Positions 1-64,000 are shown, counted from the stretch's first letter. The stretch: 64,000 bases of DNA from Candidatus Fermentibacteraceae bacterium (GCA_027067855.1 JAMOUX010000044.1:3965-67964); one strand, 5' to 3'. The notes: generated by a model from the sequence alone, not told the origin. Numbers and translations: made by a program.

Positions 1-214
1 GTACGAATCCCACTATTTCCGGCCTAAAATACTGAACCACTCCCGCCCGATGCAAACCCAGGGCGCCGGCCATGTCCCTCTGGAAACAGGCCACGCATAC
101 CCCCATGTTCGAAGGGTTGCCCAGAAGCACCAGGACAGGGGCGAGAATTCCCACGAGAATTCCGGTGAAAACAGGCGAAGTAAAGATTTTACCCGGGTTC
201 GTCTCCATTTTCAT
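1..214 (-). CDS. yedE: YedE-family putative selenium/sulfur transporter (N-terminal part; runs off the window edge)
   Basis: Absent from the ORF track. Manual translation from ATG at 214 gives MKMETNPGKIFTSPVFTGILVGILAPVLVLLGNPSNMGVCVACFQRDMAGALGLHRAGVVQYFRPEIVGFV, with the GNPxNMGxCxACFxRDxAGALGLH...QYxRPEI signature. The start overlaps the upstream stop (ATGA). Confidence 0.85.
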   Translation of the reverse strand, partial: MKMETNPGKIFTSPVFTGILVGILAPVLVLLGNPSNMGVCVACFQRDMAGALGLHRAGVVQYFRPEIVGFV

Positions 215-429
215 ATCGCGACTATCCTCTCGTAATTCACACCGTGTTTCTCGACAACTTCAAGAACCTTGACGACCTGCGCACTCTCGAACCTCAACAC
301 CACGCCGCAGTTCGAACTTATCTTCCGCGGAGTCGGAATCAGTTTGCATTCTATTCCATTCTCCTTCATCAGCTTCTCTGATATCAGGGCATGGCTTATC
401 GATGGCATGAGCATCACGGAGTAAGTCAT
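211..429 (-). CDS. DUF3343-family small putative Se/S carrier protein
   Basis: C-terminal 72 aa of ORF 211..732: MTYSVMLMPSISHALISEKLMK...LIPTPRKISSNCG. ATGA overlap with the yedF stop. Confidence 0.75.
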   Translation of the reverse strand: MTYSVMLMPSISHALISEKLMKENGIECKLIPTPRKISSNCGVVLRFESAQVVKVLEVVEKHGVNYERIVAI

Positions 430-1031
430 ATCGTAACCGTTTTCCGGGACAGGAGAATCGTTTCGGCAATAGTGTACATGTTGGATACCCGGCCCACCAG
501 CACATCCTCCAGGAGGCCGAAACGGTCCAGGCAGGTACCGCAAACCAGTATGTCCGCCCCGGAAGATTCCAGTGCGGCGAGATCGTCGATAACGGGTGAA
601 CCTTTTACGGCGAGTTTCACGCCGGAATTGTAGAGAATCACCGTCCTGGGCGGTACGTCGATCTCCGTGAGGGTATGCATGAATGCCCCGGTCAATATTT
701 CTCCCAACTCGTCGTCGCCCGAACCCATGCACCGGGAATTAATCACCAGGACACATCCGTCTTCCGGGGATTCTCCGTCCGAAGCATCTCGAACATCTTT
801 CATCCCGGTTTCAACCGTATCCTCTCCCCCGGTCACTTCGACGCGATATCCTTCTTCCGTTCCTTCTATCTGCACACTACAGTTCATGGACCGGGCATAA
901 CCCGCAACATTGGCCGCCTGTTCCCGTTTGGAAACCAGCACCACGAATCCGCCGGAGCCTTCCTTTATCCGCTTCTTCGTCAACAACACCGGCTGGGGGC
1001 ACGGAAGCCCTTTGGCATCGATAACGTCCAT
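426..1031 (-). CDS. yedF: Selenium metabolism protein YedF (TusA/SirA domain plus DsrE-like domain)
   Basis: N-terminal DAKGLPCPQPV (TusA CPxP motif); C-terminal YNSGVKL...ILVCGTCL...GRVSNMY. Confidence 0.88.
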   Translation of the reverse strand: MDVIDAKGLPCPQPVLLTKKRIKEGSGGFVVLVSKREQAANVAGYARSMNCSVQIEGTEEGYRVEVTGGEDTVETGMKDVRDASDGESPEDGCVLVINSRCMGSGDDELGEILTGAFMHTLTEIDVPPRTVILYNSGVKLAVKGSPVIDDLAALESSGADILVCGTCLDRFGLLEDVLVGRVSNMYTIAETILLSRKTVTI

Positions 1032-1044
1032 CCCTTCCCTCTCT

Positions 1045-2103
1045 TCAGACCAGGTTCAACCCCGTACCTTCTTCCACTCTGCCTATATCGTAGAGTTCCA
1101 TTCCATGTTCCTCCGCATAATCACGCAAGCGTCCGGCTACGGCTTCGGGGGCGGTCAGCAACAGTCCTCCCGAAGTCTCGGGAGTATGTATCAACCTGAA
1201 TATCTCCTCCTCGACGTCTTTCCCCCTACGGATTTTCGATTCGAAGGCAGCCAGGTTCCTGCAGGTGCCCCCCGGGAAAAGCCAATTCTCGGCGTACTCC
1301 TCGGCTCCGTCCAGAAACGGCAGGGAGGAAATATCGATCGTCATCATCACTCCGCTGCGGTCGGCGATTTCGAGTACGTGTCCCGCAAGACCGAAGCCGG
1401 TCACGTCGGTACACGCGGTAGCCCCCATCGAAACCGCCATACCCGAACACCCGGAATTCAACCGGAGCATGGACTCCATGGCGCTTTTCAAGTGATCCTC
1501 GGACGCCGCGTTCCCGGCGGCCGCCGATGTGATTATTCCGGTTCCCAGAGGTTTACTGAGAAACACGATGTCACCCGCATTCGCGCCGTCCTTGGAAAGA
1601 ACTTCCGAGGGTTTGGCGAATCCGAGCACCGCGAGACCGTAGAAAGGTTCCTTAGACATTACCGTGTGCCCCCCGGCAAGGATCGCACCGGCCTCGGATA
1701 TCTTCGAGGCCCCCCCCTGGAAAATCCCCGTTATGAGATCATGGGGCATTTCTTCCGGAAACCCGGCAACGTTGAGGGCAAGCACTACCCTGCCGCCCAT
1801 GGCGTAGACATCACTCATGGAATTGGCGGCGGCTATGGCTCCGTACGTGAACGGATCATCCGCCACCGGGGTAAGGAAATCCACCGTGAGTATCACGGCG
1901 AGATCTTCCGAAACCCTGTAAACGGCGGCATCATCCGCGCTGTCCAGCCCGTACATGACATGTTCGTCATGCATCACCGGAATAATGTCGCCGAAACATT
2001 CGAGGATATCGGAAAGGGCCTCCGGCCCCATCTTGGCAGCTCAACCCACCGAGGCAGCCATGGTGGTCAGCCGTACCTTGCGCGTACCCTTATCCTTACC
2101 CAT
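1045..2103 (-). CDS. selD: Selenide, water dikinase (selenophosphate synthetase), selenoprotein with Sec at codon 21
   Basis: Motifs DDAAVY, TVDFLTP, AANSMSDVYAMGG, TDVTGFGLAGH, PETSGGLL. The frame extends upstream through TGA (2043-2041) to ATG 2103: MGKDKGTRKVRLTTMAASVG-U-AAKMGPEAL, placing U at the catalytic G(C/U)xxK position. Confidence 0.95.
2016..2028 (-). promoter_or_regulatory. SECIS-like stem-loop in selD
   Basis: GGGCC-GGA-GGCCC hairpin; the G-starting loop begins 18 nt 3' of the in-frame UGA. Confidence 0.65.
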
Positions 2104-3263
2104 TATGCATTCCCGCCTTTCACTATCTCAGCGACCGCTTCGACCGCCGTTTCCATTTCTTCCCCCGTATTAAAAACACCGGGGCTGAATCGAACGGTAC
2201 CGGACGGATAGGTGCCCAACGTTCTGTGTGCCCACGGGGAGCAATGCAAACCCACCCGGCACATGATTCCATACCGCTCGTTCAGCATGCCGCCCAACTG
2301 GTCGCAACGGTATCCTTCAATGATAAACGACAGTACCGGGGCCGAACCCGTTCTTCGGGGATCTCCCTGGATCTTCAACCCCGGTATCCCATCCAACCCG
2401 TCGACGAGCAACCGGGTCAGCTTCCTCTTCTTTTCCATGGTGTTCTTTTCTTCCCGCTCTTCCAGCCACGTGACGGAAGCGAGCAGACCCGCGATTCCGC
2501 AGGAATTCAGGGTTCCGGCCTCGAACCTGTCCGGAAGGAAATCCGGATGTTCATCGGATTCCGAGCGACTGCCGGTACCTCCCGTGTAAAGAGGCTCCAT
2601 CACCGTGTAGTCGAATTCGTCCGCGAAAACCAGGCCGCCTATCCCGGTCGGACCCAGAAGCCCCTTGTGCCCCGAAAATGCCAGTATATCCACTCCCAGA
2701 CGTCTTATATCAACATCGACGCAGCCCGCCGACTGGGCGGTATCGAGAAGCACCGGAACACCCCGTTCCCGTGCCGCCGCGGCTATCTCCCGGACCGGCT
2801 GAACCGTACCGCAAACATTGGATGCATGGTTGAGCACCAGCAGGGACGCCTTGCCTTTCTTCAACCTTTTCCGGACGTCATCGGGATCGAGAAGACCCGC
2901 GGAGGAACAGGGTATGATTTCAACCGTCACCCCGCGTGATTCTTCCAGCATCCGCAGAGGTCTCATAACGGAATTGTGTTCCATGGAAGAGGTCAGGACC
3001 CTGTCTCCAGGTTTCAGCATTCCCTGCAGAACAATGTTGAGGGACACGGTCATGCCGCCTGTGAAGACCACCCTAAGGGGATCCGAAACCCCGAAGAACC
3101 TTGACAGGGCTATCCTCGCTTCCAAAACCTTGCGACCGGCATCGATGGCAAGGCTGTGACCGGCGCGTGAGGGGTTCGCCGCGTATCGTTTTATAAAATC
3201 GGATACGCTCCGGTGAACCTCCGGCGGTTTCGGCCATGAGGTCGCTGCATTGTCAAGGTACAT
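2103..3263 (-). CDS. Cysteine desulfurase / selenocysteine lyase-like class V aminotransferase
   Basis: YLDNAATSWPKP, FSGHKGLLGPTG (PLP lysine), RVGLHCSP (catalytic Cys). SD GGAGGAG upstream; TAATG overlap with the selD start. Confidence 0.9.
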   Translation of the reverse strand: MYLDNAATSWPKPPEVHRSVSDFIKRYAANPSRAGHSLAIDAGRKVLEARIALSRFFGVSDPLRVVFTGGMTVSLNIVLQGMLKPGDRVLTSSMEHNSVMRPLRMLEESRGVTVEIIPCSSAGLLDPDDVRKRLKKGKASLLVLNHASNVCGTVQPVREIAAAARERGVPVLLDTAQSAGCVDVDIRRLGVDILAFSGHKGLLGPTGIGGLVFADEFDYTVMEPLYTGGTGSRSESDEHPDFLPDRFEAGTLNSCGIAGLLASVTWLEEREEKNTMEKKRKLTRLLVDGLDGIPGLKIQGDPRRTGSAPVLSFIIEGYRCDQLGGMLNERYGIMCRVGLHCSPWAHRTLGTYPSGTVRFSPGVFNTGEEMETAVEAVAEIVKGGNA

Positions 3264-3264
3264 C

Positions 3265-3423
3265 TATGCTCTCCTCCATGCTGGGCCTTCAGCGGGCCAC
3301 ACGGTGGAGCTGCATAAATATCAGGAAGCTGGTACGCTTCCCTTCAAACGACAGGAACACCGACTACCCGTTGAAAGCCGTCCAGAGTACCAACCGGTAC
3401 CCTGCACTCGATTTCACGTGCAG
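3265..3423 (-). ncRNA. Candidate structured cis-regulatory leader RNA of the selenium operon
   Basis: Series of stems on the mRNA strand: CUGCAC/GUGCAG, CAGGGUACC/GGUACUCUG, CUUUCAA/UUGAAGG, GGAAGC/GCUUCC, and UAUGC..CUCCA/UGGAG..GCAUA, which encloses the SD. Confidence 0.4.
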
Positions 3424-3482
3424 CGGTGATACAACGTGATCAAAACGGCTTCCTTTCCGTCAGATTGGTAATACCTTCAGTG

Positions 3483-3510
3483 AATATAATCCCGTGAAAA
3501 TCGCTGACAA
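3483..3510 (-). promoter_or_regulatory. Putative sigma70 promoter of the selenium operon
   Basis: TTGTCA-N16-TATATT on the minus strand. Confidence 0.45.
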
Positions 3511-3710
3511 GTGTTTCCTGGTAAATTAGGAGTTTATGCCATCGGATCGAATACTTCCCGCCACACGTGTGGTCATGACCTTTTATCGAATAATACGGGC
3601 ATCGGCTTGACGTCCGGCACCGGCGTCCGTATCCTCGTACCCTGCGGCAGGTGCCGCGAAAAGTCCGGTTCCGCCGGAATGCATAAGTATTAAAAACCTG
3701 GAGTCGATTC

Positions 3711-3992
3711 ATGGACTGGAAAGTATTCGCAACGGTTTTCAGCACGGTCTTCGTCGCCGAACTGGGAGATAAGACTCAGATCGCAACCATGTTATTCTCC
3801 GCGAACAAGGACGGAAACAGGTTAACCGTCTTTCTTGCCGCATCCGTAGCCCTGGTGCTTGCTTCCGCTATCGGGGTTCTCGCCGGCAGCCTGTTGTCCA
3901 GGTACCTGGATGCCAGGTTTATACAGTACGTAGCCGGAGCACTTTTCATGGCAATCGGCGCAATTATCCTGTATGGCGCCATCACCGCGTGA
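3711..3992 (+). CDS. TMEM165/GDT1 (UPF0016) single-repeat Mn2+/Ca2+ transporter
   Basis: VFVAELGDKTQIATM motif; three hydrophobic segments. Confidence 0.9.
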   Translation: MDWKVFATVFSTVFVAELGDKTQIATMLFSANKDGNRLTVFLAASVALVLASAIGVLAGSLLSRYLDARFIQYVAGALFMAIGAIILYGAITA

Positions 3993-4085
3993 CGGTGATC
4001 CGGACGGATATCCTCCGCCGGCTACGAATCGCCCGGTGAATATGACAAGTGCACGGTTGCAGGGATCCGGGATGAACAACCCGGA

Positions 4086-4649
4086 TCATCGGTCGAAACG
4101 AACCGCCAAACGGCCCCGCTCATCAAAGGGTGCGCCCTCCATCCTAAGCAACCTGGTTTTCATAACCGTTCCACCCTGGTAGCCTCCCACCGCTCCGTTC
4201 CACGAAACGGTCCTGTGACATGGAATAACCAGCGGAAAGGGATTCTCCGCCAAAACCCGTCCCACGAACCTGGCCGCCCTCGTCCCCAAGGCCTCAGATG
4301 CCACCTCGCCATAAGTTCTCACTTCTCCCCTGGGGATACGGCGCTGCACTTCAAGCACCCTTTTCGCATTGGGACCCAGACCGGAAAAATCCAGCGCCGG
4401 ATTGCCGAAATCCACCCGGGCTCCTTCCAGTAATTTCACGATTTTACGCGCCAGGTCCGATACCACATCGGCGGTGGCCGCCACCGCTTCCGGAAACATG
4501 TCGATCGCCAGTTCCGATGCGCAGACCGTATTACCGCCCGGAAAAATACGTCGGATGTTGATCCCGGCGCTTACTTCGAACCATACGACGGCGACTTCAC
4601 CAAAACGGGTATTGAAAACATGCATGCCCGGACGCGACACAGTCTTCAT
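4086..4649 (-). CDS. ogt: Methylated-DNA-[protein]-cysteine S-methyltransferase (MGMT family)
   Basis: IPRGEVRTYGEVA...ARFVG...NPFPLVIPCHRTV. Start codon uncertain. Confidence 0.85.
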   Translation of the reverse strand: MKTVSRPGMHVFNTRFGEVAVVWFEVSAGINIRRIFPGGNTVCASELAIDMFPEAVAATADVVSDLARKIVKLLEGARVDFGNPALDFSGLGPNAKRVLEVQRRIPRGEVRTYGEVASEALGTRAARFVGRVLAENPFPLVIPCHRTVSWNGAVGGYQGGTVMKTRLLRMEGAPFDERGRLAVRFDR

Positions 4650-4760
4650 TTTCGAATCCGGCTCAAACGGTCCGCCGGCACATCCTTTACGCCGCCACGG
4701 AACCGGCCCGTGCGGATATCTCGCCCCGTTCGTCCTCATCCGCCTTCAACCCCATTGCGG

Positions 4761-6128
4761 TCAAACCCTTTTCATCTTCACCATCGTTCTCTTCAAATTC
4801 CTGGGCCCCAGGACCGTCCGCATGGTCTTCAGCAATCTCCTGGGATTCGTATAAAACTTCCAGAACGCCTTCTTCTTCAGTTTTTCTATCTCCGACGGGG
4901 TAATACCTTCAAGCCGGTATACCGAATTGTGAAAGCAGTCGAACTCGCAGTAATCCTTGTCTATCAGTTCCTTCGTCCTGTCCCACAGAACCGTGTGGGG
5001 AAAAGGGGTGGTTATGTCGAATATCGCGTCGTCGAATGGCTCGGCCGCCGCGAAATTTATGGTTTTCATCATTTCTTCCCTGGTTTCTCCCGGGGCTCCC
5101 AGCATGAAATATCCCTGTACCACCAGGCCCCTCTCCTTCGCCATCCTGACCGCTCTTCTGACTCCCTCGACGGTTATACCCTTTTCGTAGATTTCATCGA
5201 GTACTCTCTGGGAAGCGGATTCGACTCCCATGTTCACCTTCGACAAACCCGCCCGTACCATGTGATCCAGGAGGTCTTCATTCAGCAGATCGGCCCGGAC
5301 ATTGCAACACCACTTAAGATCAAGGCCGCTTTCGATCAGGGCATCGCATATCCCGTGAACCCATCCCCCATCCACGACAAACGTCGAGTCTTCGAACATG
5401 AAGGCATCTATGCCGTAATCCGATACCAGGAGTTCCAGTTCCGCCAGGATTGATCCGGCGGATCTCTTCCTCATCCTTTTACCGAAAATTTCGCTCAGGG
5501 TCGGCTGACAGAACGTGCACTTGAAGGGGCATCCCCTGGTCGCCATTATCGAGGTGCCCCTGAGATCGGGGTCCACCCTGTCCATGGAATACCACGTCTC
5601 GAAGTACTTCTCCATGTCGAACATGGACCTGTCCGGCAGGGGCAGTTCGTCAAGATCGCGAACCAGCAGAAGCCCCGGAGTCCTGAATATCTCTCCGTCC
5701 TTCATCATGGTGAAGCCGGGAATATCCGCGGGATTCTCACCATTCACGAACCTTCTCCAGGCCGTCTCGGCTTCCCCGGAGTAGACCAGGTCCGCATTCG
5801 TCCTTCTGAGGGTGTCTTCAGGAAGCACAGTGGCATGCGGACCACCAACCACCAGCAGCGCATCCGGAAGTTCCTCCCTCACTATCCCGGCCGTTCTCAC
5901 GGCATCCGCAAGCTGGGGAGTCAGCACCGATATGCCGACGGTATCCGGTCGGTAACCGGACAACACCGCCCGAAGTTCTTCGAAAGGATGCTCCATGAAA
6001 GACATATCGAATACCTTGACATCCAGTCCTTCACCACGGGAAACGGCGGTCAGCATCCCGATTCCCAGGGGAGGCTGCCCGGAAGGATATCTCGTCTCGG
6101 GAAATACGAACAACACCTTGTCCATCAT
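4761..6128 (-). CDS. Cobalamin-binding radical SAM protein (class B methyltransferase-like)
   Basis: PPLGIGML and VVGGPHAT (B12-binding domain); TRGCPFKCTFC (CxxxCxxC); GVESAS; FMLGAPGET. Confidence 0.9.
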   Translation of the reverse strand: MMDKVLFVFPETRYPSGQPPLGIGMLTAVSRGEGLDVKVFDMSFMEHPFEELRAVLSGYRPDTVGISVLTPQLADAVRTAGIVREELPDALLVVGGPHATVLPEDTLRRTNADLVYSGEAETAWRRFVNGENPADIPGFTMMKDGEIFRTPGLLLVRDLDELPLPDRSMFDMEKYFETWYSMDRVDPDLRGTSIMATRGCPFKCTFCQPTLSEIFGKRMRKRSAGSILAELELLVSDYGIDAFMFEDSTFVVDGGWVHGICDALIESGLDLKWCCNVRADLLNEDLLDHMVRAGLSKVNMGVESASQRVLDEIYEKGITVEGVRRAVRMAKERGLVVQGYFMLGAPGETREEMMKTINFAAAEPFDDAIFDITTPFPHTVLWDRTKELIDKDYCEFDCFHNSVYRLEGITPSEIEKLKKKAFWKFYTNPRRLLKTMRTVLGPRNLKRTMVKMKRV

Positions 6129-6559
6129 CGCTCCCGGCGAACTTTACGAACCCCGCACCGCCATTTCCGGCCCGGGGAATTCACGTCTTTCTTTCTTTCT
6201 TCCGGCCACGTGCGGGCTCCCGGTGACTAAAGCGGCTCGTCCGTTCATAAGATGCAATCCGCACACCCAGTCGACCGGAAACCGCGCCCCCGTTCATGAA
6301 GTTCGAAAACCCGGCCCATATTTATTCTCATGTACGTTCGTACGGGGACACACCGGCTTCTTATCATACTTCCGGGGGGTACCTTTTGCAATTTGAAGGA
6401 CTTCCCGGAACACCTCCCGGAAGGAAAGAACGCACGCCATTCATGTAATTCCAAGCGAACACGCGGTCCGCCGGAAGAACAGTTCGCAGGGACGTATCGC
6501 GTCCTCCGACTTTTCGAAGACGGACGAAGAATGTATTGTTCCCCTGAAAGGAGTTCGAC

Positions 6560-7003
6560 ATGGCTGTTTTCCTTACTGTACTTTCCATCATAACCGCAAT
6601 ACCCGGGGACGGAGCATTCGAGCTTGGCGCAATACTCGGTGAACCCACCGGCATCTCCCTCAAATACTGGACCGGTGCAAGCACCGCCCTGGATGGAGCG
6701 GTGTCCTGGTCGCTCAGGACCGGTAGAGGCGACTGGCTCTACATTCACTGGGATTACCTCTGGCACAACTTCCATCTCATCAAGGATGAAAGCGTCGATA
6801 TCCCTCTATACTACGGCATCGGCGGCAGAACAGTCCTTGGAGGCGGAGATACCTGGCTGGGCCTGAGATTTCCCGTGGGGCTTTCGTGGCTTCTGAACGG
6901 AGCGCCCCTGGATATCTTTCTTGAATTGGCAGGGGTGATCAACTTGGTGCCCGGCACCGATTTCGACATCAACGGAGGATTAGGCATCAGGTACGTCTTC
7001 TGA
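6560..7003 (+). CDS. Small outer-membrane beta-barrel protein (DUF3996-like)
   Basis: Signal peptide, LGAILGEPTGISLKYW, alternating beta strands, C-terminal GIRYVF; SD GAAAGGAG. Confidence 0.65.
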   Translation: MAVFLTVLSIITAIPGDGAFELGAILGEPTGISLKYWTGASTALDGAVSWSLRTGRGDWLYIHWDYLWHNFHLIKDESVDIPLYYGIGGRTVLGGGDTWLGLRFPVGLSWLLNGAPLDIFLELAGVINLVPGTDFDINGGLGIRYVF

Positions 7004-7013
7004 CGGATGAGAG

Positions 7014-7039
7014 TGCACGGGGGCGTACGCCCCCGTGCA
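7014..7039. terminator. Perfect 26-bp inverted repeat between convergent genes; probable bidirectional terminator
   Basis: TGCACGGGGGCGTACGCCCCCGTGCA, extendable by ATGAGAG/CTCTCAT. Confidence 0.7.
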
Positions 7040-7051
7040 ACCCTCTCATGC

Positions 7052-7615
7052 TCAGTTTCTCGGACCTGTTGGCAGAACGGTCTTCCCGAACTTTTCGTTC
7101 AACACTTCCGCCGCGGCGAGGTAGATCGCCGAAAAGCCGCAGATTATTCCCTCGAAACCCGTCATCCTGCCGAACCATTCCGGCATCCGGAACCAGTGTT
7201 CCAGCGCAAGAAGCCAGAACAGCACGGTCAGGCTGGCGAATACGAATTGCAGGGACCTGTTGGTTCCCCAGGTACCGAACCACATCCAGAAAGTGAACAG
7301 CCCCCACATGAACAGATACCATCCCAGGAATACGGGATCGAAATCGTACCATCCGAACCTTCCACCCAGGAAGATGAAAACCAGGGAAAGCCAGAACAGA
7401 CCGTAACTGGTGAATGCCGTGGTTCCGAAAGTGTTTCCCTTCCGAAACTCCATCACGCCGGCTATGACCTGGGCCATTCCTCCGTAGAAAATACCCATGG
7501 CCAGTATCATTATGTCGTTACCGAAAAAACCCGCGTTGTGCAGATTGAGGAGCACTGTGGTCATGCCGAATCCCATCAACCCCAAGGGGGCGGGATTTGA
7601 AAGTTTATCGCTCAT
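7052..7615 (-). CDS. satP: Acetate uptake transporter, GPR1/FUN34/YaaH (SatP) family
   Basis: NPAPLGLMGFGMTTVLLNLHNAG; GNTFGTTAFTSYGLFW. Confidence 0.93.
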   Translation of the reverse strand: MSDKLSNPAPLGLMGFGMTTVLLNLHNAGFFGNDIMILAMGIFYGGMAQVIAGVMEFRKGNTFGTTAFTSYGLFWLSLVFIFLGGRFGWYDFDPVFLGWYLFMWGLFTFWMWFGTWGTNRSLQFVFASLTVLFWLLALEHWFRMPEWFGRMTGFEGIICGFSAIYLAAAEVLNEKFGKTVLPTGPRN

Positions 7616-7640
7616 ACGGCCTCCAATCCTGCATCAGTCG

Positions 7641-7668
7641 ATTCGGCACGCCGGAAGGCGTGCCGAAT
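7641..7668. terminator. 12-bp-stem hairpin between kbl and satP (terminator or RNA-stabilising element)
   Basis: ATTCGGCACGCC-GGAA-GGCGTGCCGAAT; no clear U-tract. Confidence 0.5.
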
Positions 7669-7691
7669 ACATCGTCGCTTCCAAGAACGGC

Positions 7692-8939
7692 CTACGTACC
7701 GTACCTGGCTATTATTTCTTCCTTGCTCAGGCCCAGGATTCCATACTTCTCTCCCACTTTTCCGAAAGCCTCGACACACTTGTCTATGTGCTCACGCTCA
7801 TGGGCCGCGGAAAGTTGAACCCTGATCCTGGCTTTGCCGGCGGGGACGACCGGGAAGAAGAAACCTATCACGTAGATTCCCTCGGCATACATGTCTCTCG
7901 CCATATCGTTGGCCAACTTTGCGTTGTATAACATAACCGGAACGATGGGAGTCTCACCCGGCCTTATGTTCAACCCTATCTTCTCCATTTTCCCGCGGAA
8001 ATAATTCGTGTTCCACTCGAGTTTATCCCTGCGTTCCGTACTCCGGGAAATGAGATCTATGACCTTGATGGAGGCGCTCACTATCGGAGGCGCGAGGGAA
8101 TTGCTGAAGAGATAGGGCCTGGCCTTCTGGCGGCATAGTTCCACCAGTTCCCTTCTCCCCGACACGCAACCTCCGGATGCTCCTCCAAGGCCCTTGCCGA
8201 ATGTAGTCGTAATCACATCCACTCCGTCCATAACGCCGAAGTGTTCGTGGGTGCCCCTGCCGGTCTTCCCTATGAAACCGGTGGCATGGGAATCGTCGAC
8301 TAGAAGCATTGCGTCGTACTTGTCGCAAAGGGCCACCATCTCGTCGAGGGGAGCCAGGTCGCCGTCCATGGAGAATACTCCGTCGGTCACCACCAATCTG
8401 GTTCTCTTGTCCTGGTGTAATTCGAGTTTCTTTTCCAGGTGCTTCATGTTCATGTGCTTGAACGTATCGTACTCGGCGGAGCAAAGCCTGATTCCGTCCA
8501 CCAGCGAGGCATGAATGAGCCTGTCGGCTATTATAACGTCATTCTGCCCCAGTATGGCCTCGAAAACACCGGAGTTGGCATCCATGCACGAGGGGAAGAG
8601 AAGGGTATCCTCCATTCCCAGGAAAGCCGACATTTTGTCCTGCAGCTCGCGGTGAATATCCTGAGTACCGCAGATGAACCTCACCGAACTCATCCCGTAA
8701 CCGCGGCTGTCAAGCCCCTCGTGCGCAGCCTTTATAACCTCCGGGTGACTTGAAAGACCGAGGTAGTTGTTCGCGCAGAAGTTGAGGACCTTGCGCCTGG
8801 GCGCTCCCTCGGGGTATTCCACCACTATTTCGGCGCCCTGTTCCGAACAGATGAACCTCTTCTCCTTGTAGAGACCGTCATCCTTGATGCGCTGTATTTC
8901 TTCAGCAAACACCTTCCTGGTCTCGTCGTTGAACGCCAT
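7692..8939 (-). CDS. kbl: Glycine C-acetyltransferase-like PLP alpha-oxoamine synthase
   Basis: NFCANNYLGLSSHP, MSSVRFICGTQDIH, DGVFSMDGD, DDSHATG, TFGKGLGGASGG, RPYLFSNSL, FPVVPAGKARIRVQLSAAH. Confidence 0.9.
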   Translation of the reverse strand: MAFNDETRKVFAEEIQRIKDDGLYKEKRFICSEQGAEIVVEYPEGAPRRKVLNFCANNYLGLSSHPEVIKAAHEGLDSRGYGMSSVRFICGTQDIHRELQDKMSAFLGMEDTLLFPSCMDANSGVFEAILGQNDVIIADRLIHASLVDGIRLCSAEYDTFKHMNMKHLEKKLELHQDKRTRLVVTDGVFSMDGDLAPLDEMVALCDKYDAMLLVDDSHATGFIGKTGRGTHEHFGVMDGVDVITTTFGKGLGGASGGCVSGRRELVELCRQKARPYLFSNSLAPPIVSASIKVIDLISRSTERRDKLEWNTNYFRGKMEKIGLNIRPGETPIVPVMLYNAKLANDMARDMYAEGIYVIGFFFPVVPAGKARIRVQLSAAHEREHIDKCVEAFGKVGEKYGILGLSKEEIIARYGT

Positions 8940-8953
8940 CTATCTTCCTCCGA

Positions 8954-9202
8954 TCAGCCCATGTGTTTTTTTACCAGCGCACAGATGGAATTGACGGTAT
9001 CGAAAGCTTCCGGGGTCGCTTCTTCGTCCGGAAGCTTCACCTTGTACTTATTCTCGAGGAACTTCTTCAACGAAACCATGGAGAAGCTGTCCACGATACC
9101 CGAGGATATAAGAGGCGAATCGTAGGTTACCTCGTCCTCTTCGTCCTCTTCCAGGTATTCGTCTATTACATATTGAAGCACGACGTCCTTCATTTCATCC
9201 AT
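8954..9202 (-). CDS. Stand-alone acyl carrier protein
   Basis: Acidic ~82-aa protein with SGIVDSFSMVSL (phosphopantetheine Ser) and F-x-TV in the C-terminal helix; SD GGAG. Confidence 0.88.
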   Translation of the reverse strand: MDEMKDVVLQYVIDEYLEEDEEDEVTYDSPLISSGIVDSFSMVSLKKFLENKYKVKLPDEEATPEAFDTVNSICALVKKHMG

Positions 9203-9218
9203 TTCCGTCTCCTTTCCT

Positions 9219-10967
9219 CTATTCATCCGACAGGGTGGACAGGTCTCCCACTTCCTCGCCCCATTCCAGGGCTCTCAGGTATCTTCTGACGATCTTTCCG
9301 GACCTGGTCTTGGGCAACTTTTCCACGTACTCTATCTCCTGAGGCATCGCCAGCGGAGACAGTTTCTTGCGTATGAAGTTCATGATGTCCAATTCCAGTT
9401 CCTCGGAAGGTTCATAACCCGGTTTGAGGGTGACGAAAGCCTTGACCACCTCCATATTGACTTTGTCGGGCTTGCCCACCGCCGCGGCCTCCGCTATCGC
9501 TTCATGCTCCACCAGGGCCGATTCTATTTCGAAGGGTCCCACCAGGTGCCCGCCGGTGTTTATCACATCGTCGTCCCTGCCCACGAACCAGAAGTAGCCG
9601 TCGGCGTCTATGCTCGCTCTGTCTCCCGATACGTACCAGAGGCTTTTGTCCGTACGAAGTTCGTCGGGCATCGCGTCTTCCCTCGCGCCCACGAACTTGC
9701 TCCTGTAGATATCGGGTCTTTTCCAGTACTGCCTGAACATGGATGGCCAGCCGGGCCTGAACGCTATGAGTCCGACCTTACCGGGCTCGGTCAACGGCTC
9801 GTGGGTCTCCAGGTCCAGCACCGACGCTTCTATTCCAGGGAAAGGCTTGCCCATCGAGCCGGGCTTTATCTCCATTCCCGGATAGTTGCTTATCATGATC
9901 GCACCGGTCTCGGTTTGCCAGAAAGTATCGTGAAATTTCAGGCCGCCGAATACTTCCCCGCTCCATATGACCGCCTCGGGATTGAGCGGTTCTCCCACCG
10001 ACGCAAGGTGCCGCAGGGAAGACAGGTCGTACTTCTTCACCAGTTCCCCGCCGTCTTTCATGAGCGCCCTTATCGCCGTCGGAGCGGAGTACCAGACACT
10101 GACCTTGTTGTCCTGGATGAACTGGTACCACCTGGCGGAAGTGAAACCGGAATCCAGCACGCACTGGGTTACTCCCAGGGACCACGGGCCGATGATACCG
10201 TAACTGGTACCCGTGACCCAGCCGGGGTCAGCCGTACACCAGTAGATGTCGTCATCACGAAGATCCAGGACCCAATTAGCCGTCAAGGCCTGGCCCCAAA
10301 TGGAATTGTGGACATGAAGAGCGCCCTTGGGCTGCCCCGTGGTGCCGGAAGTGTAATGGAGAACGGACGGGGTTTCGGAATCGGACCGGTACACATCGAA
10401 TTCTTTTATCGCGGGATATTTCTCGACATCGAAGAATATCTCGTCACCCTTCAATCTGTCCGGGTTTCCATCCACCACCACCACCTTCTCGAGGTGGGGA
10501 AGCCTTTCCCTGATTTTGCGCACCTTCTTAACATGCTTGACCGTGGTAAGAATCGCCTTGGTCTCAGCGCTGGCCAGTCTCACCTCCAACGACTCCTCTC
10601 CGAAAGCGGAGAAGAGCGGCTGAACTATGGCGCCTATCTTTAAAATTCCAAGGAAGGAGAAGTACAGGCTCGGGATCTTATCCATAAAGATGCATATCCT
10701 GTCGCCGGGTTCCATACCCTGTTCCCGGAGGAATCCGGCGAAAGCGTTGGAGTATACCTTCAGATCATCGAACGTGTACCTGGCGCTGCGACCGCCGAAA
10801 CCCTCCCAGATCAAGGCCGGCTTGCTGCCCTTGCCCATGCCGCATACCCTGTCGGAGCATATCGCGCCGATATTGAGCAGTTCACCATCCTTCCAGTCCA
10901 GGACTTCTTTGGCGATATCCCAACTGAAGTTCTTAACCCTTTCCTCGTAGCTCCCGATGTTGCTCAA
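9219..10967 (-). CDS. acsA: AMP-forming acetate-CoA ligase (AcsA-type adenylating enzyme)
   Basis: HYTSGTTGQPKG, WCTADPGWVTGTSYG, DTFWQTETG, GRDDDVI, LPKTRSGKI. TTG start with SD GGAGG. Confidence 0.9.
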   Translation of the reverse strand: MSNIGSYEERVKNFSWDIAKEVLDWKDGELLNIGAICSDRVCGMGKGSKPALIWEGFGGRSARYTFDDLKVYSNAFAGFLREQGMEPGDRICIFMDKIPSLYFSFLGILKIGAIVQPLFSAFGEESLEVRLASAETKAILTTVKHVKKVRKIRERLPHLEKVVVVDGNPDRLKGDEIFFDVEKYPAIKEFDVYRSDSETPSVLHYTSGTTGQPKGALHVHNSIWGQALTANWVLDLRDDDIYWCTADPGWVTGTSYGIIGPWSLGVTQCVLDSGFTSARWYQFIQDNKVSVWYSAPTAIRALMKDGGELVKKYDLSSLRHLASVGEPLNPEAVIWSGEVFGGLKFHDTFWQTETGAIMISNYPGMEIKPGSMGKPFPGIEASVLDLETHEPLTEPGKVGLIAFRPGWPSMFRQYWKRPDIYRSKFVGAREDAMPDELRTDKSLWYVSGDRASIDADGYFWFVGRDDDVINTGGHLVGPFEIESALVEHEAIAEAAAVGKPDKVNMEVVKAFVTLKPGYEPSEELELDIMNFIRKKLSPLAMPQEIEYVEKLPKTRSGKIVRRYLRALEWGEEVGDLSTLSDE

Positions 10968-11003
10968 AAGACTTCCTCCGTTCCTTGGGTTGAATGGGTT
11001 CCG

Positions 11004-11375
11004 TCAACCTATCGCAGTTGCAACGGCTATCGCATTTTCACCGGAATGGCTCATGGATATTTCCACCATCGTGACGCCGATTTTTCCGGCCCTTTTCAAC
11101 GCGGCACCCGTAAGTCTCACGTGTACCCGGCCGGAATCCTCCTTCACGATCTCGACGTCTTTCCACCTGAGACCCTGTGACAATCCCGCTCCGAGGGCCT
11201 TGAACACGGCTTCCTTCGCGGCGAACCTGGCGGCATAACTCTCCCAGGGTCGTGCCCTGGAACTACAGTACTCCGACTCCCCGGGCAGGAACAATTCCTC
11301 TATAAGGCCGGGGGCGAGTTTTTTCCTGAAAATGCTGATGGAAACGATATCTATTCCGACACCGATCAATTTCAA
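11004..11375 (-). CDS. acpS: Holo-ACP synthase (4'-phosphopantetheinyl transferase)
   Basis: GVGIDIV, AARFAAKEAVFKALG, ISMSHS. Confidence 0.92.
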   Translation of the reverse strand: MKLIGVGIDIVSISIFRKKLAPGLIEELFLPGESEYCSSRARPWESYAARFAAKEAVFKALGAGLSQGLRWKDVEIVKEDSGRVHVRLTGAALKRAGKIGVTMVEISMSHSGENAIAVATAIG

Positions 11376-11500
11376 GAAGGCTCTCCCGGTACCGTGTTTC
11401 CATTCTTTCCGTATACTTTATTACTTTAACAATAAGAACGGTCGGTGTCCACGGTTCGCCCCCCCTTGACGGTACCCTTACCTTGGAGAATAGAATCCTC

Positions 11501-12901
11501 ATGAAATACCCCTCCTCGAAACCGATGTGGAGCAGGCTTCTCTTTCCCTGCCTGCTGGTGATGATTCACGTCTTCATTCTCCTGCGGGAGAGGACCGCCG
11601 CCGAGATTCCCCCCATGGATGACGTCTACATACATCTCGTTTACGGCAGATCGCTGATTTCGGGCAATCCTCTGGTGTACACCGGCGGCGACGGGGCGAC
11701 CACCGGCTTCACCAGCCCGCTCTGGCTGCCGGCAGCCGCAATATCTTCCCAGGCAGGCACTACGGCGGCACCATCACTGTTGATGTTCGCGTCGCTCCTG
11801 GCGGCCGCCACCCTGCTTTACCTGGCCGGACCCATCCCGGCCATGCTCCTTTTCCTCACCGGGCCTTTCGTGTTCCACGCGGCGAGCGGTATGGAAACCT
11901 CCCTGGCATGCCTAGTACTGTTCCTGGCCTGGAGGTGGATGGAAGAGAACGGCACGCCCCGTTCCGGCGGGCTCATACTTCTCGCCGCTTTCCTTTCCCG
12001 ACCGGAACTGGCGCTTCTGGCGATTCCCATGTCACTCTCCCTGAAAAGAATCACCCCGGGGAACGTGGCCGCTCTCCTGGCTCCTTCCGCGGTGGCTGGA
12101 ATCATCTGGGTGTTTTTCAACCTTTCCGTGACGGGACGGCCCCTTCCTTCCACGTTTTACGCCAAGATCTACACATCCTGGCCGGAAGCCGCGAAAATCG
12201 GATTTCCCGGATTACTCAAATCGATGTTCCTGACTTCGCCGCTGCTTCCTTTCGCCACTCTCTTCGCGGCGGCATATACGTGGAAAGACCGGAAACGCGG
12301 GGGCGTAAAGCGCCTCGCCCCGGCCCTCACTCCTCTCGTACTGTTCCTGGCCGCCTTATCCATGCAACCCAACGGTTACTTTCAGCTCAGGTATTACGTT
12401 CCATTCCTCGTCTCTTCGGTTCTCCTGGTCGCCCGCCGGCTGGAGAACTCCATTAAAGACCGAAAACGTAGAATACTGAGCACGGCGATACTGGCCGCAT
12501 CCATGGTGCCCGGCTTTCTTGTATTCACCGGCAGGCGTATCGATGCATCCAGGGATGTGATGTACATCGACGTAATGCCGGCGAAGCTCATCGAAAGCAT
12601 AGCCGACCAAGATGCGGTAGTGGCCGCCGCCGACATAGGAGCCGTGGGGTGGATATCGGGAACCGGCATCCTGGACCTGGACGGACTGGTGACCCCCGAA
12701 AGACTCAACGGCGAGAACGCCGGATGGAAATGGATTCGCGAACGGGCCGATTACCTGCTGGCCTTCCCGGAACAATATTCCGATCTCACGGACGAAGCCG
12801 GGGAATCCATCGATTTCATAGGCGGATACCGCAGTCCGACACCGGTCATCTGCGGGGAAGACACCGTGGCCCTCTGGAAAATCGAACGGCTGGACAATTG
12901 A
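11501..12901 (+). CDS. Polytopic membrane protein, GT-C-fold glycosyltransferase-like
   Basis: MDDVYIHLVYGRSL...GFTSPLW, SGMET, SRPEL, PLPSTFYAK, DIGAVGW...ILDLDGLV; many TM segments. Confidence 0.6.
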   Translation: MKYPSSKPMWSRLLFPCLLVMIHVFILLRERTAAEIPPMDDVYIHLVYGRSLISGNPLVYTGGDGATTGFTSPLWLPAAAISSQAGTTAAPSLLMFASLLAAATLLYLAGPIPAMLLFLTGPFVFHAASGMETSLACLVLFLAWRWMEENGTPRSGGLILLAAFLSRPELALLAIPMSLSLKRITPGNVAALLAPSAVAGIIWVFFNLSVTGRPLPSTFYAKIYTSWPEAAKIGFPGLLKSMFLTSPLLPFATLFAAAYTWKDRKRGGVKRLAPALTPLVLFLAALSMQPNGYFQLRYYVPFLVSSVLLVARRLENSIKDRKRRILSTAILAASMVPGFLVFTGRRIDASRDVMYIDVMPAKLIESIADQDAVVAAADIGAVGWISGTGILDLDGLVTPERLNGENAGWKWIRERADYLLAFPEQYSDLTDEAGESIDFIGGYRSPTPVICGEDTVALWKIERLDN

Positions 12902-12952
12902 CCTCCCGCGGAAATATTGTATTCATGGAATTTGATACCGATTGAGAGGTAC

Positions 12953-14146
12953 ATGACCGTCGATCATAAAAAGAATACAAATCCGGTAATAATCCAGGAA
13001 AGTATTCCCAGCCGTACGAATCGCATGGTCATTATCGTGGTCCTTGTGATCGCCTTCGTGCTTCTGAGCGCATACGTCTCGCTGGGATTGCGCCAATCGA
13101 TAGGGTATTCCCATTTCGCATACATTCCGATAATCTTCGCAGGTTTCTGGTGGGGCAGGAAGGCGTTGATAGTAGCCGGCATACTTGGAGCGGACGTCAT
13201 AATCTTCGGCTTGATCTCAGAATCCGGCGGTCCCGCATGGGCTTACATGATAAGGGCGTTTTCATTCATGCTGGTGGCATTCGTCATAGGTGAACTCAGC
13301 GCCGAGCTTATCGCTGCGCAGAAGAACCTGCGGGAGCGCGAGAAACGATTACGAAAGACCAACGCTTCCCTGAGGAAGTTCGCGAAACTCAGGAAGGACT
13401 TCCTTCACATCGCGATACATGACATGAAATCCCCGGTGGCCGCCACCGATTCCCTGCTCCACAGCCTGAGAACCCTCCTGGGCAACAACATTACGAACCG
13501 GCAAGAACATCTTATCGAAAGAATGCATTCCAGGCTGGAGGAAGCGGCTTCGTTCCTGAAGGATTTCCAGCTGTTCGCCCAGCTCGAGGATCCCACCCAG
13601 GTGATGAAGCATGCCACCGAATTGGATCTCAACCGGATAGTCCTTAAGGTAGTTGACGCCAACAGGGATTCCGCCGCGATGAAGTACCAGTCGCTGAACA
13701 CGGAGCTTGCGGAAAACCTGCCGCCGGTCGGAGGGGTCGAAAGACTCATTCAGGAAGTTATCAGCAACCTGGTCACCAACGCTATAAAGTACACCCCGTC
13801 TGGGGGGCACATAACCGTGCGGACATTCGTGAAGAACGGCGTGGTTTCCCTGGAGGTGGAAGACGACGGAATCGGGATCTCCGGTAAAGACCAGAAGAAA
13901 CTTTTCAAGGAATTCGTCAGAATCAAAAACACCGAGGTAGACGGGAAGAAAGTAGGGGGAATCGGCCTGGGGCTCTCCATAGTCAAGAGAATAGTGGAAA
14001 TGCACGGGGGCAGGGTCTACGTGAAAAGTCTCCCCGGCAAGGGAAGTATTTTCGGATTCGAATTGATGGTATTGGCGCCCGGGGAAGGCCCGCTGGTCAA
14101 ACCGGCACGAAAACTTTCATCCGGGGAAACCTCCGCCGGCGAGTGA
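12953..14146 (+). CDS. Membrane sensor histidine kinase (no response regulator nearby)
   Basis: Four TM segments; H-box IHDMKSP, N-box NLVTNAIKY, G boxes DDGIGI and GIGLGL. Confidence 0.9.
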   Translation: MTVDHKKNTNPVIIQESIPSRTNRMVIIVVLVIAFVLLSAYVSLGLRQSIGYSHFAYIPIIFAGFWWGRKALIVAGILGADVIIFGLISESGGPAWAYMIRAFSFMLVAFVIGELSAELIAAQKNLREREKRLRKTNASLRKFAKLRKDFLHIAIHDMKSPVAATDSLLHSLRTLLGNNITNRQEHLIERMHSRLEEAASFLKDFQLFAQLEDPTQVMKHATELDLNRIVLKVVDANRDSAAMKYQSLNTELAENLPPVGGVERLIQEVISNLVTNAIKYTPSGGHITVRTFVKNGVVSLEVEDDGIGISGKDQKKLFKEFVRIKNTEVDGKKVGGIGLGLSIVKRIVEMHGGRVYVKSLPGKGSIFGFELMVLAPGEGPLVKPARKLSSGETSAGE

Positions 14147-14218
14147 GACCGGATGCCGCCGGACGGCGGTCCGCTAAGATGATACCGCGACAACCACAAA
14201 AAAAGCGGAAGATCGGTA

Positions 14219-15274
14219 TCAACAAATCCTGGGCAGTTGCTCTCCGCTCAACATGTCAACCACACGCCACGAACCTATCCTGCTTTTCATGACTACGCCG
14301 ACATGTTCACGCGGTGATACCCGACCTATTATCCCGGCGTAAACGCAGGTTTCGTGCTTTCTCATCACCTCCACGGCTTTACGGGCTTCATCCGCCGGAA
14401 GAACCAGTACGAACCTGCCCTCGTTGGGCATGTAAAGCGGATCGAAACCCAGCAATTCACATGCCGCAGCCACTGCATCCGTTACCTTTACCAGTTCCTC
14501 TTCTATGGAAAACGTAACGTCGGCCGTACCCGCGATTTCGTTCAGCGCACCGGCCAGTCCCCCCCTCGTAAGATCTCTCATGCAGTGTATTTCCAACCCG
14601 GCGTTCATCAAATCCAACACCACGTCGCCCAGCGGGGCCAGGTCGCTTACAACCGGCGTGCCGAAACGGATACCCTCCCTTTCGGCCATTATCGCCACCC
14701 CGTGCCTGCCCAGGTCACCGCTCAGCACCACGGCGTCTCCGGATCTCACCATGGACGGAGCCACGAAGACTCCTTCCCGAATAACTCCGATTCCGGCGGT
14801 GTTCACGTAAATCCCGTCGCCTTTCCCTCTGTCCACGACTTTGGTATCCCCGGTAACGATCTCCACACCGGTTTTCCGTGCGGCTTTCGCCATGGAGGAA
14901 ACCACTTTCCAAAGGTCTTCCATGGGAAATCCCTCTTCAATTATGAACCCTGCGGACAACCAAAGCGCCCTGGCACCGCACATCGCGAGGTCATTCACGG
15001 TTCCGTACACCGACAGCGTTCCTATGTCACCTCCCGGGAAGAATATCGGAGTTACCACATGGGAATCCGTGGTGAAGGCCTGCCGCCCGTCCGGCACATC
15101 GAGAACGGCCCCATCGTGCCCGGCCAGGAGCGCCGGGTTCGAGAAAGCCTTCTTCATCATCCCTTCCACCAGGTCGTTCATCAACCTTCCGCCACCGCCG
15201 TGAGCCATGGTTACCCTGGGATATTCCGAAATGGGTATCGGGCATTCCAGCGGCAGAGCGGCTTCATTATTCAT
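14219..15274 (-). CDS. hypE: Hydrogenase maturation protein HypE
   Basis: [23 protein letters not shown]-terminal LPRIC. Start taken at the ATG overlapping the hypD stop. Confidence 0.95.
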
Positions 15275-16380
15275 GCGGATTCCCCTCCCGGATTCCCGTA
15301 CGGGCGATACCTGTAATAAGCGGCACAGGCACCCTCGGCAGACACCATGGGAGCCCCGAGAGGACGCTCCGGAGTGCATTCCGTCCCGAAGGCCGGGCAT
15401 TCGCCCGGTTTTATCCTCCCCATGAGAACCGAACCCGCCATGCAGCTTTCCGATTCTTCCACGGAATGCCCGCCCACTCCGAATTTCCTGCCGGCATCGA
15501 ATGCGGCATAGCGTTTTCTCAACTTCAATCCGCTGTCCGGAATCGTTCCGAGGCCCCTCCACTTCCTGTCCGTGACCTGGAATACCCGGCGTATCATATC
15601 CATGGCGGTAACGTTCCCGTCCCTGGTCACAACCCTCACGTATTGATTCTCCACGGACGTCGTCCCTCTCTCCAGCTGCCTCACGCACATCAGGATACCT
15701 TCCAGTATATCCAGGGGTTCGAAGCCGGTCACAACGATGGGTACGCCGTATTTCTCCGCCATGGGTTCATACTCCCGGTAACCCATTACGGTACATACGT
15801 GTCCCGCCGCGAGAAAACCGTCCACGACGTTCTCTTTCCCGGACAAGATCAGCTCCATCGCCGGCGGAACCAGGACATGGGCCACGAGCATCGAAAAGTT
15901 ACCCAGGCCGAGTCTCTCCGCCTGCAGGACCGCCGCGGCGGTCACCGGTGCGGTGGTTTCGAATCCGACCGCGAAGAATACCACCTCCCTGTCCGGGTTA
16001 TTTTCGGCGATGGCCACAGCATCCATGGGCGAATAGACCACTCTCACGTCACCACCCCCGGACTTTACCCCCATGAGGTCGTCGGTACTTCCCGGAACCC
16101 TCAACATGTCGCCGAAGGAACAGAAGACGATTCCTTCCATCGATGCCAGGCGCACCGCCTGATCCACCATTTCCACGGGGGTTACGCACACGGGACAGCC
16201 GGGCCCGTGAATCAGCGTCAACTCGTCGGGTAAAAGCCTGTCTATACCGTATTTCACTATCGAGTGGGTCTGTCCGCCGCAAATCTCCATGATCTTCCAC
16301 GGCCCGGTGACCGCCGCGGCGATCGCTTCCGCGTACCTGCCCGCGGTCTCAGCGTTCCTGTACTCCGATACGTACTTCAA
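15271..16380 (-). CDS. hypD: Hydrogenase maturation protein HypD
   Basis: [39 protein letters not shown]. Confidence 0.96.
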
Positions 16381-16390
16381 CCCGATGGTT

Positions 16391-16648
16391 TTACCCTTCC
16401 TCTATCTCCATCCTGCCGTATTCCGATATCTTCTCGAGATACTCGAACACCTCCATCGCCTCTTCCTCTTTCAACCTGTTCAAGGCGAATCCGGCGTGCA
16501 CGACCACCCAGTCTCCCACCTTGGGGTCCTTTACTCCGGCTAGGTTCACTTCCCTCGTCACCCCGCCGAAATTCACCAGGCCGACGGTGAAAACGGGATC
16601 GTCATCGTTCAGTATCTTTTCTATCCTGCCCGGTACTCCTAGGCACAT
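16391..16648 (-). CDS. hypC: Hydrogenase chaperone HypC
   Basis: MCLGVPG N-terminus; [12 protein letters not shown]. Confidence 0.95.
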
Positions 16649-18917
16649 CCGGGTTCCCGACTCCTTCCGTTCCGTACATCGCGGCGATCAACTGCCCCGG
16701 GGATATTCCGCCGTCGTTGGGAGGAATCCCCTCATGGCGGACGGGCCGGAATCCTTCATCTTCGAGGAGGCTACAGGCCCTCTTCAGGAGAAGGACATTC
16801 TGAAAACAACCCCCGGTGAGCAGCACCCTGGGTTCCCCCACCCTCTTCGCCGCTTCCAATATCATGTCCGCAAGCGTGTTGTGGAACCTAGCCGAAATGA
16901 TTCCCGTCTTCAACCCCCGTGACCTGTCTTCCAGGATCCCTTCAATCATCGGGGTCCAATTCATCTCCAGCAGGTCATCCCGTTCCACCACCGCGAACGG
17001 ATAGGATTCCGGCGTGTCCACCCCTTCGGCTGCGTGCTGAAGAGCCATGGCGGCATGAGCTTCGAAGTCGTTAACATGAACCAGTCCGAGAAGCGAGGAT
17101 ACCGCATCGAACAACCTACCGACACTCGAAGTCGAAGGAGTGTTCACGTTTTTTTTCAGCATGTCCGTCAACACCACGGCGTCCTCCTCCGTGAATACGC
17201 CCTGACCGATGCGAGAAAGCGGATCATCGCTTATTACGTGCAGCAAGCCCAAGGCGCATCTTCGAGGCTCTCCGGCCGCCGCGTCCCCTCCGGGTAGCGG
17301 AAATATCTTCAGCCTGCCCACTCTCCTCGCACCTTTCCCGGTCACGTGAAAAAATTCACCGCCCCACACCGTCCCGTCGTCTCCGTAACCCGTTCCATCC
17401 CATGCAACACCCAGAAAAGGAGGTTCCAGCCCCGCGTCCAGCATGCAGGAATACACGTGCGCCAGGTGATGCTGTATCTTCAGTACCCTCATGCCGGTTT
17501 CCGCCGCCCACCGGGTGGAGAAGTAATCGGGGTGCATGTCAGACAACACGAGACCGGGATCAATTCCGAACAGCTTCTTCATGTCCGACGCCGCGCGGTC
17601 GAATGCTTCCACCGTCTTTCCGTCTCCCAGGTTCCCGATGTGTTGACTCACGAAAATCCTGTCGGACGCCGATACGGAAACGGTGTTTTTCAAGTGCCCC
17701 CCCACGGCAAGCATGGGAACAGTGCTTTTCCGAAGAGCCCGGAACGGGAACGGCGCGTACCCCCTGGCCCTGCGCACCATCATGACCTTACCCCTGAAAA
17801 CCCTGACCACGGAATCGTCCACGTGCCGCGCTATGGGACGATCATGAACCAGGAACAGATCCGCTGCTCCGCCGAGCCTTGCAAGGGCTTCTCTTTCATC
17901 GGTGCAAATCGGTTCGTCCGTAAGGTTTCCGCTGGTAGCCACCACCGGAACTCCCAGCTCCCGCATGAGGAGTATATGCAATGGAGTATAAGGCAACATT
18001 ACACCCAACTCTCCATTTTCCGGAGCGACGAACCGGGACAGAGCCTCTTCGCCCTTCTTACTTTTCTTAAGCAGGACTATCGGCGCCTGTGGAGAGAGGA
18101 GCAGTTCCTTCTCTTCGGGAAGCACTTCGCAAAAAGCAGATGCGACATCCGGATCTTCCACCATGACGGCAAAGGGTTTTACCCTGCGCCCCTTACGTTT
18201 TCTGAGTTCTCTCACCGAACGATCGGAGTCGGCCCGAACCAGCAGGTGAAAGCCGCCCAATCCCTTGAGCGCGACCACCCGGCCCTCGAGTATGGCTTCG
18301 GATGCCATCAGCAACGCACGGTCTCCCAAACCCAGGGTGTTGCCTTTTTCGTCCCACAGCTCCAACCGGGGACCACACTCCGGGCAAGCGTTCGGCTGGG
18401 CGTGAAATCTCCTGTTCAAGGGATCCCGGTACTCCCGCCTGCACTCGGGACACATATCGAAACTTTTCATCGTAGTGAATCGCCTGTCGTAAGGCATCGA
18501 AAGAATTATGGAAAAACGGGGGCCGCAATCCGTGCAGTTGGTGAAGGGATACCCGTATCTCCTGTCCGACGGATCAAGGATTTCTTCCCTGCATCTCCAG
18601 CACGTGGCGATATCGGGAGGCACAAACACCTCCGGAATTCCTCTCCCGCTCTCCCTTATTTCGAAGCTCTCAGCCCCCAGGGGATCTATTTCTTTCCATC
18701 GGACTCCGTCGACAACGGCCGGACCGGGCTTCTCCAGTTGCAACGCATTCAAGAAAACATCGACGGCATCAGCGTTACCCTCCACTTCGACCAGCACACC
18801 CCGGGGCGTATTCGAAACCCAGCCCGCCAGGCCCAGCCTGCCGGCCAGCCTGTATACGAAGGGGCGGAAACCCACCCCCTGTACCGCGCCTCCGATCTCT
18901 ATCCTTATCCTGCGCAT
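16602..18917 (-). CDS. hypF: Carbamoyltransferase HypF
   Basis: Acylphosphatase VQGVGFRPF, zinc fingers, KGLGGFHL, QHHLAH, PPNDGGIS. Confidence 0.96.
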   Translation of the reverse strand: MRRIRIEIGGAVQGVGFRPFVYRLAGRLGLAGWVSNTPRGVLVEVEGNADAVDVFLNALQLEKPGPAVVDGVRWKEIDPLGAESFEIRESGRGIPEVFVPPDIATCWRCREEILDPSDRRYGYPFTNCTDCGPRFSIILSMPYDRRFTTMKSFDMCPECRREYRDPLNRRFHAQPNACPECGPRLELWDEKGNTLGLGDRALLMASEAILEGRVVALKGLGGFHLLVRADSDRSVRELRKRKGRRVKPFAVMVEDPDVASAFCEVLPEEKELLLSPQAPIVLLKKSKKGEEALSRFVAPENGELGVMLPYTPLHILLMRELGVPVVATSGNLTDEPICTDEREALARLGGAADLFLVHDRPIARHVDDSVVRVFRGKVMMVRRARGYAPFPFRALRKSTVPMLAVGGHLKNTVSVSASDRIFVSQHIGNLGDGKTVEAFDRAASDMKKLFGIDPGLVLSDMHPDYFSTRWAAETGMRVLKIQHHLAHVYSCMLDAGLEPPFLGVAWDGTGYGDDGTVWGGEFFHVTGKGARRVGRLKIFPLPGGDAAAGEPRRCALGLLHVISDDPLSRIGQGVFTEEDAVVLTDMLKKNVNTPSTSSVGRLFDAVSSLLGLVHVNDFEAHAAMALQHAAEGVDTPESYPFAVVERDDLLEMNWTPMIEGILEDRSRGLKTGIISARFHNTLADMILEAAKRVGEPRVLLTGGCFQNVLLLKRACSLLEDEGFRPVRHEGIPPNDGGISPGQLIAAMYGTEGVGNPDVPRSTGQDRKDTER

Positions 18918-19010
18918 ACTCCATCCACGCCCGGAATCATTGACAATAAGCCTTGCGGTATTCTATCATTTTCATTGCCGTGGTACCACTTTCCCCGGAA
19001 AGACCGGTCG

Positions 19011-19367
19011 ATGCATGAGATGACCCTCGCCCAGGACATGATCAGGATAATAGAAAGAACCCTCGGCGGTAAGGTCCGCCTCGAAAGGGTGAACGTCACC
19101 ATAGGACCGCTTGCGGGAATAAGCGGTGAATCGCTTCGTTTTTGCTTCACGGAAATAGCCCGGCTCGAAGATTTCGGCGAACCGGAACTGACGATAAACT
19201 ATACCAAGGCCCGGCTTCTCTGCCTGGACTGCCGGGAGGAATACTCATCGGACGACCTGTTTCATTGCTGCCCCCGCTGCGGTTCAATACGGAAGCGTGT
19301 CCTTTCCGGCAGGGAATTCACCGTGGACAGCGTGGAACTCGAAGAAGGAGAAGAACCCGATGGCTGA
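19011..19367 (+). CDS. hypA: Nickel metallochaperone HypA
   Basis: MHEMTLA start; CLDC...CPRCGS; GREF. This is the 3' end of ORF 17346..19367. Confidence 0.93.
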   Translation: MHEMTLAQDMIRIIERTLGGKVRLERVNVTIGPLAGISGESLRFCFTEIARLEDFGEPELTINYTKARLLCLDCREEYSSDDLFHCCPRCGSIRKRVLSGREFTVDSVELEEGEEPDG

Positions 19368-20022
19368 GGAGAAAAACAGGAAAGTGAAGATTGCCGAGAA
19401 GATACTGGATAAGAATGACCTGATGGCGGCCGTAAACCGGGAATTGCTCTCGGCGAAGGGAATATTCAGTATAAACCTGATAAGCTCTCCGGGAGCGGGA
19501 AAAACGACCATCCTCGAATACATGGCCGGATATTTCGGACCACGCATGGCTGTCATAGAAGGCGATATCCAGACCAGGAGAGACGCCGAACGGGTGGAAA
19601 GAGCCGGTTGCCCGGCGGTCCAGATAGAAACGGGAGGAGCATGCCACCTGGACGCCCTTGCCGTGAAGAAGGCGCTCGAATCCATCGACCTCGATGCGGA
19701 GAACCTTGATCTCCTCGCCATCGAAAACGTGGGAAACCTGATTTGCCCCTCGGGATACGACCTGGGTGAAAACATGAAGATCGGGCTGCTGTCGGTCCCG
19801 GAAGGTGATGACAAGGTGATGAAATATCCCTCGCTCTTCAGCACCGTGGATGTCTTCCTCATCAACAAGATCGATCTCGCTCCGTACCTTGATTTCGACG
19901 TGGACAGGGCTATCGAGGAATGCCGGAACATGAATCCCGATGTAACGGTTTTCACCCTCTCCGCCAAAACCGGAGAAGGCATGGATGATTTCTGCATTTT
20001 CCTCGAATCGAATTTCCATTAG
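19360..20022 (+). CDS. hypB: Nickel incorporation GTPase HypB
   Basis: SSPGAGKTT, GGACHLDA, ENVGNLICP, PEGDDK, NKIDL. Confidence 0.95.
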   Translation: MAEEKNRKVKIAEKILDKNDLMAAVNRELLSAKGIFSINLISSPGAGKTTILEYMAGYFGPRMAVIEGDIQTRRDAERVERAGCPAVQIETGGACHLDALAVKKALESIDLDAENLDLLAIENVGNLICPSGYDLGENMKIGLLSVPEGDDKVMKYPSLFSTVDVFLINKIDLAPYLDFDVDRAIEECRNMNPDVTVFTLSAKTGEGMDDFCIFLESNFH

Positions 20023-20130
20023 GCGGCCCCGCATCCTCACAGGTTTTGAACTCCCAGCCGTACAGAACAACGGGAAAGCGGGGAGAATATCGAAACGCGG
20101 AAAACACATACGAATGAAGCAACTGTTTTT

Positions 20131-20646
20131 TTAATGCATTTCGGAGCGGTGCAAGCCTGTTATAACGCTATAAAGCAGTTCCGGCAGGTATTCCAGCACA
20201 TTTTGAACTTCCGGCGAAAGTGGCGCTGCAAACTCGAGGTTCGAAGGCTGAACGGCAAGTAGAAAAACGGGGGCGTCCGTCTCCCGCTCAATCCTTTCCA
20301 TGACCAGGGCCGGTGAAAGGGAATGGGTCGTGAAACCATTACCGGACGCGATATCCTCTTTTCCCAGGATCTCGACGGAACCCGGTTCCCTTCCAAGGTG
20401 AACGGCATCCACGATGACCACCGTATCCGGGTTCATCCTTTTCACGACTCCCACGCAATTCTCGGGCACCGTTCCCGCATCTACCGCGGGCATTCCGATT
20501 ACCGACAGTCTTTCGACCAATTCGGGTCCTATGGCATCGTCACCCCTGAGAATGTTTCCGACGCCCAGGAAAACAACCTTCCCGCGGAAGTACTTACCGA
20601 TGTCACTCGCCAAGTCACCATGCTCCGGGCGTAACTCACCGGTCAT
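20131..20646 (-). CDS. hycI: Hydrogenase maturation endopeptidase (HycI-like)
   Basis: GVGNILRGDDAIG, AGTVPEN, IVDAV, TTHSL. Confidence 0.88.
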   Translation of the reverse strand: MTGELRPEHGDLASDIGKYFRGKVVFLGVGNILRGDDAIGPELVERLSVIGMPAVDAGTVPENCVGVVKRMNPDTVVIVDAVHLGREPGSVEILGKEDIASGNGFTTHSLSPALVMERIERETDAPVFLLAVQPSNLEFAAPLSPEVQNVLEYLPELLYSVITGLHRSEMH

Positions 20647-20696
20647 AACGTTTACTCATTCCGGGGTTATGCAGCAGAAAATACGGTGAATCGTTG

Positions 20697-21317
20697 CTAT
20701 TCGTCTTCGTACGTGGTCGTCTTCCTTCGACACTCGGCGCAAAGCACTTTGATCCTGTCGGAACGCCACTTGTCGGGGTGAACCGGTTCGAGGTTGTTAT
20801 CCGCAAGGCCCAATTCACGAAGTCTCGACAGGTAAAGCGTGGGATTCGAAAAAGACAGTTCTCCCACCATTCGGGCAAGCCAGAGCAGGTGATCCTTGGT
20901 GGCTACCACCGTACCGCATATCTCGCAAAGCTGCAGTTCCTTCTCTATCGTCTCGTACGCTTTGCTCCTGTCGAAGTAGGAGAGTTCCCACTTGTTGCCG
21001 AGGACTATGGCTTTATCGTCGGATTCCCTTATGCACGCATCCTGGCATACTCCGCAGAAAATACAGTCATCCGTGTAGTGAATCATCACCCTCTTGGGAA
21101 CGTCCACGCCTTCGAGCACGTCCTCGTGGGCGATGGCCGAGGACGGACAAGCCTCCTCGCACGAAAGACAACCCAGGCACTTGTCCCGGTTGAATTCCGG
21201 TTGTCCCCTGAAATTGGGATGGGGAACGTGCGGTTCGACAGGAAATTTAGACGTGTACGGCCCCTTGATCACTGCTTTTACAGCTTCGGCCAATTCTCTA
21301 AGTTTTGGATACCTCAT
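20697..21317 (-). CDS. Group 4 hydrogenase ferredoxin subunit (NuoI/MbhN-like)
   Basis: GPYTSKFP...FRGQP, CLGCLSCEEACP, CIFCGVCQDAC, plus extra CEICG and CAEC. Confidence 0.85.
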   Translation of the reverse strand: MRYPKLRELAEAVKAVIKGPYTSKFPVEPHVPHPNFRGQPEFNRDKCLGCLSCEEACPSSAIAHEDVLEGVDVPKRVMIHYTDDCIFCGVCQDACIRESDDKAIVLGNKWELSYFDRSKAYETIEKELQLCEICGTVVATKDHLLWLARMVGELSFSNPTLYLSRLRELGLADNNLEPVHPDKWRSDRIKVLCAECRRKTTTYEDE

Positions 21318-21352
21318 ATCACCATCCGTAATAATTCGCTGGCGGCCCTTAC

Positions 21353-21691
21353 CTATGCCTCACCTTCATTATCCTCAGCATAACTGTCGACCACGCTCTT
21401 TTCCCACAGCCTGATTCCGGACCTGTGCGCCCCCCTGGAAATCGCGTGGGCCGAAACCGGTGACGTCAGCACCAGGAATACGATGGTTATCAATGCCTTG
21501 ACTCCGGTTTCAGTAAACCCTCCGGAAGCCAGGAAGACGCCAAAGAGAATACTGCAAGTCCCCAAGGTGACACATTTCGTCGCCGACTGCAGTCGGTTGT
21601 AAACATCGGGCAACCTCACCAGGCCCAGGCACCCCAGGACATCGAACGCCAGGCCCACTCCAATGAAAAACATTCCTATGTTGTCAATCAT
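21353..21691 (-). CDS. mrpG: Mrp antiporter subunit G (MbhC-like)
   Basis: GLVRLPDVYNRLQSATK; TSPVSAHAISRGA. Confidence 0.9.
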   Translation of the reverse strand: MIDNIGMFFIGVGLAFDVLGCLGLVRLPDVYNRLQSATKCVTLGTCSILFGVFLASGGFTETGVKALITIVFLVLTSPVSAHAISRGAHRSGIRLWEKSVVDSYAEDNEGEA

Positions 21692-22055
21692 CGAAACTTT
21701 TTCCTTCCAGGTACTTTGAAAGAGCCAGAGTTCCAATGAAGCTCTGAAGGCCCCAGGCGATGCCGATATCGATGTACCAGGAACGACCGGTCGCTATGCT
21801 CAGAACTGCGCAAAGACCTACTATCAGGATACCGAAAATATCTATGGCGACTATCCTGTCCGCGGCCGTCGGACCTCTCGTAACCCTGAACAGTACCATG
21901 AGGGAAGCCAATATCAGGATGTAGACCACCCTTCCCACGAAACCTATGTGAGTCGGGTTGTTTTCAAAGAATACACTCCTGAACGGCAGGGCGATCACCA
22001 AGCCCATCAGGACCAGCAAAACTATCGTACCCAGGATCCATCTGCCAAATATCAT
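21684..22055 (-). CDS. mrpF: Mrp antiporter subunit F (MbhB-like)
   Basis: RVTRGPTAADRIVAID; FIGTLALSKYL. Confidence 0.88.
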   Translation of the reverse strand: MIFGRWILGTIVLLVLMGLVIALPFRSVFFENNPTHIGFVGRVVYILILASLMVLFRVTRGPTAADRIVAIDIFGILIVGLCAVLSIATGRSWYIDIGIAWGLQSFIGTLALSKYLEGKSFDD

Positions 22056-22567
22056 CGTTCTACCGCTTTTTCTTCGAAAATCTTTTTGAGCATCGGTTCG
22101 AACCTGCTGCCTATTTCCTTGAAGGTGGTTTCAGGATCGGTTCCCTTTACGTTTATCCAATGGATATAGAGTATACCGGCATCCTTATCTATGTCCACGG
22201 TAAGTGTACCCGGGGTAAGGGTTATGGAATTGGCGAGAAAAGTCAATCCGGTATCGGATTCGAGGCTGGTTTTCAATCTCACTATTCCCGGCCTTATGGG
22301 CAGGGAGGGATGTATTACCCTGTACGCCACGTCGAAGTTGGCCTTCATCAGCTCCCACACAAAGACCGGCACGTACCAGAAGAGAAAGTAGAAAACTCTG
22401 ATCGGGTTGAAAAGCAAGTGAGGCCGCGTCATGAAGATGGAGCCCATGATGGAGGCGACCAGGATGGAAACCAGTGCGCCGGCCACCATTTGCTGAGTAT
22501 CCGGCACCCACGTGAAAATACACCAGACAGCGAAAGCGAAGATGAACATCATTATTCTGCTCTTCAT
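22052..22567 (-). CDS. mrpE: Mrp antiporter subunit E (MbhA-like)
   Basis: ANFDVAYRV...IRPGIV; LANSITLTPGTLTVD. Confidence 0.9.
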   Translation of the reverse strand: MKSRIMMFIFAFAVWCIFTWVPDTQQMVAGALVSILVASIMGSIFMTRPHLLFNPIRVFYFLFWYVPVFVWELMKANFDVAYRVIHPSLPIRPGIVRLKTSLESDTGLTFLANSITLTPGTLTVDIDKDAGILYIHWINVKGTDPETTFKEIGSRFEPMLKKIFEEKAVER

Positions 22568-22568
22568 C

Positions 22569-24062
22569 TTACACCCCACCCATCCCGATAAGTACCCTTA
22601 CCGCCGGCGACAGGAACATCTTCCGTACCTGGGGCAACAACACCAATCCACCAAGTATGCACGCCAGAGCCAGTATGATAAGGGAAACCCGCATAAGAAG
22701 CGGGACCTCTTTTATCCCGGCGAGTTTCTCCTTCAACTCTCCGAGAAAGGCGTAGCGAGTGATCCTGAACACGTAAACTATGGTGATGATGCTCATCAAG
22801 GCCGCCCAGGCGGCCAACTTCATGTGATGCGCCTGTACCGCCGCTACGATAATCACCAGCTTACTCCAGAATCCCGCAAAAGGCGGTATTCCGGCAAGAG
22901 ACATGGCACCGGCAAGAGCGGTGCCGCCGGTAACGGGCATCTTCCTGTTCAACCCGCCCATTTCCTTCATGTTCCTCGTCCCGGTCGAGTATTCCACGGC
23001 GCCCGAAGCCAGGAAAAGCAGGGATTTGAACATAGAGTGGTTGAAAAGGTGGAACAAGGCTCCCATTACGCCCAGCGGTGTTCCTATACCGAATCCCAGC
23101 ATTATGTAACCCACCTGGCTGATGGAGCTGTACGCGAGCAGTCTCTTCATGTCCCACTGGCGAAGAGCCACCAGTGCTCCGACTCCCATGGATATCGCGG
23201 CGAGCACCAGGAGGATAATGGAAACCTGGTGAGGAAAACCGAAAACGTCAAAGAAGATCCTTGCGATGGTGTAGACTCCCAGGGCCTTTATCAATACGCC
23301 GGACAGCATCGCCGAAATCGGCGCCGGGGCCGATGGGTGGGCATCGGGAAGCCATGCATGGAAGGGAACCAGGGCCGCCTTCAGACCGAAACCCGTCAGG
23401 AGCAATCCGAAAACGAGATATACGAGCCCGCTGTAATGGGTGCCGCTGAGAATCTCTCTCATATCACCCATGTTGAGCGTTCCCGTGGATGCGTAGAGAA
23501 ATACCACCGCCAGAAGAATCAAGAGGGAAGCCATACCCCCCATAACCGCGTACTTGAAGGATGCCTCCAGTTCCCTCTTTCCGACCCCGAACGCCACCAG
23601 CGCGTAGCTTGCTATCGATGCGATTTCTATGAACACGTACATGTTGAACATGTCACCGGTTATCAGCACTCCGTTCATACCGGCAAGCATAAGAAGAAAG
23701 AGGGTGTAGAACTGCCATCTTCCCGTATACCTCTTCATATAGCCGACGGCGTATATCGAAACCCACAGAGCGACGAAGTTCACTATCGCCAACATGAAGA
23801 CGGTGAATCCGTCCAATACCAACCGGATCCCCACCACCTTGCCCATAACCTCGGGAAAACTTCCCCATCCGCCCACGTTAACCGCAAAGGAAGCGCCCGG
23901 AGCCGTATCCAAAATAAAGTGAAGCGAAAGGCAGAAAGAAAACAGGGACGCGAGAACGCCCAGGAGATCGGGTATCCATCCCAGTCTTTTGAAAAGCGCC
24001 GCCAAGAATGCCCCCGCAAGCGGAACAGCAACGAAAAGAGGTATCATACCTTCGTTAATCAT
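22569..24062 (-). CDS. mrpD: Mrp antiporter-like subunit D (MbhH-like)
   Basis: DMFNMYVFIEI; KAALVPFHAWLPDAHPSAP; KRLLAYSSISQ. Confidence 0.9.
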   Translation of the reverse strand: MINEGMIPLFVAVPLAGAFLAALFKRLGWIPDLLGVLASLFSFCLSLHFILDTAPGASFAVNVGGWGSFPEVMGKVVGIRLVLDGFTVFMLAIVNFVALWVSIYAVGYMKRYTGRWQFYTLFLLMLAGMNGVLITGDMFNMYVFIEIASIASYALVAFGVGKRELEASFKYAVMGGMASLLILLAVVFLYASTGTLNMGDMREILSGTHYSGLVYLVFGLLLTGFGLKAALVPFHAWLPDAHPSAPAPISAMLSGVLIKALGVYTIARIFFDVFGFPHQVSIILLVLAAISMGVGALVALRQWDMKRLLAYSSISQVGYIMLGFGIGTPLGVMGALFHLFNHSMFKSLLFLASGAVEYSTGTRNMKEMGGLNRKMPVTGGTALAGAMSLAGIPPFAGFWSKLVIIVAAVQAHHMKLAAWAALMSIITIVYVFRITRYAFLGELKEKLAGIKEVPLLMRVSLIILALACILGGLVLLPQVRKMFLSPAVRVLIGMGGV

Positions 24063-24415
24063 CCCCTCAACTCCCGCATCCTCGTTATGTCAAAAGTGCC
24101 GTACTTGCCGTAGAGTCTTATGGCCAGGGCTATCATAAAAGCAGTGGTTGCAAGTCCTATCACTATGGACGTGAGAACCAGTGCGTGGGGCAGTGGATCC
24201 ACCATGACTTCTGGAAGTATCTCGCCGCGGTTCGGAGAAAAGATGGCGGCCCTGCCGCCGGCCTTGTAGGCCACCATCACCAGGAAAAGATTGACAGCGT
24301 ACTCGGCTATGATGATACCAAGAATTATCTTGATGATGTTCTTCTTGGAGAGTATGGCGAAGATACCGATGCAGAAAAGTACCAGGCAAAGTACGTATGG
24401 CATATACGCGTTCAT
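24059..24415 (-). CDS. mrpC: Mrp antiporter subunit C (MbhG-like)
   Basis: KKNIIKIILG; VDPLPHALVLTSIVIG. Confidence 0.9.
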   Translation of the reverse strand: MNAYMPYVLCLVLFCIGIFAILSKKNIIKIILGIIIAEYAVNLFLVMVAYKAGGRAAIFSPNRGEILPEVMVDPLPHALVLTSIVIGLATTAFMIALAIRLYGKYGTFDITRMRELRG

Positions 24416-24867
24416 TTCTTCTCCGCTTCGAATTTCTGCGCTGCAATGAGAGTCAGAAAGATTCCGAACAGCCCCGCGCCCACTTTCAAAGCTATCGCTA
24501 TGTTCTCCAGCGGGATGATGCCTGCGCTGACGAGTTCGCCGGGTTCTCCGTCGGGATGCATGAAGTTCTTGAAGAATATCCCGTACTTCATGCCTATGAG
24601 GGCCAGGGCCAGGAACAACAAGGCTCCCATGGCCTCTATAACTCCGGTTCCCTCCTTGGAAAGAATACCGGAGGATACCCGTTTACCGAACGCAAGGTCC
24701 AGGTTTATGAAGGAGAGGGCGATTATCACTCCCCCGGCAAAACCTCCACCTGGAGTAATATGACCGTGCAGAACCACGTAAACTCCGTACAGCAGTATCA
24801 ATCCGACAGTAAGCCTGGTCACCGTCTTGACGATGACGGACATTCCCCGTTCCCGCTCTTTACTCAT
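24412..24867 (-). CDS. mrpB: Mrp antiporter subunit B (MbhF-like)
   Basis: HGHITPGGGFAGG. Confidence 0.88.
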   Translation of the reverse strand: MSKERERGMSVIVKTVTRLTVGLILLYGVYVVLHGHITPGGGFAGGVIIALSFINLDLAFGKRVSSGILSKEGTGVIEAMGALLFLALALIGMKYGIFFKNFMHPDGEPGELVSAGIIPLENIAIALKVGAGLFGIFLTLIAAQKFEAEKK

Positions 24868-25402
24868 CGTTCTCCTGCAAATCCTTCTTCCTGCCCATTT
24901 TTCTCATCACGGTGAGAACCCCCACAACCGCCGTGAAAAGCACCGTGGCCTCTCCAAGGGTATCGTAAGCCCTGTAATCCAGAATCACCGAAGTCACGAC
25001 GTTCATCGCCCCGGTGCCCTCGAGCGCATTCAGAGGATAAAACCTGGAAACCGCCATGAGAGGTTCACCGAACGGCGGCATGCCACTTTTGAAAATCAGT
25101 ACCCCGGCATAAGTAGTCAGCACGAGGAAGATAAACGCCACGAATGCCCCGAACGGCCTGTTTCCCAGGAACTTCGATGCTATGTCCCTGTGAAGCGTGG
25201 CCCTGATCAACAATATCACCGCCGCTATTTCCACCACCAACTGCGTAAGAGCCACGTCGGGAGCTTTCAACAGGAGGAACACGACGGAAAGCCCCAATCC
25301 CACTACTCCCACGGCCACTACCGCGGAAAGCAGGTTCTTTACTTCAACGGCTATAACGGCTCCCGCAATCATCAGGCCGAGCAGAACGTACAACTCAATC
25401 AT
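24860..25402 (-). CDS. Fused MbhD/MbhE-like subunit (MrpA C-terminal domains)
   Basis: KAPDVALTQLVVE and NVVTSVILDYRAYDTLGE. Confidence 0.85.
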   Translation of the reverse strand: MIELYVLLGLMIAGAVIAVEVKNLLSAVVAVGVVGLGLSVVFLLLKAPDVALTQLVVEIAAVILLIRATLHRDIASKFLGNRPFGAFVAFIFLVLTTYAGVLIFKSGMPPFGEPLMAVSRFYPLNALEGTGAMNVVTSVILDYRAYDTLGEATVLFTAVVGVLTVMRKMGRKKDLQENDE

Positions 25403-25420
25403 AATATTCCCAACACCCCG

Positions 25421-27115
25421 TCAAACAAGCACTACGCACAACACCACGAGACCCGCCAGGAACCACAGGAAGTACCTCGAAAGTACCCCGTTGTGCATGA
25501 ACGATAAAATTATTCCGAAAGCACGAGCCGTTTTCTGCAGCACCTCGTAGAGATCGAAGAACTGTTTTTCGGCCAGGGAATACATGCTTTTCAGAAAACC
25601 AAGGTTCTTTATCGTACGGTAGAACTCGACGCCGGACACCCGCATATCCGGGTGATCCTCCAGGGTTTCGCCCCCCACGAAGGGAGCTACCTCCCTGGCG
25701 TTTTTGAGAGTTCCCGCCATGTACACCAGGTAGCCGGCCAGGAAACCCAATATCATCACGACGGCTACTATCCCCGAATGCCATATACCGGGCATGGCGA
25801 ACCCGGGCCCGATCTCGGGTCTGAAGTAATCATCGAAGGGAATTTTCCAGGCCAGTATTCCAAGTACGATGCATAGAAACGAAAGAACCGCCAGGGGAAT
25901 CATCGTGGAGAAGTTTATCTTGCCGATCTTCCTCATGGCCTTTTCGGACAATTCGGAGGGTTGGCCCAGGAAAATGGCGTGAACAAGTTTCATGAAGCTC
26001 GCGAGAGTCAGGGCGCTTCCCAGCATGGCCGCCACGAGCCACACTGCCCAGAGTCTTCCCCCGCTTTCGAGAATACCGTGGTACAGCATCCATTTAGATG
26101 CGAAACCGTTGAAGGGGGGAACACCGGATATCGAAAGCGAGCACACCAGGAAAGCGGCAAAGACCAGAGGCATCTTTTTGGCAAGCCCGCCCAGCTTCGA
26201 CAGGTCGGAAGTACCGGTCACTCTTTCCACTTCCCCGCCGGCCATGAAAAGCCCCGTCTTGTATATGGTATTGTTGAACATGTGAAAGAGAGCGCCAGCG
26301 ATTCCCACCGGATTCCCGGTTCCTATTCCGAGAACCATGTACCCTACCTGGCTTACCGCGTGGTAACCCAGAAGTTTCTTGAAATCATGCTGTACCAGCG
26401 CCATCATCACGGCCGCCATGATGGTTATGCTGCCCAGCGCCATCAGTACGGTATTCATGGCCTGGTTCATGACGAAGACCTCCAGGGTCACCTTCGCCAG
26501 GAAATAGATACCCAGTATCTTGTCCAATGAAGCCGGAAGAAACGCCGTAACCGGAACGGGAGCGTTACGGGCGGTTTCGGGCAGCCAGGTATGGAACGGC
26601 ATGGCGCCGGCCTTCGCGAAAGCGGCCGATGCAAGGCAGAGGTACGCTATCACCGCTCCGGTGCTGTTGAGTTTAATGCCCAGATTACCGATCGGCAACC
26701 TGAAAAGTCCTTCCAGCCCGGTTCCGCCGTCATAACGTATACTCCATATAAGCACGATGCCCAGCAGTAATAAAACATCCGTACCACCTATTATCGCCAG
26801 GGCTTTTCCCGCCGCGTCCGGGGTTCCATCACCCCGTCCGAAGCCTATGAGCAAGTAGAGCATGAAACCGATAAATCCCCATAAGACCATGAGCACCATG
26901 AATGTAGTGGAGAAAAGAACGCCGAGGGTCGCGACGTACGTAAGCACCAGGTACGTGTAATATTTCCAGAGCCCCTTGACCCCCTTCATGTGTTTGAAAG
27001 AGTAGATCATGGTCAAAACGAAAAACATCGTTGCGAACACGGCACACGTGCAGGAAAGAGGAGTTACTGCAAAATAACCGTCGGGGTTCCGCAGAACGTC
27101 CATCAGGTAACTCAT
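25421..27115 (-). CDS. Second antiporter-like subunit (NuoL/MrpA/HyfB-like)
   Basis: KAGAMPFHTWLP, KKLLGYHAVSQVGY, PPFNGFASKW; C-terminal lateral-helix-like segment ending HNGVLSRY. Confidence 0.85.
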   Translation of the reverse strand: MSYLMDVLRNPDGYFAVTPLSCTCAVFATMFFVLTMIYSFKHMKGVKGLWKYYTYLVLTYVATLGVLFSTTFMVLMVLWGFIGFMLYLLIGFGRGDGTPDAAGKALAIIGGTDVLLLLGIVLIWSIRYDGGTGLEGLFRLPIGNLGIKLNSTGAVIAYLCLASAAFAKAGAMPFHTWLPETARNAPVPVTAFLPASLDKILGIYFLAKVTLEVFVMNQAMNTVLMALGSITIMAAVMMALVQHDFKKLLGYHAVSQVGYMVLGIGTGNPVGIAGALFHMFNNTIYKTGLFMAGGEVERVTGTSDLSKLGGLAKKMPLVFAAFLVCSLSISGVPPFNGFASKWMLYHGILESGGRLWAVWLVAAMLGSALTLASFMKLVHAIFLGQPSELSEKAMRKIGKINFSTMIPLAVLSFLCIVLGILAWKIPFDDYFRPEIGPGFAMPGIWHSGIVAVVMILGFLAGYLVYMAGTLKNAREVAPFVGGETLEDHPDMRVSGVEFYRTIKNLGFLKSMYSLAEKQFFDLYEVLQKTARAFGIILSFMHNGVLSRYFLWFLAGLVVLCVVLV

Positions 27116-28296
27116 CTTATCCCCATCCTCCGTTTCAGCCGTTCCGTTTTTTCACGACTGAGCCTTACCAGGTCGGTTCCGTCATACAGCATCTTCCCCT
27201 TCGTATCCTTTACAGCCAGTCTCTCGGTACAGCAGTAACACGGATCTATCGCGGCCAGGATGATGGTGGCGTCCGAAATGGTTTCACCTTTAACCGTAGC
27301 CTTGTAGGTGGGAAGATTCATGAATGTCGGGGCTCTGACCTTATGCCTCAACGGCCTGTTCGTACCGTCGCTCTTCACAAAATGAAAGGTTTCTCCCCTG
27401 GGAGCCTCAATGTGACCGATACCCTCGCCGGGAGGCACGTCCTCTATGTTCGCGTCGATCTCACCCTCCGGCAACCTGTTAAGGCAATATTTCAGGATTT
27501 TGACCGATTCGAACATCTCCAGGATCCGAATCACGGCCTTGTCGAAAACATCACCGTTCCCGGTGACTATCATCTCCCATTCCATTTCCCGGTAGGCTCC
27601 GTAGGGCGAATCCTTCCTGACATCCCTGGCGACTCCGGATGCACGGGACGTGGGTCCCAGGGCGCTGAACTCTATCGCTTCCTGGTAGGTGAGCACCCCA
27701 ACGCCCTTCAGCCTGGCGTGAAGCACCGGATCGTCCAGGACGGCTTTCTTCAGCATATCGAGAGTGGGGAGTATGGAATCTATCTTCTTGAGGCATACTG
27801 GAATATCCTCTTTTTTGATATCCCGTCGGACACCTCCGGGTTTGAACATGGCGTAGTTATTCCTGTTTCCCGAGAGGATTTCCATCACGTCCAGTATTTC
27901 CTCCCTGAGCTTCCAGGCCCACATATAAACCGTATTGTAACCCAGGAAGTGCCCCGCAAGGCCCAGCCACAGCAAGTGAGAATGAATTCTTTCGGCTTCC
28001 GCTATTATCGTTCTTATGTACTTCGCTCGTACGGGAACTTCCATGGGGAATATGTCCTCCACGGCCCTGGTATAGGCGAAGGGATGGCTCGTGGAGCAGA
28101 TACCGCAAATCCTTTCCACTACGAAGGTGCTGTTCTCGAAAGTCTTGCTCTCCGAAAGCTTCTCTATCCCCCTGTGGTTGTATCCTATTCTTACGTCTAT
28201 GTCCACCACGGTCTCACCCTCCACCGTGAGGGTGAAAAACTCCGGCTCTTCCTGCAGAGGATGGTACGGGCCTATGGGTATTACGGTTCTGCCCAT
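27112..28296 (-). CDS. Group 4 [NiFe]-hydrogenase large subunit
   Basis: GYNHRGIEK, L1 ERICGICS, EAPRGE, L2 DPCYCCTER, followed by a C-terminal extension. Confidence 0.93.
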   Translation of the reverse strand: MGRTVIPIGPYHPLQEEPEFFTLTVEGETVVDIDVRIGYNHRGIEKLSESKTFENSTFVVERICGICSTSHPFAYTRAVEDIFPMEVPVRAKYIRTIIAEAERIHSHLLWLGLAGHFLGYNTVYMWAWKLREEILDVMEILSGNRNNYAMFKPGGVRRDIKKEDIPVCLKKIDSILPTLDMLKKAVLDDPVLHARLKGVGVLTYQEAIEFSALGPTSRASGVARDVRKDSPYGAYREMEWEMIVTGNGDVFDKAVIRILEMFESVKILKYCLNRLPEGEIDANIEDVPPGEGIGHIEAPRGETFHFVKSDGTNRPLRHKVRAPTFMNLPTYKATVKGETISDATIILAAIDPCYCCTERLAVKDTKGKMLYDGTDLVRLSREKTERLKRRMGIR

Positions 28297-28297
28297 A

Positions 28298-28783
28298 TCA
28301 GATCCCCCTCGTTCTGTCGGCCGATTCGTCCCATTCTTCGTAATCCTGCCTCAGCGGGTAGACGCATTCCGGCCAGTTGTCGGCGAGCAAAAGCCTCCTG
28401 GGATCCGGATGGCCGGTGAATGTGATTCCCAGGAGTTCGCTCATCTCCCTTTCGATCCAGTTGCACGCCTCTATCTCCCGGGCCAGGGAATCCACCACCG
28501 GGTTCTCCCTGTCCAGAAACACCCTGAGGGAAATAATGAGGTTCACGTCCTCGACTATGAAATGGTAGAGAATCTCTATGTTCGGAGGCAGGTCCGTAGC
28601 CGACGCTATGTTGAACCTGGCACCCATGTTCCTGAAAAGGTAGGTACCTATCCCGACTATCGATTCGGGTTTTATCGTCACGTACAACCTGCTGCCGGAC
28701 TTGTCGTAGTAATCGATGATATCATCGTTGAAACGGCTCGTGAAATCCAGCAGTACTTCTTCTCTAGTCATTTCCACTGCCAA
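28298..28783 (-). CDS. NuoC/MbhK-like hydrogenase subunit
   Basis: NWIEREMSELLGITFTGHPDPRRLLL...YPLR. Confidence 0.88.
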   Translation of the reverse strand: MAVEMTREEVLLDFTSRFNDDIIDYYDKSGSRLYVTIKPESIVGIGTYLFRNMGARFNIASATDLPPNIEILYHFIVEDVNLIISLRVFLDRENPVVDSLAREIEACNWIEREMSELLGITFTGHPDPRRLLLADNWPECVYPLRQDYEEWDESADRTRGI

Positions 28784-29192
28784 CCTTCTCGATGAGTTTC
28801 ACCACTCCGGCAATGATCGCCTCCGGTTTTGGAGGACATCCCGGAATGTAGACGTCGACCGGGATTATCTTGTCCAACGGCACCGGGCAGTTGTAACTGT
28901 CCTTGAAAATGCCCCTGGAAGCGGTACACGTTCCCACGGCAACCACCAGGCACGGTTTTGGAACCTGCTCCCAAAGTTCCTTCATCCGCTCCACGGACAT
29001 CCTGTTGCACGAACCGGTAACCAGCAGGACGTCGGCATGCTTGATACTTCCCGCAAGGAGCATACCGAATCTCTCTATATCGAACCTGGGCGTGAGGCAA
29101 TCCAATATCTCGATGTCGCAATTGTTGCAGCTGCCCGTAGAGAGGTGGAACACCCAGGGGGATTTCAGAAGAGCTTTCAACTTCAGGCTCAT
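28764..29192 (-). CDS. Group 4 hydrogenase small subunit (NuoB/MbhJ-like)
   Basis: GSCNNCDIE, HADVLLVTG, VGTC, PVDVYIPGCPPKPE. Confidence 0.92.
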   Translation of the reverse strand: MSLKLKALLKSPWVFHLSTGSCNNCDIEILDCLTPRFDIERFGMLLAGSIKHADVLLVTGSCNRMSVERMKELWEQVPKPCLVVAVGTCTASRGIFKDSYNCPVPLDKIIPVDVYIPGCPPKPEAIIAGVVKLIEKVGSGND

Positions 29193-29217
29193 GGTCGTTA
29201 CGGCTCCACCCTTCCTT

Positions 29218-30132
29218 CTATATACCGTTCAGGGCCAGCACCACGGCGATCACCGCCAGGATCGTCACCGGACCCCAGAAGAACCTTACGGCCTGATCTA
29301 TGCGGACCCTGGGATTCGTATTCCGAATCACGGTGAGAATCGCCACTATCCCCACGTATTCCAGGAGCGTACGGAAAAAACCCGGACCACTGAAACGAAG
29401 ACCGCCGAAAAACAATACCAGGAGGAAAAAAGGCAGCGTGAACAGCAACATGCTCCTGGTAAGCTTGAAAATTCCCAAAGCCGGACCGGAATACTCGACC
29501 AACGGACCTTCCACTATCTCGGTTTCAGCTTCGGGAATATCGAAAGGAACCATGGCCAGCTTGGCCTGTATGCACAGGATCGCCACCGCCAGCGCTATCA
29601 TCCCCGAAATATGACCCGCGGTCATAAAGGACTTCTGACTCTCGATTATGTCACCCAATCCGAAACTTCCGGCCCAGATCACGGGCACCAGGATGGCCAG
29701 GATGAAAGGTAACTCATAGGCCACTACCAGTTTCATCTCCCTCGAAGCTCCCAGGCTCGCCAGGGGGTTCCCCGAGGCAAAGCCGCCGAGGATTATACTC
29801 AGCGAGGGTATCGTCAGAAGGTAGACGGCCACTATCAAGTCGCCCATGAATCCCGCCGCATGCAACTGGTTCGCCCAGAGAACAGTGGAAGCCGATACGA
29901 CTCCTGCAAAACCCAGCAACGGCGCGAACAGGAACATTTCCCTGGCTGCTCCGGCGGGTATCACGGTCTCCTTGCCCAGCAGCTTGACGATATCTATGAG
30001 AGGCTGGAGAAAAGGAGGACCCACCCGGTACTGTACCCTGGCGGTCACCTTTCTGTCTATCCAACTGGTCACCAGGCCCATCACGATGGTGACGACGAGT
30101 CCGAAAACCAGGAAGTAAAGCAAGAACATCAT
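29218..30132 (-). CDS. NuoH/MbhM-like membrane subunit
   Basis: DRKVTARVQYRVGPP, PFDIPEAETEIVEG, NPRVRIDQ. Confidence 0.92.
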   Translation of the reverse strand: MMFLLYFLVFGLVVTIVMGLVTSWIDRKVTARVQYRVGPPFLQPLIDIVKLLGKETVIPAGAAREMFLFAPLLGFAGVVSASTVLWANQLHAAGFMGDLIVAVYLLTIPSLSIILGGFASGNPLASLGASREMKLVVAYELPFILAILVPVIWAGSFGLGDIIESQKSFMTAGHISGMIALAVAILCIQAKLAMVPFDIPEAETEIVEGPLVEYSGPALGIFKLTRSMLLFTLPFFLLVLFFGGLRFSGPGFFRTLLEYVGIVAILTVIRNTNPRVRIDQAVRFFWGPVTILAVIAVVLALNGI

Positions 30133-30677
30133 GCCCTGCTCCTGTCCCAGTGGGTGGAATGTACCACGAGCCTTTCACCGAGCCCGAATACGTTCTCTCC
30201 CTCTATTTCACCCTCTACCACCGACAGGGCCCCGTACGGGCACGTGGGGACGCAGGTGTATTCCCCGCGGCCCCGGCAATAGTCGCAGATGTCGGCCATC
30301 CCGGGAAGAATCTCGGGGTATATGGTTCCATACGGACAAGCATGGGAACAAGACCTGCAGGAGACGCACCTCATGGTATGCCTTACAAGAACGCCGTCCT
30401 CGCGTTTTTCGATGGCATCCTTGGGACAGACGTTCACGCAATGGGGCTCCAGGCACCTGCGGCAAACCAGGGCATACGTGGCCAGTTCGATCAGCGAGAT
30501 GATGCCGTTGTTGTAGGGATGGAAAAAGTAGCTGCATTCAACCACGCAACCCCCGCACTTGTCGGAACTGCATATGTCCAGGTCTATTAAGAGCCTTCTG
30601 CCGTCCTTTCTTTTCCTGACGGCATTCATATCTCCATGAAGCTGGTCTATGCTTGTCCCGTTCCTATCCATGATCAC
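30129..30677 (-). CDS. Multi-[4Fe-4S] ferredoxin-like electron-transfer protein
   Basis: CRRCLEPHCVNVCP, CVSCRSCSHACP, CDYC...CVPTCP. Confidence 0.85.
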   Translation of the reverse strand: MIMDRNGTSIDQLHGDMNAVRKRKDGRRLLIDLDICSSDKCGGCVVECSYFFHPYNNGIISLIELATYALVCRRCLEPHCVNVCPKDAIEKREDGVLVRHTMRCVSCRSCSHACPYGTIYPEILPGMADICDYCRGRGEYTCVPTCPYGALSVVEGEIEGENVFGLGERLVVHSTHWDRSRA

Positions 30678-31493
30678 CTATTCCCAAATGCCGGGATAGT
30701 CCCGTATCATGTCGTAAGTAAAGACCGGGCCGTCCTTGCAGCAATAGTACGGCCCTATGCGGCAATGTCCGCATTTACCGAAACCGCATGACATGTTCTT
30801 TTCCATGGACAGGTATATATTCCTGTCTTTTACTCCGAGTTCCTGGAGCTTAAAAGTAGCGAATTTCATCATTATCGGCGGCCCGCACACCACCGCCCTC
30901 GCCCTGGAAAAATTGACGTCGATGTCATCCATGATCGTGGTAACGACTCCCACCGGGCCGTTCCAGGCCTCGTCCGCCTGGTCCACGGTAAGCTTCATGT
31001 CCAGGTCGCTCCTTTTCATCCAGTCCTCGAGTTCACTTCTATAGAGCAATTCACCGGGATTCCTGCAGCCGGCACGGTAAACCAGTTTGTCTATCTGGTC
31101 ACGCATGTGAAAGAGCCCGTACATCAAGGTCCTTATCGGTGCGAGGCCCACTCCGCCGCCCACTACGATGACATCCTGGCCGATGAATTTCGTCATGGGG
31201 TAACCCTTGCCCAGGGGTCCCCTCAGTCCCACCGTGTCTCCCGGTTTCAAGTCGTGTATGGCCTCCGTAACCTTCCCGACTTTCACGATGGTTATTTCCA
31301 TCGTTTCTTTTATCTCCGAGTCCGAAGACGGCGTGAAAGGAGCCTCACCCACGCCGGGAACGGACATTTCCATGAACTGCCCGGGCCTGAACGTGAGTTT
31401 CTCCCCGGGTTTGAGGAGGAACGTTTTTATGGTAGGCGTCTCCGTCGTAACCTTGAGAACCTCGGTCTTTATGGATCGATAAGGATTCTTCAT
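30678..31493 (-). CDS. FAD/NAD(P)-binding [2Fe-2S] oxidoreductase (AsrB / FlxA / sulfhydrogenase gamma-like)
   Basis: PGQF...GEAPF, RGPLGKG, GGGVGLAP, CGPPIMM, MSCGFGKCGHC...CKDGPVF. Confidence 0.9.
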   Translation of the reverse strand: MKNPYRSIKTEVLKVTTETPTIKTFLLKPGEKLTFRPGQFMEMSVPGVGEAPFTPSSDSEIKETMEITIVKVGKVTEAIHDLKPGDTVGLRGPLGKGYPMTKFIGQDVIVVGGGVGLAPIRTLMYGLFHMRDQIDKLVYRAGCRNPGELLYRSELEDWMKRSDLDMKLTVDQADEAWNGPVGVVTTIMDDIDVNFSRARAVVCGPPIMMKFATFKLQELGVKDRNIYLSMEKNMSCGFGKCGHCRIGPYYCCKDGPVFTYDMIRDYPGIWE

Positions 31494-31496
31494 TTG

Positions 31497-32522
31497 CTAT
31501 ACTTCCAGCCTCGCAAGAACTTCCCTGATGTCGATCTTCCCCGGGCACGCGGCTATGCATCTTCCGCATCCCGTACAGGCGATCTCCCCGGCCACCTCCG
31601 GGAAATAGTTGAACTTCTTGTCGAACCTGTTTCGCAGCCGCATCCAGAGCCTCGCCCTGGGATTCTCCCCTCCGGCGACCCTGGCAAAGTCCTTTATCAT
31701 GCAGGAATCCCACACCCTGAAACGTGCGAACTTATCATCGGTCTTCTGTTCGTAGAGAAGGAAACAATGGCATGTGGGGCAGACGGTATTGCAAGCGCCG
31801 CATTCCACGCAATTCCGGGAAGATTCCTCCCAAACCTCCATGTTCTCGTACTGCTTGGTGACTATTCTTTCCAGCCTGCGGTAGGCGGGAATGTTCTTCT
31901 CGGCCACCCGGACTTCCACTTCTTTTTTGACGGCCTTACGGTTTTCCTTCACCGCCCCGTCCAGCTTGACATCTTCCACATTTCTGAAAAGAAGACTGTA
32001 CTCTTCCACCAGTTTTTTACCCTTCCCGCTGCCCAACTCGACCACGAAACCACCGTCCACGGGTGAAAGGTTAATGTCGAATTGAGAATCGGGCCAGGGA
32101 TTCAGGTTGACGGCGGTACAGAAGCAATTCTCTCCCACCGCCGTACAATCCGAGGAAATTATCAGGCCGTCCCTGCGGGCCTTCATGTAGGTAGGATCAC
32201 CGAATTCCTCGTCTATGAAAACGAAATCCAGTATCTTGAACCCTTTAAGGTCGCAGGATTTTACGCCGACCATGCAGGGCGGTTTGTCATTTTTTCTTGG
32301 AATATCGGGTTTGAAATCCTCGGCGACCTTCTCTCTCCCCAGGAAGTAGAAAGACTTAAGAGGATCGAAAGATCTTATCCCGCCGACGGCGTAATCGGTT
32401 CCAGGCCCCCGGTACCTGGTATAGCCCGCGCCTCTCGCTGTATTAACCGGAACGTATACGTGATAATCTCCCGAAAGGGAATCTAGAAGCTCATCAAGAT
32501 CGGCATGCTTCAGAAAAATCAT
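31497..32522 (-). CDS. [4Fe-4S] protein, AsrA / FlxD / sulfhydrogenase beta-like
   Basis: GVKSCDL, CFCT, CVECGACNTVCPTCHCF, RVWDSC, CTGCGRCIAACP. Confidence 0.88.
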   Translation of the reverse strand: MIFLKHADLDELLDSLSGDYHVYVPVNTARGAGYTRYRGPGTDYAVGGIRSFDPLKSFYFLGREKVAEDFKPDIPRKNDKPPCMVGVKSCDLKGFKILDFVFIDEEFGDPTYMKARRDGLIISSDCTAVGENCFCTAVNLNPWPDSQFDINLSPVDGGFVVELGSGKGKKLVEEYSLLFRNVEDVKLDGAVKENRKAVKKEVEVRVAEKNIPAYRRLERIVTKQYENMEVWEESSRNCVECGACNTVCPTCHCFLLYEQKTDDKFARFRVWDSCMIKDFARVAGGENPRARLWMRLRNRFDKKFNYFPEVAGEIACTGCGRCIAACPGKIDIREVLARLEV

Positions 32523-32528
32523 GAAAAA

Positions 32529-32557
32529 GAAATAGGAACCCGATTCCGCTTTGTCAA
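32529..32557 (-). promoter_or_regulatory. Putative sigma70 promoter of the hydrogenase operon (possibly leaderless)
   Basis: TTGACA-N17-TATTTC-N6-ATG. Confidence 0.4.
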
Positions 32558-32658
32558 GTGGGTATTGCATATCACCGTCGATTGATCACCATCATCTTGC
32601 ATGGCAACATGATATATAACCCTTGACAATCCGGTGTTACGTCAAGTCCTTTACGGTA

Positions 32659-34881
32659 CTATTTTCGTGCCGGTAGACACGAAGCGGTATTACCGTCCCC
32701 GTAAAGAAAGGAGTAGACCTGGAAATCGTGGTTGACCTTCCGGGTATAGTTCTTGGTCTCGTTGTACGTTATGAGGGAGTAAAATTCCTCGACGGACATG
32801 TCGAAAGCTCCCCAGTGGGTCGCGTTATGTGGTCCGCCATTATAGGCGGCGGCGGTGAGAACCGGGTTTCCTCCCATGGTTTCAGCCAAGCCCGCTATGT
32901 AACACGTACCATATTCTATGGAAACTTCCGGATCGTACAACCTATCGGGCGAAAAATCATCCCATCCGTTCTCCAGGGCAACATACTCCGACGTGCTCGG
33001 AATCATCTGTATCAATCCCCTGGCCCCGGCGACGGAATACGTTGATGGCCTGAACATGCTCTCGTTCCTCATAATAGCCCATATGAACAGGGGATCTATG
33101 CCGTACCTGCGTGACGCCGGAATCACCAGTTCCGGCCAGGCCTCCTGGTAACGCAACATCCAAAGCTCCCTGGGTCTCGCCTCCCCTTCGCCTCCGAGAT
33201 TCCACATAACGTACCCTGATAACGGTTTTCGTTCCCATACATCGTTCTCAAGGTAGAAAGGAGCCAGGAATCGCGGGCCGCCCACCTTCTCCTCTCCCGC
33301 CAGAAACTCGTCCACGGCGTAACCCCGTAATCCGGCCCTCTGCAGGAACAATCCCCTGAGCGTCTCCTGAGGTGGTTCGGCCGGGATCACACCGTGCCTC
33401 CGCATCCAATGCCTCAATGGTTCCTCGCTCACCTCCGGCTTCCAGGCCGGAAGACCCAGCATGTCGCGGGCAAACCGCGCCGGAAGACCGTCGGAAGCAG
33501 CGTCCGCCAGGTCCTCCAGTATATCTCTTCCCCCGGGATCCCCTCGCCGGTACAGGATCCTTCCCAGCCAATACTCGGCGGAAGAAAGGTATACGCTTCC
33601 CGGCCACCTGCGGATGAAACGTCTCAATTCCGCAACCGCGGCGGTAGTGTCCCCGGTTTTCATAAGCGAGAAGCACAGGTAAAAATGAGCATCGTCGGCG
33701 GTTACGTTGCCCGGATATTCCTCCGGAGTCTTACGGAACCAGGGTATGGCCTTCTTCCAAATCCTGTTTCCGGCGTACAGATCGCCCATATACCACGGCA
33801 GGTTGCTTATCCGGCAATGATCCGGGTAATCTTCCCCGTACTCCATGAGCACCTTCGAACCTTCATCCGGCCTGCCGGAACGCCCCAGGTTCCTTCCCAG
33901 GTATATCATTACATCCCGGATGTCCCGCCCTCCGGGCCATCTCTCCATGTACTCCTTCAGCATTTCCACTGCGATGTCGTAAAAACCCAGTCGATCCCTG
34001 GTTCTCGCGGCCAGATACCAGAGATGGGGATCGGGAGCGTTCGAATTACGGGCCATATCGTACAACTCGTTCCAGAGGCCGCCGGAATAGAAACAGTCGG
34101 CTATCGACGCCGCCAAAGAACTATCATGCAGAATTTCGTTCCTGATGAGATCATAGGCGGCCGCGTGAACGGGAGCCGCCGGCCACAGGCGGAAAGACTC
34201 GACGAATTCCTCCCTGAATCCGCCACGACTTTCGCGGAACTTCCACGCACCCAGGTAATGGCGGAGAAGAGATTCCAGACGGGAATCGTTTCCGGCCCGC
34301 ACCTTCGCCAGGATGTACTCCGCCCCCGACACATCCCCGGTACCCAGGAGTCCCCGGAAAAGCAGAACGGAGCGCCTGTCGTCCGCGGCCTCCGGAAGGT
34401 CTTCAGGCACCCGGCGGAGCGCAACGACGGCGCCGGCGTAATCACCGGATTCCACCAACGTATCGGCAATAACCAGGAAGAGGTACTCCGGCATGACGCA
34501 ACCGTACCTCGAAACGTATGAAAGTATCGACGGAACAACTTCCGCTCCGCCGATTCGAAGAGCCACGTACGGCCCCAGGGAATCCGGTTTTTCAAGCAGC
34601 AGGTGCGCAGTGACAAGGCTCCGGGCGTTACATTCGAAAGCGGATTTCCAAGCGAGTTCCCATCTCAGGCTGTCACCCACGGGTCTGAGCAGCGCGGCCC
34701 TTACGTATTCCTTTCCGGCTTCCCCGGAAAAACCGCGGGCCAAAAGGGAATCCCCCCTCGCCTCGGCCAGGAGGCTTCGCTCCAGACGTGAAACATCCGC
34801 TTCCGATCTCACCATCCCGCACCCGGCGACGGCGGCCAGGAACAGGACGGCGAAAATCAGTCTACGAACCGTACTTCGCAA
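32659..34881 (-). CDS. Slt70-like lytic transglycosylase with TPR repeats (lipoprotein)
   Basis: Lipobox-like VAGC; AIMRNESMF, GARGLIQMIP, AAYNGGP, ETKNY. Confidence 0.88.
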   Translation of the reverse strand: MRSTVRRLIFAVLFLAAVAGCGMVRSEADVSRLERSLLAEARGDSLLARGFSGEAGKEYVRAALLRPVGDSLRWELAWKSAFECNARSLVTAHLLLEKPDSLGPYVALRIGGAEVVPSILSYVSRYGCVMPEYLFLVIADTLVESGDYAGAVVALRRVPEDLPEAADDRRSVLLFRGLLGTGDVSGAEYILAKVRAGNDSRLESLLRHYLGAWKFRESRGGFREEFVESFRLWPAAPVHAAAYDLIRNEILHDSSLAASIADCFYSGGLWNELYDMARNSNAPDPHLWYLAARTRDRLGFYDIAVEMLKEYMERWPGGRDIRDVMIYLGRNLGRSGRPDEGSKVLMEYGEDYPDHCRISNLPWYMGDLYAGNRIWKKAIPWFRKTPEEYPGNVTADDAHFYLCFSLMKTGDTTAAVAELRRFIRRWPGSVYLSSAEYWLGRILYRRGDPGGRDILEDLADAASDGLPARFARDMLGLPAWKPEVSEEPLRHWMRRHGVIPAEPPQETLRGLFLQRAGLRGYAVDEFLAGEEKVGGPRFLAPFYLENDVWERKPLSGYVMWNLGGEGEARPRELWMLRYQEAWPELVIPASRRYGIDPLFIWAIMRNESMFRPSTYSVAGARGLIQMIPSTSEYVALENGWDDFSPDRLYDPEVSIEYGTCYIAGLAETMGGNPVLTAAAYNGGPHNATHWGAFDMSVEEFYSLITYNETKNYTRKVNHDFQVYSFLYGDGNTASCLPARK

Positions 34882-36058
34882 ATTCCCGCACCAGTTCCGG
34901 GTGTTCCGGCGCCACTTTCTCCGCTTTCTTCAGAAGTTCCAGTGCCTTGGCATGTTCGCCCTGAAGCGAGTAGGCCCTGCTCAGGGCTACCATCGCGCCG
35001 ACGGAGGTATTTTCACCGTCCTCCAGGTATTTCTGAAGAAAATCTATGCTGTCCCCGGTTCTTCCCGACATCATCATCACCGTTCCAAGGCCGGAAATCG
35101 CCGGTTCCAGGTCGGGATTCATATCCAGGGCTTTCTTGAAATGTCCTTCCGCGGCCTCCAGGTCTCCCATCGAAGCTTCCACATGAGCCATGTTCGCCAG
35201 GAGTTCCGGGTTCTCGGGATCCGATTCTATGGCTTCCTTCAAGGCGGCCAGGGCCTGATCGTATTCCGCGTTGTTGAAATGAATTATCGCCCTGCGGTTG
35301 AGATCCCTAACCCTGTTGTCCCGGACTTCGACGGAATGGACGGCGAGAAGTCCCTTCATATTCTCCAGCTGTTCCCGCTGGAGACGACCGTTCTCCTCTA
35401 CCTTACCGCCTATTTCCGAGACTTCCCTGACCGTTTCCTTCCTTATATCCTCCATACTCTCACGGATGGCATCCTCGGCATCCCCGACCTTCCCGGTTAT
35501 CTCTTCGATCTTTTCGACTACCATGCCCAGATTCTCCTCCAGCACCCGATCCCTCTGTTTCGAGGATTTTCCGATAACCTCGGTGATGGAAGCCTCAACG
35601 ATCCTGGCCGATTCGGATACGTTTTCGGACAACTTGTCCATGGCCTCGCCGAACTGCTCTTTGCTCACGGCGTCCTCAACTCTCCTGGTCAATACTTCCA
35701 GGAGTCCGTCCCTGGTGTTGCCCATATCCTCCCTGATACCGGCCAGTTCCACGCCGATATCCTCGAGTTTCCGCAGCATGTCCCCGGCGGCCGGAGCGGA
35801 AGTTTCCAGGTTCGCTTTCTCTCCCCCGACCGATCCCGCCGAAACCATCTCGGCCAAAAAATCGTTGGACCGGGCCAGCTCCGCCGAGATGTTTTTGAAA
35901 CTCTCTTCCAGAATACCCGAAAGCCCTTGCTGGAGATCTTCAACCCGTTTCTCAACTTTCTGAACGGATTCGTTCAGCTTGATCACCAGGCGTCCGATAC
36001 CCTGTATGAGTTCCTGCATGGTGATCTCGCTATTTTCGTTTCCGGTTCCCCCGCTCAT
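34862..36058 (-). CDS. Coiled-coil protein with C-terminal TPR repeats
   Basis: Heptad-rich N-terminal ~250 aa, then TPR-like repeats (YDQALAALKEAIESDP, AEGHFKKALDMNP). Confidence 0.7.
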   Translation of the reverse strand: MSGGTGNENSEITMQELIQGIGRLVIKLNESVQKVEKRVEDLQQGLSGILEESFKNISAELARSNDFLAEMVSAGSVGGEKANLETSAPAAGDMLRKLEDIGVELAGIREDMGNTRDGLLEVLTRRVEDAVSKEQFGEAMDKLSENVSESARIVEASITEVIGKSSKQRDRVLEENLGMVVEKIEEITGKVGDAEDAIRESMEDIRKETVREVSEIGGKVEENGRLQREQLENMKGLLAVHSVEVRDNRVRDLNRRAIIHFNNAEYDQALAALKEAIESDPENPELLANMAHVEASMGDLEAAEGHFKKALDMNPDLEPAISGLGTVMMMSGRTGDSIDFLQKYLEDGENTSVGAMVALSRAYSLQGEHAKALELLKKAEKVAPEHPELVREFAKYGS

Positions 36059-39000
36059 TTTTCACCTTCTGTTCCTGGGTTGATCCTCAATCCCGCAATC
36101 GTCTCCAACCCAACGGATCCGTGCGGAACCTTTTCATGTTCCATGACTCCGGCGAACCCCGGTAATCTCGATGCCATAAATCTCTTCAAAGCCGCCTGCT
36201 CAAAATGCGCCCCGGCCTGACCCAACGCCCAGAACAGGCGTTTCAAGGCCGCGGCTTCGGATGTTTTCCTGTAATCCCTCAACCAGGTCATCACCGCCTG
36301 TTCGCGGTAACCCATGTCCCACAGGGCCAAGGCCATGGTGTCGAGAACCTCGTGCGACTCTTCCAAGCCTTCCAGGAGTTCCAGAGCCGCCTCGGGCCTT
36401 CCGGCGGGAATCAGGTCTTTCGCCGCTTTCACCGCTTCTTCGTGATCACCCGGCACGGTTCGAAGTTCCTCCGCCAGCTTCCGTCTCGACCGGGCAAGGC
36501 CTTCCCACAACAGAGAGAGAACCTCGTCGGAACCCTCGGACACGGCGACTTCCGATGCTTTGCCGAACATACCGGCAGACAGCAGTATATCCACGAATTT
36601 CACTGTCTCGTCGTGAGTAAGCACGTCTCCTTCATCCATGTTCCTGAAAGCTTCCAGGCATTTTTCGGCAAGGTTCCTCCTGGATTCCGACTCGTCCATC
36701 GGGAAAAGCGTTTCGTCATCGGACAACCGCAATAACCATCTTATTCCTCTTCCGGATCTCAAGACGGCTGAAACGACTTCCCTGAGTTCCTCCTTCGGTA
36801 CTTTCGTGTAATCCCCCGGAAGCAGCCTGCGCATGGCCTCGGCCGTCACGCTGTCGGACCTGACCGATTTCCAGAACCTCATCCTGTCGGCATCACCCTT
36901 GTCCACGGCTTCCAGGTAATCCGTGGCCGCCGTGGAACTCCAGGGCTCCGGACTTCTCTCGGAAAGCATGACCAATATGTTCTCGGCCTTCTCCTTCAAA
37001 CCTTCTCTCATCGCATGACCGGCAAGCACCATAAGGACATCGGCGTCTTCTTCCGGAGTCCACGACGAAATACCCTTAACAAGTATGCGCTCGTTGAGAG
37101 GTATCTCCATGTTCTCCGATGCTCCCAGGGTGTTCAGAAACGTATCCTTGTCACCCAATGCCAAGGCGCAAAGCGCCTTGGGTATCGGCCCCATCCTGTG
37201 AAACTCCTGTATCAGCCCCTGTCCCGCAATGTCGGGTTTGGCAAGAATCGCTTCAGTCAACATTCCATCTATGTCCGCGGAGATCCGGTACCGTACAGCC
37301 ACCCTTGCAGCATAGAGGAATGCGTCTCCCGAGGACGATTCCGATCCCATTCTCTCCGCCGTCTCCACTATTTCGCCGGCGGATCTTCCGTTCATCTCCA
37401 GGAGTACGGCCGAATACCTGTGGAACCTGTCGAAATCCTCCCTCCCGGCCGCGGCAAGGGTCAAGGCCCTCACCACCGGGTATTCCCCCGGTGTCTCCCC
37501 GACCATCTCCTCCAGGAGTTCCATGACTCCCTCGACTCCGAGCACGGGATCCAACACAGAAGCCGCTCTCTCCGCCTGCTTGTCCACAAGGTACGAACGC
37601 GCCATGAGCATTCGTATCCTGGTCCCGTTGGCCGGAGATTTGGGCAGAACAAACTCCAGGACCTTTCTGGCCATTCCCGCCGCCCATGGTCGTTTCGCCG
37701 GTTTCTCCAGAAGTTCTACAGCTCCGGCATAATCGTCCTTCGCCACTTTTCTGCAGGCGAGGGCGACGTTTTCCAGCAGCGGTTCGCCCATAGTACCTTC
37801 TTCATAGGAAACCCCGGCCAGTATCACCCTGTTCCGGTCGAGAAGGTACTTCAGCCTGAACCGGGCCACTTCGGAAGCGTTGTCCCAGTTGAGAGAAGTC
37901 GCCAGGGATATCTTCCATTCTTCGGAGCCACCACACTTTTCCAGTATCGAAGCCACCGTTTTCGCCGCAGGCCCACTGGAAATACCGGAGAGAATCTTCT
38001 CCAGGTCAAGACTCTTCCTCAATTCCTCCGGCATTATTTCTATTTTATGAACTATGTCCGCCTGCAGATCCGGATCCTCCATCGCCCTTGCGAGGTATGC
38101 GTCAGCCCGTTCCGTATCGTTCTCCCTCAGGCATACGATCGCCATTATGAACGCCTGCCAGGGGGTTTGGGGTTCGAACCCGGATTCGATTATCTCCTTG
38201 ACCGTTCCGACTTTCACGTCGTCTCTCGAAAGAAGCTTCCTCCCCTCGGGAACGGGTATCCTCCCCGTAAGAAGCAGTCGGAACCAGTCCTCGGCGGCTT
38301 CGATCTCCCTCTCCGAACGAAGTCTGAAAAGAGCCCTCGCTTCCAGCAGATCCGGATTTCCGGCTACAAGGTCATCGATTTTATCAAGCACTCCGGCGGC
38401 ATCACCACAAAACTTTTTATCTTTCTTTTTAATCAATATCTGGAGAGCGGCCGAGGCCTTCTCATTTCTACCGGTTTCCTGAAGCACCACCGCAAGAAGT
38501 GTGAGGACCGATGCGTTGCTCTTTTCCCTGGCCAGCAGTTTCTGAACGTGCCTGAACACCCACGAAGGATCGGACTCGAGTATGGGCAGCAACGCGAACA
38601 CGGCATCTTCAACCCCGCCGTTTTCGCACAGATAGTGAGCCAGCTTCATCGCGATATCCCCCGAGGTTTCCCCGGTCTTCTCTATGATGTTATTGCACAC
38701 GTCTATGAGGATGGAAGGTTCGGCATCACCGGCATCAAATGCTCTTTCCAGCGCCTGTATGGCCTTTTCCAGCCTGCCCCTCTCCAGGTGCATCCTGGCC
38801 GCCAGCAACTGGGGGGCGGCGCCGCCTCCGGGAGACGCGACCAGATTGTCTATGGCTTTCTCCAGTTCCTCCCGGTCCAGGCTTTCTCCGTATATATCCT
38901 CGAGTATCCCGGCGGCGTCGTCTATCCTGCCCGCTATCGCCAGCATTTCAGCCAGCAGGGCCGATGATTTGGAACGGTCGTGCGGAACCATGTATTTCTC

Positions 39001-39744
39001 CATGACGACGGAGGCCTCAGCCGCCTCGTCCTTCGTGGGATTCGAATCCAATAACCTGTTGGCGAACTGGATCGCCTGGTCCATGTTACCGGTCGCCGCC
39101 GCGATACCCATGAGGGGAATGAGGAAAAGGCTGTCCGGATCCTTGACCTGGTTGCCTATCCAGAACGCCAGCATGGGAATGTCCCGCTGGGGATACTCCA
39201 CCTCCCTGCAGACCTTCCACAGGAATTCCACCGCTTCGCCTACCCGCCTCTTCCGATACAGGTTCAGCGCCCATTCCACCAACGTGGCCTGGTCGGCTTC
39301 GGGATGCACGGTGCCGTCGAATCGTATGGAGTTTTTCATTTTTTCGTAGACGGAATCGAAGAGTTCCTTTACGGTGATCTCATCGGCCATCCTCATCAAT
39401 TCCATGGCCCCCTTGAAATCATGCAGGTCCATGTAATTCCGCCATATCACTCTCAGGAGTTCCGTGGACCTGGAGTATTCGCTCATCCGTTCCCGGAGAA
39501 GGTTGCGAACCTCCACCGCCACCCGGCGATGCCTGTGCATGACCTCCTCGCCTATCGCTGCGGCAAGACTGGGATGTCCTATTTCCAGCAGGAGTTCCAG
39601 GAGTTCCATGGCCACCTCGCTGTCCTCCAGCAATGCGGCCCGTTCGTCCCTCACCGCGGACGAAACCTTGTTTATGTTGCCTTCCTCCGCGAACTTCCTG
39701 ATCTTCTTCAATACCCTCTTCGAGCCCGATTCGAACAATGCCAT
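36055..39744 (-). CDS. Large alpha-helical/TPR-like hypothetical protein (1229 aa)
   Basis: Long ORF coupled to both neighbours; repeated TPR-like segments (LAIAGRIDDAAGILE, ARMHLERGRLEKAIQALERA); no signal peptide. Confidence 0.7.
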   Translation of the reverse strand: MALFESGSKRVLKKIRKFAEEGNINKVSSAVRDERAALLEDSEVAMELLELLLEIGHPSLAAAIGEEVMHRHRRVAVEVRNLLRERMSEYSRSTELLRVIWRNYMDLHDFKGAMELMRMADEITVKELFDSVYEKMKNSIRFDGTVHPEADQATLVEWALNLYRKRRVGEAVEFLWKVCREVEYPQRDIPMLAFWIGNQVKDPDSLFLIPLMGIAAATGNMDQAIQFANRLLDSNPTKDEAAEASVVMEKYMVPHDRSKSSALLAEMLAIAGRIDDAAGILEDIYGESLDREELEKAIDNLVASPGGGAAPQLLAARMHLERGRLEKAIQALERAFDAGDAEPSILIDVCNNIIEKTGETSGDIAMKLAHYLCENGGVEDAVFALLPILESDPSWVFRHVQKLLAREKSNASVLTLLAVVLQETGRNEKASAALQILIKKKDKKFCGDAAGVLDKIDDLVAGNPDLLEARALFRLRSEREIEAAEDWFRLLLTGRIPVPEGRKLLSRDDVKVGTVKEIIESGFEPQTPWQAFIMAIVCLRENDTERADAYLARAMEDPDLQADIVHKIEIMPEELRKSLDLEKILSGISSGPAAKTVASILEKCGGSEEWKISLATSLNWDNASEVARFRLKYLLDRNRVILAGVSYEEGTMGEPLLENVALACRKVAKDDYAGAVELLEKPAKRPWAAGMARKVLEFVLPKSPANGTRIRMLMARSYLVDKQAERAASVLDPVLGVEGVMELLEEMVGETPGEYPVVRALTLAAAGREDFDRFHRYSAVLLEMNGRSAGEIVETAERMGSESSSGDAFLYAARVAVRYRISADIDGMLTEAILAKPDIAGQGLIQEFHRMGPIPKALCALALGDKDTFLNTLGASENMEIPLNERILVKGISSWTPEEDADVLMVLAGHAMREGLKEKAENILVMLSERSPEPWSSTAATDYLEAVDKGDADRMRFWKSVRSDSVTAEAMRRLLPGDYTKVPKEELREVVSAVLRSGRGIRWLLRLSDDETLFPMDESESRRNLAEKCLEAFRNMDEGDVLTHDETVKFVDILLSAGMFGKASEVAVSEGSDEVLSLLWEGLARSRRKLAEELRTVPGDHEEAVKAAKDLIPAGRPEAALELLEGLEESHEVLDTMALALWDMGYREQAVMTWLRDYRKTSEAAALKRLFWALGQAGAHFEQAALKRFMASRLPGFAGVMEHEKVPHGSVGLETIAGLRINPGTEGEK

Positions 39745-39747
39745 TCT

Positions 39748-41190
39748 TCACTCACCTAACCCGGGAAAGATTACCAGAACTTCACCAAGAGACAGATGGC
39801 TGTCCTCCAGGGAATTCAGGTACATGATCTGCTCGATCGAAACACCATATTTCAATGCAATATCCCAGAGGGTATCCCCCTTGATAACCGTATGAACAAC
39901 TCTTTCGGCATCGGATAATACTATATCCGTTTCAGGCCCGGAGAAAAGTGTCGGTTTGTCGGCGCCACCGGTGTCGGAACCTTCCGCCGATTCCGGTCTT
40001 CTCAGCATGAGGACGTCACCGGGATAGATGACGGCATCCGGAGATATTCCGTTCCACGCGGCCACTTCCCTCGAACTTACACCCACCGATGCCCCGATAC
40101 CGCCCAACGTGTCACCCATTCTCACGGTATACCTGAAGAAACGGGGATTCCCCGCAACCCCCCTGTTGACCGGCCGCCTCCGGCTCTCCGGTATTTCCAG
40201 GTAATTTCCCGGTTCCATGGACCCCGCCGGATTCATGTCCATCAGCGATTTTTTCGAAACTCCGAGAGAAGCCGCCACCGTTTCCCAGGTGTCGCCTTCC
40301 CTCACGGCATACCTCTGCGGATCCATTTTCCAAGCAGCCGGAAAAGCCCTTTCGGCGTACTCTTCCGGTACGACCACGGTCCAGGGACCGCTCCCGCGGG
40401 GTGTGCGTTCTTTCAGGTATGCCATGTTGAGGTTCATCAGCGTATCCACGTTCATGCCGATTTCCGCCGCCAGGAGCCTGAGGTCCAGATTCGCCGGCAC
40501 CCATATTACGGCCAGTTCACACGATTCGTCTTCAATTCCGGCATAAGCCTCCGCGGCGGCGGCGAACCTGGGCACGAACGCATCGGTTTCTCCCGGAAGG
40601 TCTATCTCGCCGAACCCGCATCCGCCGTTCTTCAGCCCTCTCATCATCCTTCCGGGACCGCAGTTGTAGGCGGCAACGGCCAGTGACCAGTCTCCGAAGG
40701 TTTTATGGAGATTCCTGAGATATCTTGCCGCGGCCCTTGTCGACTCCACCCACGAATATCTCTCGTCGACTTCGTCGTTTACCTCCAGGCCGAGTTCACG
40801 GGCAGTGGTAGGCATCAGCTGCCATGGTCCAGCCGCGCCTGTCCGGGAATGGCACGCCGCGTTGAAACTGCTCTCCACCCACACCAGGGCGGCCATCTCC
40901 CGGGGAACCCCTTCCGACAGGAGAATCATCTCCAGCAGATTTTTCAGGCCGCGGGCGGCCGGAAAATCCTCGGGCCGGTACCTGACATCGCTTTTCAAAG
41001 ACAGGGAAGCCGGGACGCCGGAAAGCGACGATTCGATTCCGGATGATCCGCCGCCCTGCAGAATGGGCAGCACCATCATCGCGTCCGTTACCTTCGCTTC
41101 CGTTACGGAGGGCCTGCTCTCCATGCGGACCATCCTGGAACCGGAGCACGCAACCAGGCTCAGGCTTGACCACAGTACCAGCAGGACTAT
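39748..41190 (-). CDS. mltD: MltD-like lytic transglycosylase with three LysM domains
   Basis: VESSF, GAAGPWQLMP, VDER, AAYNCG; LysM repeats YAVREGDT, YTVRMGDTL, HTVIKGDTLW. Start uncertain. Confidence 0.85.
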   Translation of the reverse strand: MVLLVLWSSLSLVACSGSRMVRMESRPSVTEAKVTDAMMVLPILQGGGSSGIESSLSGVPASLSLKSDVRYRPEDFPAARGLKNLLEMILLSEGVPREMAALVWVESSFNAACHSRTGAAGPWQLMPTTARELGLEVNDEVDERYSWVESTRAAARYLRNLHKTFGDWSLAVAAYNCGPGRMMRGLKNGGCGFGEIDLPGETDAFVPRFAAAAEAYAGIEDESCELAVIWVPANLDLRLLAAEIGMNVDTLMNLNMAYLKERTPRGSGPWTVVVPEEYAERAFPAAWKMDPQRYAVREGDTWETVAASLGVSKKSLMDMNPAGSMEPGNYLEIPESRRRPVNRGVAGNPRFFRYTVRMGDTLGGIGASVGVSSREVAAWNGISPDAVIYPGDVLMLRRPESAEGSDTGGADKPTLFSGPETDIVLSDAERVVHTVIKGDTLWDIALKYGVSIEQIMYLNSLEDSHLSLGEVLVIFPGLGE

Positions 41191-41220
41191 GTATCCACTG
41201 TGAAGAAAGGAGGGACGGCC

Positions 41221-42180
41221 ATGGCTGTCGTTGGTGTGGTCGGAGCCACCGGCCTCGTTGGTGAAACCATGATCAGGATACTCGAAGAACGTTCCTTTCC
41301 CGTAGATGATCTCCATCCTTTCGCATCAGGAAATTCAGAAGGTAAAACAGTCCTCTTCCGTGACTCCGAATACCCGGTTGAAATAATATCACCGGAAAAA
41401 ATTAGCAAGGGAATGTACGTTTTCGGGGCGACCTCCGCCGAGACGGCCGGAACCTGGGTTCCGATGTGCAGGGAACGCGGCGCGGTGGTCATCGACAACT
41501 CGTCCGCCTACAGGATGGAGCCGGATGTTCCGCTGGTGGTGCCCGAGGTGAACGGAGCCCGGGTCACCGGCTGTGAAAACCTGCTGGCCAACCCGAACTG
41601 CTCGACCATCCAGCTTGTCGTCGCCCTGAATCCCCTTCTCGCCCTGGGCGAAATATCGTGGGTCAACGTCTGCACCTACCAGGCCGTTTCAGGGGCTGGT
41701 TCCTCCGCATTGAGAGAACTTTCCGGACAACAGGCCGGAAAACCGGCGGAAAACGGTCCGCTCTTTCATGAAAACATCGTAACCACTATCGGAACACCCG
41801 ATCATCACGGTTTCTGCGAGGAAGAATCGAAACTGGTGAGAGAAACCCGCAAGATAATGAGCCGTGAATTCACCCTTTATCCTTCAACGGCCCGCGTCCC
41901 GGTGCGAACCGGCCACACCGAGGCCGTAACTCTCAGGTTCGAAACACCGGTGAATCCCGACGACGCCATCGAACTCATGAGGTCCGCACCGGGCATCATT
42001 ATCGGTGAACACTCATTCGGCCCCGTTGACGTCGAGGGCATGGATAATATCGTGGTCACCAGGATGAGAACACCTCCGGGCGATCCCAACGTTCTGCAAT
42101 TCTGGGTGATAGCGGATAATCTCAGGAAAGGAGCGGCCCTGAACGCCGTCCAGATAGCGGAAATCCACATGAAAAAGTAG
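41221..42180 (+). CDS. asd: Aspartate-semialdehyde dehydrogenase
   Basis: VVGATGLVG, DNSSAYRM, ANPNCSTIQ, YQAVSGAG, DNLRKGAALNAVQIAE; SD GGAGG. Confidence 0.95.
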   Translation: MAVVGVVGATGLVGETMIRILEERSFPVDDLHPFASGNSEGKTVLFRDSEYPVEIISPEKISKGMYVFGATSAETAGTWVPMCRERGAVVIDNSSAYRMEPDVPLVVPEVNGARVTGCENLLANPNCSTIQLVVALNPLLALGEISWVNVCTYQAVSGAGSSALRELSGQQAGKPAENGPLFHENIVTTIGTPDHHGFCEEESKLVRETRKIMSREFTLYPSTARVPVRTGHTEAVTLRFETPVNPDDAIELMRSAPGIIIGEHSFGPVDVEGMDNIVVTRMRTPPGDPNVLQFWVIADNLRKGAALNAVQIAEIHMKK

Positions 42181-42205
42181 AGCCGGCCGCGGAAGCGACC
42201 GGCTC
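42180..42205. terminator. GC-rich hairpin between convergent genes
   Basis: GAGCCGG-CCGC-GGAA-GCGA-CCGGCTC. Confidence 0.5.
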
Positions 42206-42231
42206 CTTACCGTTATACGCTTATCCGGAGA

Positions 42232-43662
42232 TTAGCGCAACAGCACCATCTTCCGTACATCCACTACTCCAGGGGTACTCAGCCTGCAGTAGTAGACTCC
42301 GTCGGGATGATTCCCGGCTTCCCATACGAACTCATACTCTCCCGGTGCCATGAAAGCATCCGCAAGAGTAGCCACTTCCCTACCGGCCATATCGTACACC
42401 TTCAGCGAGACATGTCCGGCGTTATGCACCGAAACATCTATGGTGGTGTACCCGTTGAACGGGTTCGGAGTGTTCTGGTGAAGTTCGTTGTGCATCAGCC
42501 TGGCGAATCCCTGTCCTTCTATACCGGTAGGATAAACGGTGAAGGAATCTATCAGGGAAGCGTCCGTGGCGTAGGCCTCGAAATGCAGCGTATTGTTGGC
42601 TATGTCGATCTTGCAGAAATGGTTCTTTTTGGCGGTGGCGACTATTTTGTCGGCATTCGGATCCGGGGAGTACAACGGCGCGCCTCCGCCGCCGGTGGTT
42701 ATGTGCTGGACGCCATCCACCTCGGCACGCGCATAGTAATGGTTGTGTCCGCCGAAGACTATCGCAACACCGTAATCCTTGCAGAGAGGCTGGATATAGT
42801 CCTGCACGGGCTTCTCATTGCTGTGACCGCCGGCGGACCAGCCGGGCTCGTGGAGTATTATGAACTTCCAGGTCTTGTTCGAGTTTTTCAGGTCGTTCTT
42901 TATCCAGTTGTACTGGGTCGAACCGGAAGAATAGCTCTTGTACTGGTCTATGTAGGTGAAGTGAGCTGGACCGTAGTCGAACGACCAGTAGCACGGAGTT
43001 TCGTAGGGATAGGGGAAGTATTTCTGGAACAGGCTCGAATTACCCTCGTGGTTACCCCTGCTCGAAAGGAAGGGTATGGTCGCCCTGAGTTCGTTGACGT
43101 TCGGGGCGTCCTCGGTGAAGAACTGGTCGTCCCAGTCCCCTTCTTTTTCCCCGTCACCAACGAGGTCGCCGGTCATGATCAGTATGGTCTGGGAGGCCGG
43201 ATTGGTATCGATGTAGTCCAGCACTCCGCCGGCTACGGCGTTCTGTGTCTCCGGATAATTCCTGGTATCGCCGTACGCGTAGAAAGACAGGCTCGTGGCC
43301 GAAGCGGCCGGAGCCGTGTAAAAGGAACCGGTGTGCGTGTCGGATCCGGCTATCACCTTGAAGTAGTATTTCTTTCCCGTTTCCAGTTCCTTTATAGTGT
43401 ACTTATGCTGATGGGAGTTGTTGTATTCCGTAGTCGAGGCCGAATCGGAATACGTGGTATCCTGGCTCCACTTAATGGTACATGCTTTTTTGCTGGTCAG
43501 CTGCCAATGCACTTCCATTTCGCCGGCGTTACCGTTGAAAAGAAGGTACGGCGCCTTCCTGGTGTCAGTCCATTCGTCGGTACCCGCATAAAGAACGGAA
43601 GCCGTGAGCAACACGACCACCGCCATCATACAGGTTCGCACCGAAGATCCTCCGAATCGCAT
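42232..43662 (-). CDS. Secreted purple-acid-phosphatase-like metallophosphoesterase with T9SS/FlgD-type C-terminal domain
   Basis: Signal peptide, FN3-like domain, GDTR, GDLV, GNHE, GHNHYY; C-terminal QNTPNPFN...YDMAGREV...GVYY. Confidence 0.85.
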   Translation of the reverse strand: MRFGGSSVRTCMMAVVVLLTASVLYAGTDEWTDTRKAPYLLFNGNAGEMEVHWQLTSKKACTIKWSQDTTYSDSASTTEYNNSHQHKYTIKELETGKKYYFKVIAGSDTHTGSFYTAPAASATSLSFYAYGDTRNYPETQNAVAGGVLDYIDTNPASQTILIMTGDLVGDGEKEGDWDDQFFTEDAPNVNELRATIPFLSSRGNHEGNSSLFQKYFPYPYETPCYWSFDYGPAHFTYIDQYKSYSSGSTQYNWIKNDLKNSNKTWKFIILHEPGWSAGGHSNEKPVQDYIQPLCKDYGVAIVFGGHNHYYARAEVDGVQHITTGGGGAPLYSPDPNADKIVATAKKNHFCKIDIANNTLHFEAYATDASLIDSFTVYPTGIEGQGFARLMHNELHQNTPNPFNGYTTIDVSVHNAGHVSLKVYDMAGREVATLADAFMAPGEYEFVWEAGNHPDGVYYCRLSTPGVVDVRKMVLLR

Positions 43663-43862
43663 CTCTACTCCTCTCGGGTTTTACTTACTTTGCGTCGAAA
43701 CGCCGCTTCCAGGGACCCTTGTCTCAATATAAACGTCCGTCCATCCGTCACTTCCTTTCTCCGTCGCGTCTCTTTCATACATGTCGCTCAGGCTTTTACC
43801 GAACATTTTCAAATGTTGCCGGAACCGTTTCCAGAAACGCTTCCCGTTAACTCGCATTGAAC

Positions 43863-43905
43863 ATTATAGAACGCGACTACGGATGTCAAGTTCTTAATCC
43901 GTAGT
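43863..43905 (-). promoter_or_regulatory. Putative promoter overlapped by an inverted-repeat operator
   Basis: TTGACA-N15-TATAAT on the minus strand; ACTACGGAT-N12-ATCCGTAGT straddles the -35 box. Confidence 0.45.
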
Positions 43906-44034
43906 GAAAAGCACCAACGCCGAGAGCAATGCGTCGGAACACCATGCGACCGCATCGCCTCATAACCGCGAGACGGAAAACACGGTCTGAAGGCGGCCGG
44001 GATTCCGATCTTGCGAACGGCGTTCTCTATATCC

Positions 44035-44769
44035 CTATATATCCACGTCCATATCGTCGAAATCGAATTCGTCGTCTATATCCTGACTCAGATCTTCGAG
44101 TTCGGCGCCGCACTTCTCGCACACTACAAGATGAGGGGGATTGACATGACCGCAAACGGGACACTTGTTCTCGTCAGCGTCGGGTTCCTCGGACAGGTCT
44201 TCCAGTTCCATGTCGAGTTCCTCGATCTCCTCCACCGAGTCATCATCGACCATCTCGGCTTCGGCTATATCGAGTTCTTCCTCCTCCACTTCCTCCAGAA
44301 CATCTTCATCGCCTCCGGGAACCCCGGCTGAAGTGGCATGATCAACGTCGCTGAGCACGCCCTTAAGGTCATCGAGTTCCTTCTTGAGCTGTTCGAGCAC
44401 ATTGAAGGTGACGTCCCGCTCGCTCTCTGCGGCATTCAACTCGTTCTTGAATTCTTCGTTGTCCTGGTTGAACTCGCCCAGCTTGGCCCTTATCTGCAGT
44501 TCGTCCACCCTGTCGGACTGATTGGTGTAAAGTTCTTCCTTCTCTCTTATTTCCTCGGTCAATTCCCTGGCCTTCGACTCCAGGGAATCCCTCTGCTCGT
44601 TCACTTTTTCCAGTACGTCCTGGAGCTTAGCCGAGTAATCTTCCCGAATCCTTTTGTACACCCTCGGGTTGGTCTCGTCCTTCATACTTTCAAGGTTGTT
44701 GAGCCTGTTGACCAACTCTTCCCTGCTGGCAAGCAGGTCGAGAATTTTTTGTTCGAGTACCTCTGCCAT
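44035..44769 (-). CDS. Coiled-coil protein with acidic linker and C-terminal zinc ribbon
   Basis: Heptad repeats; very acidic linker; CPVCG...CEKCG; SD GGAGG. Confidence 0.75.
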   Translation of the reverse strand: MAEVLEQKILDLLASREELVNRLNNLESMKDETNPRVYKRIREDYSAKLQDVLEKVNEQRDSLESKARELTEEIREKEELYTNQSDRVDELQIRAKLGEFNQDNEEFKNELNAAESERDVTFNVLEQLKKELDDLKGVLSDVDHATSAGVPGGDEDVLEEVEEEELDIAEAEMVDDDSVEEIEELDMELEDLSEEPDADENKCPVCGHVNPPHLVVCEKCGAELEDLSQDIDDEFDFDDMDVDI

Positions 44770-44835
44770 GCTATCCTCCTAGACTTTCAGTGGCGGTGTC
44801 ACAACCGGCGCAAGCTGCACAACCGTTATTGTCAT

Positions 44836-45831
44836 TTATGGATCTCTCCGTGTCAAGGCGAAAACCAGATCAGCAAAAACCACCAGGTCTTCCCTCCCTG
44901 ATTTCAACTCCATGTCCGCCATCGCAAACGCCTTGGAAACCCTCGCGACGTCGTCCGCCCGCAGTTTTCCCGCCTTCGCCATCAACCTGTCCAAGTTCTT
45001 GTACCTGGCCCCGGTCCCGGCGGAGACATCGTTTCGCCCACCGCCGCCCGCCATTATTCCGGCGGCCAGCGCCACTTTGCGCCACGCCCCGTACAGGTAG
45101 TTGAGCAGTGACAGCGGATCTTCCCCCATGTCCAGGAGCCTTGCGGCGCAATCCAGGGCATCACCCCTTCGACCCGTCAAAACCGACTCGCCGAAACGGA
45201 AGACATCCACGTCACCCGGTCCGAAAAGCACCTTGGTTACGCCTTCGGCATTTATCTTCATTCCTTTTCCATGATAAAGCGAGAGGGTCGTTACAGCGCC
45301 GGAGAGTTTTGCGAGGTTCCTCCCGGCATAATCCGCCAGGAGTCGCTTTGCCTCTCCGTCAAGGGAGATGCCTTCTTCGCGGGTCAACATGGCGATCCAC
45401 CGCGACATGTCGCTTTCGAAAGGCTCGTAACAGGTATAGAATGACGCCGGCTTCTCCAGTTTCCTCAGGATAGAGGAATTCCTGGGCGACTTCTCGGAAA
45501 CGAGCAGCACCGCGGCCCCGGTTATTCCCCTCTTCAGAACTTCCAGCAATTCGGAAAAGGAACGCCTGCCCAACGCGTGAACCCGGGATATCACCAGAAG
45601 ACGGCCTCCCGCGAACAATGATCCTTCCGTCAGCATCCTGCCTATGTCACCGATCGAAAGTTCCTTGGCATCGAACCTGGAAATTTCGTAACCCTGGTCC
45701 CTGAACCTGGCGACAGCCCGATCCAGGATTCTTCCCGACTGGAAGGAATCCGGTCCGGCGACCGCCAGTACCGCGCCGTCCGAGGCCGAACAAACCAGCC
45801 GTTCCATCTCTTCGAATTTCCTGATCCTCAA
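44836..45831 (-). CDS. holA: DNA polymerase III subunit delta
   Basis: ~330 aa; SLFAGGRLLVI; C-terminal DMELKSG. Confidence 0.8.
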   Translation of the reverse strand: MRIRKFEEMERLVCSASDGAVLAVAGPDSFQSGRILDRAVARFRDQGYEISRFDAKELSIGDIGRMLTEGSLFAGGRLLVISRVHALGRRSFSELLEVLKRGITGAAVLLVSEKSPRNSSILRKLEKPASFYTCYEPFESDMSRWIAMLTREEGISLDGEAKRLLADYAGRNLAKLSGAVTTLSLYHGKGMKINAEGVTKVLFGPGDVDVFRFGESVLTGRRGDALDCAARLLDMGEDPLSLLNYLYGAWRKVALAAGIMAGGGGRNDVSAGTGARYKNLDRLMAKAGKLRADDVARVSKAFAMADMELKSGREDLVVFADLVFALTRRDP

Positions 45832-45925
45832 GAAACACCGACCTCCGTCACCAACCTTGCACCGCGGCTCCCAGGTGTGTATTTTTGCATCTTCATAATG
45901 TCACTCGATTCCGGGAGAAACAAAC

Positions 45926-47800
45926 ATGCTGACATGGTTCAGAGACAATGCAAAGATATTCCTGATAATCACGATTGTCATATTCGTATCCCTCATCTTC
46001 CTGAGATGGGGCATGGGGAAAAACGGCGCCCCGCCCAAGAATCCCTACCAGAGGCCGATCGCAATGGTCAATGGGAAGAAGATAATGCCCGACGATTACA
46101 ACCGGGCACTGCAGTTCCTGAACAACTCGTACCGGAACATGCTGGAAAATATGAACAATCCCGATCCCGAGGCGATGCTCATCCTGATGGCGGACACCCT
46201 GACCGAGGAAGCTTTCAGGAAGCTGATAAACGAAGAGCTGAAAGACGAATACCTGAAGAAACACGGCTGGGACTACCTGACACTCCGACAGGCCGAGGCG
46301 CTCCTCATGGTACAGATCGAAATGCAGAGCCAGGGAGAAGCGGACGCCGAAGAGTACCTGGAAACCATAAAGTCGGAAGAACCCATGGTTTTCAACCAGT
46401 ACCTATACCAGGCTCTCGAAAGCGTCAATTCCTCCATTTTCCCGGCGGCGGTCTCCATGGTGAACATGGTATCGCTGGACGAAGTCAGGTACCTGGAATC
46501 GGAAACCCGAACCGTGATATTGGCAAGGTACATACTGGTGGATTCCATGCCTCCGGTTCCCGGTGAAGAGTATCTCAGGCGGTATTACGCCGAAAAAACG
46601 GAGGTTTTCACAAGACCTTCGGGATCACTGCTGAGGTACGTAACCATGCAGGTGCGGCCCTCCGAAGAGGATTACCGTGCGGCCCTGGACCGAATAGATT
46701 CTCTAGCCTACGCTTCCCCCGGCACACCTTTCGTTTCCACTAGGTCTCAATTGGAAACGGTTTTCGGAGATTCTCTGAACCTGGAAAAAGGACGGAGAAC
46801 GGATCCCGTACTCGGTTTCTTCTCGGGCAACCCCTCCATCGACGCTTACCACGTATTCCTGTTGGATTCGACGAAAACCTTCCGGTCGGATTCCATAACG
46901 CTGGCCGATGCACTCCGGGACACTCTTTTCATAAAGGCCTGGGAAACGCCGGTACTACCGGGGTACAACACCATACGAAGGGCAATGTGGGACCTGGAAT
47001 CCTCCATGGAAACCCTGCTCGAATCTCCCGTTCCCAACATTCCGGATACCATGAACATCATAGATTTCGGAGAAGTGGAAGTGATCGGAAGAACTCCGTC
47101 GACATCCTGGATGCCGGATGAAATGCTGGTTTTCGCTTCCGACACCACCTGGAACGATCCCCTTGGGCCCGTATTCTACATCCCTTCGTACAACGGCGGA
47201 TATCCCGCATTCGCCGTGGTGCGAAGGATCGAGTTCTTCGGGGCCGACACCCTCGATTACGAAGAAGCCTCGGAATCCGGCATGCTCCTCGCCTCCGCGT
47301 ACAAAGAACTCAGGAGCGAAGCCTCCACGGCGAAGGCGGAAAAAATCATGCGGAGATTGGAAAACAGCGGGATGAGTCTCACCGAATTCGCAGAGGCCGA
47401 GTCGCTGCAGGCGAACGACACCGGGCAATTCACAGCGGCCGAAATATGGATGAATTCCATCTCGGACGGAGAAATCCCATACGATCTGCTGTCATCCGGC
47501 GACTTCGCCCTGGCAGTCCTCAGCGCTCCGGAATTTTCACCCATCGGGCCATTCCCGACACTCCGGGGAAGCGCCATAGCGGAAATCATTTCCAGGACTT
47601 TCCCGCCGGATGAACCCGAGAGACAGATTCCCTCCTATATTTCCACCCAGTACGGACACCAGTTGCTGGTCGAGTCCAAGCTACTCGAAATGCTCGGCGA
47701 GGCTGCGGAAATACAGGATCTGCGGGAAGAATGGTCCGAGTACCTGGAGAGCGTGGAAGATTCTCTCAGGACGGAGCAGGAAGAAGCCGGCAAGCAGTAG
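45926..47800 (+). CDS. SurA-N/PpiD-like membrane-anchored periplasmic chaperone
   Basis: MLTWFRDNAK, one TM, IAMVNGKKI; ~620 aa. Confidence 0.7.
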   Translation: MLTWFRDNAKIFLIITIVIFVSLIFLRWGMGKNGAPPKNPYQRPIAMVNGKKIMPDDYNRALQFLNNSYRNMLENMNNPDPEAMLILMADTLTEEAFRKLINEELKDEYLKKHGWDYLTLRQAEALLMVQIEMQSQGEADAEEYLETIKSEEPMVFNQYLYQALESVNSSIFPAAVSMVNMVSLDEVRYLESETRTVILARYILVDSMPPVPGEEYLRRYYAEKTEVFTRPSGSLLRYVTMQVRPSEEDYRAALDRIDSLAYASPGTPFVSTRSQLETVFGDSLNLEKGRRTDPVLGFFSGNPSIDAYHVFLLDSTKTFRSDSITLADALRDTLFIKAWETPVLPGYNTIRRAMWDLESSMETLLESPVPNIPDTMNIIDFGEVEVIGRTPSTSWMPDEMLVFASDTTWNDPLGPVFYIPSYNGGYPAFAVVRRIEFFGADTLDYEEASESGMLLASAYKELRSEASTAKAEKIMRRLENSGMSLTEFAEAESLQANDTGQFTAAEIWMNSISDGEIPYDLLSSGDFALAVLSAPEFSPIGPFPTLRGSAIAEIISRTFPPDEPERQIPSYISTQYGHQLLVESKLLEMLGEAAEIQDLREEWSEYLESVEDSLRTEQEEAGKQ

Positions 47801-47803
47801 CCC

Positions 47804-48763
47804 TCATCGCCTGCCGCCGAGCAACAGCATCATGAAAAAGGTGCCTCCGGCAACGGACATCACTATCCCCACCGGCAATTCCCCCGGGGACACCAGGACC
47901 CTGGACAAGGTATCCGCCAGGATCACCAGGAGCATGCCTCCCACCGCGGACGCCGGAACGAGTTTCCTGTAATCCGAGCCCACAAAGGTCCTCATGATAT
48001 GCGGAACCATCAATCCCACGAAACCCACGGGGCCCACGGTTCCCACGGTTGAACCGGCGAGAAGGGCGGCGGACGCGAGAAGAACGTTTTTCTCGCTTCG
48101 TACGGACACTCCCCTCGAATAGGCTATATCGTCACCTACCGACAGCTGGTTCATCACCCCGGTACGAGCGGCCACCACGATCAGACCCAGCACAACCGGG
48201 AGAGCCAGGAAGAGCGGCTTGCTCCACCCTACCACGGCCAGGTCCCCCATCATCCATCTCACTATCTCCATCATCCTGGAAGCTCCGCTGAAATATTCCA
48301 GAAGGAGCAGGAAGGAAGCCCCCACCAGGTTCATGGTGACCCCGGCGAGCACCAGGGAGGAACCCAGGTCGCCCCTACCGGATCCCACCGCCAGGGAATA
48401 CACCACCGCAACCGAAAGAAGTGCGCCCGCCGTGCCCAGCAGGACCATCCCCAGCGCGGGCACCATCAGGCCGGATACGATGACGGCTCCGGCCGTCACA
48501 CCGGCTCCGGCCGAGATGCCGAGAGTGTAAGGAGTCGCCAGATCGTTGCGCAGTATGGCTTGGAGCACGCAACCCGAAACCGCCAGGGCCGCCCCGGTCA
48601 ATAACCCCAGTACCAACCTCGGCAGCCTCATGTCCATGATCACCCACGAGGGAGGATCATGTACGGCACCGGTGACCAGTGAAAGAACGGATGCCGCAAC
48701 CAGGCAAAAAATGAAAACGACCCGGAAAAGTCCGCCCGGTTTCCCGGCTCCACGTTCATCCAT
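47804..48763 (-). CDS. Iron-chelate/cobalamin ABC transporter permease (FecCD/BtuC)
   Basis: RLPRL, RNDLATPYTLGISAGA, GFVGLMVPH, ELPVG. Confidence 0.92.
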   Translation of the reverse strand: MDERGAGKPGGLFRVVFIFCLVAASVLSLVTGAVHDPPSWVIMDMRLPRLVLGLLTGAALAVSGCVLQAILRNDLATPYTLGISAGAGVTAGAVIVSGLMVPALGMVLLGTAGALLSVAVVYSLAVGSGRGDLGSSLVLAGVTMNLVGASFLLLLEYFSGASRMMEIVRWMMGDLAVVGWSKPLFLALPVVLGLIVVAARTGVMNQLSVGDDIAYSRGVSVRSEKNVLLASAALLAGSTVGTVGPVGFVGLMVPHIMRTFVGSDYRKLVPASAVGGMLLVILADTLSRVLVSPGELPVGIVMSVAGGTFFMMLLLGGRR

Positions 48764-49544
48764 TTCCGTCTCCCGGAACCACGAGCCACGACCCGGTCTC
48801 TTCCTCGCGCCACACTTTCAACCGTACCCCGAAAACCTCGGAAAGCGTTTCCGGGGTGAAAACCCCGGTCGGCGGTCCCGACGCCAGGACCCGCCCGCCC
48901 GCAAGCGCCAGTACCAAATCCATGTACCTGCCCGCCACCGTTATCTCGTGGGTACTGACCAGGATGGCGATCCCCCTGCCGGAAAGCCTTTCCAGGAGTT
49001 TCCACATTTCCAGCAAATGTTTGAAATCCAGTGAAGAACCAGGTTCGTCCAGGAGCAGCAGTTCGGGTTCCTGTGCAATGGCCGCAGCCAGCATGACCAG
49101 GCGTTTCTCGCCCCCGGAAAGTTCAACGAACAGCCTGTTCCTCAGGTGCCATACGCCGATTTCCTTCATGCACTCCCCGGAAATTTTCAAATCCTCCCCG
49201 GAATCCGGCGCCCATCCCTTTCTGTAAGGATGCCTGCCCATCAGAACCATCTCGTGAACCGTCAGACGCAACCTGTGATCGAAGTTCTGAGGCAGGTAGG
49301 ACACCAATTTCGCCAGTTCGTTCCTGGTGAGATCCCGGAAATCCCTGCCGCATACCAGCACCTTTCCGGTAGTGCCGACTCCCAATCCAAGAATCGCCTT
49401 CAGAAAAGTGCTCTTCCCCACCCCGTTGGGGCCCACCAATCCGCATATCCTGCCGGGTTCGAGGGATATGTCTATTCCGGAGAGCACCACCCGGTCGCCG
49501 TAGGAGGCGCAGACTCCGGCCATGGTCAAAGCAGGCACGAACAT
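48756..49544 (-). CDS. Iron-chelate/cobalamin ABC transporter ATPase
   Basis: GPNGVGKST, LSGGE, LLLDEP. Confidence 0.92.
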   Translation of the reverse strand: MFVPALTMAGVCASYGDRVVLSGIDISLEPGRICGLVGPNGVGKSTFLKAILGLGVGTTGKVLVCGRDFRDLTRNELAKLVSYLPQNFDHRLRLTVHEMVLMGRHPYRKGWAPDSGEDLKISGECMKEIGVWHLRNRLFVELSGGEKRLVMLAAAIAQEPELLLLDEPGSSLDFKHLLEMWKLLERLSGRGIAILVSTHEITVAGRYMDLVLALAGGRVLASGPPTGVFTPETLSEVFGVRLKVWREEETGSWLVVPGDGNG

Positions 49545-50377
49545 ATCCTCTCGGCAATCATGTCCATCCTGCCTCCGGGAATCATGATGAAGGGTTCGAA
49601 GAGACAGTGAACCCTTTCTTTTCCGAATCCGAGCGACTCCCAGAATTCCACCTCGGTTTCTCTCACGAAAGAAGAATCGCGGGCATCGGGAAAAAGCAGC
49701 ACCACGTGATCCGGGTCCAGGTCCAAGACACCCTCCGCCGAAATCTCCGGCCAGGTTCCGGTTCCGGGAGCGGAAAGATTGCAGCCGACGGCGTTCAGAA
49801 GACCGTCATAGAAGGTTCCTTTCCCGGCCACGGTCATGCTTGAAGAACCCGGCTCGTGGTAAACCGCCACCATCACCGAAACCGGCCGCAGGCGTTCGAA
49901 CCGTGATCTCAAAGAATCCAGCGTATGGTTCAGGCGTTCCAGATAGGCCTCCGCGCCGGCTCCGTATCTCGACGCCAGGGAATCCAGCGCCTCGTAGAAA
50001 CCGTCCAACGAATCGAAATCGTAACGGTAACACGGGATGCCCAGCTGCGAGGCCAGTTCCGCGAGCGTAGCATTCTCCCCCGAAACATGTATGGACGTCG
50101 GAGAGAGTTCGACGATCGCCTCCAGGGACGGGTCCACGTAGCCGCCTACCCTGGGCAGGGATTCCACCTTCGGCGGCCATTGGGAGTACCTGTCCACTCC
50201 CACCACCCTGTCTCCGAGCCCGCAGGTAAACATCAATTCGACCAGCGACGGTCCCAGGACCACGAACCTGTCGTCCATATCCCGCCCGCTCCCGCCTTCA
50301 GCCCCGCAACCCATCATGAGGAGCAGCGCCGCCGACGCGAGGCCGAGTAATCTCGAAATCCGGGTTCCGGTAATCAT
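49526..50377 (-). CDS. Helical-backbone substrate-binding lipoprotein (BtuF-like)
   Basis: Lipobox-like MMGC; VVGVDRYSQWP...LPRVGGYVDPSLEAI. Confidence 0.85.
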   Translation of the reverse strand: MITGTRISRLLGLASAALLLMMGCGAEGGSGRDMDDRFVVLGPSLVELMFTCGLGDRVVGVDRYSQWPPKVESLPRVGGYVDPSLEAIVELSPTSIHVSGENATLAELASQLGIPCYRYDFDSLDGFYEALDSLASRYGAGAEAYLERLNHTLDSLRSRFERLRPVSVMVAVYHEPGSSSMTVAGKGTFYDGLLNAVGCNLSAPGTGTWPEISAEGVLDLDPDHVVLLFPDARDSSFVRETEVEFWESLGFGKERVHCLFEPFIMIPGGRMDMIAERICSCLL

Positions 50378-52107
50378 TCCCGTAACTCCTTCAGCCTTGC
50401 TTCCAGTTCCGCTATTCTTTTTCTATCCACCGAATTCTCCCCGGTATCTCCGGCCAGCGATTCTCTCAGTCGCCTTCTCTCTTCCAGCAGCCTCGCCCTT
50501 TTAACGGCTCTCATTATTCTCCGGGAATCGTCGGGGTTCGTCACTGCCGGACGTCCGGCCATCAGGCCGGCGTAGAGGTTCCTTTCCGACTCGGGCAGAA
50601 CCGATACCTGGAATTCCTTCAGACCCTCGGCGGCCTGTTCCTTCATGGCCGCAAGTATCTTCCTGGCGGAAAAGCTCTTCAGATCTTCCTCCCTCAAAAA
50701 ACCGACGAGAGGATCCTCAAGTCCTTCCGGTGAACCGGCAAGACATCCCAGTATGCTGGCGTCCCAGCCCGGCATCTCCTTCGATTCCAAGTTATTACGC
50801 CGCCTGCGCCGCCCGGGTCTGTTTCCGGCCTCGATTTCCTCGATCTCCGTCGCCACCGTCCGTTCCGAGTATCCCGTACTTGACGATATTATCTTTACCA
50901 GGGTTTCCCTCACAACGGGGTCTACCGCCTTCGAAGCCATCTCCGCCAACCTCCGAACCACTTTAACCCTCCTCTGGGGATCGCGCACGGAGTCCCAACC
51001 TCCCACCAGATCCAGTGCGAAAGTAACGGGATCGACGGCGTTCTCCGCGAGTTCGAATACCGCATCTCCCGGTTTGTCTCTAAGAAAATCGTCAGGATCC
51101 GATCCCCCGGGAACGGCCATTATCTTCGGTAGGCATCCCTGTTCCAGGAATATCTCGGCGGCGCGGACCGATGCCTTCCTGCCGGCATCGTCTCCATCGT
51201 AACAGATGTAGATGGAAGGCGTCAGGCCCATTATCCGCCTCGCCTGGTTGGAAGTCAGCGCCGTTCCGCATGTTGCGGTTACGCAATCGAAACCCAGTTC
51301 CACGAAACGCGCGTGATCGAAATAACCTTCAACCAGTATCACCATGTCCAGTTCCCTGGCGGCCCTGACGGCCTTCCCGAACCCGTAGAGATGGTTGCCC
51401 TTTACGTATACCGGAGAATCGGGGCCGTTCAGGTACTTGGGCACGTTTCCATCGGAATCACCAAGAAACCTTCCTCCGAAACTGACCACCCTGCCGCGCC
51501 TGTCGGAAATGGGAAAGATTATTCTTCTGCGGAAACGATCGTACATACCTCCACCCTTGCGGGAACGAAGGGCCACCCCGGCTTCTTCCAGCCGGCTGTC
51601 CGAAAATCCCTTCTTCCTGAGAAACCTGTAAAGCGGGTTTCCGTCGGGGGCCCAACCGATGCCCAGCGTTTCGATCGTCTCCGGGGAAAGAAAACGTGAT
51701 TCCAGGTAATCCATGGCCCCGCGACCCTCGGTCGAGTGCAACCTGCTCTCGAAAAAACCCCGGGATACTTCGAGAATCTCTTTCAGGGCATCATTCCTGG
51801 ATGAGTTATTCCTGCCCGTTTTTTCCAGCGCTATGCCCGATTCGGAGGCCAATTCTTCCAGGGCTTCCGTGAACGAATAATTAAGGTACTTCATGAGGAA
51901 GGAAAAAACGTCCCCTCCTACTCCGCATCCGAAACAATGAAACGCCTGGCGGTCGGGGGACACGATGAAGGACGGTGTCTTCTCCCTGTGGAAGGGACAT
52001 AACCCCTTAAGGTTCTTGCCGGAACGTTTGAGCTTCACGTACCTGCCCACCACCGTTGCAATGTCCGTGGCTCCCCTCACTCTTTCTATCGAACCGTTGG
52101 AATACAT
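50374..52107 (-). CDS. dnaG: DNA primase
   Basis: CPFHREKTPSF...HCFGC, DRFRRRIIFPI, KYLNGP, VEGYFD, YDGDDAG, DPDD. Confidence 0.96.
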   Translation of the reverse strand: MYSNGSIERVRGATDIATVVGRYVKLKRSGKNLKGLCPFHREKTPSFIVSPDRQAFHCFGCGVGGDVFSFLMKYLNYSFTEALEELASESGIALEKTGRNNSSRNDALKEILEVSRGFFESRLHSTEGRGAMDYLESRFLSPETIETLGIGWAPDGNPLYRFLRKKGFSDSRLEEAGVALRSRKGGGMYDRFRRRIIFPISDRRGRVVSFGGRFLGDSDGNVPKYLNGPDSPVYVKGNHLYGFGKAVRAARELDMVILVEGYFDHARFVELGFDCVTATCGTALTSNQARRIMGLTPSIYICYDGDDAGRKASVRAAEIFLEQGCLPKIMAVPGGSDPDDFLRDKPGDAVFELAENAVDPVTFALDLVGGWDSVRDPQRRVKVVRRLAEMASKAVDPVVRETLVKIISSSTGYSERTVATEIEEIEAGNRPGRRRRRNNLESKEMPGWDASILGCLAGSPEGLEDPLVGFLREEDLKSFSARKILAAMKEQAAEGLKEFQVSVLPESERNLYAGLMAGRPAVTNPDDSRRIMRAVKRARLLEERRRLRESLAGDTGENSVDRKRIAELEARLKELRE

Positions 52108-54440
52108 CACCCGTCCTCTTCCCCCGGCTGCTCCAGGTAGATGATCGTTACGCCGGTTCCCCCTTCGAAAGGCCTGCCGGACCTGAAAGACTTCACCCTC
52201 GGATCCTTCCTGGCCATGTCCACCACCGCCCTCATCAATATTCCCTTCCCTTTTCCGTGAATAACTCTCACGTAGGGCAAACCGACGGCGATTCCATTGT
52301 CCAGAGCGGCATCCAGCAAAGCCAGGGCCTCCTCCGCGAAGGTACCCCTCAAGTCTATTTCCGGGGAAACATCCGCGGAACCGTTCCATTCCGCCGATGA
52401 GGACTTCGTCTCGGGAACCTCCGACCGTGAGACCTCACTCTTCTTTTTTCGCAACCTTAGGTTGCCCATCAAAACCACGACGTGTTCTTCACCGACTTCT
52501 TCAACCCTGCCCCTGCCGCCCCAACCTTTCACCTCCACCCAGTCACCGGGCTCCAGGCGGATTCCATCCGCTTCCTCATCGCTTCCCGATCCATGGCTCA
52601 AGCGGACGGGGACATCGATCTTCCTTATCTCTTCCCTCAGTTTCCGTCTCTCGTCCCTGTCCGCGGCAAGCGCCAGTTTTCCCAGCAGGGAATCGGCCCG
52701 TGAATTTATTCCTTCCACGAGGCTGCGGAGTCTATGGTCCATTTCCTTCCGCCTGTGCTCCAGCTTCTCTCTTTCCTCCCGGAGTTCCTCCATCTCGGCG
52801 GTGAGCATCTTCTCGTCATCCTTTACACGCCGCCTGTACTCGGCCAGTGTATTTTTCAGCCGGCTCCTGAGGGCAGTCACCTCTTCCAATATCCCCTCCA
52901 AGCGGAAATAATCGCCTGCAAGTTCCTCCGCCCTCGTGAGCACGCTCCCGGGAAATCCTATCCTTTTCGCGATTTCCAAGGTGAACGACGAACCCGGAAC
53001 ACCGGGAACGTACCTGAAATCCGGCTTCAGGGTTTCCTTTTCGAAGCCCATACTACCGTCGTAGAATCCCGGTCTTCCCCCGCCGAGGTTCTTAAGACCG
53101 CCCTGATGGGTGGTTACCATGACCCTGCAGCCGGAATCCGCAAGGTTCTCCAGGACGGCTACAGCCAGCGCGGTACCGGCCATGGGATCCGTTCCGGCCG
53201 AAGGTTCATCGATCAGGGCGATGGATTCTCCGTCGGCTTCCTCCAGCATCCTCAACTGTTCCATCAATCTTGCCGAATACGTACTCCTGTGCTCGTCTAT
53301 CGACTGCTGGTCACCCATCGAGACGAACATCCTGGTAAAATGGGGAAGCGTGGAACCCGCGGAGGCCAGGCAACCCAGTCCCGCCTGACTGCATGCCACG
53401 GCCAGGCCGACCGACTTCAACAAAACGCTCTTCCCGCCGGCATTCGGCCCGCTGACGACCAGGATATTCCAGTCTTCGGGCAGGGTGATCGTATTGGTCT
53501 TCATTTCCGGCGGAGAAATCAGCGGATGTCCGAGTTCCTCCAGGAAAAGAGCCCCTTCCCCGGGGAAAACCGTTTTCCTCTGCAGGTGAAAGGCAGCTCT
53601 GGCGAAAACGGCGTCCAGTTCCGCCAGTGCCCGGGCGGTCATTTCCAGGGCGGGCAATGCACTCCTCAGTCTGCCGGTCTCCTCGCGGAGTATTCTCCTT
53701 TTCTCGGATTCCAGGGCCAGGCTCGCTTCGACCAGAGCATTACCGTCTTCAACCAATTCCGAGGGTTCTATGAAAACAGTTTCTCCACTTTCCGACCTGT
53801 CGTGGACGATACCACCCACTCTCCTCTTCAGGGAGGCCTTCACCGGAAGTACGTACCGTCCATTCCTTATCGTGGGCGGGATGTCGCGAAGCAGTCCGCC
53901 GCGGTCCAGGCGTGATCGAATGCTCTCGACTTTCCTTGCCAACCTGTCTTCCAGACGAGCCACCTTCCGGTACAGTTCCGACATCTTTTTGGATGCCGAC
54001 GGACTCACCTCGCCATCGGGTGAAATCAGCGTCAGAAGCCTTTTCCCAAATCCGGGAATACCGGTCATGACCCGGATGTACTTTTCCAACCCTTCCGGTA
54101 TGCCCGGTCCGTCGCCGCTCTTCATGGATCCGAGAAATTCCTCCACGGCGACCATCGTCTCCCCGGCGCTTCTGAGTTGCACCGGATCCAGGGCTATTAC
54201 ACCTTCCTGAAGAGACATGCATACATCGAACAGGGAGTCCGCCCGATCCACAGGCGGCCTAAAACCTCTTCCCGAAAGATCCGCGGCCGCAAGTGTCTCC
54301 CGTTTCAGGGCCAAGGCGCACTCCCGGCTCCAGCCGGGTTCCAGTGCCGATACCAGAGATCCGCCGGACTCACTGGAAGCGTATGCCGTCACCTCCTCCA
54401 GTACCCTTGCAAATTCCAACCTGGCCAGGGAATCGTCCAT
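52107..54440 (-). CDS. mutS2: MutS2 with C-terminal Smr domain
   Basis: SGPNAGGKS, GDQQSI, IDEPSAGTDP, IHGKGKG. Confidence 0.93.
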   Translation of the reverse strand: MDDSLARLEFARVLEEVTAYASSESGGSLVSALEPGWSRECALALKRETLAAADLSGRGFRPPVDRADSLFDVCMSLQEGVIALDPVQLRSAGETMVAVEEFLGSMKSGDGPGIPEGLEKYIRVMTGIPGFGKRLLTLISPDGEVSPSASKKMSELYRKVARLEDRLARKVESIRSRLDRGGLLRDIPPTIRNGRYVLPVKASLKRRVGGIVHDRSESGETVFIEPSELVEDGNALVEASLALESEKRRILREETGRLRSALPALEMTARALAELDAVFARAAFHLQRKTVFPGEGALFLEELGHPLISPPEMKTNTITLPEDWNILVVSGPNAGGKSVLLKSVGLAVACSQAGLGCLASAGSTLPHFTRMFVSMGDQQSIDEHRSTYSARLMEQLRMLEEADGESIALIDEPSAGTDPMAGTALAVAVLENLADSGCRVMVTTHQGGLKNLGGGRPGFYDGSMGFEKETLKPDFRYVPGVPGSSFTLEIAKRIGFPGSVLTRAEELAGDYFRLEGILEEVTALRSRLKNTLAEYRRRVKDDEKMLTAEMEELREEREKLEHRRKEMDHRLRSLVEGINSRADSLLGKLALAADRDERRKLREEIRKIDVPVRLSHGSGSDEEADGIRLEPGDWVEVKGWGGRGRVEEVGEEHVVVLMGNLRLRKKKSEVSRSEVPETKSSSAEWNGSADVSPEIDLRGTFAEEALALLDAALDNGIAVGLPYVRVIHGKGKGILMRAVVDMARKDPRVKSFRSGRPFEGGTGVTIIYLEQPGEEDG

Positions 54441-54451
54441 CAGACGCCCGG

Positions 54452-55522
54452 CTACTTCCCGGGAGGAGTGAAATGTCCGGATTTATCAAGTTCTCCCAGA
54501 AGATTTTTTTCTTTCCTGGAAAGTTTCCTCGGAATGTAAACGTCGGCGATCAGCACGAGATCTCCCCGTCCGAAACCCTTGAGTTTGGCGATGCCTTTCC
54601 TTTTGAGCACCAGTTTCTCGCCGGGTTGAACGCCAGGGGGAAGTTCCACCTCGATCTCGCCGTCTTCAACGGGGGGAATTTTTATCTTCGTCCCCAGAGC
54701 AGCCTGGGGAAAAGAGAGAGGAACCCTGTAAAGCAAATCGAAACCATCCCTCCGGAACCTGCCGTAGTCGATTTTTTCTATTTTCAGGACGAGGTCGCCG
54801 GGACGGCCTCCACCGGGAGGGTGATGCCCCTGTCCCCTCAGCCTGATGAAATGTCCTTCGGAAACCCCCGCCGGGATATCCAGGAAGATCCTGCGCTTCC
54901 TGATCTCCAATCCTTCTCCGGAACATCGCGGACAGGGTTTTACCGGTACCCGCCCGGTTCCCTTGCAGACGGAACAGGTCCCCACCGATCGCATCGTTCC
55001 GAAAAAAGTCCTGTGCAGTGTGATCACCTTCCCGTGCCCGTCGCACCTGGAACAAGTTTTCATTCCCGATTCGGGGTCGGCTCCCGTTCCAGCGCAATCA
55101 TCACAGGGTTCCAGTCTGCTCACCTCGAGTTCCCTGGTTCCCCCGGTCACCACCTCCCTGAGTTCCAGAGAAACCGTCATGACCACGTCTTTCCCCACAG
55201 CCGCCGCCGAGCCCGCGGAATGTCCGAATCCGAAGAATTCCTGGAAGGCCCTCAAAGCTTCGTCGATACCGAAACCGGAATAAGCGTCCGAGCCCCCCCC
55301 GGCACCGCCAACCGACCCGGTCAGGTCGTACATGCGCCTCTTCTCGGGATCGCACAGTACCTCGTACGCCCTTGTTATCTCCTTGAACTTTTCCTCGGCT
55401 TCCCTGTCTCCGGGATTCCTATCCGGGTGGTATTTAAGGGCCAGTTTCCTGTAAGCGGCCTTTATCGCGGATGGATCGTCGTTCCTGCCGATGCCGAGAA
55501 TTTCGTATAAGTCACGTTTCAT
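54452..55522 (-). CDS. dnaJ: Chaperone DnaJ
   Basis: J-domain HPD; four CxxCxGxG repeats. Confidence 0.95.
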   Translation of the reverse strand: MKRDLYEILGIGRNDDPSAIKAAYRKLALKYHPDRNPGDREAEEKFKEITRAYEVLCDPEKRRMYDLTGSVGGAGGGSDAYSGFGIDEALRAFQEFFGFGHSAGSAAAVGKDVVMTVSLELREVVTGGTRELEVSRLEPCDDCAGTGADPESGMKTCSRCDGHGKVITLHRTFFGTMRSVGTCSVCKGTGRVPVKPCPRCSGEGLEIRKRRIFLDIPAGVSEGHFIRLRGQGHHPPGGGRPGDLVLKIEKIDYGRFRRDGFDLLYRVPLSFPQAALGTKIKIPPVEDGEIEVELPPGVQPGEKLVLKRKGIAKLKGFGRGDLVLIADVYIPRKLSRKEKNLLGELDKSGHFTPPGK

Positions 55523-55668
55523 TGTCTCCATACCGAACCGGCTCCTAAGTTTATGAACATACTCCGAGGTCGGAATATACCCAAAGAACCCGGCCCGCGG
55601 CACGGCTCAACCGGTCACGAAACGCCGGCGGACGGTTGGGGATGATGTATTGAAAAAACGGAACGGGG

Positions 55669-57549
55669 CTACTCTATGAGGGTTTCGCCGAGAGCCTCGC
55701 CGAGAGTTCCGCCGTCTAGATTTCCAAGTCCCCCGGTATCGTCTTCGAAAGTTTCCACCATGTTCAATATGTTCCTCACGGTGTGCACCACCATGCCCAG
55801 TTCTTTCATGGCATTCTCGATGGCGTCCTTATCGTCCCCGTCCCTGGCTCTCCTCAGGTCATCCAGGGCGGATTCCAACTCGTGCACCGAATCCTCGTCC
55901 AAGGTGGTCTTGTTCGAAGCCAGGAGCTTGGCGGCCTCGTAGATCGAATGATCGGCCCTGTTCCTAACCTCTATCAGCTTGGTCCTCTCCCGGTCCGCTT
56001 CCTTGTTCTTGTTGGCTTCCTGAATCAGACGGTTGATCTCATCATCGGAGAGACCGCCGCTGGGATTTATCTTCATCTCCTGCTTTTTACCGGTTACGGC
56101 ATCCTTTGCACTTACGAAGAGTATGCCGTTGGCATCTATGGAGAACGATACCTCTATCCTGGGAACTCCCCGGGGCGCAGGGCTTATACCCACCAGATCG
56201 AATTTGGCCAGGCTCCTGTTTTCCTCCGCCAGGGCCCGCTCTCCCTGGAGAACGTGTATGCTCACTACCTGCTGGTTGTCCACGGCGGTGGTGAACATTC
56301 TGCTTCTCTTTATGGGGAGAGGACTGTTCTTCTCTATTATCGGGGCCATCACGCCGCCCAGGGTCTCGACTCCCAGGGTCAGCGAGGTCACGTCCAGGAG
56401 GACCAGATCCTTCCTTTGCCCGGTTACCACCGCGCCGGCTATGGCAGCGCCCATCGCCACCACCTCATCAGGATTGACGCTGTAGACCGGTTCCCGTCGG
56501 AAAGTCTCTTCCACCAGTTTCCTCACCAGTGGAATCCTCGTGGATCCCCCCACCAGCACCACCGTATCCAGGTCGTCTATGGTCATTCCGGCATCTCGCA
56601 CGACCTGTTCGCAGAGGGGTCTGGAACTTTCCACCAGGTCCATGATGAGATCCTCGAAAAGTTTTCGCGTCACCGACATTTCCAGGTGCACCGGCCCGGA
56701 ACCACCGGAAGCTATGAAGGGAAGGTTTATGGTGGTCTCCATCGCGGTGGAAAGCTCACACTTGGCCCTTTCCGCCGCCTCCCTCACCCTCTGCGGCGCC
56801 ACGGGATCCTTCCACAGGTCTATGCCGGTGGTCCGCTCGAATTCGTTCATTATCCATTCCACCAACCTGGAGTCGAAGTCGTCCCCTCCGAGTTGGGTAT
56901 TTCCAGTCGTGGCCTTTACCTCGAATACGCCGTCAACCATCTGGAGAATGCTTATGTCGAAGGTTCCGCCACCGAAGTCGTAGACGGCTATCCTCTTTTT
57001 CTCCACCGGTTCCATGAATGCCAGGGCCGCGGCGGTGGGCTCGTTCAGAACCCTCTTCACATTGAGTCCGGCTATGGTGCACGCCGCCTTGGTAGCTTTC
57101 CTCTGTACCTCGTTGAAATGCGCAGGAACCGTGACGACCACGTCGGTTACTTCCTCGCCCAGGAACTCTTCGGCCCGGTACTTCATCTTCTGGAGAATCA
57201 TCGAGGATATCTCCTGCGGGGTGAAGGTCCTGCCGTCACTTATCCTCACTACCGCATCGCCCTTTTCGTTGGGAACGATATCATAAGACACCGCGTCCGA
57301 ACCCATCTCCAGCTCATCGTACTTCCTGCCCATGAGCCTCTTGATGCTGGTGATGGTGTCCTTGGGATTGGTGATCGCCTGCCTCTTCGCCACTATGCCC
57401 ACCAGCCGGTCTCCGGCGGGTGTGAAGGCGACCACGGAGGGCATGACCCTCGGACCTTCCCCCGTCTGGATCACCACGGGATCTCCGCCTTCGCTTATCG
57501 CCATGCAGGAATTGGTGGTTCCCAAGTCAATGCCTATAGTGCAGCCCAA
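55669..57549 (-). CDS. dnaK: Chaperone DnaK (Hsp70)
   Basis: GIDLGTTNS, DFGGGTFD, VLVGGSTRIP. TTG start with SD GGAGG. Confidence 0.95.
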   Translation of the reverse strand: MGCTIGIDLGTTNSCMAISEGGDPVVIQTGEGPRVMPSVVAFTPAGDRLVGIVAKRQAITNPKDTITSIKRLMGRKYDELEMGSDAVSYDIVPNEKGDAVVRISDGRTFTPQEISSMILQKMKYRAEEFLGEEVTDVVVTVPAHFNEVQRKATKAACTIAGLNVKRVLNEPTAAALAFMEPVEKKRIAVYDFGGGTFDISILQMVDGVFEVKATTGNTQLGGDDFDSRLVEWIMNEFERTTGIDLWKDPVAPQRVREAAERAKCELSTAMETTINLPFIASGGSGPVHLEMSVTRKLFEDLIMDLVESSRPLCEQVVRDAGMTIDDLDTVVLVGGSTRIPLVRKLVEETFRREPVYSVNPDEVVAMGAAIAGAVVTGQRKDLVLLDVTSLTLGVETLGGVMAPIIEKNSPLPIKRSRMFTTAVDNQQVVSIHVLQGERALAEENRSLAKFDLVGISPAPRGVPRIEVSFSIDANGILFVSAKDAVTGKKQEMKINPSGGLSDDEINRLIQEANKNKEADRERTKLIEVRNRADHSIYEAAKLLASNKTTLDEDSVHELESALDDLRRARDGDDKDAIENAMKELGMVVHTVRNILNMVETFEDDTGGLGNLDGGTLGEALGETLIE

Positions 57550-57661
57550 TCTTCCTCCTAAAACACGGTCTGAAACGCGTTCAAGTACCTCCCGGGGCGG
57601 TGCCGGGCGAAAATCAACGAAAGCATACGACCCCTGCCGGGCCAACCCTTACAGAATTGTA

Positions 57662-57690
57662 ACAGTATTTCATGTGTAAACTATTGTCAA
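57662..57690 (-). promoter_or_regulatory. Putative sigma70 promoter of dnaK
   Basis: TTGACA-N17-TACTGT. Confidence 0.45.
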
Positions 57691-57706
57691 TGCTGAAATC
57701 ATTAAA

Positions 57707-58759
57707 TCATTGACCGCCGAATTCATCGACCATTCCGGTGAATTCCCGCACCGAATCTTCGTTCGGATACCGAATCACTCCCTTCTCGCATATTATGGCG
57801 TCGACCAAGTCCGAAGGCGTCACGTCGAACGCGGGATTCCAGGCATCCACTCCATCGGGAACGAGTTTTCTTCCTCCCAGACAAGCCATTTCCCCCCTCC
57901 CCCTGAACTCTATGACTATGTCCTTCCCGGATTCGGTTTCCATGTCGAACGTGGACAGCGGCGCCACAACGTAGAAGGGAACATCGTGGGCCCTGGCCGC
58001 CAGGGCCAGCGGATACGTTCCCACCTTGTTGGCCACGTCCCCGTTGGCGGCTATCCTATCGCTTCCCACTACCACTGCGTCCACGGAACCGGACGCCAGG
58101 AGGGATGCCGCCGCCGAGTCCGGCAGTACGCTCACCGGAATACCGGCTTTCTCCAGTTCCCAGGCCGTAAGCCTGGAACCCTGGAAGAGAGGGCGGGTTT
58201 CGTCCGCGAAAACCTTTACGAGCTTGCCGGCGTCCCAGGCCTCGTAGACCACCGCCAGCGCCGTTCCCAGGCCCGCAGTCGCCAACCCGCCCGCGTTGCA
58301 GTGGGTCAGTACCGTGCAATTTCCGGGGAGGAGGCCGGCACCGTGCTTCCCCATGCTCATGCTCGCCGCCAGGTCCTTCTCCACCATGTCGTGCGCGGAT
58401 CGAAGCAGCGCCCGGATCAATTCGTCCCTGTCGCCGACTCCTTCGAAAATCCTCCTCTGGACACCGGTACAATGAAAAAGGTTCACCGCAGTGGGCCTGG
58501 TGCTTTCCAGGAGCGCAACCTTCTCCAGAAAAATCTTTCCGAAATCACCGCCTTCCGGAGTCGTGAGCGCCGCCAGGACGCAGCCGTACGCCGCCGCTAT
58601 CCCTATGGCGGGCGCACCTCGAACCGCCAGGTTCCTTATCGCATCGGCGAGGGATTCCACGTCTCCGCAGCATACGTATTCCTCCCTGCCGGGTAAAAGC
58701 CTCTGGTCCAGGAGCCTCAGGGCATTTCCGGTCCACTCCAGCGTGGGAATAGGCTGCAT
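57707..58759 (-). CDS. mtnA: S-methyl-5-thioribose-1-phosphate isomerase
   Basis: LDQRLLP, VRGAPAIG, RPTAVNL, THCNAG, DETRP, ANKVGT, NPAFDVTP. Confidence 0.95.
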   Translation of the reverse strand: MQPIPTLEWTGNALRLLDQRLLPGREEYVCCGDVESLADAIRNLAVRGAPAIGIAAAYGCVLAALTTPEGGDFGKIFLEKVALLESTRPTAVNLFHCTGVQRRIFEGVGDRDELIRALLRSAHDMVEKDLAASMSMGKHGAGLLPGNCTVLTHCNAGGLATAGLGTALAVVYEAWDAGKLVKVFADETRPLFQGSRLTAWELEKAGIPVSVLPDSAAASLLASGSVDAVVVGSDRIAANGDVANKVGTYPLALAARAHDVPFYVVAPLSTFDMETESGKDIVIEFRGRGEMACLGGRKLVPDGVDAWNPAFDVTPSDLVDAIICEKGVIRYPNEDSVREFTGMVDEFGGQ

Positions 58760-59308
58760 TTATCCTTTTCCCCTCAACGCATCCAGGCAAACCTCCAGGA
58801 TTTCCCGTGGTTCCATCATCCTCCCCGGTCCCGTGGTACCGCACGCCAGTTCGCCCTCTACAGGCCCGGCCAGCACCACCCCCATTTCCGCCAGTCTTTC
58901 GACATTGAATCTCGTGGCGGGGTTGTTCCACATCCTCTGATTCATGGCCGGAGCCATCACCACGGAACAATCGCATGCCAGGTAAACCGAAGACAGGAGG
59001 TCATTCGCCAGGCCCCATGCCGCCTTCGCCATAAAATCCGCCGTAGCAGGCGCCACGACAAACAGGTCGAGATCATCCGTCAAATGTATGTGAGGCACCG
59101 TCGATACTACGTCTTCTCCGAAAAGCTCGGTAAAAACCGGCCTGCCGGTCACCGACGAGAGCTGGGTTTCGGTAACGAACTTCAACCCCGCCGGGGTTAT
59201 CACTCCGTCCACCTGGAAACCTTTCTTCCTGAGTAACGAAGCCAGCATCACACCCTTGAAAGCCGCCGCGCTCCCGGTGATACCCAGTAGAATTCTCCTA
59301 CTTTCCAT
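58760..59308 (-). CDS. coaC: Stand-alone phosphopantothenoylcysteine decarboxylase
   Basis: LGITGS, VAPATAD, APAMNQRM, GELACG...GRM; ends without a CoaB domain. Confidence 0.85.
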   Translation of the reverse strand: MESRRILLGITGSAAAFKGVMLASLLRKKGFQVDGVITPAGLKFVTETQLSSVTGRPVFTELFGEDVVSTVPHIHLTDDLDLFVVAPATADFMAKAAWGLANDLLSSVYLACDCSVVMAPAMNQRMWNNPATRFNVERLAEMGVVLAGPVEGELACGTTGPGRMMEPREILEVCLDALRGKG

Positions 59309-60062
59309 GACCGTACCTCTCTCCGATACTGTCGATCCCCACAAGAGTCAGCTCCGGGCACAATTTCATCCCGGTGTCGCAGTGGGCCGTCATCATCTCC
59401 GCCCAACCCCCGGTGGCCCAAACGGTAGGTTCTCCCTCCATTTCCGAGATCAAACGTCTTACTATGTAATCCGTGGCTCCGACAGCACCCAGCAACACCC
59501 CCGAACGTACCGCATGGGACGTGGATTTGCCTATGACGGTATCCGGAAACCGCAGGTCCACCGGGTTGAGTTTCTCCGCTTTCTTGAAAAGCTCGGCCGC
59601 CGCAGTACCTACACCCGGCGAGATGACACCTCCAAGGAACGCACCGGAGGCGTCTACGGCGTCGAAGGTAGTGGCGGTTCCGAAATCCACCACGATAGCA
59701 GGAAGGCCGCCCAGTTTCATGGCTCCAACAGTGTTGGCCAGCCTGTCGGCTCCTATTTCGCCGGGATAGTCATACTTTATCTTGACACCTGCGGTCTCCA
59801 CATCCACTTCCACCGGTTCCACTTCCAGGAACCGCCCGGAAAACTCCCGCAACGAGTGGCGCACCTGGGGGACGACCGTGGCAAAGGCCATGGCCTGCGG
59901 CAACCCCGTACCTCCGGATCCGAGCAGCGATCCCATGATCACCCAAAGGTCGTCCGCCGTCCAGTGAAAAGTGGTGATTCTCCAACTCTCCGCCAGTTTT
60001 CCATCCACGAAGACGCCCACCGCCGTCTTGGTATTGCCGACGTCGAGCACGAGTCTTTCCAT
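59298..60062 (-). CDS. coaX: Type III pantothenate kinase
   Basis: LDVGNT, GADR, VDFGTATT, ATGG. Confidence 0.93.
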   Translation of the reverse strand: MERLVLDVGNTKTAVGVFVDGKLAESWRITTFHWTADDLWVIMGSLLGSGGTGLPQAMAFATVVPQVRHSLREFSGRFLEVEPVEVDVETAGVKIKYDYPGEIGADRLANTVGAMKLGGLPAIVVDFGTATTFDAVDASGAFLGGVISPGVGTAAAELFKKAEKLNPVDLRFPDTVIGKSTSHAVRSGVLLGAVGATDYIVRRLISEMEGEPTVWATGGWAEMMTAHCDTGMKLCPELTLVGIDSIGERYGHGK

Positions 60063-60928
60063 CAAACGCTCCAATCGAAACCGATGTCGGCTGAAGAAGC
60101 CGAATGTATCAATGCTCCGCACGAAACACCATCGACGCCGGTAGCGGCGTACTCGGCTATATTTTCCAGGGTGACGCCTCCGGAAGCCTCGAGATACACG
60201 TTACTTCCCGATGCCATCCTCACGGCCTGCGTGAGAAGACCGGGAGCCATGTTATCCAGCAGTATCCTGTCCGGCCGGGAATCCAGGACCGCGGCCAACT
60301 GGTCCAGGTCGTCTATTTCCACTTCCACCGGGATTCCGCGCGACCTGAGCCTACGCACCGTCTCCTTCAGCTTCCCGGTACCGCCCAAGACCGCCAGATG
60401 ATTGTCCTTGAACATGGCCATGACCGCCAGGTCCATCCTGTGATTTACACCGCCTCCCATTCTCACGGCGTACTTTTCGAGGGCCCTGTGACAGGGAGTC
60501 GTTTTCCGTGTATCCAGCACTTCCACGTTCGTTTCCCTTACGGCGTCCACGTACCTGCGTGTAGTGGTCGCTATGCCGGAAAGTCTGCAAAGAAAGTTCA
60601 ACGCGGTCCTCTCTCCCCGGAGAAGCACGTGGGAAGGGCCCCTTATCTCTCCTATGATTTCCCCGGCCATCGCAACATCGCCGTCAGGATTCATCTGCCC
60701 GGTAATCACCGGCTCCGTCCCCATGGAAACCGCCAGTTTCGAGTAGACCTCTTCCAGGAGGAACCATCCTGCAACCACCAGTTCCTCCCTCGCAACCACC
60801 CTGCATGTCCCCGGAAATTCGCCGGCCTCTCCCAGGCTTCCCGATGCGGCATCCTCCAGGGCCCGATCTTCCTCCAGGGCCAACCCTACCAGGATCCTTC
60901 CCACCGCAAAGGGATCCGACCATTTCAT
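60062..60928 (-). CDS. nadC: Quinolinate phosphoribosyltransferase
   Basis: ERTALNFL, DTRKTTP, KDNH, LLDNM, EASGG. Confidence 0.95.
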   Translation of the reverse strand: MKWSDPFAVGRILVGLALEEDRALEDAASGSLGEAGEFPGTCRVVAREELVVAGWFLLEEVYSKLAVSMGTEPVITGQMNPDGDVAMAGEIIGEIRGPSHVLLRGERTALNFLCRLSGIATTTRRYVDAVRETNVEVLDTRKTTPCHRALEKYAVRMGGGVNHRMDLAVMAMFKDNHLAVLGGTGKLKETVRRLRSRGIPVEVEIDDLDQLAAVLDSRPDRILLDNMAPGLLTQAVRMASGSNVYLEASGGVTLENIAEYAATGVDGVSCGALIHSASSADIGFDWSV

Positions 60929-62367
60929 CCGTATGCCCCCTCCGAAAACGAGTCCGCAGCATACACCACTTTACCGTCGGAAACGGTAACCAGCACTTCC
61001 AGATCACTCCACGGCTTTTCGAACGGGCTGCCGGACAATATTACGAAGTCCGCGACCCTGCCCTCCGAGAGTTCGCGGGACAGTCCGGTAAAGCCGCATA
61101 CGTCGGCCGCTCTCAGCGTGTAGGCATCCAGGGCCTCGTCCACGGACAGCCGCTCTCCCGGATCCGGGTGCCCGGTAGCGCCCGGAAGGCCTTGCAGGGG
61201 ACCGAAAGGCATGCAGTCACTGCCGAAGGCGAGAGAGAGCCCTCCGTCCGACACGGTTCTGAAAGGATTTAGAAACGAGGCGGCATCACGGCCCAGTTTT
61301 CTTTCGTACATGCCGCCTTCCAACTGCCAATTGTTCACGAAGTTAGGCTGCATCACGAACCGATGAACGGATGTATCCCAGGCATCCGTTCGAATCGCCT
61401 TGAATTCTTCGGCATGCTCCACTCTTACGAAATCCGGTCCGTCGTGCCCGCGGCAAGCCTGCGCCAGGAGATGCAAGGCCCTGCCTCCTATCCCATGGAA
61501 AACCGGAGTCAGGCCGAGTTTACGGGAGAATTCCAGGGCTTCCGCCACATCTTCCCGCGACATCAGGGGTTCGCGGATTCCACCATCCGCGTAGGGTGTC
61601 CGCATGGCCGCGGTCTCCGCTCCTATGGAACCGTCAAGGAAAAACTTCAGACCCGAAACCTCCTCGATCATCCCGTTTCCGGGATGCTTCCGCACCTCCT
61701 CCCCGTAGAGACATACGGTGGTTTTGATTCCTTCCCGCCATCCCGAAACGACTTCCGCAGCGGAAAGGGATTCGAAGGTACAGACAGCGGTAACACCGGC
61801 TTTCCATGCGGCATCGGTCGCGTTCCCGCATGCCGTCTCCAGGATTCCCCGCTCGTACGGAACCAATTCATCGAGGCCGAATACGATTCCCTCGCTTATC
61901 GTTCCGGTCGAACGGTCCAGACCCGGCGCTCCTGCTGGAAGCATCGCCATCAGGCCGGAATTCACCAGCGCCTTGTGACCGCAAACCCTGTACAGCAAAA
62001 CCGGCCTTCCGCGGGACACCTCATCCAGTTCTTCCGGTGACGGAAGCACCGGTTCCTTCCACCCGGTCTCGTCGAATCCGTATCCTCTTATCACATACCC
62101 CGCATCACCGAACTTTGCACTCTCCGCCACGACCTCCAGAAGTTCTCCGGAACTCCTGACTTTGCCGAGATCCGGAAAAATATTCCGAAGCCCGTTCCAG
62201 GTGAAGTGGCAATGGGCGTCCACGAAAGCGGGGATAATGAAAGTGTCTTCCCGGCTTTTCTCCAACATTTCGATACGGGAAATCACTCCCCGGGAAACGT
62301 GGATTCTCGCCGGGCCCCGCGGACCGTTTCCGGCTCCCGCCCAGAAACCGCCGCAACTTATGACCAT
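60925..62367 (-). CDS. YtcJ-like amidohydrolase
   Basis: PAFVDAHCH, KFFLDGS, HGIG, RVEHA, FGSD, GRVADFVIL. Confidence 0.85.
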   Translation of the reverse strand: MVISCGGFWAGAGNGPRGPARIHVSRGVISRIEMLEKSREDTFIIPAFVDAHCHFTWNGLRNIFPDLGKVRSSGELLEVVAESAKFGDAGYVIRGYGFDETGWKEPVLPSPEELDEVSRGRPVLLYRVCGHKALVNSGLMAMLPAGAPGLDRSTGTISEGIVFGLDELVPYERGILETACGNATDAAWKAGVTAVCTFESLSAAEVVSGWREGIKTTVCLYGEEVRKHPGNGMIEEVSGLKFFLDGSIGAETAAMRTPYADGGIREPLMSREDVAEALEFSRKLGLTPVFHGIGGRALHLLAQACRGHDGPDFVRVEHAEEFKAIRTDAWDTSVHRFVMQPNFVNNWQLEGGMYERKLGRDAASFLNPFRTVSDGGLSLAFGSDCMPFGPLQGLPGATGHPDPGERLSVDEALDAYTLRAADVCGFTGLSRELSEGRVADFVILSGSPFEKPWSDLEVLVTVSDGKVVYAADSFSEGAYG

Positions 62368-62371
62368 GATC

Positions 62372-63271
62372 TCACCGGCTCTTGTCCCTGAGGTGATCGA
62401 ACATGAGTTCCAGGGTCTCCGGCTTCACTTCGAAGCTGAAGAACGTCTTGTCTTTCCGCCTTTCGACACTCACAACCCGTCCCGTTATCTCCGCGGTCAC
62501 GAATCCCTCGTCGGGAGTTCTTCCCTCCGCTATCTCCCGCACCCCCCTGGAAGGATCGGATATTTCCCTCGCCTCGATCTCGGTCATTTCCTGTCGGTGA
62601 CGGAACCACTTCGTCAGGATCACGTAGCTGCCTTCACTTATCAGGGATTGGGCCGGAAACGTAACTTCTATCACTACGTTGCCGCCATCATCGGAGATAT
62701 CCGGGCTGTACGAACAAACCCTGTTTCTTCCCTCGTTTTTAGCCCTGTACAAAGCCTGGTCGGCTGCCACCAGCAGTTCGCTTCCCTCCACGTCCGGGAA
62801 TCCGCTCACCCCTATGGACACGGTAACAGCCAGCGGGATTTCAGATCCTCCCTCCGAAGAATTTCCCACTTCCATCTCCAGGGGATTCACGAAAATCGAC
62901 CGCCTGATTCTTTCGGCCACCACTTCCGCCTCATCCACAGTGCAATTAGGTAGGAATACCGTTATCTCCTCCCCGCCGTACCTGAAGGCCTCTCCCCTGA
63001 AATAAGCGGTTTCCCGTATGATTCCGGCCACGTGAGCCAGGATCGCGTCACCCGTACCGTGTCCCCATTTGTCATTTATTTTTTTGAAATGATCTATGTC
63101 TATCATCAGAGCGGCCATGGGCAATCCGTCGGTACCCATCCTCCTGAGCAGCACCGGCAATACGAGATCCAATGCCTTTCTTGGAGGGATACCGGTTACG
63201 GCATCCAGTTCCCCTGTCCAGGGATACACGTCCTGCAGTTCCACTTGCGGAGAAGCGGGGATCTCTGCCAA
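62372..63271 (-). CDS. Diguanylate cyclase with an unknown C-terminal domain
   Basis: DIDHFKKINDKWGHGTGD, RYGGEEI, ADQALYRAK. Confidence 0.88.
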   Translation of the reverse strand: MAEIPASPQVELQDVYPWTGELDAVTGIPPRKALDLVLPVLLRRMGTDGLPMAALMIDIDHFKKINDKWGHGTGDAILAHVAGIIRETAYFRGEAFRYGGEEITVFLPNCTVDEAEVVAERIRRSIFVNPLEMEVGNSSEGGSEIPLAVTVSIGVSGFPDVEGSELLVAADQALYRAKNEGRNRVCSYSPDISDDGGNVVIEVTFPAQSLISEGSYVILTKWFRHRQEMTEIEAREISDPSRGVREIAEGRTPDEGFVTAEITGRVVSVERRKDKTFFSFEVKPETLELMFDHLRDKSR

Positions 63272-63373
63272 TCGTCACCTCCAGGTTACAACCGAATAAT
63301 AACACGAAATCGACGTCACGGCAGACTGCCTTACGGAACGACACCCGTGATCGAAATCTTTTATATTATCAGT

Positions 63374-63847
63374 ATGAAAAATCGAATCCCGGAGTTGTGC
63401 ATTTCCGTCATGACACTTCTTCTCCTGGGTTGCGGGTGGTCGGCTGAGCAGGAGAGAGTGATCGGCGCCCTGACTTCGTTTTCCACCGCCGTCCGTGAAA
63501 GCAGGTGGGGCGACGCCCTGGAGATGACCACCGGCACCACCCATGCGGTGCTCGATTCCCTCCTCGACGATTTCTCGAGGAAAGGACTCAAAGGTTACGA
63601 AAACCCCGAGACCCTCTTCCGGGTACTGCTGGACGAGTACGTCGGCCTCGAAGGAGAGATTTCCACCATAATCATCGAAGACGACACCGCTCTTGTTTTC
63701 ATGGACATCAACGACAGCCTGAAAGTAAGGGGGATTCCCGACCTCTACCGTATGGTGCTGGAACGGGAAACGTGGAATCTCGATCTCGCCGAAGTTTTCA
63801 CGGATGGAATCCGCAACGATCTGGAAGGTTCGATGAACATGAAATGA
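63374..63847 (+). CDS. Hypothetical lipoprotein
   Basis: MKNRIPELCISVMTLLLLGC lipobox; 3' part of ORF 63032..63847. Confidence 0.6.
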   Translation: MKNRIPELCISVMTLLLLGCGWSAEQERVIGALTSFSTAVRESRWGDALEMTTGTTHAVLDSLLDDFSRKGLKGYENPETLFRVLLDEYVGLEGEISTIIIEDDTALVFMDINDSLKVRGIPDLYRMVLERETWNLDLAEVFTDGIRNDLEGSMNMK

Positions 63848-63869
63848 TAACCACCGGGAAAAACTGAAT

Positions 63870-64000
63870 ATGAAAGAATTTGTCCTCGTACTACTGATAA
63901 TCGTTCTCCCGGCTCTTTCCGCCTGCGGAAGGCGGGAGGAGGAAAGAACGGTCGGGTCCGAGCTTTCCACCATCATCATAACCAACGGTTTGGTCGACTA
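63870..64000 (+). CDS. Hypothetical lipoprotein (partial, runs off the window edge)
   Basis: MKEFVLVLLIIVLPALSAC lipobox; frame open to the window end. Confidence 0.55.
   Translation, partial: MKEFVLVLLIIVLPALSACGRREEERTVGSELSTIIITNGLVD

Follow-up and report, generated by a model that had tools for sequence, protein, structure and literature searches.

Introduction

The closest described system to the operon reported here is AasR-AcpR-SPT of Caulobacter and other Rhodobacteria, in which a ligase, a specialised ACP separate from the housekeeping AcpP, and an oxoamine synthase are encoded together. In that system, AasR acylates only AcpR and SPT favours acyl-AcpR; the ligase is a FadD-type long-chain enzyme, and a C16 acid is joined to serine for sphingolipids (PMC9386255). 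The canonical Tdh-Kbl pathway (E. coli, 1FC4; Coxiella, 3TQX; Cupriavidus, 7BXP) uses CoA and no ACP. Free acetate is attached to a carrier thiol at the expense of ATP by CitC and MadH, which prime citrate lyase or malonate decarboxylase complexes; these enzymes belong to families unrelated to the ligase described below, and their carrier bears 2'-(5-phosphoribosyl)-3'-dephospho-CoA, not AcpS-installed phosphopantetheine. A stand-alone small carrier beside an adenylating enzyme is also found in the DltA-DltC D-alanyl system.

The operon described here shares the logic of AasR-AcpR-SPT: a ligase and an oxoamine synthase share a locus with a specialised ACP that is separate from AcpP. In contrast, it has neither a long-chain ligase nor an SPT-type synthase, but an Acs-type ligase with an acetate-sized pocket and a Kbl-type synthase; it also includes its own AcpS, and no lipid genes follow. 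Our literature search found no prior description of this module. From sequence comparisons we infer that its private ACP is probably loaded with acetate and that Kbl swaps the acetyl group between the ACP and glycine/2-amino-3-oxobutanoate.

A five-gene operon with a dedicated carrier protein

The window, a 64,000-nucleotide stretch of DNA from a Candidatus Fermentibacteraceae bacterium, had been annotated in a first pass as holding five co-oriented genes. Indeed, all five ORFs are present on the minus strand and match their family models: an AcpS-type 4'-phosphopantetheinyl transferase (11004..11375, 123 aa), an Acs-family adenylate-forming ligase (9219..10967, 582 aa), a stand-alone ACP with its serine site in GIVDSF (8954..9226, 90 aa as listed), a Kbl-clade alpha-oxoamine synthase (7692..8939, 415 aa), and a SatP/AceTr acetate channel (7052..7615, 187 aa). 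We propose that the ligase is an acetate:[carrier protein] ligase and the synthase an acetyl-ACP:glycine C-acetyltransferase. Spacing is 36 nt between AcpS and Acs, 14 nt between ACP and Kbl, and 76 nt between Kbl and SatP. The Acs and ACP ORFs overlap by 8 nt, but homologues of the ACP begin at an internal Met (about 9202), which gives a protein of 82 aa and a gap of 16 nt. A weak promoter-like site lies upstream of acpS (11423..11451, minus strand; sigma-70-like, 9/12 positions); it is the sole such match in 6800-11800, where shuffled sequences average 2.8, so it is not above chance.

AcpS exceeds the cut-offs of PF01648 (68.2 bits against 25) and TIGR00516 (61.7 against 59.8). The same genome has a second, housekeeping AcpS on contig C26, flanked by tsaD-like and nnr-like genes, and a canonical fabH-fabD-fabG-acpP-fabF set, with acpP, fabD, fabG, and the gene of the genome's only ketosynthase, FabF, on contig C13. 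Given this separate housekeeping equipment, the operon PPTase and ACP are dedicated. The earlier observation that no fab, PKS, or NRPS genes lie nearby stands, and neither PKS genes nor NRPS condensation domains were found in the whole genome.

The ACP narrowly passes PF00550 (21.5 against 20.8) and reaches no curated NCBIfam model of a named ACP family (AcpP, DltC, ACP_for_OlsHI); its best scores are 58 against 130 for ACP_for_OlsHI, 31.6 against 68 for DltC, and 24.3 against 70.45 for acyl_carrier. The operon further differs from DltA-DltC in that its ligase is Acs-like rather than DltA-like and dltB and dltD are missing. The ACP is very acidic, with a net charge of about -12 counted from sequence. 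It has 4834 relatives at E<=0.001, and an alignment of 30 sequences from several phyla contains 37 invariant columns.

The gene order is conserved across phyla

Members of the ACP family are encoded by at least 566 species-level genomes. Among the best 80 of these at least 566 related loci, counting only loci with room for the gene in question, Kbl (at least 60% identity) directly follows the ACP in 73/75 and Acs directly precedes it in 64/71, an adjacent Acs being missing in the other seven. The predicted acs-acp-kbl order is thus kept in many phyla, a recurrence much too regular for the arrangement to be due to chance. Upstream of the ligase, 50/68 of these loci have an AcpS homologue, and 17/69 have SatP downstream of Kbl; both are accessory members of the module. 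SatP had been counted as a fifth member, which is correct for this operon, where it scores 250.4 against 50 for NF038013 (acetate uptake transporter) and 125.8 against 25 for PF01184, but not for the module at large. In the same 80 loci, DUF485 and SSF gene families are found nearby in 5 each, so that two kinds of acetate transporter neighbour the module, in keeping with C2 chemistry. No other ACP-using enzyme or tailoring gene is conserved near the module.

Within the phylum, the ACP is encoded in 53/70 genomes, most of which have two genes that score as Kbl; genomes lacking the ACP have one. The distribution appears wide and core-like, with hosts that are mostly uncultured anaerobic bacteria.

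The synthase belongs to a second clade of Kbl

The synthase passes the glycine C-acetyltransferase model TIGR01822 (580 against a cut-off of 493) and aligns well with solved Kbl structures (3tqx, 456 bits; 1fc4, 450.5 bits). SPT models are not reached (333.9/640, 287.9/500, and 246.2/670), nor are BioF and ALAS models. The PLP lysine motif TFGKGLGG is present, as are HAS and DDSH. The enzyme nonetheless lies outside the canonical tdh-associated Kbl lineage, to which another gene of this genome belongs (contig C29, 608 bits). In a tree of the kind that the first reading had called for, the ACP-linked Kbl proteins group separately, in a clade of 70 sequences with moderate support (0.775). This clade is marked by 18 positions specific to it and by a C-terminal tail, and its proteins are 415 aa long in 61/69 loci. 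Several changes lie near the active site: SCMDAN for SCFDAN, DRL(I/V)HAS for D(E/Q/S)LNHAS, and Thr for His ahead of PIVPVM. Whereas the canonical pathway has no ACP, this second clade is fixed beside one.

The ligase keeps an acetate pocket and has lost Arg526

The ligase exceeds the cut-off of the acetate--CoA ligase model NF003313/PRK04319 (744.1 against 729), does not reach the long-type Acs model TIGR02188 (495 against 724.95), and scores far under the cut-offs of long-chain ligase models. Among solved chains it comes nearest to 9g79, an Acs of 572 aa (553.5 bits), and it shares the fold of AMP-forming Acs enzymes (S. enterica 2P2F; 9G79). Residues are numbered here by alignment with the S. 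enterica enzyme, in which V310, T311, V386, and W414 shape an acetate-sized acyl pocket. The window ligase has V, T, V, and W at the equivalent positions, which are retained in 60/60, 60/60, 60/60, and 57/60 module ligases; Phe replaces the Trp in the other 3. With these residues kept and both enzymes near solved Acs and Kbl structures, the proposal of a C2 substrate gains support.

The CoA step is a different matter. According to PMC10455477, Arg191, Arg526, and Arg584 are highly conserved in Acs and required for CoA binding and catalysis, Arg584 contacts the CoA 3'-phosphate, and in the M. thermautotrophicus enzyme R528A is not saturable with CoA while R528K/Q lower kcat 130- to 326-fold. 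Module ligases do not have this full set of three arginines: 60/60 carry Leu at the Arg526 position. The equivalents of Arg584 and of the catalytic Lys609 are retained in 60/60, so module ligases may still use CoA. At the place of Arg191/Arg194 in long Acs enzymes, the module ligase has a polybasic segment (residues 138-160) whose net charge averages +5.6, compared with -1.0 for Arg-type ligases. Beside the acidic ACP, this charge counts in favour of a carrier-dependent ligase. The segment aligns poorly, so the placement of an Arg191 equivalent is uncertain.

In a tree, Leu/Met/Phe-type ligases form one derived clade, within which the ACP-linked ligases fall. Leu at this position occurs in 24/86 full-length representatives and so is not specific to the module. 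Outside the module, a co-oriented PP-binding ORF accompanies Leu-type ligases in 16/54 loci, or 10/23 where flanks are adequate, the other 13/23 having no carrier protein; the corresponding counts for Arg-type loci are 0/8 and 0/4. With so small an Arg-type sample, the difference gives a Fisher p = 0.10.

Complex prediction lends weak support to a pairing of the ligase with the ACP. The pair scored 0.37, and none of 3 controls scored above 0.00; runs shared at least 86% of their contacts, and partner pLDDT was at least 83. The mark used is passed by 58/80 solved complexes and 2/110 mismatched pairs, although at scores of 0.60 or below, where this pair falls, it is passed by only 7 of those 80 along with both passing mismatches. 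Since similar adenylating-enzyme/carrier complexes have already been solved, the pass may reflect the model's memory.

Proposed mechanism, direction, and alternatives

In the mechanism we propose, the operon AcpS would convert the ACP to its holo form. The ligase would activate acetate with ATP, giving acetyl-AMP and PPi, and then load the acetyl group onto the carrier pantetheine thiol (acetyl-S-ACP) instead of CoA. The PLP-dependent Kbl-clade enzyme would interconvert acetyl-ACP plus glycine and 2-amino-3-oxobutanoate plus holo-ACP; an SDR-type threonine dehydrogenase (Tdh), which the genome encodes, would link 2-amino-3-oxobutanoate to threonine, and SatP would move acetate across the membrane. 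A carrier pool held acetylated by conversion of ATP to AMP and PPi could drive an otherwise unfavourable condensation, and a private carrier would shield the acetyl group from the acetate-forming AckA branch. Given this mechanism, we consider the acetate-consuming, condensing direction somewhat more likely than breakdown.

Breakdown would use the same carrier-dependent parts and differs in direction alone; overall we regard it as possible but rather unlikely. Tdh would oxidize threonine to 2-amino-3-oxobutanoate, the Kbl paralogue would release glycine and acetyl-ACP, the ligase in reverse would turn acetyl-ACP, AMP, and PPi into acetate and ATP, and SatP would export the acetate. Relatives are described as acetate-forming fermenters in published genome analyses (PMC5030696). 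Nearly every genome of the phylum has Tdh (63/70) and a canonical Kbl (68/70), and two genomes at least 92% complete (G043 and G067) have Tdh and the ACP-linked Kbl as their sole Kbl. Canonical tdh and kbl, normally breakdown enzymes, are often close to the module, an observation that runs against condensation: among the best 80 of at least 566 loci, a Kbl paralogue is close in 32/80 and a Tdh-like family in 7/80, the latter being the extent to which tdh joins the gene order that the first reading had proposed to search for. The PDH-like E1/E2 genes adjoining some sister Leu-type ligases can yield acetyl thioesters only, and AMP-forming Acs has reportedly run in reverse in Syntrophus aciditrophicus. 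On the other hand, breakdown offers no evident advantage of ACP over CoA, and AckA, present in this genome, already supplies acetate and ATP. The neighbouring transporter families are annotated for uptake; in E. coli, ActP/YjcH accompany acs in acetate scavenging. In another sister system, a Leu-type ligase is paired with a homocitrate-synthase-like condensing enzyme, which also argues against breakdown. Separately, ThrC occurs alongside the module in 27/53 carrier genomes of the phylum, which speaks against condensation; the window's genome has no ThrC.

A second alternative, that Acs and Kbl use CoA as usual and that the adjacent ACP and AcpS serve in some other capacity (as regulator, scaffold, or carrier of an unrelated pathway), is improbable. 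Both enzymes exceed curated NCBI cut-offs of CoA-dependent families, an observation against the carrier-dependent mechanism, and the intact Arg584 and Lys609 equivalents also fit CoA use. No other Acs-type gene occurs in the genome, which may therefore still need some acetyl-CoA synthetase activity, and in two loci (L012 and L061) AcpS, ACP, and Kbl follow one another without an intervening Acs. Against this, in many phyla the ACP gene is placed between those of Acs and Kbl, a few bases from each, the PPTase is dedicated, the loss of Arg526 is invariant in module ligases, the separate Kbl clade coexists with canonical Kbl in the same genomes, and no other conserved ACP-using enzyme lies nearby.

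Equally improbable is that the carrier takes another short acid (propionate, glycolate) and/or amino acid to an aminoketone (a signal, cofactor precursor, or lipid head group), as the active-site-proximal changes in the Kbl clade, the 3/60 ligases with Phe in the pocket, and the carrier-bound substrates known for secondary-metabolism oxoamine synthases (SxtA, prodiginine enzymes) might suggest, since the acetate pocket varies little or not at all, the synthase reaches the Kbl model but not SPT, BioF, or ALAS, two acetate transporter families lie nearby, and the distribution is wide and core-like with no tailoring genes.

Returning to acetyl-ACP as the intermediate, the acetate/glycine/threonine reaction would run on a private carrier instead of coenzyme A. 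A broader idea, which we put forward tentatively, is that the Leu-for-Arg526 branch of Acs consists of acetate:[carrier protein] ligases, through which many uncultured anaerobes would handle acetyl groups on carriers independently of CoA. If so, Leu-type ligases would supply at least three acetyl-handling partners, namely Kbl, PDH-type E1/E2, and the homocitrate-synthase-like enzyme. This operon would use ATP to drive acetate and glycine to 2-amino-3-oxobutanoate and, through Tdh, to threonine; with ThrC missing, this would be the genome's sole threonine route. Databases appear to label the module enzymes as ordinary, CoA-type ones, which would be mislabelled if our reading holds; the ACP is called DltC-like in some sources.

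A five-gene operon with its own carrier protein

The first-pass annotation had claimed five co-oriented genes, and the ORF listing places all of them on the minus strand at the claimed coordinates. They encode an AcpS (11004-11375; TIGR00516, 61.7 vs a cut-off of 59.8), a 582-aa AMP-binding enzyme (9219-10967; acetate--CoA ligase model NF003313, 744.1 vs 729), a 90-aa ACP with a GIVDSF motif (8954-9226; Pfam PP-binding, 21.5 vs 20.8), a 415-aa class-II aminotransferase-fold protein (7692-8939; glycine C-acetyltransferase TIGR01822, 580 vs 493) and a 187-aa GPR1/FUN34/YaaH protein (7052-7615; acetate uptake transporter AceTr, 250.4 vs 50). We refer to the second, fourth and fifth products as the ligase, the synthase (Kbl) and SatP. 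The first four genes do lie within 40 nt of one another, with a 36-nt spacer, an 8-nt overlap and 14 nt between them, and 76 nt separate Kbl from SatP. If the ACP begins at an internal Met, as in its 82-aa homologues, the overlap between ligase and ACP becomes a 16-nt spacer. The ACP reaches no named NCBIfam ACP model; the top one, ACP_for_OlsHI (58 vs 130), takes its name from the OlsHI ornithine-lipid pathway (excerpts of PMC12971839). Likewise, the synthase falls under the cut-offs of the NCBIfam SPT, BioF and ALAS models. Together, the parts are consistent with a Kbl reaction that depends on a carrier protein.

The flanking genes are on the opposite strand and unrelated to the module: upstream, a membrane glycosyltransferase-like protein and a histidine kinase (both +), and downstream, a 147-aa protein (6560-7003, +) that matches neither Pfam nor NCBIfam. 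Related Aegiribacteria/Fermentibacteria loci conserve this small protein beside the module, with 54% identity in L029 and 61% in L068; in the window SatP sits between its gene and Kbl. The Rfam searches were empty for the window at the gathering score, for 6900-11800 at E<=1 and for 9 related loci; the tRNA search found none, and promoter and terminator counts did not exceed those in shuffled sequence. Two other minus-strand ORFs deserve mention. A 455-aa B12-binding radical SAM protein (4761-6128) is related to HpnJ/BchE-type enzymes and scores far under every curated cut-off. Within 14219-16380, a HypE-like ORF listed with 489 aa and a GTG start runs ~400 nt into the end of a HypD-like ORF; translation probably starts further downstream than listed.

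The PPTase and ACP of the operon are dedicated. The genome (1.86 Mb, 44 contigs, 98.86% complete) has a second AcpS elsewhere, between tsaD-like and nnr-like genes, and a canonical fabH-fabD-fabG-acpP-fabF cluster on contig C13. The reported absence of fab, PKS and NRPS genes near the operon is borne out by a genome-wide tally of 1 ketosynthase and 0 NRPS condensation domains. The presence of FabH also rules out acetyl-ACP as the fatty-acid primer of a genome lacking it. The operon ligase is the only Acs-type gene of the genome; AckA is present, and Pta has only a weak match.

There are four oxoamine synthases in the genome, one being the operon Kbl (window 7692-8939, minus strand). A more canonical Kbl (608 bits) is found on contig C29, an SPT-like enzyme on C28 (L006:7933-9165, minus strand) adjoins an SDR gene, and the fourth, on C26, is BioF-like as read from alignment only. 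The C29 gene (region L005:6472-11216) is a 445-aa ORF, possibly with a mis-called long N-terminus; its neighbours are a sulfatase/phosphoethanolamine-transferase-like gene, two ORFs without a family and an MFS transporter, and an SDR-type Tdh lies 4.3 kb on from this region, past thiC. The top model for the C28 synthase is the Bacteroidota-type serine palmitoyltransferase (517.7 vs a cut-off of 640), and its gene is divergent from that of an HpnA-like SDR (L006:9205-10188, plus strand); the two could possibly be the start of sphingolipid or sulfonolipid synthesis.

Conservation of the acs-acp-kbl module

At E<=0.001 the search found 4834 relatives of the ACP, and 37 columns are invariant in an alignment of 30 relatives from several phyla. 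With each species represented by a single genome, the scan counted at least 566 ACP loci. We counted synteny in the best 80 of these, all from metagenome-assembled genomes, using only loci with enough flanking DNA. Their record titles name Fermentibacteria/Aegiribacteria, Delongbacteria, Zixibacteria, Aminicenantes/Acidobacteria, Bacteroidales, Ignavibacteriales, KSB1, Krumholzibacteria, Gemmatimonadales, Eisenbacteria, Anaerolineae and Clostridia. The proposed acs-acp-kbl order is indeed conserved: Kbl (>=60% identity) follows the ACP in 73 of 75 loci (exceptions L028 and L080), and Acs precedes it in 64 of 71 (exceptions L012, L018, L025, L028, L052, L061 and L078). At two of these loci, L012:3320-5305 and L061:7565-8993, AcpS stands directly before ACP and Kbl with no ligase in between; in L025 and L078 the ligase is ~6 kb off.

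In the same set, AcpS is upstream in 50/68 loci, SatP is downstream in 17/69, and a second Kbl paralogue with 45-60% identity occurs in 32/80. No further gene family is conserved around the module in the best 80 loci, and recurrent neighbours are lineage-specific. They include DUF485 and sodium:solute symporter genes as a pair (at 5 loci each; annotation covers L015 only), a Pat-like ADP-forming acetyl-CoA synthetase-GNAT fusion (at 9 loci; annotation covers one member) and an SDR family (7 loci). The tested SDR, from L031, is 52% identical to the SDR of the window's own genome, which matches solved L-threonine 3-dehydrogenases (E = 1e-126 to 1e-100).

Of 70 species genomes of the phylum, 53 have the ACP; the window's family contributes 51 of its 59 genomes, and a second family none of its 9. 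It also occurs in 16 of 151 sampled genomes from the order of a Prolixibacteraceae carrier. One Bacteroidales-order genome, G180, carries the module ACP (C1:3498571-3498810) on a contig of >3.49 Mb and so is closed or nearly closed; if it derives from an isolate, it could serve as an experimental host.

The ligase keeps an acetate pocket and replaces a CoA-binding arginine

Among solved structures, the ligase is closest to 9g79, a 572-aa Acs (553.5 bits), and it reaches 356 bits with S. enterica Acs. We counted S. enterica residue numbers along the pairwise alignment and then checked them in 60 module ligases. The equivalents of V310, T311, V386 and W414, the acetate-pocket positions, are V, T, V and W in 60, 60, 60 and 57 of the 60. 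The equivalents of Lys609 and Arg584 are kept throughout (60/60), and the Arg526 equivalent is Leu in every one (60/60). Excerpts of PMC10455477 describe Arg191, Arg526 and Arg584 as a highly conserved trio that both CoA binding and thioester formation require. CoA did not saturate the R528A variant of the M. thermautotrophicus enzyme, and R528K/Q lowered kcat 130- to 326-fold; the same source notes milder effects in earlier work on the S. enterica enzyme.

Ligase segment 138-160, which aligns with the Arg191/Arg194 region of long Acs enzymes, is polybasic in the module, where its net charge averages +5.6 (n=28). The average is +2.6 in other carrier-adjacent Leu-type enzymes, those with Leu at the Arg526 position (n=16), +1.9 in Leu-type enzymes with no carrier seen (n=38) and -1.0 in Arg-type enzymes (n=8). 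The net charge of the ACP, counted from its sequence, is about -12. A separate feature of the ligase (window 9219-10967) is a 16-residue, REDAMPDELRTDKSL-like insertion at residues ~429-444, before WYVSGD; as a universal docking element it was ruled out, being limited to the Fermentibacteria-type subclade.

The predicted complex of ligase and ACP scores 0.37, and the best of 3 controls 0.00. The mark for this prediction is reached by 58/80 solved complexes and 2/110 mismatched pairs, with only 7 of the 80 solved complexes and both passing mismatches reaching it at <=0.60. Runs agree in >=86% of contacts, and partner pLDDT is >=83. The prediction leans slightly toward pairing, and its pass may reflect likeness alone because similar complexes have been solved.

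The synthase forms its own clade within the Kbl family

With scores of 450-456 bits, the synthase matches solved Kbl enzymes, and it retains the PLP lysine and the HAS and DDSH motifs. In a tree of 107 sequences, drawn from the loci and the window's own genome, the 70 ACP-linked proteins group tightly in a single clade (support 0.775), a positive answer to the question whether these Kbl proteins form an ACP-linked clade; the paralogues encoded next to them make up a Kbl grade of greater diversity. The ACP-linked clade has 18 fixed positions that differ from the paralogues. Clade-specific features include SCMDAN in place of SCFDAN, DRL(I/V)HAS in place of D(E/Q/S)LNHAS, a Thr replacing the His before PIVPVM and a conserved C-terminal tail; the Arg of DRL(I/V)HAS is also found in the genome's BioF-like and SPT-like genes. 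At 61 of 69 loci the protein has a length of exactly 415 aa. Phylum genomes that lack the module possess a single Kbl-scoring gene, compared with two in most carriers. Two genomes that are >=92% complete, G043 and G067, have Tdh and no Kbl other than the ACP-linked one.

Direction of flux

Every computational test that we ran backs the interpretation that the module would carry out carrier-dependent acetate/glycine chemistry. AMP-forming ligases normally activate acids, which we count in favour of the condensing direction, from acetate and glycine to 2-amino-3-oxobutanoate. We lean toward condensation also because two acetate uptake-type transporter families and a Pat-like regulator are among the neighbours, one sister system has a condensing enzyme, the genome already has AckA, and the AasR/AcpR/SPT precedent runs that way in the excerpts of PMC9386255. 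An ATP-driven private pool would then give a reason for having an ACP at all.

The reverse reaction, breakdown ending in acetate, is a serious competitor that we consider somewhat less probable. Tdh and canonical Kbl are near-universal in the phylum and often adjacent to the module, relatives are described as acetate-forming fermenters (excerpts of PMC5030696), sister systems linked to PDH involve acetyl thioester production only, and ThrC co-occurs with the module.

ThrC is absent from the window's own genome (98.9% complete). We dropped the idea that the module generally substitutes for ThrC because the two show no complementary pattern: 27/28 phylum genomes with ThrC above cut-off also have the ACP, the family without the module (0/9) also has no ThrC (0/9), and five other carriers have it above cut-off in 2 cases. 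ThrC above cut-off is missing in 42/70 phylum genomes, among them a whole family with neither ThrC nor module, so threonine auxotrophy seems common in the phylum.

Relation to known systems

Closest in logic to the module is AasR-AcpR-SPT, as presented in excerpts of PMC9386255; the module differs in failing the long-chain-ligase and SPT features of that system. Its ligase is an Acs by homology, yet without Arg526, and its synthase is a Kbl by homology, yet outside the canonical Kbl lineage. On these sequence features, the module is a putative carrier-dependent oxoamine pathway moved to C2 metabolism. We found no description of an acs-acp-kbl module or of an Acs-type acetate-ACP ligase in open-access PMC and bioRxiv.

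Acetyl-CoA is regarded as the universal C2 currency. If our interpretation is true, a widespread and strongly conserved module carries acetyl on a private protein carrier and not on CoA, three genes are misnamed by annotation pipelines in hundreds of genomes, and an acetate-glycine-threonine branch is missing from models of metabolism in anaerobes that abound in sediments and digesters. Insulation of C2 units from the CoA pool, with a thermodynamic push and the avoidance of futile cycling as its proposed gains, would also be a design principle for pathway engineering.

A wider clade of Leu-type ligases

The ligase has 172,779 homologues at E<=0.001; of the best 150 representatives at 50% clustering, 86 are full length. 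In these 86, the Arg526 position is Arg in 48, Leu in 24 and Met in 3. The change to Leu is thus ruled out as a signature of the module only and marks a wider clade. In the Acs tree, which addressed the question of an ACP-linked clade, Arg-type short Acs enzymes are basal. Every type with another residue falls into a single derived clade, in which Arg reappears once and carrier-adjacent ligases are scattered. Source names told nothing further about the Leu-type ligase clusters.

We seeded a metagenome scan with Leu-type representatives and obtained 80 loci: 18 of the module (ligase >=57% identical, ACP and Kbl beside it), 8 Arg-type loci and 54 non-module Leu/Met/Phe-type loci. A co-oriented PP-binding ORF lies within the flank in 16 of the 54, four of the 16 having been seeds of the search profile; by Pfam, these ORFs were above cut-off in 4/4 of one set and 11/12 of another. 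With adequate flanks only, a PP-binding ORF is found in 10/23 non-module Leu-type loci vs 0/4 Arg-type loci, a contrast that is suggestive only, with p = 0.10 in Fisher's test over all loci. The non-module loci that have a carrier gene may be further carrier-dependent acetyl systems, and a Leu-type clade with several different partner enzymes suggests that the private-carrier principle extends past one operon. The contexts comprise a ligase followed by PDH-type E1alpha-E1beta-E2 and then an ACP, a ligase followed by a homocitrate/isopropylmalate-synthase-like gene (under all cut-offs) and then an ACP, and plain ACP-ligase and ligase-ACP pairs. Such contexts occur at the metagenome loci L117:4818-10056, L129:4794-10225, L104:3948-7402, L108:2018-4100 and L109:4722-6844.

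What the first reader, a model, noticed from the sequence alone, without database searches (positions are those of the whole stretch)
27112..32522. Group 4 membrane hydrogenase operon led by an NAD(P)H-diaphorase-like module
Seen: AsrA-like, AsrB-like (FAD/NAD, [2Fe-2S]) and ferredoxin genes abut or overlap the nuoH/B/C/D-like hydrogenase core (gaps of 0-3 nt up to nuoH). No HdrABC, AsrC or group 3b alpha/delta subunits are present. Established: Mbh/Ech enzymes normally take electrons from ferredoxin, formate or CO, while this flavoprotein pair normally serves soluble sulfhydrogenase, Asr or Flx-Hdr. Inference: an ion-translocating NAD(P)H:H+ oxidoreductase. It might use ion-motive force to push NADH electrons uphill to H2, or conserve energy from H2 to NAD+, which would be a hydrogenase analogue of complex I with a different N-module.
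Basis: partly seen in the sequence, partly recalled or inferred. Interest (0 to 1): 0.75.

Follow-up and report, generated by a model that had tools for sequence, protein, structure and literature searches.

The report
Hun membrane hydrogenase operon, Fermentibacterota copy
This is an intact copy of the already published but never purified "Hun" operon, a membrane-bound, ion-pumping nickel-iron hydrogenase whose first two genes look built to handle NAD(P)H, an idea that is plausible but still untested.

Summary
On the minus strand, an AsrA/HydB-like gene, an AsrB/HydG-like FAD/NAD/[2Fe-2S] gene and a four-cluster HycB/CooF-like ferredoxin abut NuoH/B/C/D-like genes. The NuoD-like protein is a true [NiFe] large subunit.

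The finding covers only the first 7 of 17 genes. The unit continues through a full Mrp-type module, the real NuoI-like subunit and a HycI protease, ending at 20131.

Gene for gene, and in its CGIC...CYCC nickel motif, it matches the 16-gene "Hun" operon (hunA-P) of Glass et al. (bioRxiv 10.1101/536078). Two genome surveys noted the same design.

The same layout followed the hunA-like gene in 63 of 80 related loci from over a dozen phyla. Sixteen loci are cut by contig ends and one is an orphan.

This scan has reported Hun operons on other DNA, including two Fermentibacteria copies, so this is a new member of a known, biochemically untested kind.

The published donor is ferredoxin. There is no such operator here. 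It remains inference.

The parts
32529..32557 (-). Promoter-like element just upstream of hunA: TTGACA (32557-32552), a 17-nt spacer, TATTTC (32534-32529), then 6 nt to the ATG at 32522
   Evidence: CTTGACAAA and CTATTTC are invariant in 10 of 10 aligned Fermentibacteria upstream regions. Coordinates were read. The consensus scan did not list it. Function is inferred.
31497..32522 (-). hunA: AsrA / sulfhydrogenase-beta-like multi-[4Fe-4S] protein
   Evidence: Pfam Fer4_22 5.9e-31. Best solved relative is P. furiosus sulfhydrogenase I beta, 9nez_B, 3.5e-39. It scores below the NCBIfam cut-offs for ShyB, HydB and AsrA. 15 Cys are invariant in 19 orthologues. It is the only Fer4_22 gene in the genome.
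30678..31493 (-). hunB: AsrB / sulfhydrogenase-gamma-like FAD / NAD(P)H / [2Fe-2S] flavoprotein
   Evidence: Pfam FAD_binding_6, NAD_binding_1 and DHODB_Fe-S_bind. Best solved relative is 9nez_C, 1.7e-53. GGxGxxP and four Cys are invariant in 20 sequences.
30129..30677 (-). hunC: HycB/CooF/HydN-like ferredoxin with four predicted [4Fe-4S] clusters
   Evidence: Pfam Fer4_11. PDB relatives are HDCR HycB4 at 3.1e-12 and FHL HycB at 2.5e-5. 16 Cys are invariant in 19 orthologues.
29218..30132 (-). hunD: NuoH/MbhM-like membrane anchor
   Evidence: Pfam NADHdh 2.5e-69.
28764..29192 (-). hunE: NuoB/MbhJ-like hydrogenase small subunit
   Evidence: Pfam Oxidored_q6 5.8e-29.
28298..28783 (-). hunF: NuoC/MbhK-like subunit
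   Evidence: Pfam Complex1_30kDa 2.6e-24.
27112..28296 (-). hunG: [NiFe] large subunit with RICGICSTSH and DPCYCCTER motifs and a C-terminal extension
   Evidence: Translation. Best solved relative is MbhL, 6cfw_L, 9e-91. The CGIC/CYCC signature matches HunG as described.
25421..27115 (-). hunH: NuoL/MbhH-like antiporter subunit
   Evidence: Pfam Proton_antipo_M 2.6e-51.
24860..25402 (-). hunI: MbhD/MbhE-like (MrpA C-terminal part)
   Evidence: Pfam MbhD and MbhE.
24412..24867 (-). hunJ: MnhB/MrpB-like
   Evidence: Pfam MnhB 1.2e-24.
24059..24415 (-). hunK: MrpC/NuoK-like
   Evidence: Pfam Oxidored_q2 1.4e-25.
22569..24062 (-). hunL: MrpD-like antiporter subunit
   Evidence: Pfam Proton_antipo_M 4.4e-73.
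22052..22579 (-). hunM: MrpE-like
   Evidence: Pfam MNHE 6.9e-45.
21684..22055 (-). hunN: MrpF-like
   Evidence: Pfam MrpF_PhaF 1.9e-17.
21353..21736 (-). hunO: MrpG-like
   Evidence: Pfam PhaG_MnhG_YufB 7.2e-24.
20697..21317 (-). hunP: NuoI/MbhN/HycF-like two-cluster ferredoxin subunit
   Evidence: NCBIfam formate hydrogenlyase Fe-S subunit 7e-24 and NuoI 6e-17. PDB HycF, 7z0s_F, 1e-16 and MbhN, 6cfw_N, 3.2e-9.
20131..20646 (-). hycI-type hydrogenase maturation protease
   Evidence: Pfam HycI 8.7e-17. TIGR00142 hycI 1.9e-29.

Best explanation
The locus is a Fermentibacterota copy of the Hun operon (hunA-P plus hycI).

What it encodes:
- An Mbh-like group 4 [NiFe] hydrogenase core: HunD, E, F, G and P.
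- A complete Mrp-type H+/Na+ module: HunH to HunO.
- A three-protein electron-input arm: HunA, B and C.

Most likely electron path (inferred):
1. NAD(P)H binds HunB.
2. Electrons pass through its FAD and [2Fe-2S] cluster.
3. They cross the [4Fe-4S] clusters of HunA.
4. They cross the four clusters of HunC.
5. They cross the two clusters of HunP and the cluster of HunE.
6. They reach the Ni-Fe site of HunG.

The whole reaction would be reversible and coupled to ion translocation. NADH to H2 is uphill by about 18 kJ/mol under standard conditions and turns downhill below roughly 70 Pa H2. The enzyme would therefore do one of two things:
- Spend ion-motive force to vent NAD(P)H electrons as H2.
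- At high H2, reduce NAD(P)+ while pumping ions.

Shown here: gene content, cofactor motifs, operon conservation, and the absence of alternative partners in this genome.

Inferred: physical attachment of HunABC to the hydrogenase, NAD(P)H as substrate, direction, and ion coupling.
For: Identity as Hun:
- The 16 genes follow the order and homologies that Glass et al. give for hunA-P, including the HunG motif CGIC...CYCC.

A true hydrogenase:
- All four Ni-Fe cysteines are present, with a C-terminal extension and a HycI protease.
- hypA, hypB, hypF and a hypE-like gene lie next to the operon.
- The closest solved large subunit is MbhL, at 9e-91.

Linkage of the input arm to the hydrogenase:
- In 13 of 15 Fermentibacteria-like loci the same order holds as far as the DNA goes. 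The other 2 are cut by contig ends.
- In 63 of 80 loci found with a hunA-like alignment, Mbh genes follow on the same strand. 15 loci end too early. One more (L083) ends just after hunC. One (L066) is an orphan.
- L064 seemed to lack hunB, but the gene is interrupted by a masked stretch.
- L074 carries a separate beta/gamma pair next to a group 3-type hydrogenase immediately upstream of its hun operon. The hun pair is therefore a dedicated paralogue.

NAD(P)H handling:
- HunB aligns over its full length with the NADPH-binding gamma subunit of sulfhydrogenase I, at 1.7e-53.
- GGxGxxP, the APFTPSS flavin stretch and the four [2Fe-2S] cysteines are invariant or nearly so in 20 sequences from about 15 phyla.

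Wiring analogous to formate hydrogenlyase:
- HunC resembles HycB and HunP resembles HycF.

No other client for HunAB in this genome:
- hunA is the only Fer4_22 gene.
- The only other AsrB-type gene is pyrK, next to pyrD.
- There is no AsrC.
- The second NiFe enzyme is an Mvh-Hdr type with its own subunits.

Rex-type operators (TTGTGAA-N4-TTCACAA; consensus recalled from memory):
- With up to 3 mismatches, they lie within 460 nt around the hunA start in 23 of 76 loci. 8 of these have at most 1 mismatch.
- The background is 19 matches in 510,836 nt elsewhere in the same loci.
Against: - No biochemical or expression data exist for this or any Hun enzyme in the library searched.
- The only paper that names the operon proposes ferredoxin as donor.
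- This window has no Rex-type operator near hunA, even at 4 mismatches. A Rex homologue is encoded elsewhere in the genome.
- The three Fermentibacteria Rex-type hits are one and the same 3-mismatch match, which overlaps the promoter-like TTGACA.
- The genome already has other routes for NADH. It has an Rnf cluster and a [FeFe] hydrogenase beside a NuoF-like gene. A further NADH outlet is therefore not required.
- NADH versus NADPH cannot be told from sequence. An Arg after the second strand of the NAD domain aligns with one in the sulfhydrogenase I gamma subunit, which is weak evidence.
- Co-transcription is inferred from gene spacing only.
Confidence: 0.55

Rival explanations
1. Ferredoxin-driven Hun, the published model. 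HunABC only collect electrons from reduced ferredoxin and pass them to the Ni-Fe site. The enzyme works like P. furiosus Mbh, with H2 evolution pumping ions, and the NAD(P)-binding fold of HunB is vestigial or regulatory.
For: - Glass et al. propose this.
- Genome papers on Hyd24-12 and Acetothermia also assume a ferredoxin-dependent membrane hydrogenase.
- The closest solved core is the ferredoxin-dependent MBH.
- Ferredoxin to H2 is downhill and fits an ion pump.
Against: - A vestigial site would not keep GGxGxxP, the flavin stretch and the [2Fe-2S] cysteines invariant across about 15 phyla.
- Mbh itself needs no such arm.
- In formate hydrogenlyase, the HycB-type subunit links a dedicated dehydrogenase to the HycF-type subunit (recalled from the literature). 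Here, HunC matches HycB and HunP matches HycF only by sequence.
- Rex-type operators precede hunA in other lineages.
Confidence: 0.2
2. A two-donor (confurcating or dual-entry) enzyme. Reduced ferredoxin and NAD(P)H both feed the same cluster chain, so the exergonic ferredoxin branch helps pull NAD(P)H electrons to H2. Alternatively, the complex also acts as an ion-coupled ferredoxin:NAD(P)+ oxidoreductase with H2 as a valve.
For: - Sugar fermentation yields both carriers.
- The arm carries many clusters: 15 invariant Cys in HunA and 16 in HunC.
- The energetics of NADH alone are marginal (established redox potentials).
Against: - No bifurcating-type flavin site is recognisable. HunB resembles the simple gamma subunit of sulfhydrogenase I and PyrK.
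- The genome already has an Rnf cluster and a [FeFe] hydrogenase beside a NuoF-like gene.
Confidence: 0.12
3. Sulfur-linked enzyme. HunAB act as in a 'sulfhydrogenase', reducing polysulfide or elemental sulfur with electrons from H2 or the membrane complex.
For: - The closest solved relatives of HunA and HunB are sulfhydrogenase I subunits.
- The Hyd24-12 genome paper lists a 'sulfhydrogenase'.
Against: - HunG keeps all four Ni-Fe cysteines, unlike what is recalled for the sulfur-reducing Mbs/Mbx homologues.
- Nothing in the operon is sulfur-specific.
- The sulfur reductase activity of sulfhydrogenase is, from recall, not considered physiological.
Confidence: 0.05
4. HunAB belong to a soluble enzyme encoded elsewhere (Hdr/Mvh or Flx-like) and only share a promoter with the hydrogenase.
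For: The genome has an Mvh-Hdr locus on C13 and a second MvhD/HdrA-like locus on C41.
Against: - The hunA-B-C-D order, with abutting or overlapping genes, is kept in 63 of 80 loci across phyla.
- The two Hdr-type loci, as far as their domain content was read, are not next to hunAB and include no AsrA- or AsrB-type gene.
Confidence: 0.03

Closest known systems
Hun Ni-Fe hydrogenase-Na+/H+ antiporter supercomplex (hunA-P), Glass et al., bioRxiv 10.1101/536078 (passages read)
   Same: - 16 genes in the same order with the same homologies.
- HunAB are AsrAB-like, with no AsrC.
- The HunG motif is CGIC...CYCC.
- There is an Mrp-like module, and the NuoI-like subunit comes last.
- An optional molybdopterin-like gene lies between hunB and hunC in some lineages. 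I saw it in a Planctomycetota clade and one Krumholzibacteriota locus.
   Different: - The phylum is Fermentibacterota. The passages read list Atribacteria, Firmicutes, Omnitrophica, Elusimicrobia, Bacteroidetes and Kosmotoga. Figure 3A and Table S5 were not visible to me and may list more.
- The paper assumes ferredoxin as donor and does not mention FAD or NAD(P)H for HunB.
'Enigmatic' group 4 hydrogenase of Saganbacteria RX5A (Matheus Carnevali et al. 2019, PMC6349859; passages read) and the 'Mbh-Mrp-oxidoreductase type' of Elusimicrobia (bioRxiv 10.1101/765248; passages read)
   Same: Hydrogenase subunits, Mrp-like subunits, and cooF-like, asrA-like and asrB-like genes lie in one region. 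The function is stated as unknown.
   Different: Their version also has a molybdopterin oxidoreductase gene, which is absent here. Their supplementary figures were not seen.
Pyrococcus furiosus membrane-bound hydrogenase Mbh (PDB 6CFW; HydDB group 4d)
   Same: The MbhJKLMN-like core and the Mrp-like membrane module are shared. It is the closest solved large subunit, at 9e-91.
   Different: Mbh has no HunABC arm and takes electrons directly from ferredoxin. The gene order differs, and the L2 motif here is CYCC.
E. coli formate hydrogenlyase (PDB 7Z0S) and Mrp-linked formate/CO-respiring hydrogenases (HydDB 4a/4b)
   Same: The design is modular: a dehydrogenase, then a HycB/CooF-type polyferredoxin, then a HycF/NuoI-type subunit, then the hydrogenase.
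   Different: The donor module here is a flavoprotein pair of the sulfhydrogenase beta/gamma type. It is not FdhF or CooS.
Sulfhydrogenase I of P. furiosus (PDB 9NEZ; group 3b) and Salmonella AsrABC
   Same: HunA and HunB are homologues of the beta/gamma subunits (AsrA/AsrB).
   Different: There is no group 3 alpha/delta pair in the operon and no AsrC in the genome. All NCBIfam scores are below the family cut-offs.
Respiratory complex I
   Same: It has NuoB, C, D, H, I, K and L/M/N-type subunits and an NAD(P)H-type flavoprotein at the far end.
   Different: There is no NuoEFG. The NuoD-like subunit keeps the Ni-Fe ligands, and no quinone is involved. The flavoprotein belongs to the FNR/PyrK fold family, not the NuoF family.

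Membership tests
Hun operon (Glass et al.) | 16 genes hunA-P in the published order: AsrA-like, AsrB-like, ferredoxin, NuoH-like, small subunit, NuoC-like, large subunit, Mrp-like H to O, and NuoI-like last | tested here: met
   compared with the text read.
Hun operon (Glass et al.) | HunG nickel-binding motifs CGIC ... CYCC | tested here: met
   RICGICSTSH and DPCYCCTER in the translation. DPCYCC occurs in 36 and DPCYSC in 12 of 53 related large subunits; 5 were not captured.
Hun operon (Glass et al.) | HydDB class 4g for the large subunit | not testable with these tools
   HydDB is not on hand. Only the statement is available.
Hun operon (Glass et al.) | AsrC absent | tested here: met
   No NIR_SIR match in the 98.9%-complete genome.
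Mrp-Mbh hydrogenase (group 4d, P. furiosus type) | MbhJKLMN-like core plus Mrp-like subunits | tested here: met
Mrp-Mbh hydrogenase (group 4d, P. furiosus type) | Ferredoxin as direct donor, with no extra redox module | tested here: not met
   Three extra redox genes, hunABC, head the operon. The donor itself cannot be tested here.
Group 3b sulfhydrogenase | Alpha/delta hydrogenase dimer of group 3 encoded together with beta/gamma | tested here: not met
   The only other NiFe large subunit is in an Mvh-Hdr cluster on C13. The ShyB, HydB and HydG scores are far below cut-off.
Anaerobic sulfite reductase AsrABC | Sirohaem subunit AsrC, and AsrA/AsrB scores above the family cut-offs | tested here: not met
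   There is no AsrC. AsrA scores 133.5 against a cut-off of 323, and AsrB 221.8 against 288.6.
Respiratory complex I | NuoEFG N-module, and a NuoD without Ni-Fe ligands | tested here: not met
   No NuoE, F or G domain was found among the operon's proteins. The four NuoF-like genes of the genome lie on other contigs. The Ni-Fe cysteines are retained.
Rex regulon | Rex operator (TTGTGAA-N4-TTCACAA; consensus recalled) in the promoter region | tested here: not met
   No match near hunA, even at 4 mismatches. A Rex homologue is present on C37. The feature is met in other lineages: 8 of 76 loci have at most 1 mismatch.

The most novel reading that the evidence does not exclude
Hun is not a ferredoxin-driven Mbh, as published. 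It is an ion-translocating NAD(P)H:H+ oxidoreductase, in effect a complex I-like machine that ends in a hydrogenase instead of a quinone site and uses an unrelated FNR/PyrK-type flavoprotein as its N-module. It would let many anaerobes, and some lineages usually thought aerobic, exchange NAD(P)H and H2 against the membrane potential. If so, metabolic models of Fermentibacterota, Atribacterota, Omnitrophota, Planctomycetota and others would need correcting.
Probability: 0.5. Interest if true: 0.7.

Novelty: new member of a known kind. Interest (0 to 1): 0.35.

Why it matters
The operon is widespread. I found it in Fermentibacterota, Spirochaetota, Planctomycetota, Kiritimatiellota, Lentisphaerota, Verrucomicrobiota, Fibrobacterota, Latescibacterota, Gemmatimonadota, Actinomycetota, Pseudomonadota, Thermotogota, Bipolaricaulota and others.

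Genome-based metabolic models routinely book it as a ferredoxin-dependent, energy-conserving hydrogenase.

If its partner is NAD(P)H, three things change:
- the energy yield;
- the H2 threshold;
- the direction of H2 flux assigned to these organisms in digesters and sediments.

The enzyme would also be a natural example of a complex I-type pump with a non-homologous NAD(P)H module.

For this particular locus, the result is ordinary. It is one more intact copy of a published, untested operon.

Tried and rejected
- **RNA evidence for co-transcription:** no RNA holder was listed for window:27000-32700.
- **Docking of HunA with HunC:** Complex prediction answered that it was not available. Nothing was folded and the call was not repeated.
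- **Consensus promoter/terminator scan of 19000-33500:** promoter-like sites were not above shuffles (9 against 11.2). No convincing terminator was seen inside the operon. The conserved TTGACA element was not listed.
- **Rex operator, first try:** I used a wrongly recalled 6-nt spacer and got 0 matches. This was replaced by the 4-nt spacer.
- **AsrAB as part of a sulfite reductase:** rejected, because there is no AsrC.
- **HunAB as subunits of a group 3b enzyme elsewhere in the genome:** rejected. The other NiFe enzyme is of the Mvh-Hdr type.
- **The second AsrB-type gene on C36 as a possible partner:** it is pyrK, next to pyrD.
- **L064 as a hun operon without hunB:** rejected. The gene is interrupted by a masked stretch.
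- **L066, a Betaproteobacteria MAG:** a hunA-like gene with no Mbh genes within 9 kb and opposite-strand genes next to it. This is the single real exception and was not explained.
- **Methylocystis preprint and the two Ace Lake papers:** they concern other hydrogenases, or call Mrp-linked group 4g enzymes ferredoxin-dependent without noting the flavoprotein.
- **JBC review on complex I-like complexes:** no passage found with the terms NADH, NADPH, flavoprotein or modules describes such a module.
- **Literature searches for a biochemical study of this enzyme**: none found in the library. Subscription journals are not covered.

Full report
**1. What is in the sequence**

All relevant genes lie on the minus strand. 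From upstream to downstream they are:

| Coordinates | Product |
|---|---|
| 31497-32522 | AsrA/HydB-like Fe-S protein |
| 30678-31493 | AsrB/HydG-like protein with FAD-binding, NAD-binding and [2Fe-2S] domains |
| 30129-30677 | 182-aa Fer4_11 ferredoxin |
| 29218-30132 | NuoH-like |
| 28764-29192 | NuoB-like |
| 28298-28783 | NuoC-like |
| 27112-28296 | NuoD-like [NiFe] large subunit |
| 25421-27115 | NuoL/MbhH-like |
| 24860-25402 | MbhD/E-like |
| 24412-24867 | MnhB-like |
| 24059-24415 | MrpC-like |
| 22569-24062 | MrpD-like |
| 22052-22579 | MrpE-like |
| 21684-22055 | MrpF-like |
| 21353-21736 | MrpG-like |
| 20697-21317 | 206-aa NuoI/HycF/MbhN-like protein |
| 20131-20646 | HycI-type maturation protease |

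- Most later junctions are also overlaps or gaps of at most 50 nt.
- The NuoD-like protein carries RICGICSTSH near its N-terminus and DPCYCCTER near its C-terminus, followed by a 35-residue extension. It is therefore a real [NiFe] large subunit that needs proteolytic maturation, which fits the HycI gene.
- hypA and hypB lie convergently just downstream.
- hypF and a hypE-like gene lie a little further on.

**2. Closest relatives of the parts**

| Part | Closest solved relative | E-value |
|---|---|---|
| Large subunit | MbhL of the P. furiosus membrane-bound hydrogenase (6cfw_L) | 9e-91 |
| Large subunit | E. coli HycE | 1.1e-82 |
| First two proteins | Beta and gamma subunits of P. furiosus sulfhydrogenase I (9nez_B, 9nez_C) | 3.5e-39, 1.7e-53 |
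| 182-aa ferredoxin | HDCR HycB4 | 3.1e-12 |
| 182-aa ferredoxin | FHL HycB | 2.5e-5 |
| 206-aa protein | HycF | 1e-16 |
| 206-aa protein | MbhN | 3.2e-9 |

- Against NCBIfam, the first two proteins score below the cut-offs of ShyB, HydB, AsrA, AsrB and HydG.
- The 182-aa ferredoxin is of the HycB/CooF/HydN type.
- The peripheral arm is therefore laid out like that of formate hydrogenlyase or the CO- and formate-respiring Mrp-linked hydrogenases. In those, a donor module connects through a HycB-type polyferredoxin and a HycF-type subunit to the small and large subunits.
- Here the donor module is a beta/gamma-type flavoprotein pair.

**3. Organism and conservation**

- A search with the first protein returned 17 loci. 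Fifteen of them come from Candidatus Fermentibacteria/Aegiribacteria MAGs or unnamed MAGs, at 64-70% identity. The window therefore comes from a Fermentibacterota genome.
- In 13 of these 15 loci, the same gene order holds for as long as the DNA goes. The other two are cut by contig ends.
- A search with an alignment of six homologues returned 80 loci from many phyla. They fall as follows:

| Loci (of 80) | Outcome |
|---|---|
| 63 | Mbh genes follow the hunA-like gene on the same strand |
| 15 | The contig ends before they could appear |
| 1 (L083) | Ends just after the ferredoxin gene, because it carries an extra gene |
| 1 (L066, a Betaproteobacteria MAG) | An orphan hunA-like gene with opposite-strand neighbours |

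- L064 seemed to lack the flavoprotein gene, but the gene is there, interrupted by a masked stretch.
- L074, a Verrucomicrobia MAG, carries a second, more distant beta/gamma pair next to a group 3-type small and large subunit, directly upstream of its copy of this operon. The pair at the head of the membrane hydrogenase is thus a dedicated paralogue.
- In a Planctomycetota clade and one Krumholzibacteriota locus, a gene of about 586 aa for a degenerate molybdopterin-oxidoreductase-like protein sits between the flavoprotein and the ferredoxin genes. It is absent here.

**4. It is already in print**

- Matheus Carnevali et al. 2019 (PMC6349859; passages read) describe an 'enigmatic' Saganbacteria group 4 hydrogenase region. 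It has Mrp-like subunits, a molybdopterin oxidoreductase, cooF, asrA and asrB, which 'might compose an oxidoreductase module'.
- The Elusimicrobia preprint 10.1101/765248 (passages read) speaks of an 'Mbh-Mrp-oxidoreductase type' of unknown function.
- Notes of this scan on other genomes pointed me to Glass et al., bioRxiv 10.1101/536078, which I then read in passages.
- Glass et al. name a 16-subunit operon 'Hun' (hunA-P). Their description matches this locus on every point:
  - HunAB are similar to AsrAB, without AsrC.
  - HunEFGP form the hydrogenase.
  - HunD, H, I, L and K are proton-module-like, and HunI-O are Mrp-like.
  - HunG falls in HydDB group 4g and has the unusual motif pair CGIC-CYCC.
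  - A molybdopterin-domain gene lies between hunB and hunC in some MAGs.
- The paper lists Atribacteria, Firmicutes, Omnitrophica, Elusimicrobia, Bacteroidetes and Kosmotoga isolates as carriers.
- It proposes that HunABC accept electrons from ferredoxin. The words NADPH, FAD and flavin do not occur in its text, and NADH occurs only in 'NADH dehydrogenase'.
- Its figures and supplementary table were not visible to me, and neither were the supplements of the other two papers. They may already list Fermentibacteria copies.
- Searching for the Hun names found no other paper in the library.
- Seven further searches found no biochemical study. Subscription journals are not covered by the library.

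**5. Does the evidence favour NAD(P)H?**

*For*

- In an alignment of 19 operon-linked HunB proteins from about 15 phyla plus the group-3-linked paralogue, these features are invariant or nearly so:
  - the glycine-rich GGxGxxP stretch of the NAD(P)-binding domain;
  - the APFTPSS stretch of the flavin domain;
  - the four cysteines of the [2Fe-2S] site.
- HunB aligns end to end with the gamma subunit of sulfhydrogenase I. That enzyme is, from recall, the NADPH-linked hydrogenase of P. furiosus.
- HunA keeps 15 invariant cysteines and HunC keeps 16. That is enough for a long cluster wire.
- Within this genome:
  - hunA is the only Fer4_22 gene;
  - the only other AsrB-type gene is pyrK, beside pyrD;
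  - there is no AsrC;
  - the second [NiFe] enzyme is an Mvh-Hdr type with its own subunits.
- I tested the Rex lead from earlier notes myself, using a consensus recalled from memory.
  - Matches to TTGTGAA-N4-TTCACAA with up to 3 mismatches lie within a 460-nt region around the hunA start in 23 of 76 loci that have enough upstream DNA.
  - Eight of them have at most one mismatch. These include the nearest non-Fermentibacteria relatives, L027 and L028.
  - The background is 19 matches in 510,836 nt elsewhere in the same loci.

*Against*

- This window has no such site, even at 4 mismatches. A Rex homologue is encoded on another contig.
- The three Fermentibacteria matches are the same weak 3-mismatch hit on a conserved promoter-like element.
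- The genome already has an Rnf cluster and a [FeFe] hydrogenase beside a NuoF-like gene.
- Nothing has been measured.

**6. Mechanism and energetics (inference from established redox potentials)**

- With E0' of about -320 mV for NAD+/NADH and -414 mV for H+/H2, NADH-driven H2 formation costs about +18 kJ/mol under standard conditions.
- It breaks even near 70 Pa H2.
- It yields about 5 kJ/mol at 10 Pa and about 10 kJ/mol at 1 Pa.
- An Mrp-linked enzyme of this kind would therefore sit close to equilibrium, with three regimes:
  - At the H2 levels of a fermenting culture, it could use the ion gradient to push NAD(P)H electrons to H2.
  - At very low H2, it could conserve a little energy.
  - At high H2, it could reduce NAD(P)+ while pumping.
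It remains the best reading at about 0.55.

| Reading | Weight |
|---|---|
| NAD(P)H-linked, reversible, ion-coupled | about 0.55 |
| Published ferredoxin-only model | about 0.2 |
| Dual-donor or confurcating variant | about 0.12 |
| Sulfur-linked role | about 0.05 |
| Service to a soluble enzyme elsewhere | about 0.03 |

**7. Other points**

Homologues from other phyla begin at the equivalent methionine. The 48 nt of the longer ORF overlap a DNA element that is invariant in 10 of 10 aligned Fermentibacteria loci: CTTGACAAA, then a spacer, then CTATTTC 6-7 nt before the ATG. This looks like a -35/-10 pair with an almost leaderless transcript. That is inference.
- *Large-subunit tree.*
  - The tree used the window plus 49 of the 80 loci. 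Loci without a stop-free segment longer than 330 aa were left out. It was rooted at the midpoint only.
  - It puts the window in a Fermentibacterota clade (support 100/98).
  - That clade sits inside a 13-row clade with two Spirochaetota and two unclassified MAGs (100/100).
  - It lies apart from the Fibrobacterota and Latescibacterota copies.
  - This suggests lateral spread of the operon.
- *Steps that gave nothing.* Docking could not be run and no RNA runs were listed.

**8. Verdict**

- The locus is a new member (a Fermentibacterota copy) of a known, named, but biochemically untested operon.
- This scan has met the same operon repeatedly on other DNA.

Noticed in passing
window 32529-32557 (minus strand); same element in L001, L002, L004, L005, L009, L010, L011, L012, L015: CTTGACAAA and CTATTTC are invariant just upstream of the hunA ATG in 10 of 10 aligned Fermentibacteria loci. 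They are spaced like a -35/-10 pair, and only 6-7 nt lie between the second element and the start codon. This suggests a near-leaderless transcript or a regulator site.
   Followed up: partly
window 32623-32645 (minus strand): A perfect inverted repeat, CTTGAC-N11-GTCAAG, lies in the intergenic region upstream of the operon. It is not conserved in the other Fermentibacteria loci.
   Followed up: no
window 14219-20022: Hydrogenase maturation genes flank the 3' end of the operon. They are hypB (19297-20022, +), hypA (about 19011-19367, +), hypF (16602-18917, -) and an AIR-synthase-type, hypE-like gene (14219-15688, -). No hypC or hypD was identified between them.
   Followed up: partly
L069, L072, L075, L081-L085, L090, L092, L094-L096 (for example L081:10869-12629): A Planctomycetota clade and one Krumholzibacteriota locus carry an extra gene of about 586 aa between hunB and hunC. 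It encodes a degenerate molybdopterin-oxidoreductase-like protein. Where the large subunit is on the contig, its L2 motif is DPCYSC instead of DPCYCC. Thermotogota and Bipolaricaulota copies also have DPCYSC but lack the extra gene.
   Followed up: partly
Large-subunit tree: The Fermentibacterota HunG clade groups with Spirochaetota and unclassified MAGs at 76-82% identity. It does not group with other FCB phyla (Fibrobacterota and Latescibacterota, 64-65%). This hints at lateral transfer of the whole operon. In L029 (Spirochaetota), the Mrp-like genes are split off and lie divergently upstream.
   Followed up: partly
L061, L062, L071, L073, L091 and others: hun operons occur in MAGs labelled Gammaproteobacteria/Lysobacterales, Alphaproteobacteria and Gemmatimonadota. 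These lineages are usually regarded as aerobic, so the direction of the enzyme there (H2 uptake to NAD(P)H?) is an open question.
   Followed up: no
G000:C13:11867-20062 (L021 8867-17062): The Mvh-Hdr locus contains an extra 566-aa FAD_binding_2 flavoprotein and a 247-aa ferredoxin. They lie between the MvhG-like and MvhD genes.
   Followed up: no
G000:C41:11557-15523 (L098): A second Hdr-type locus has a DsrE-like protein, an MvhD domain with an N-terminal extension, and an HdrA-like flavoprotein.
   Followed up: no
L066:8956-10032: This is an orphan hunA-like gene in a Betaproteobacteria MAG chromosome, with no Mbh genes within 9 kb. It is the only real exception among the 80 loci.
   Followed up: partly
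window 32659-41316 (minus strand): Directly upstream of the operon lies a run of large TPR and lytic-transglycosylase (SLT, LysM) genes, including a 1229-aa TPR protein. They appear unrelated to the hydrogenase.
   Followed up: no
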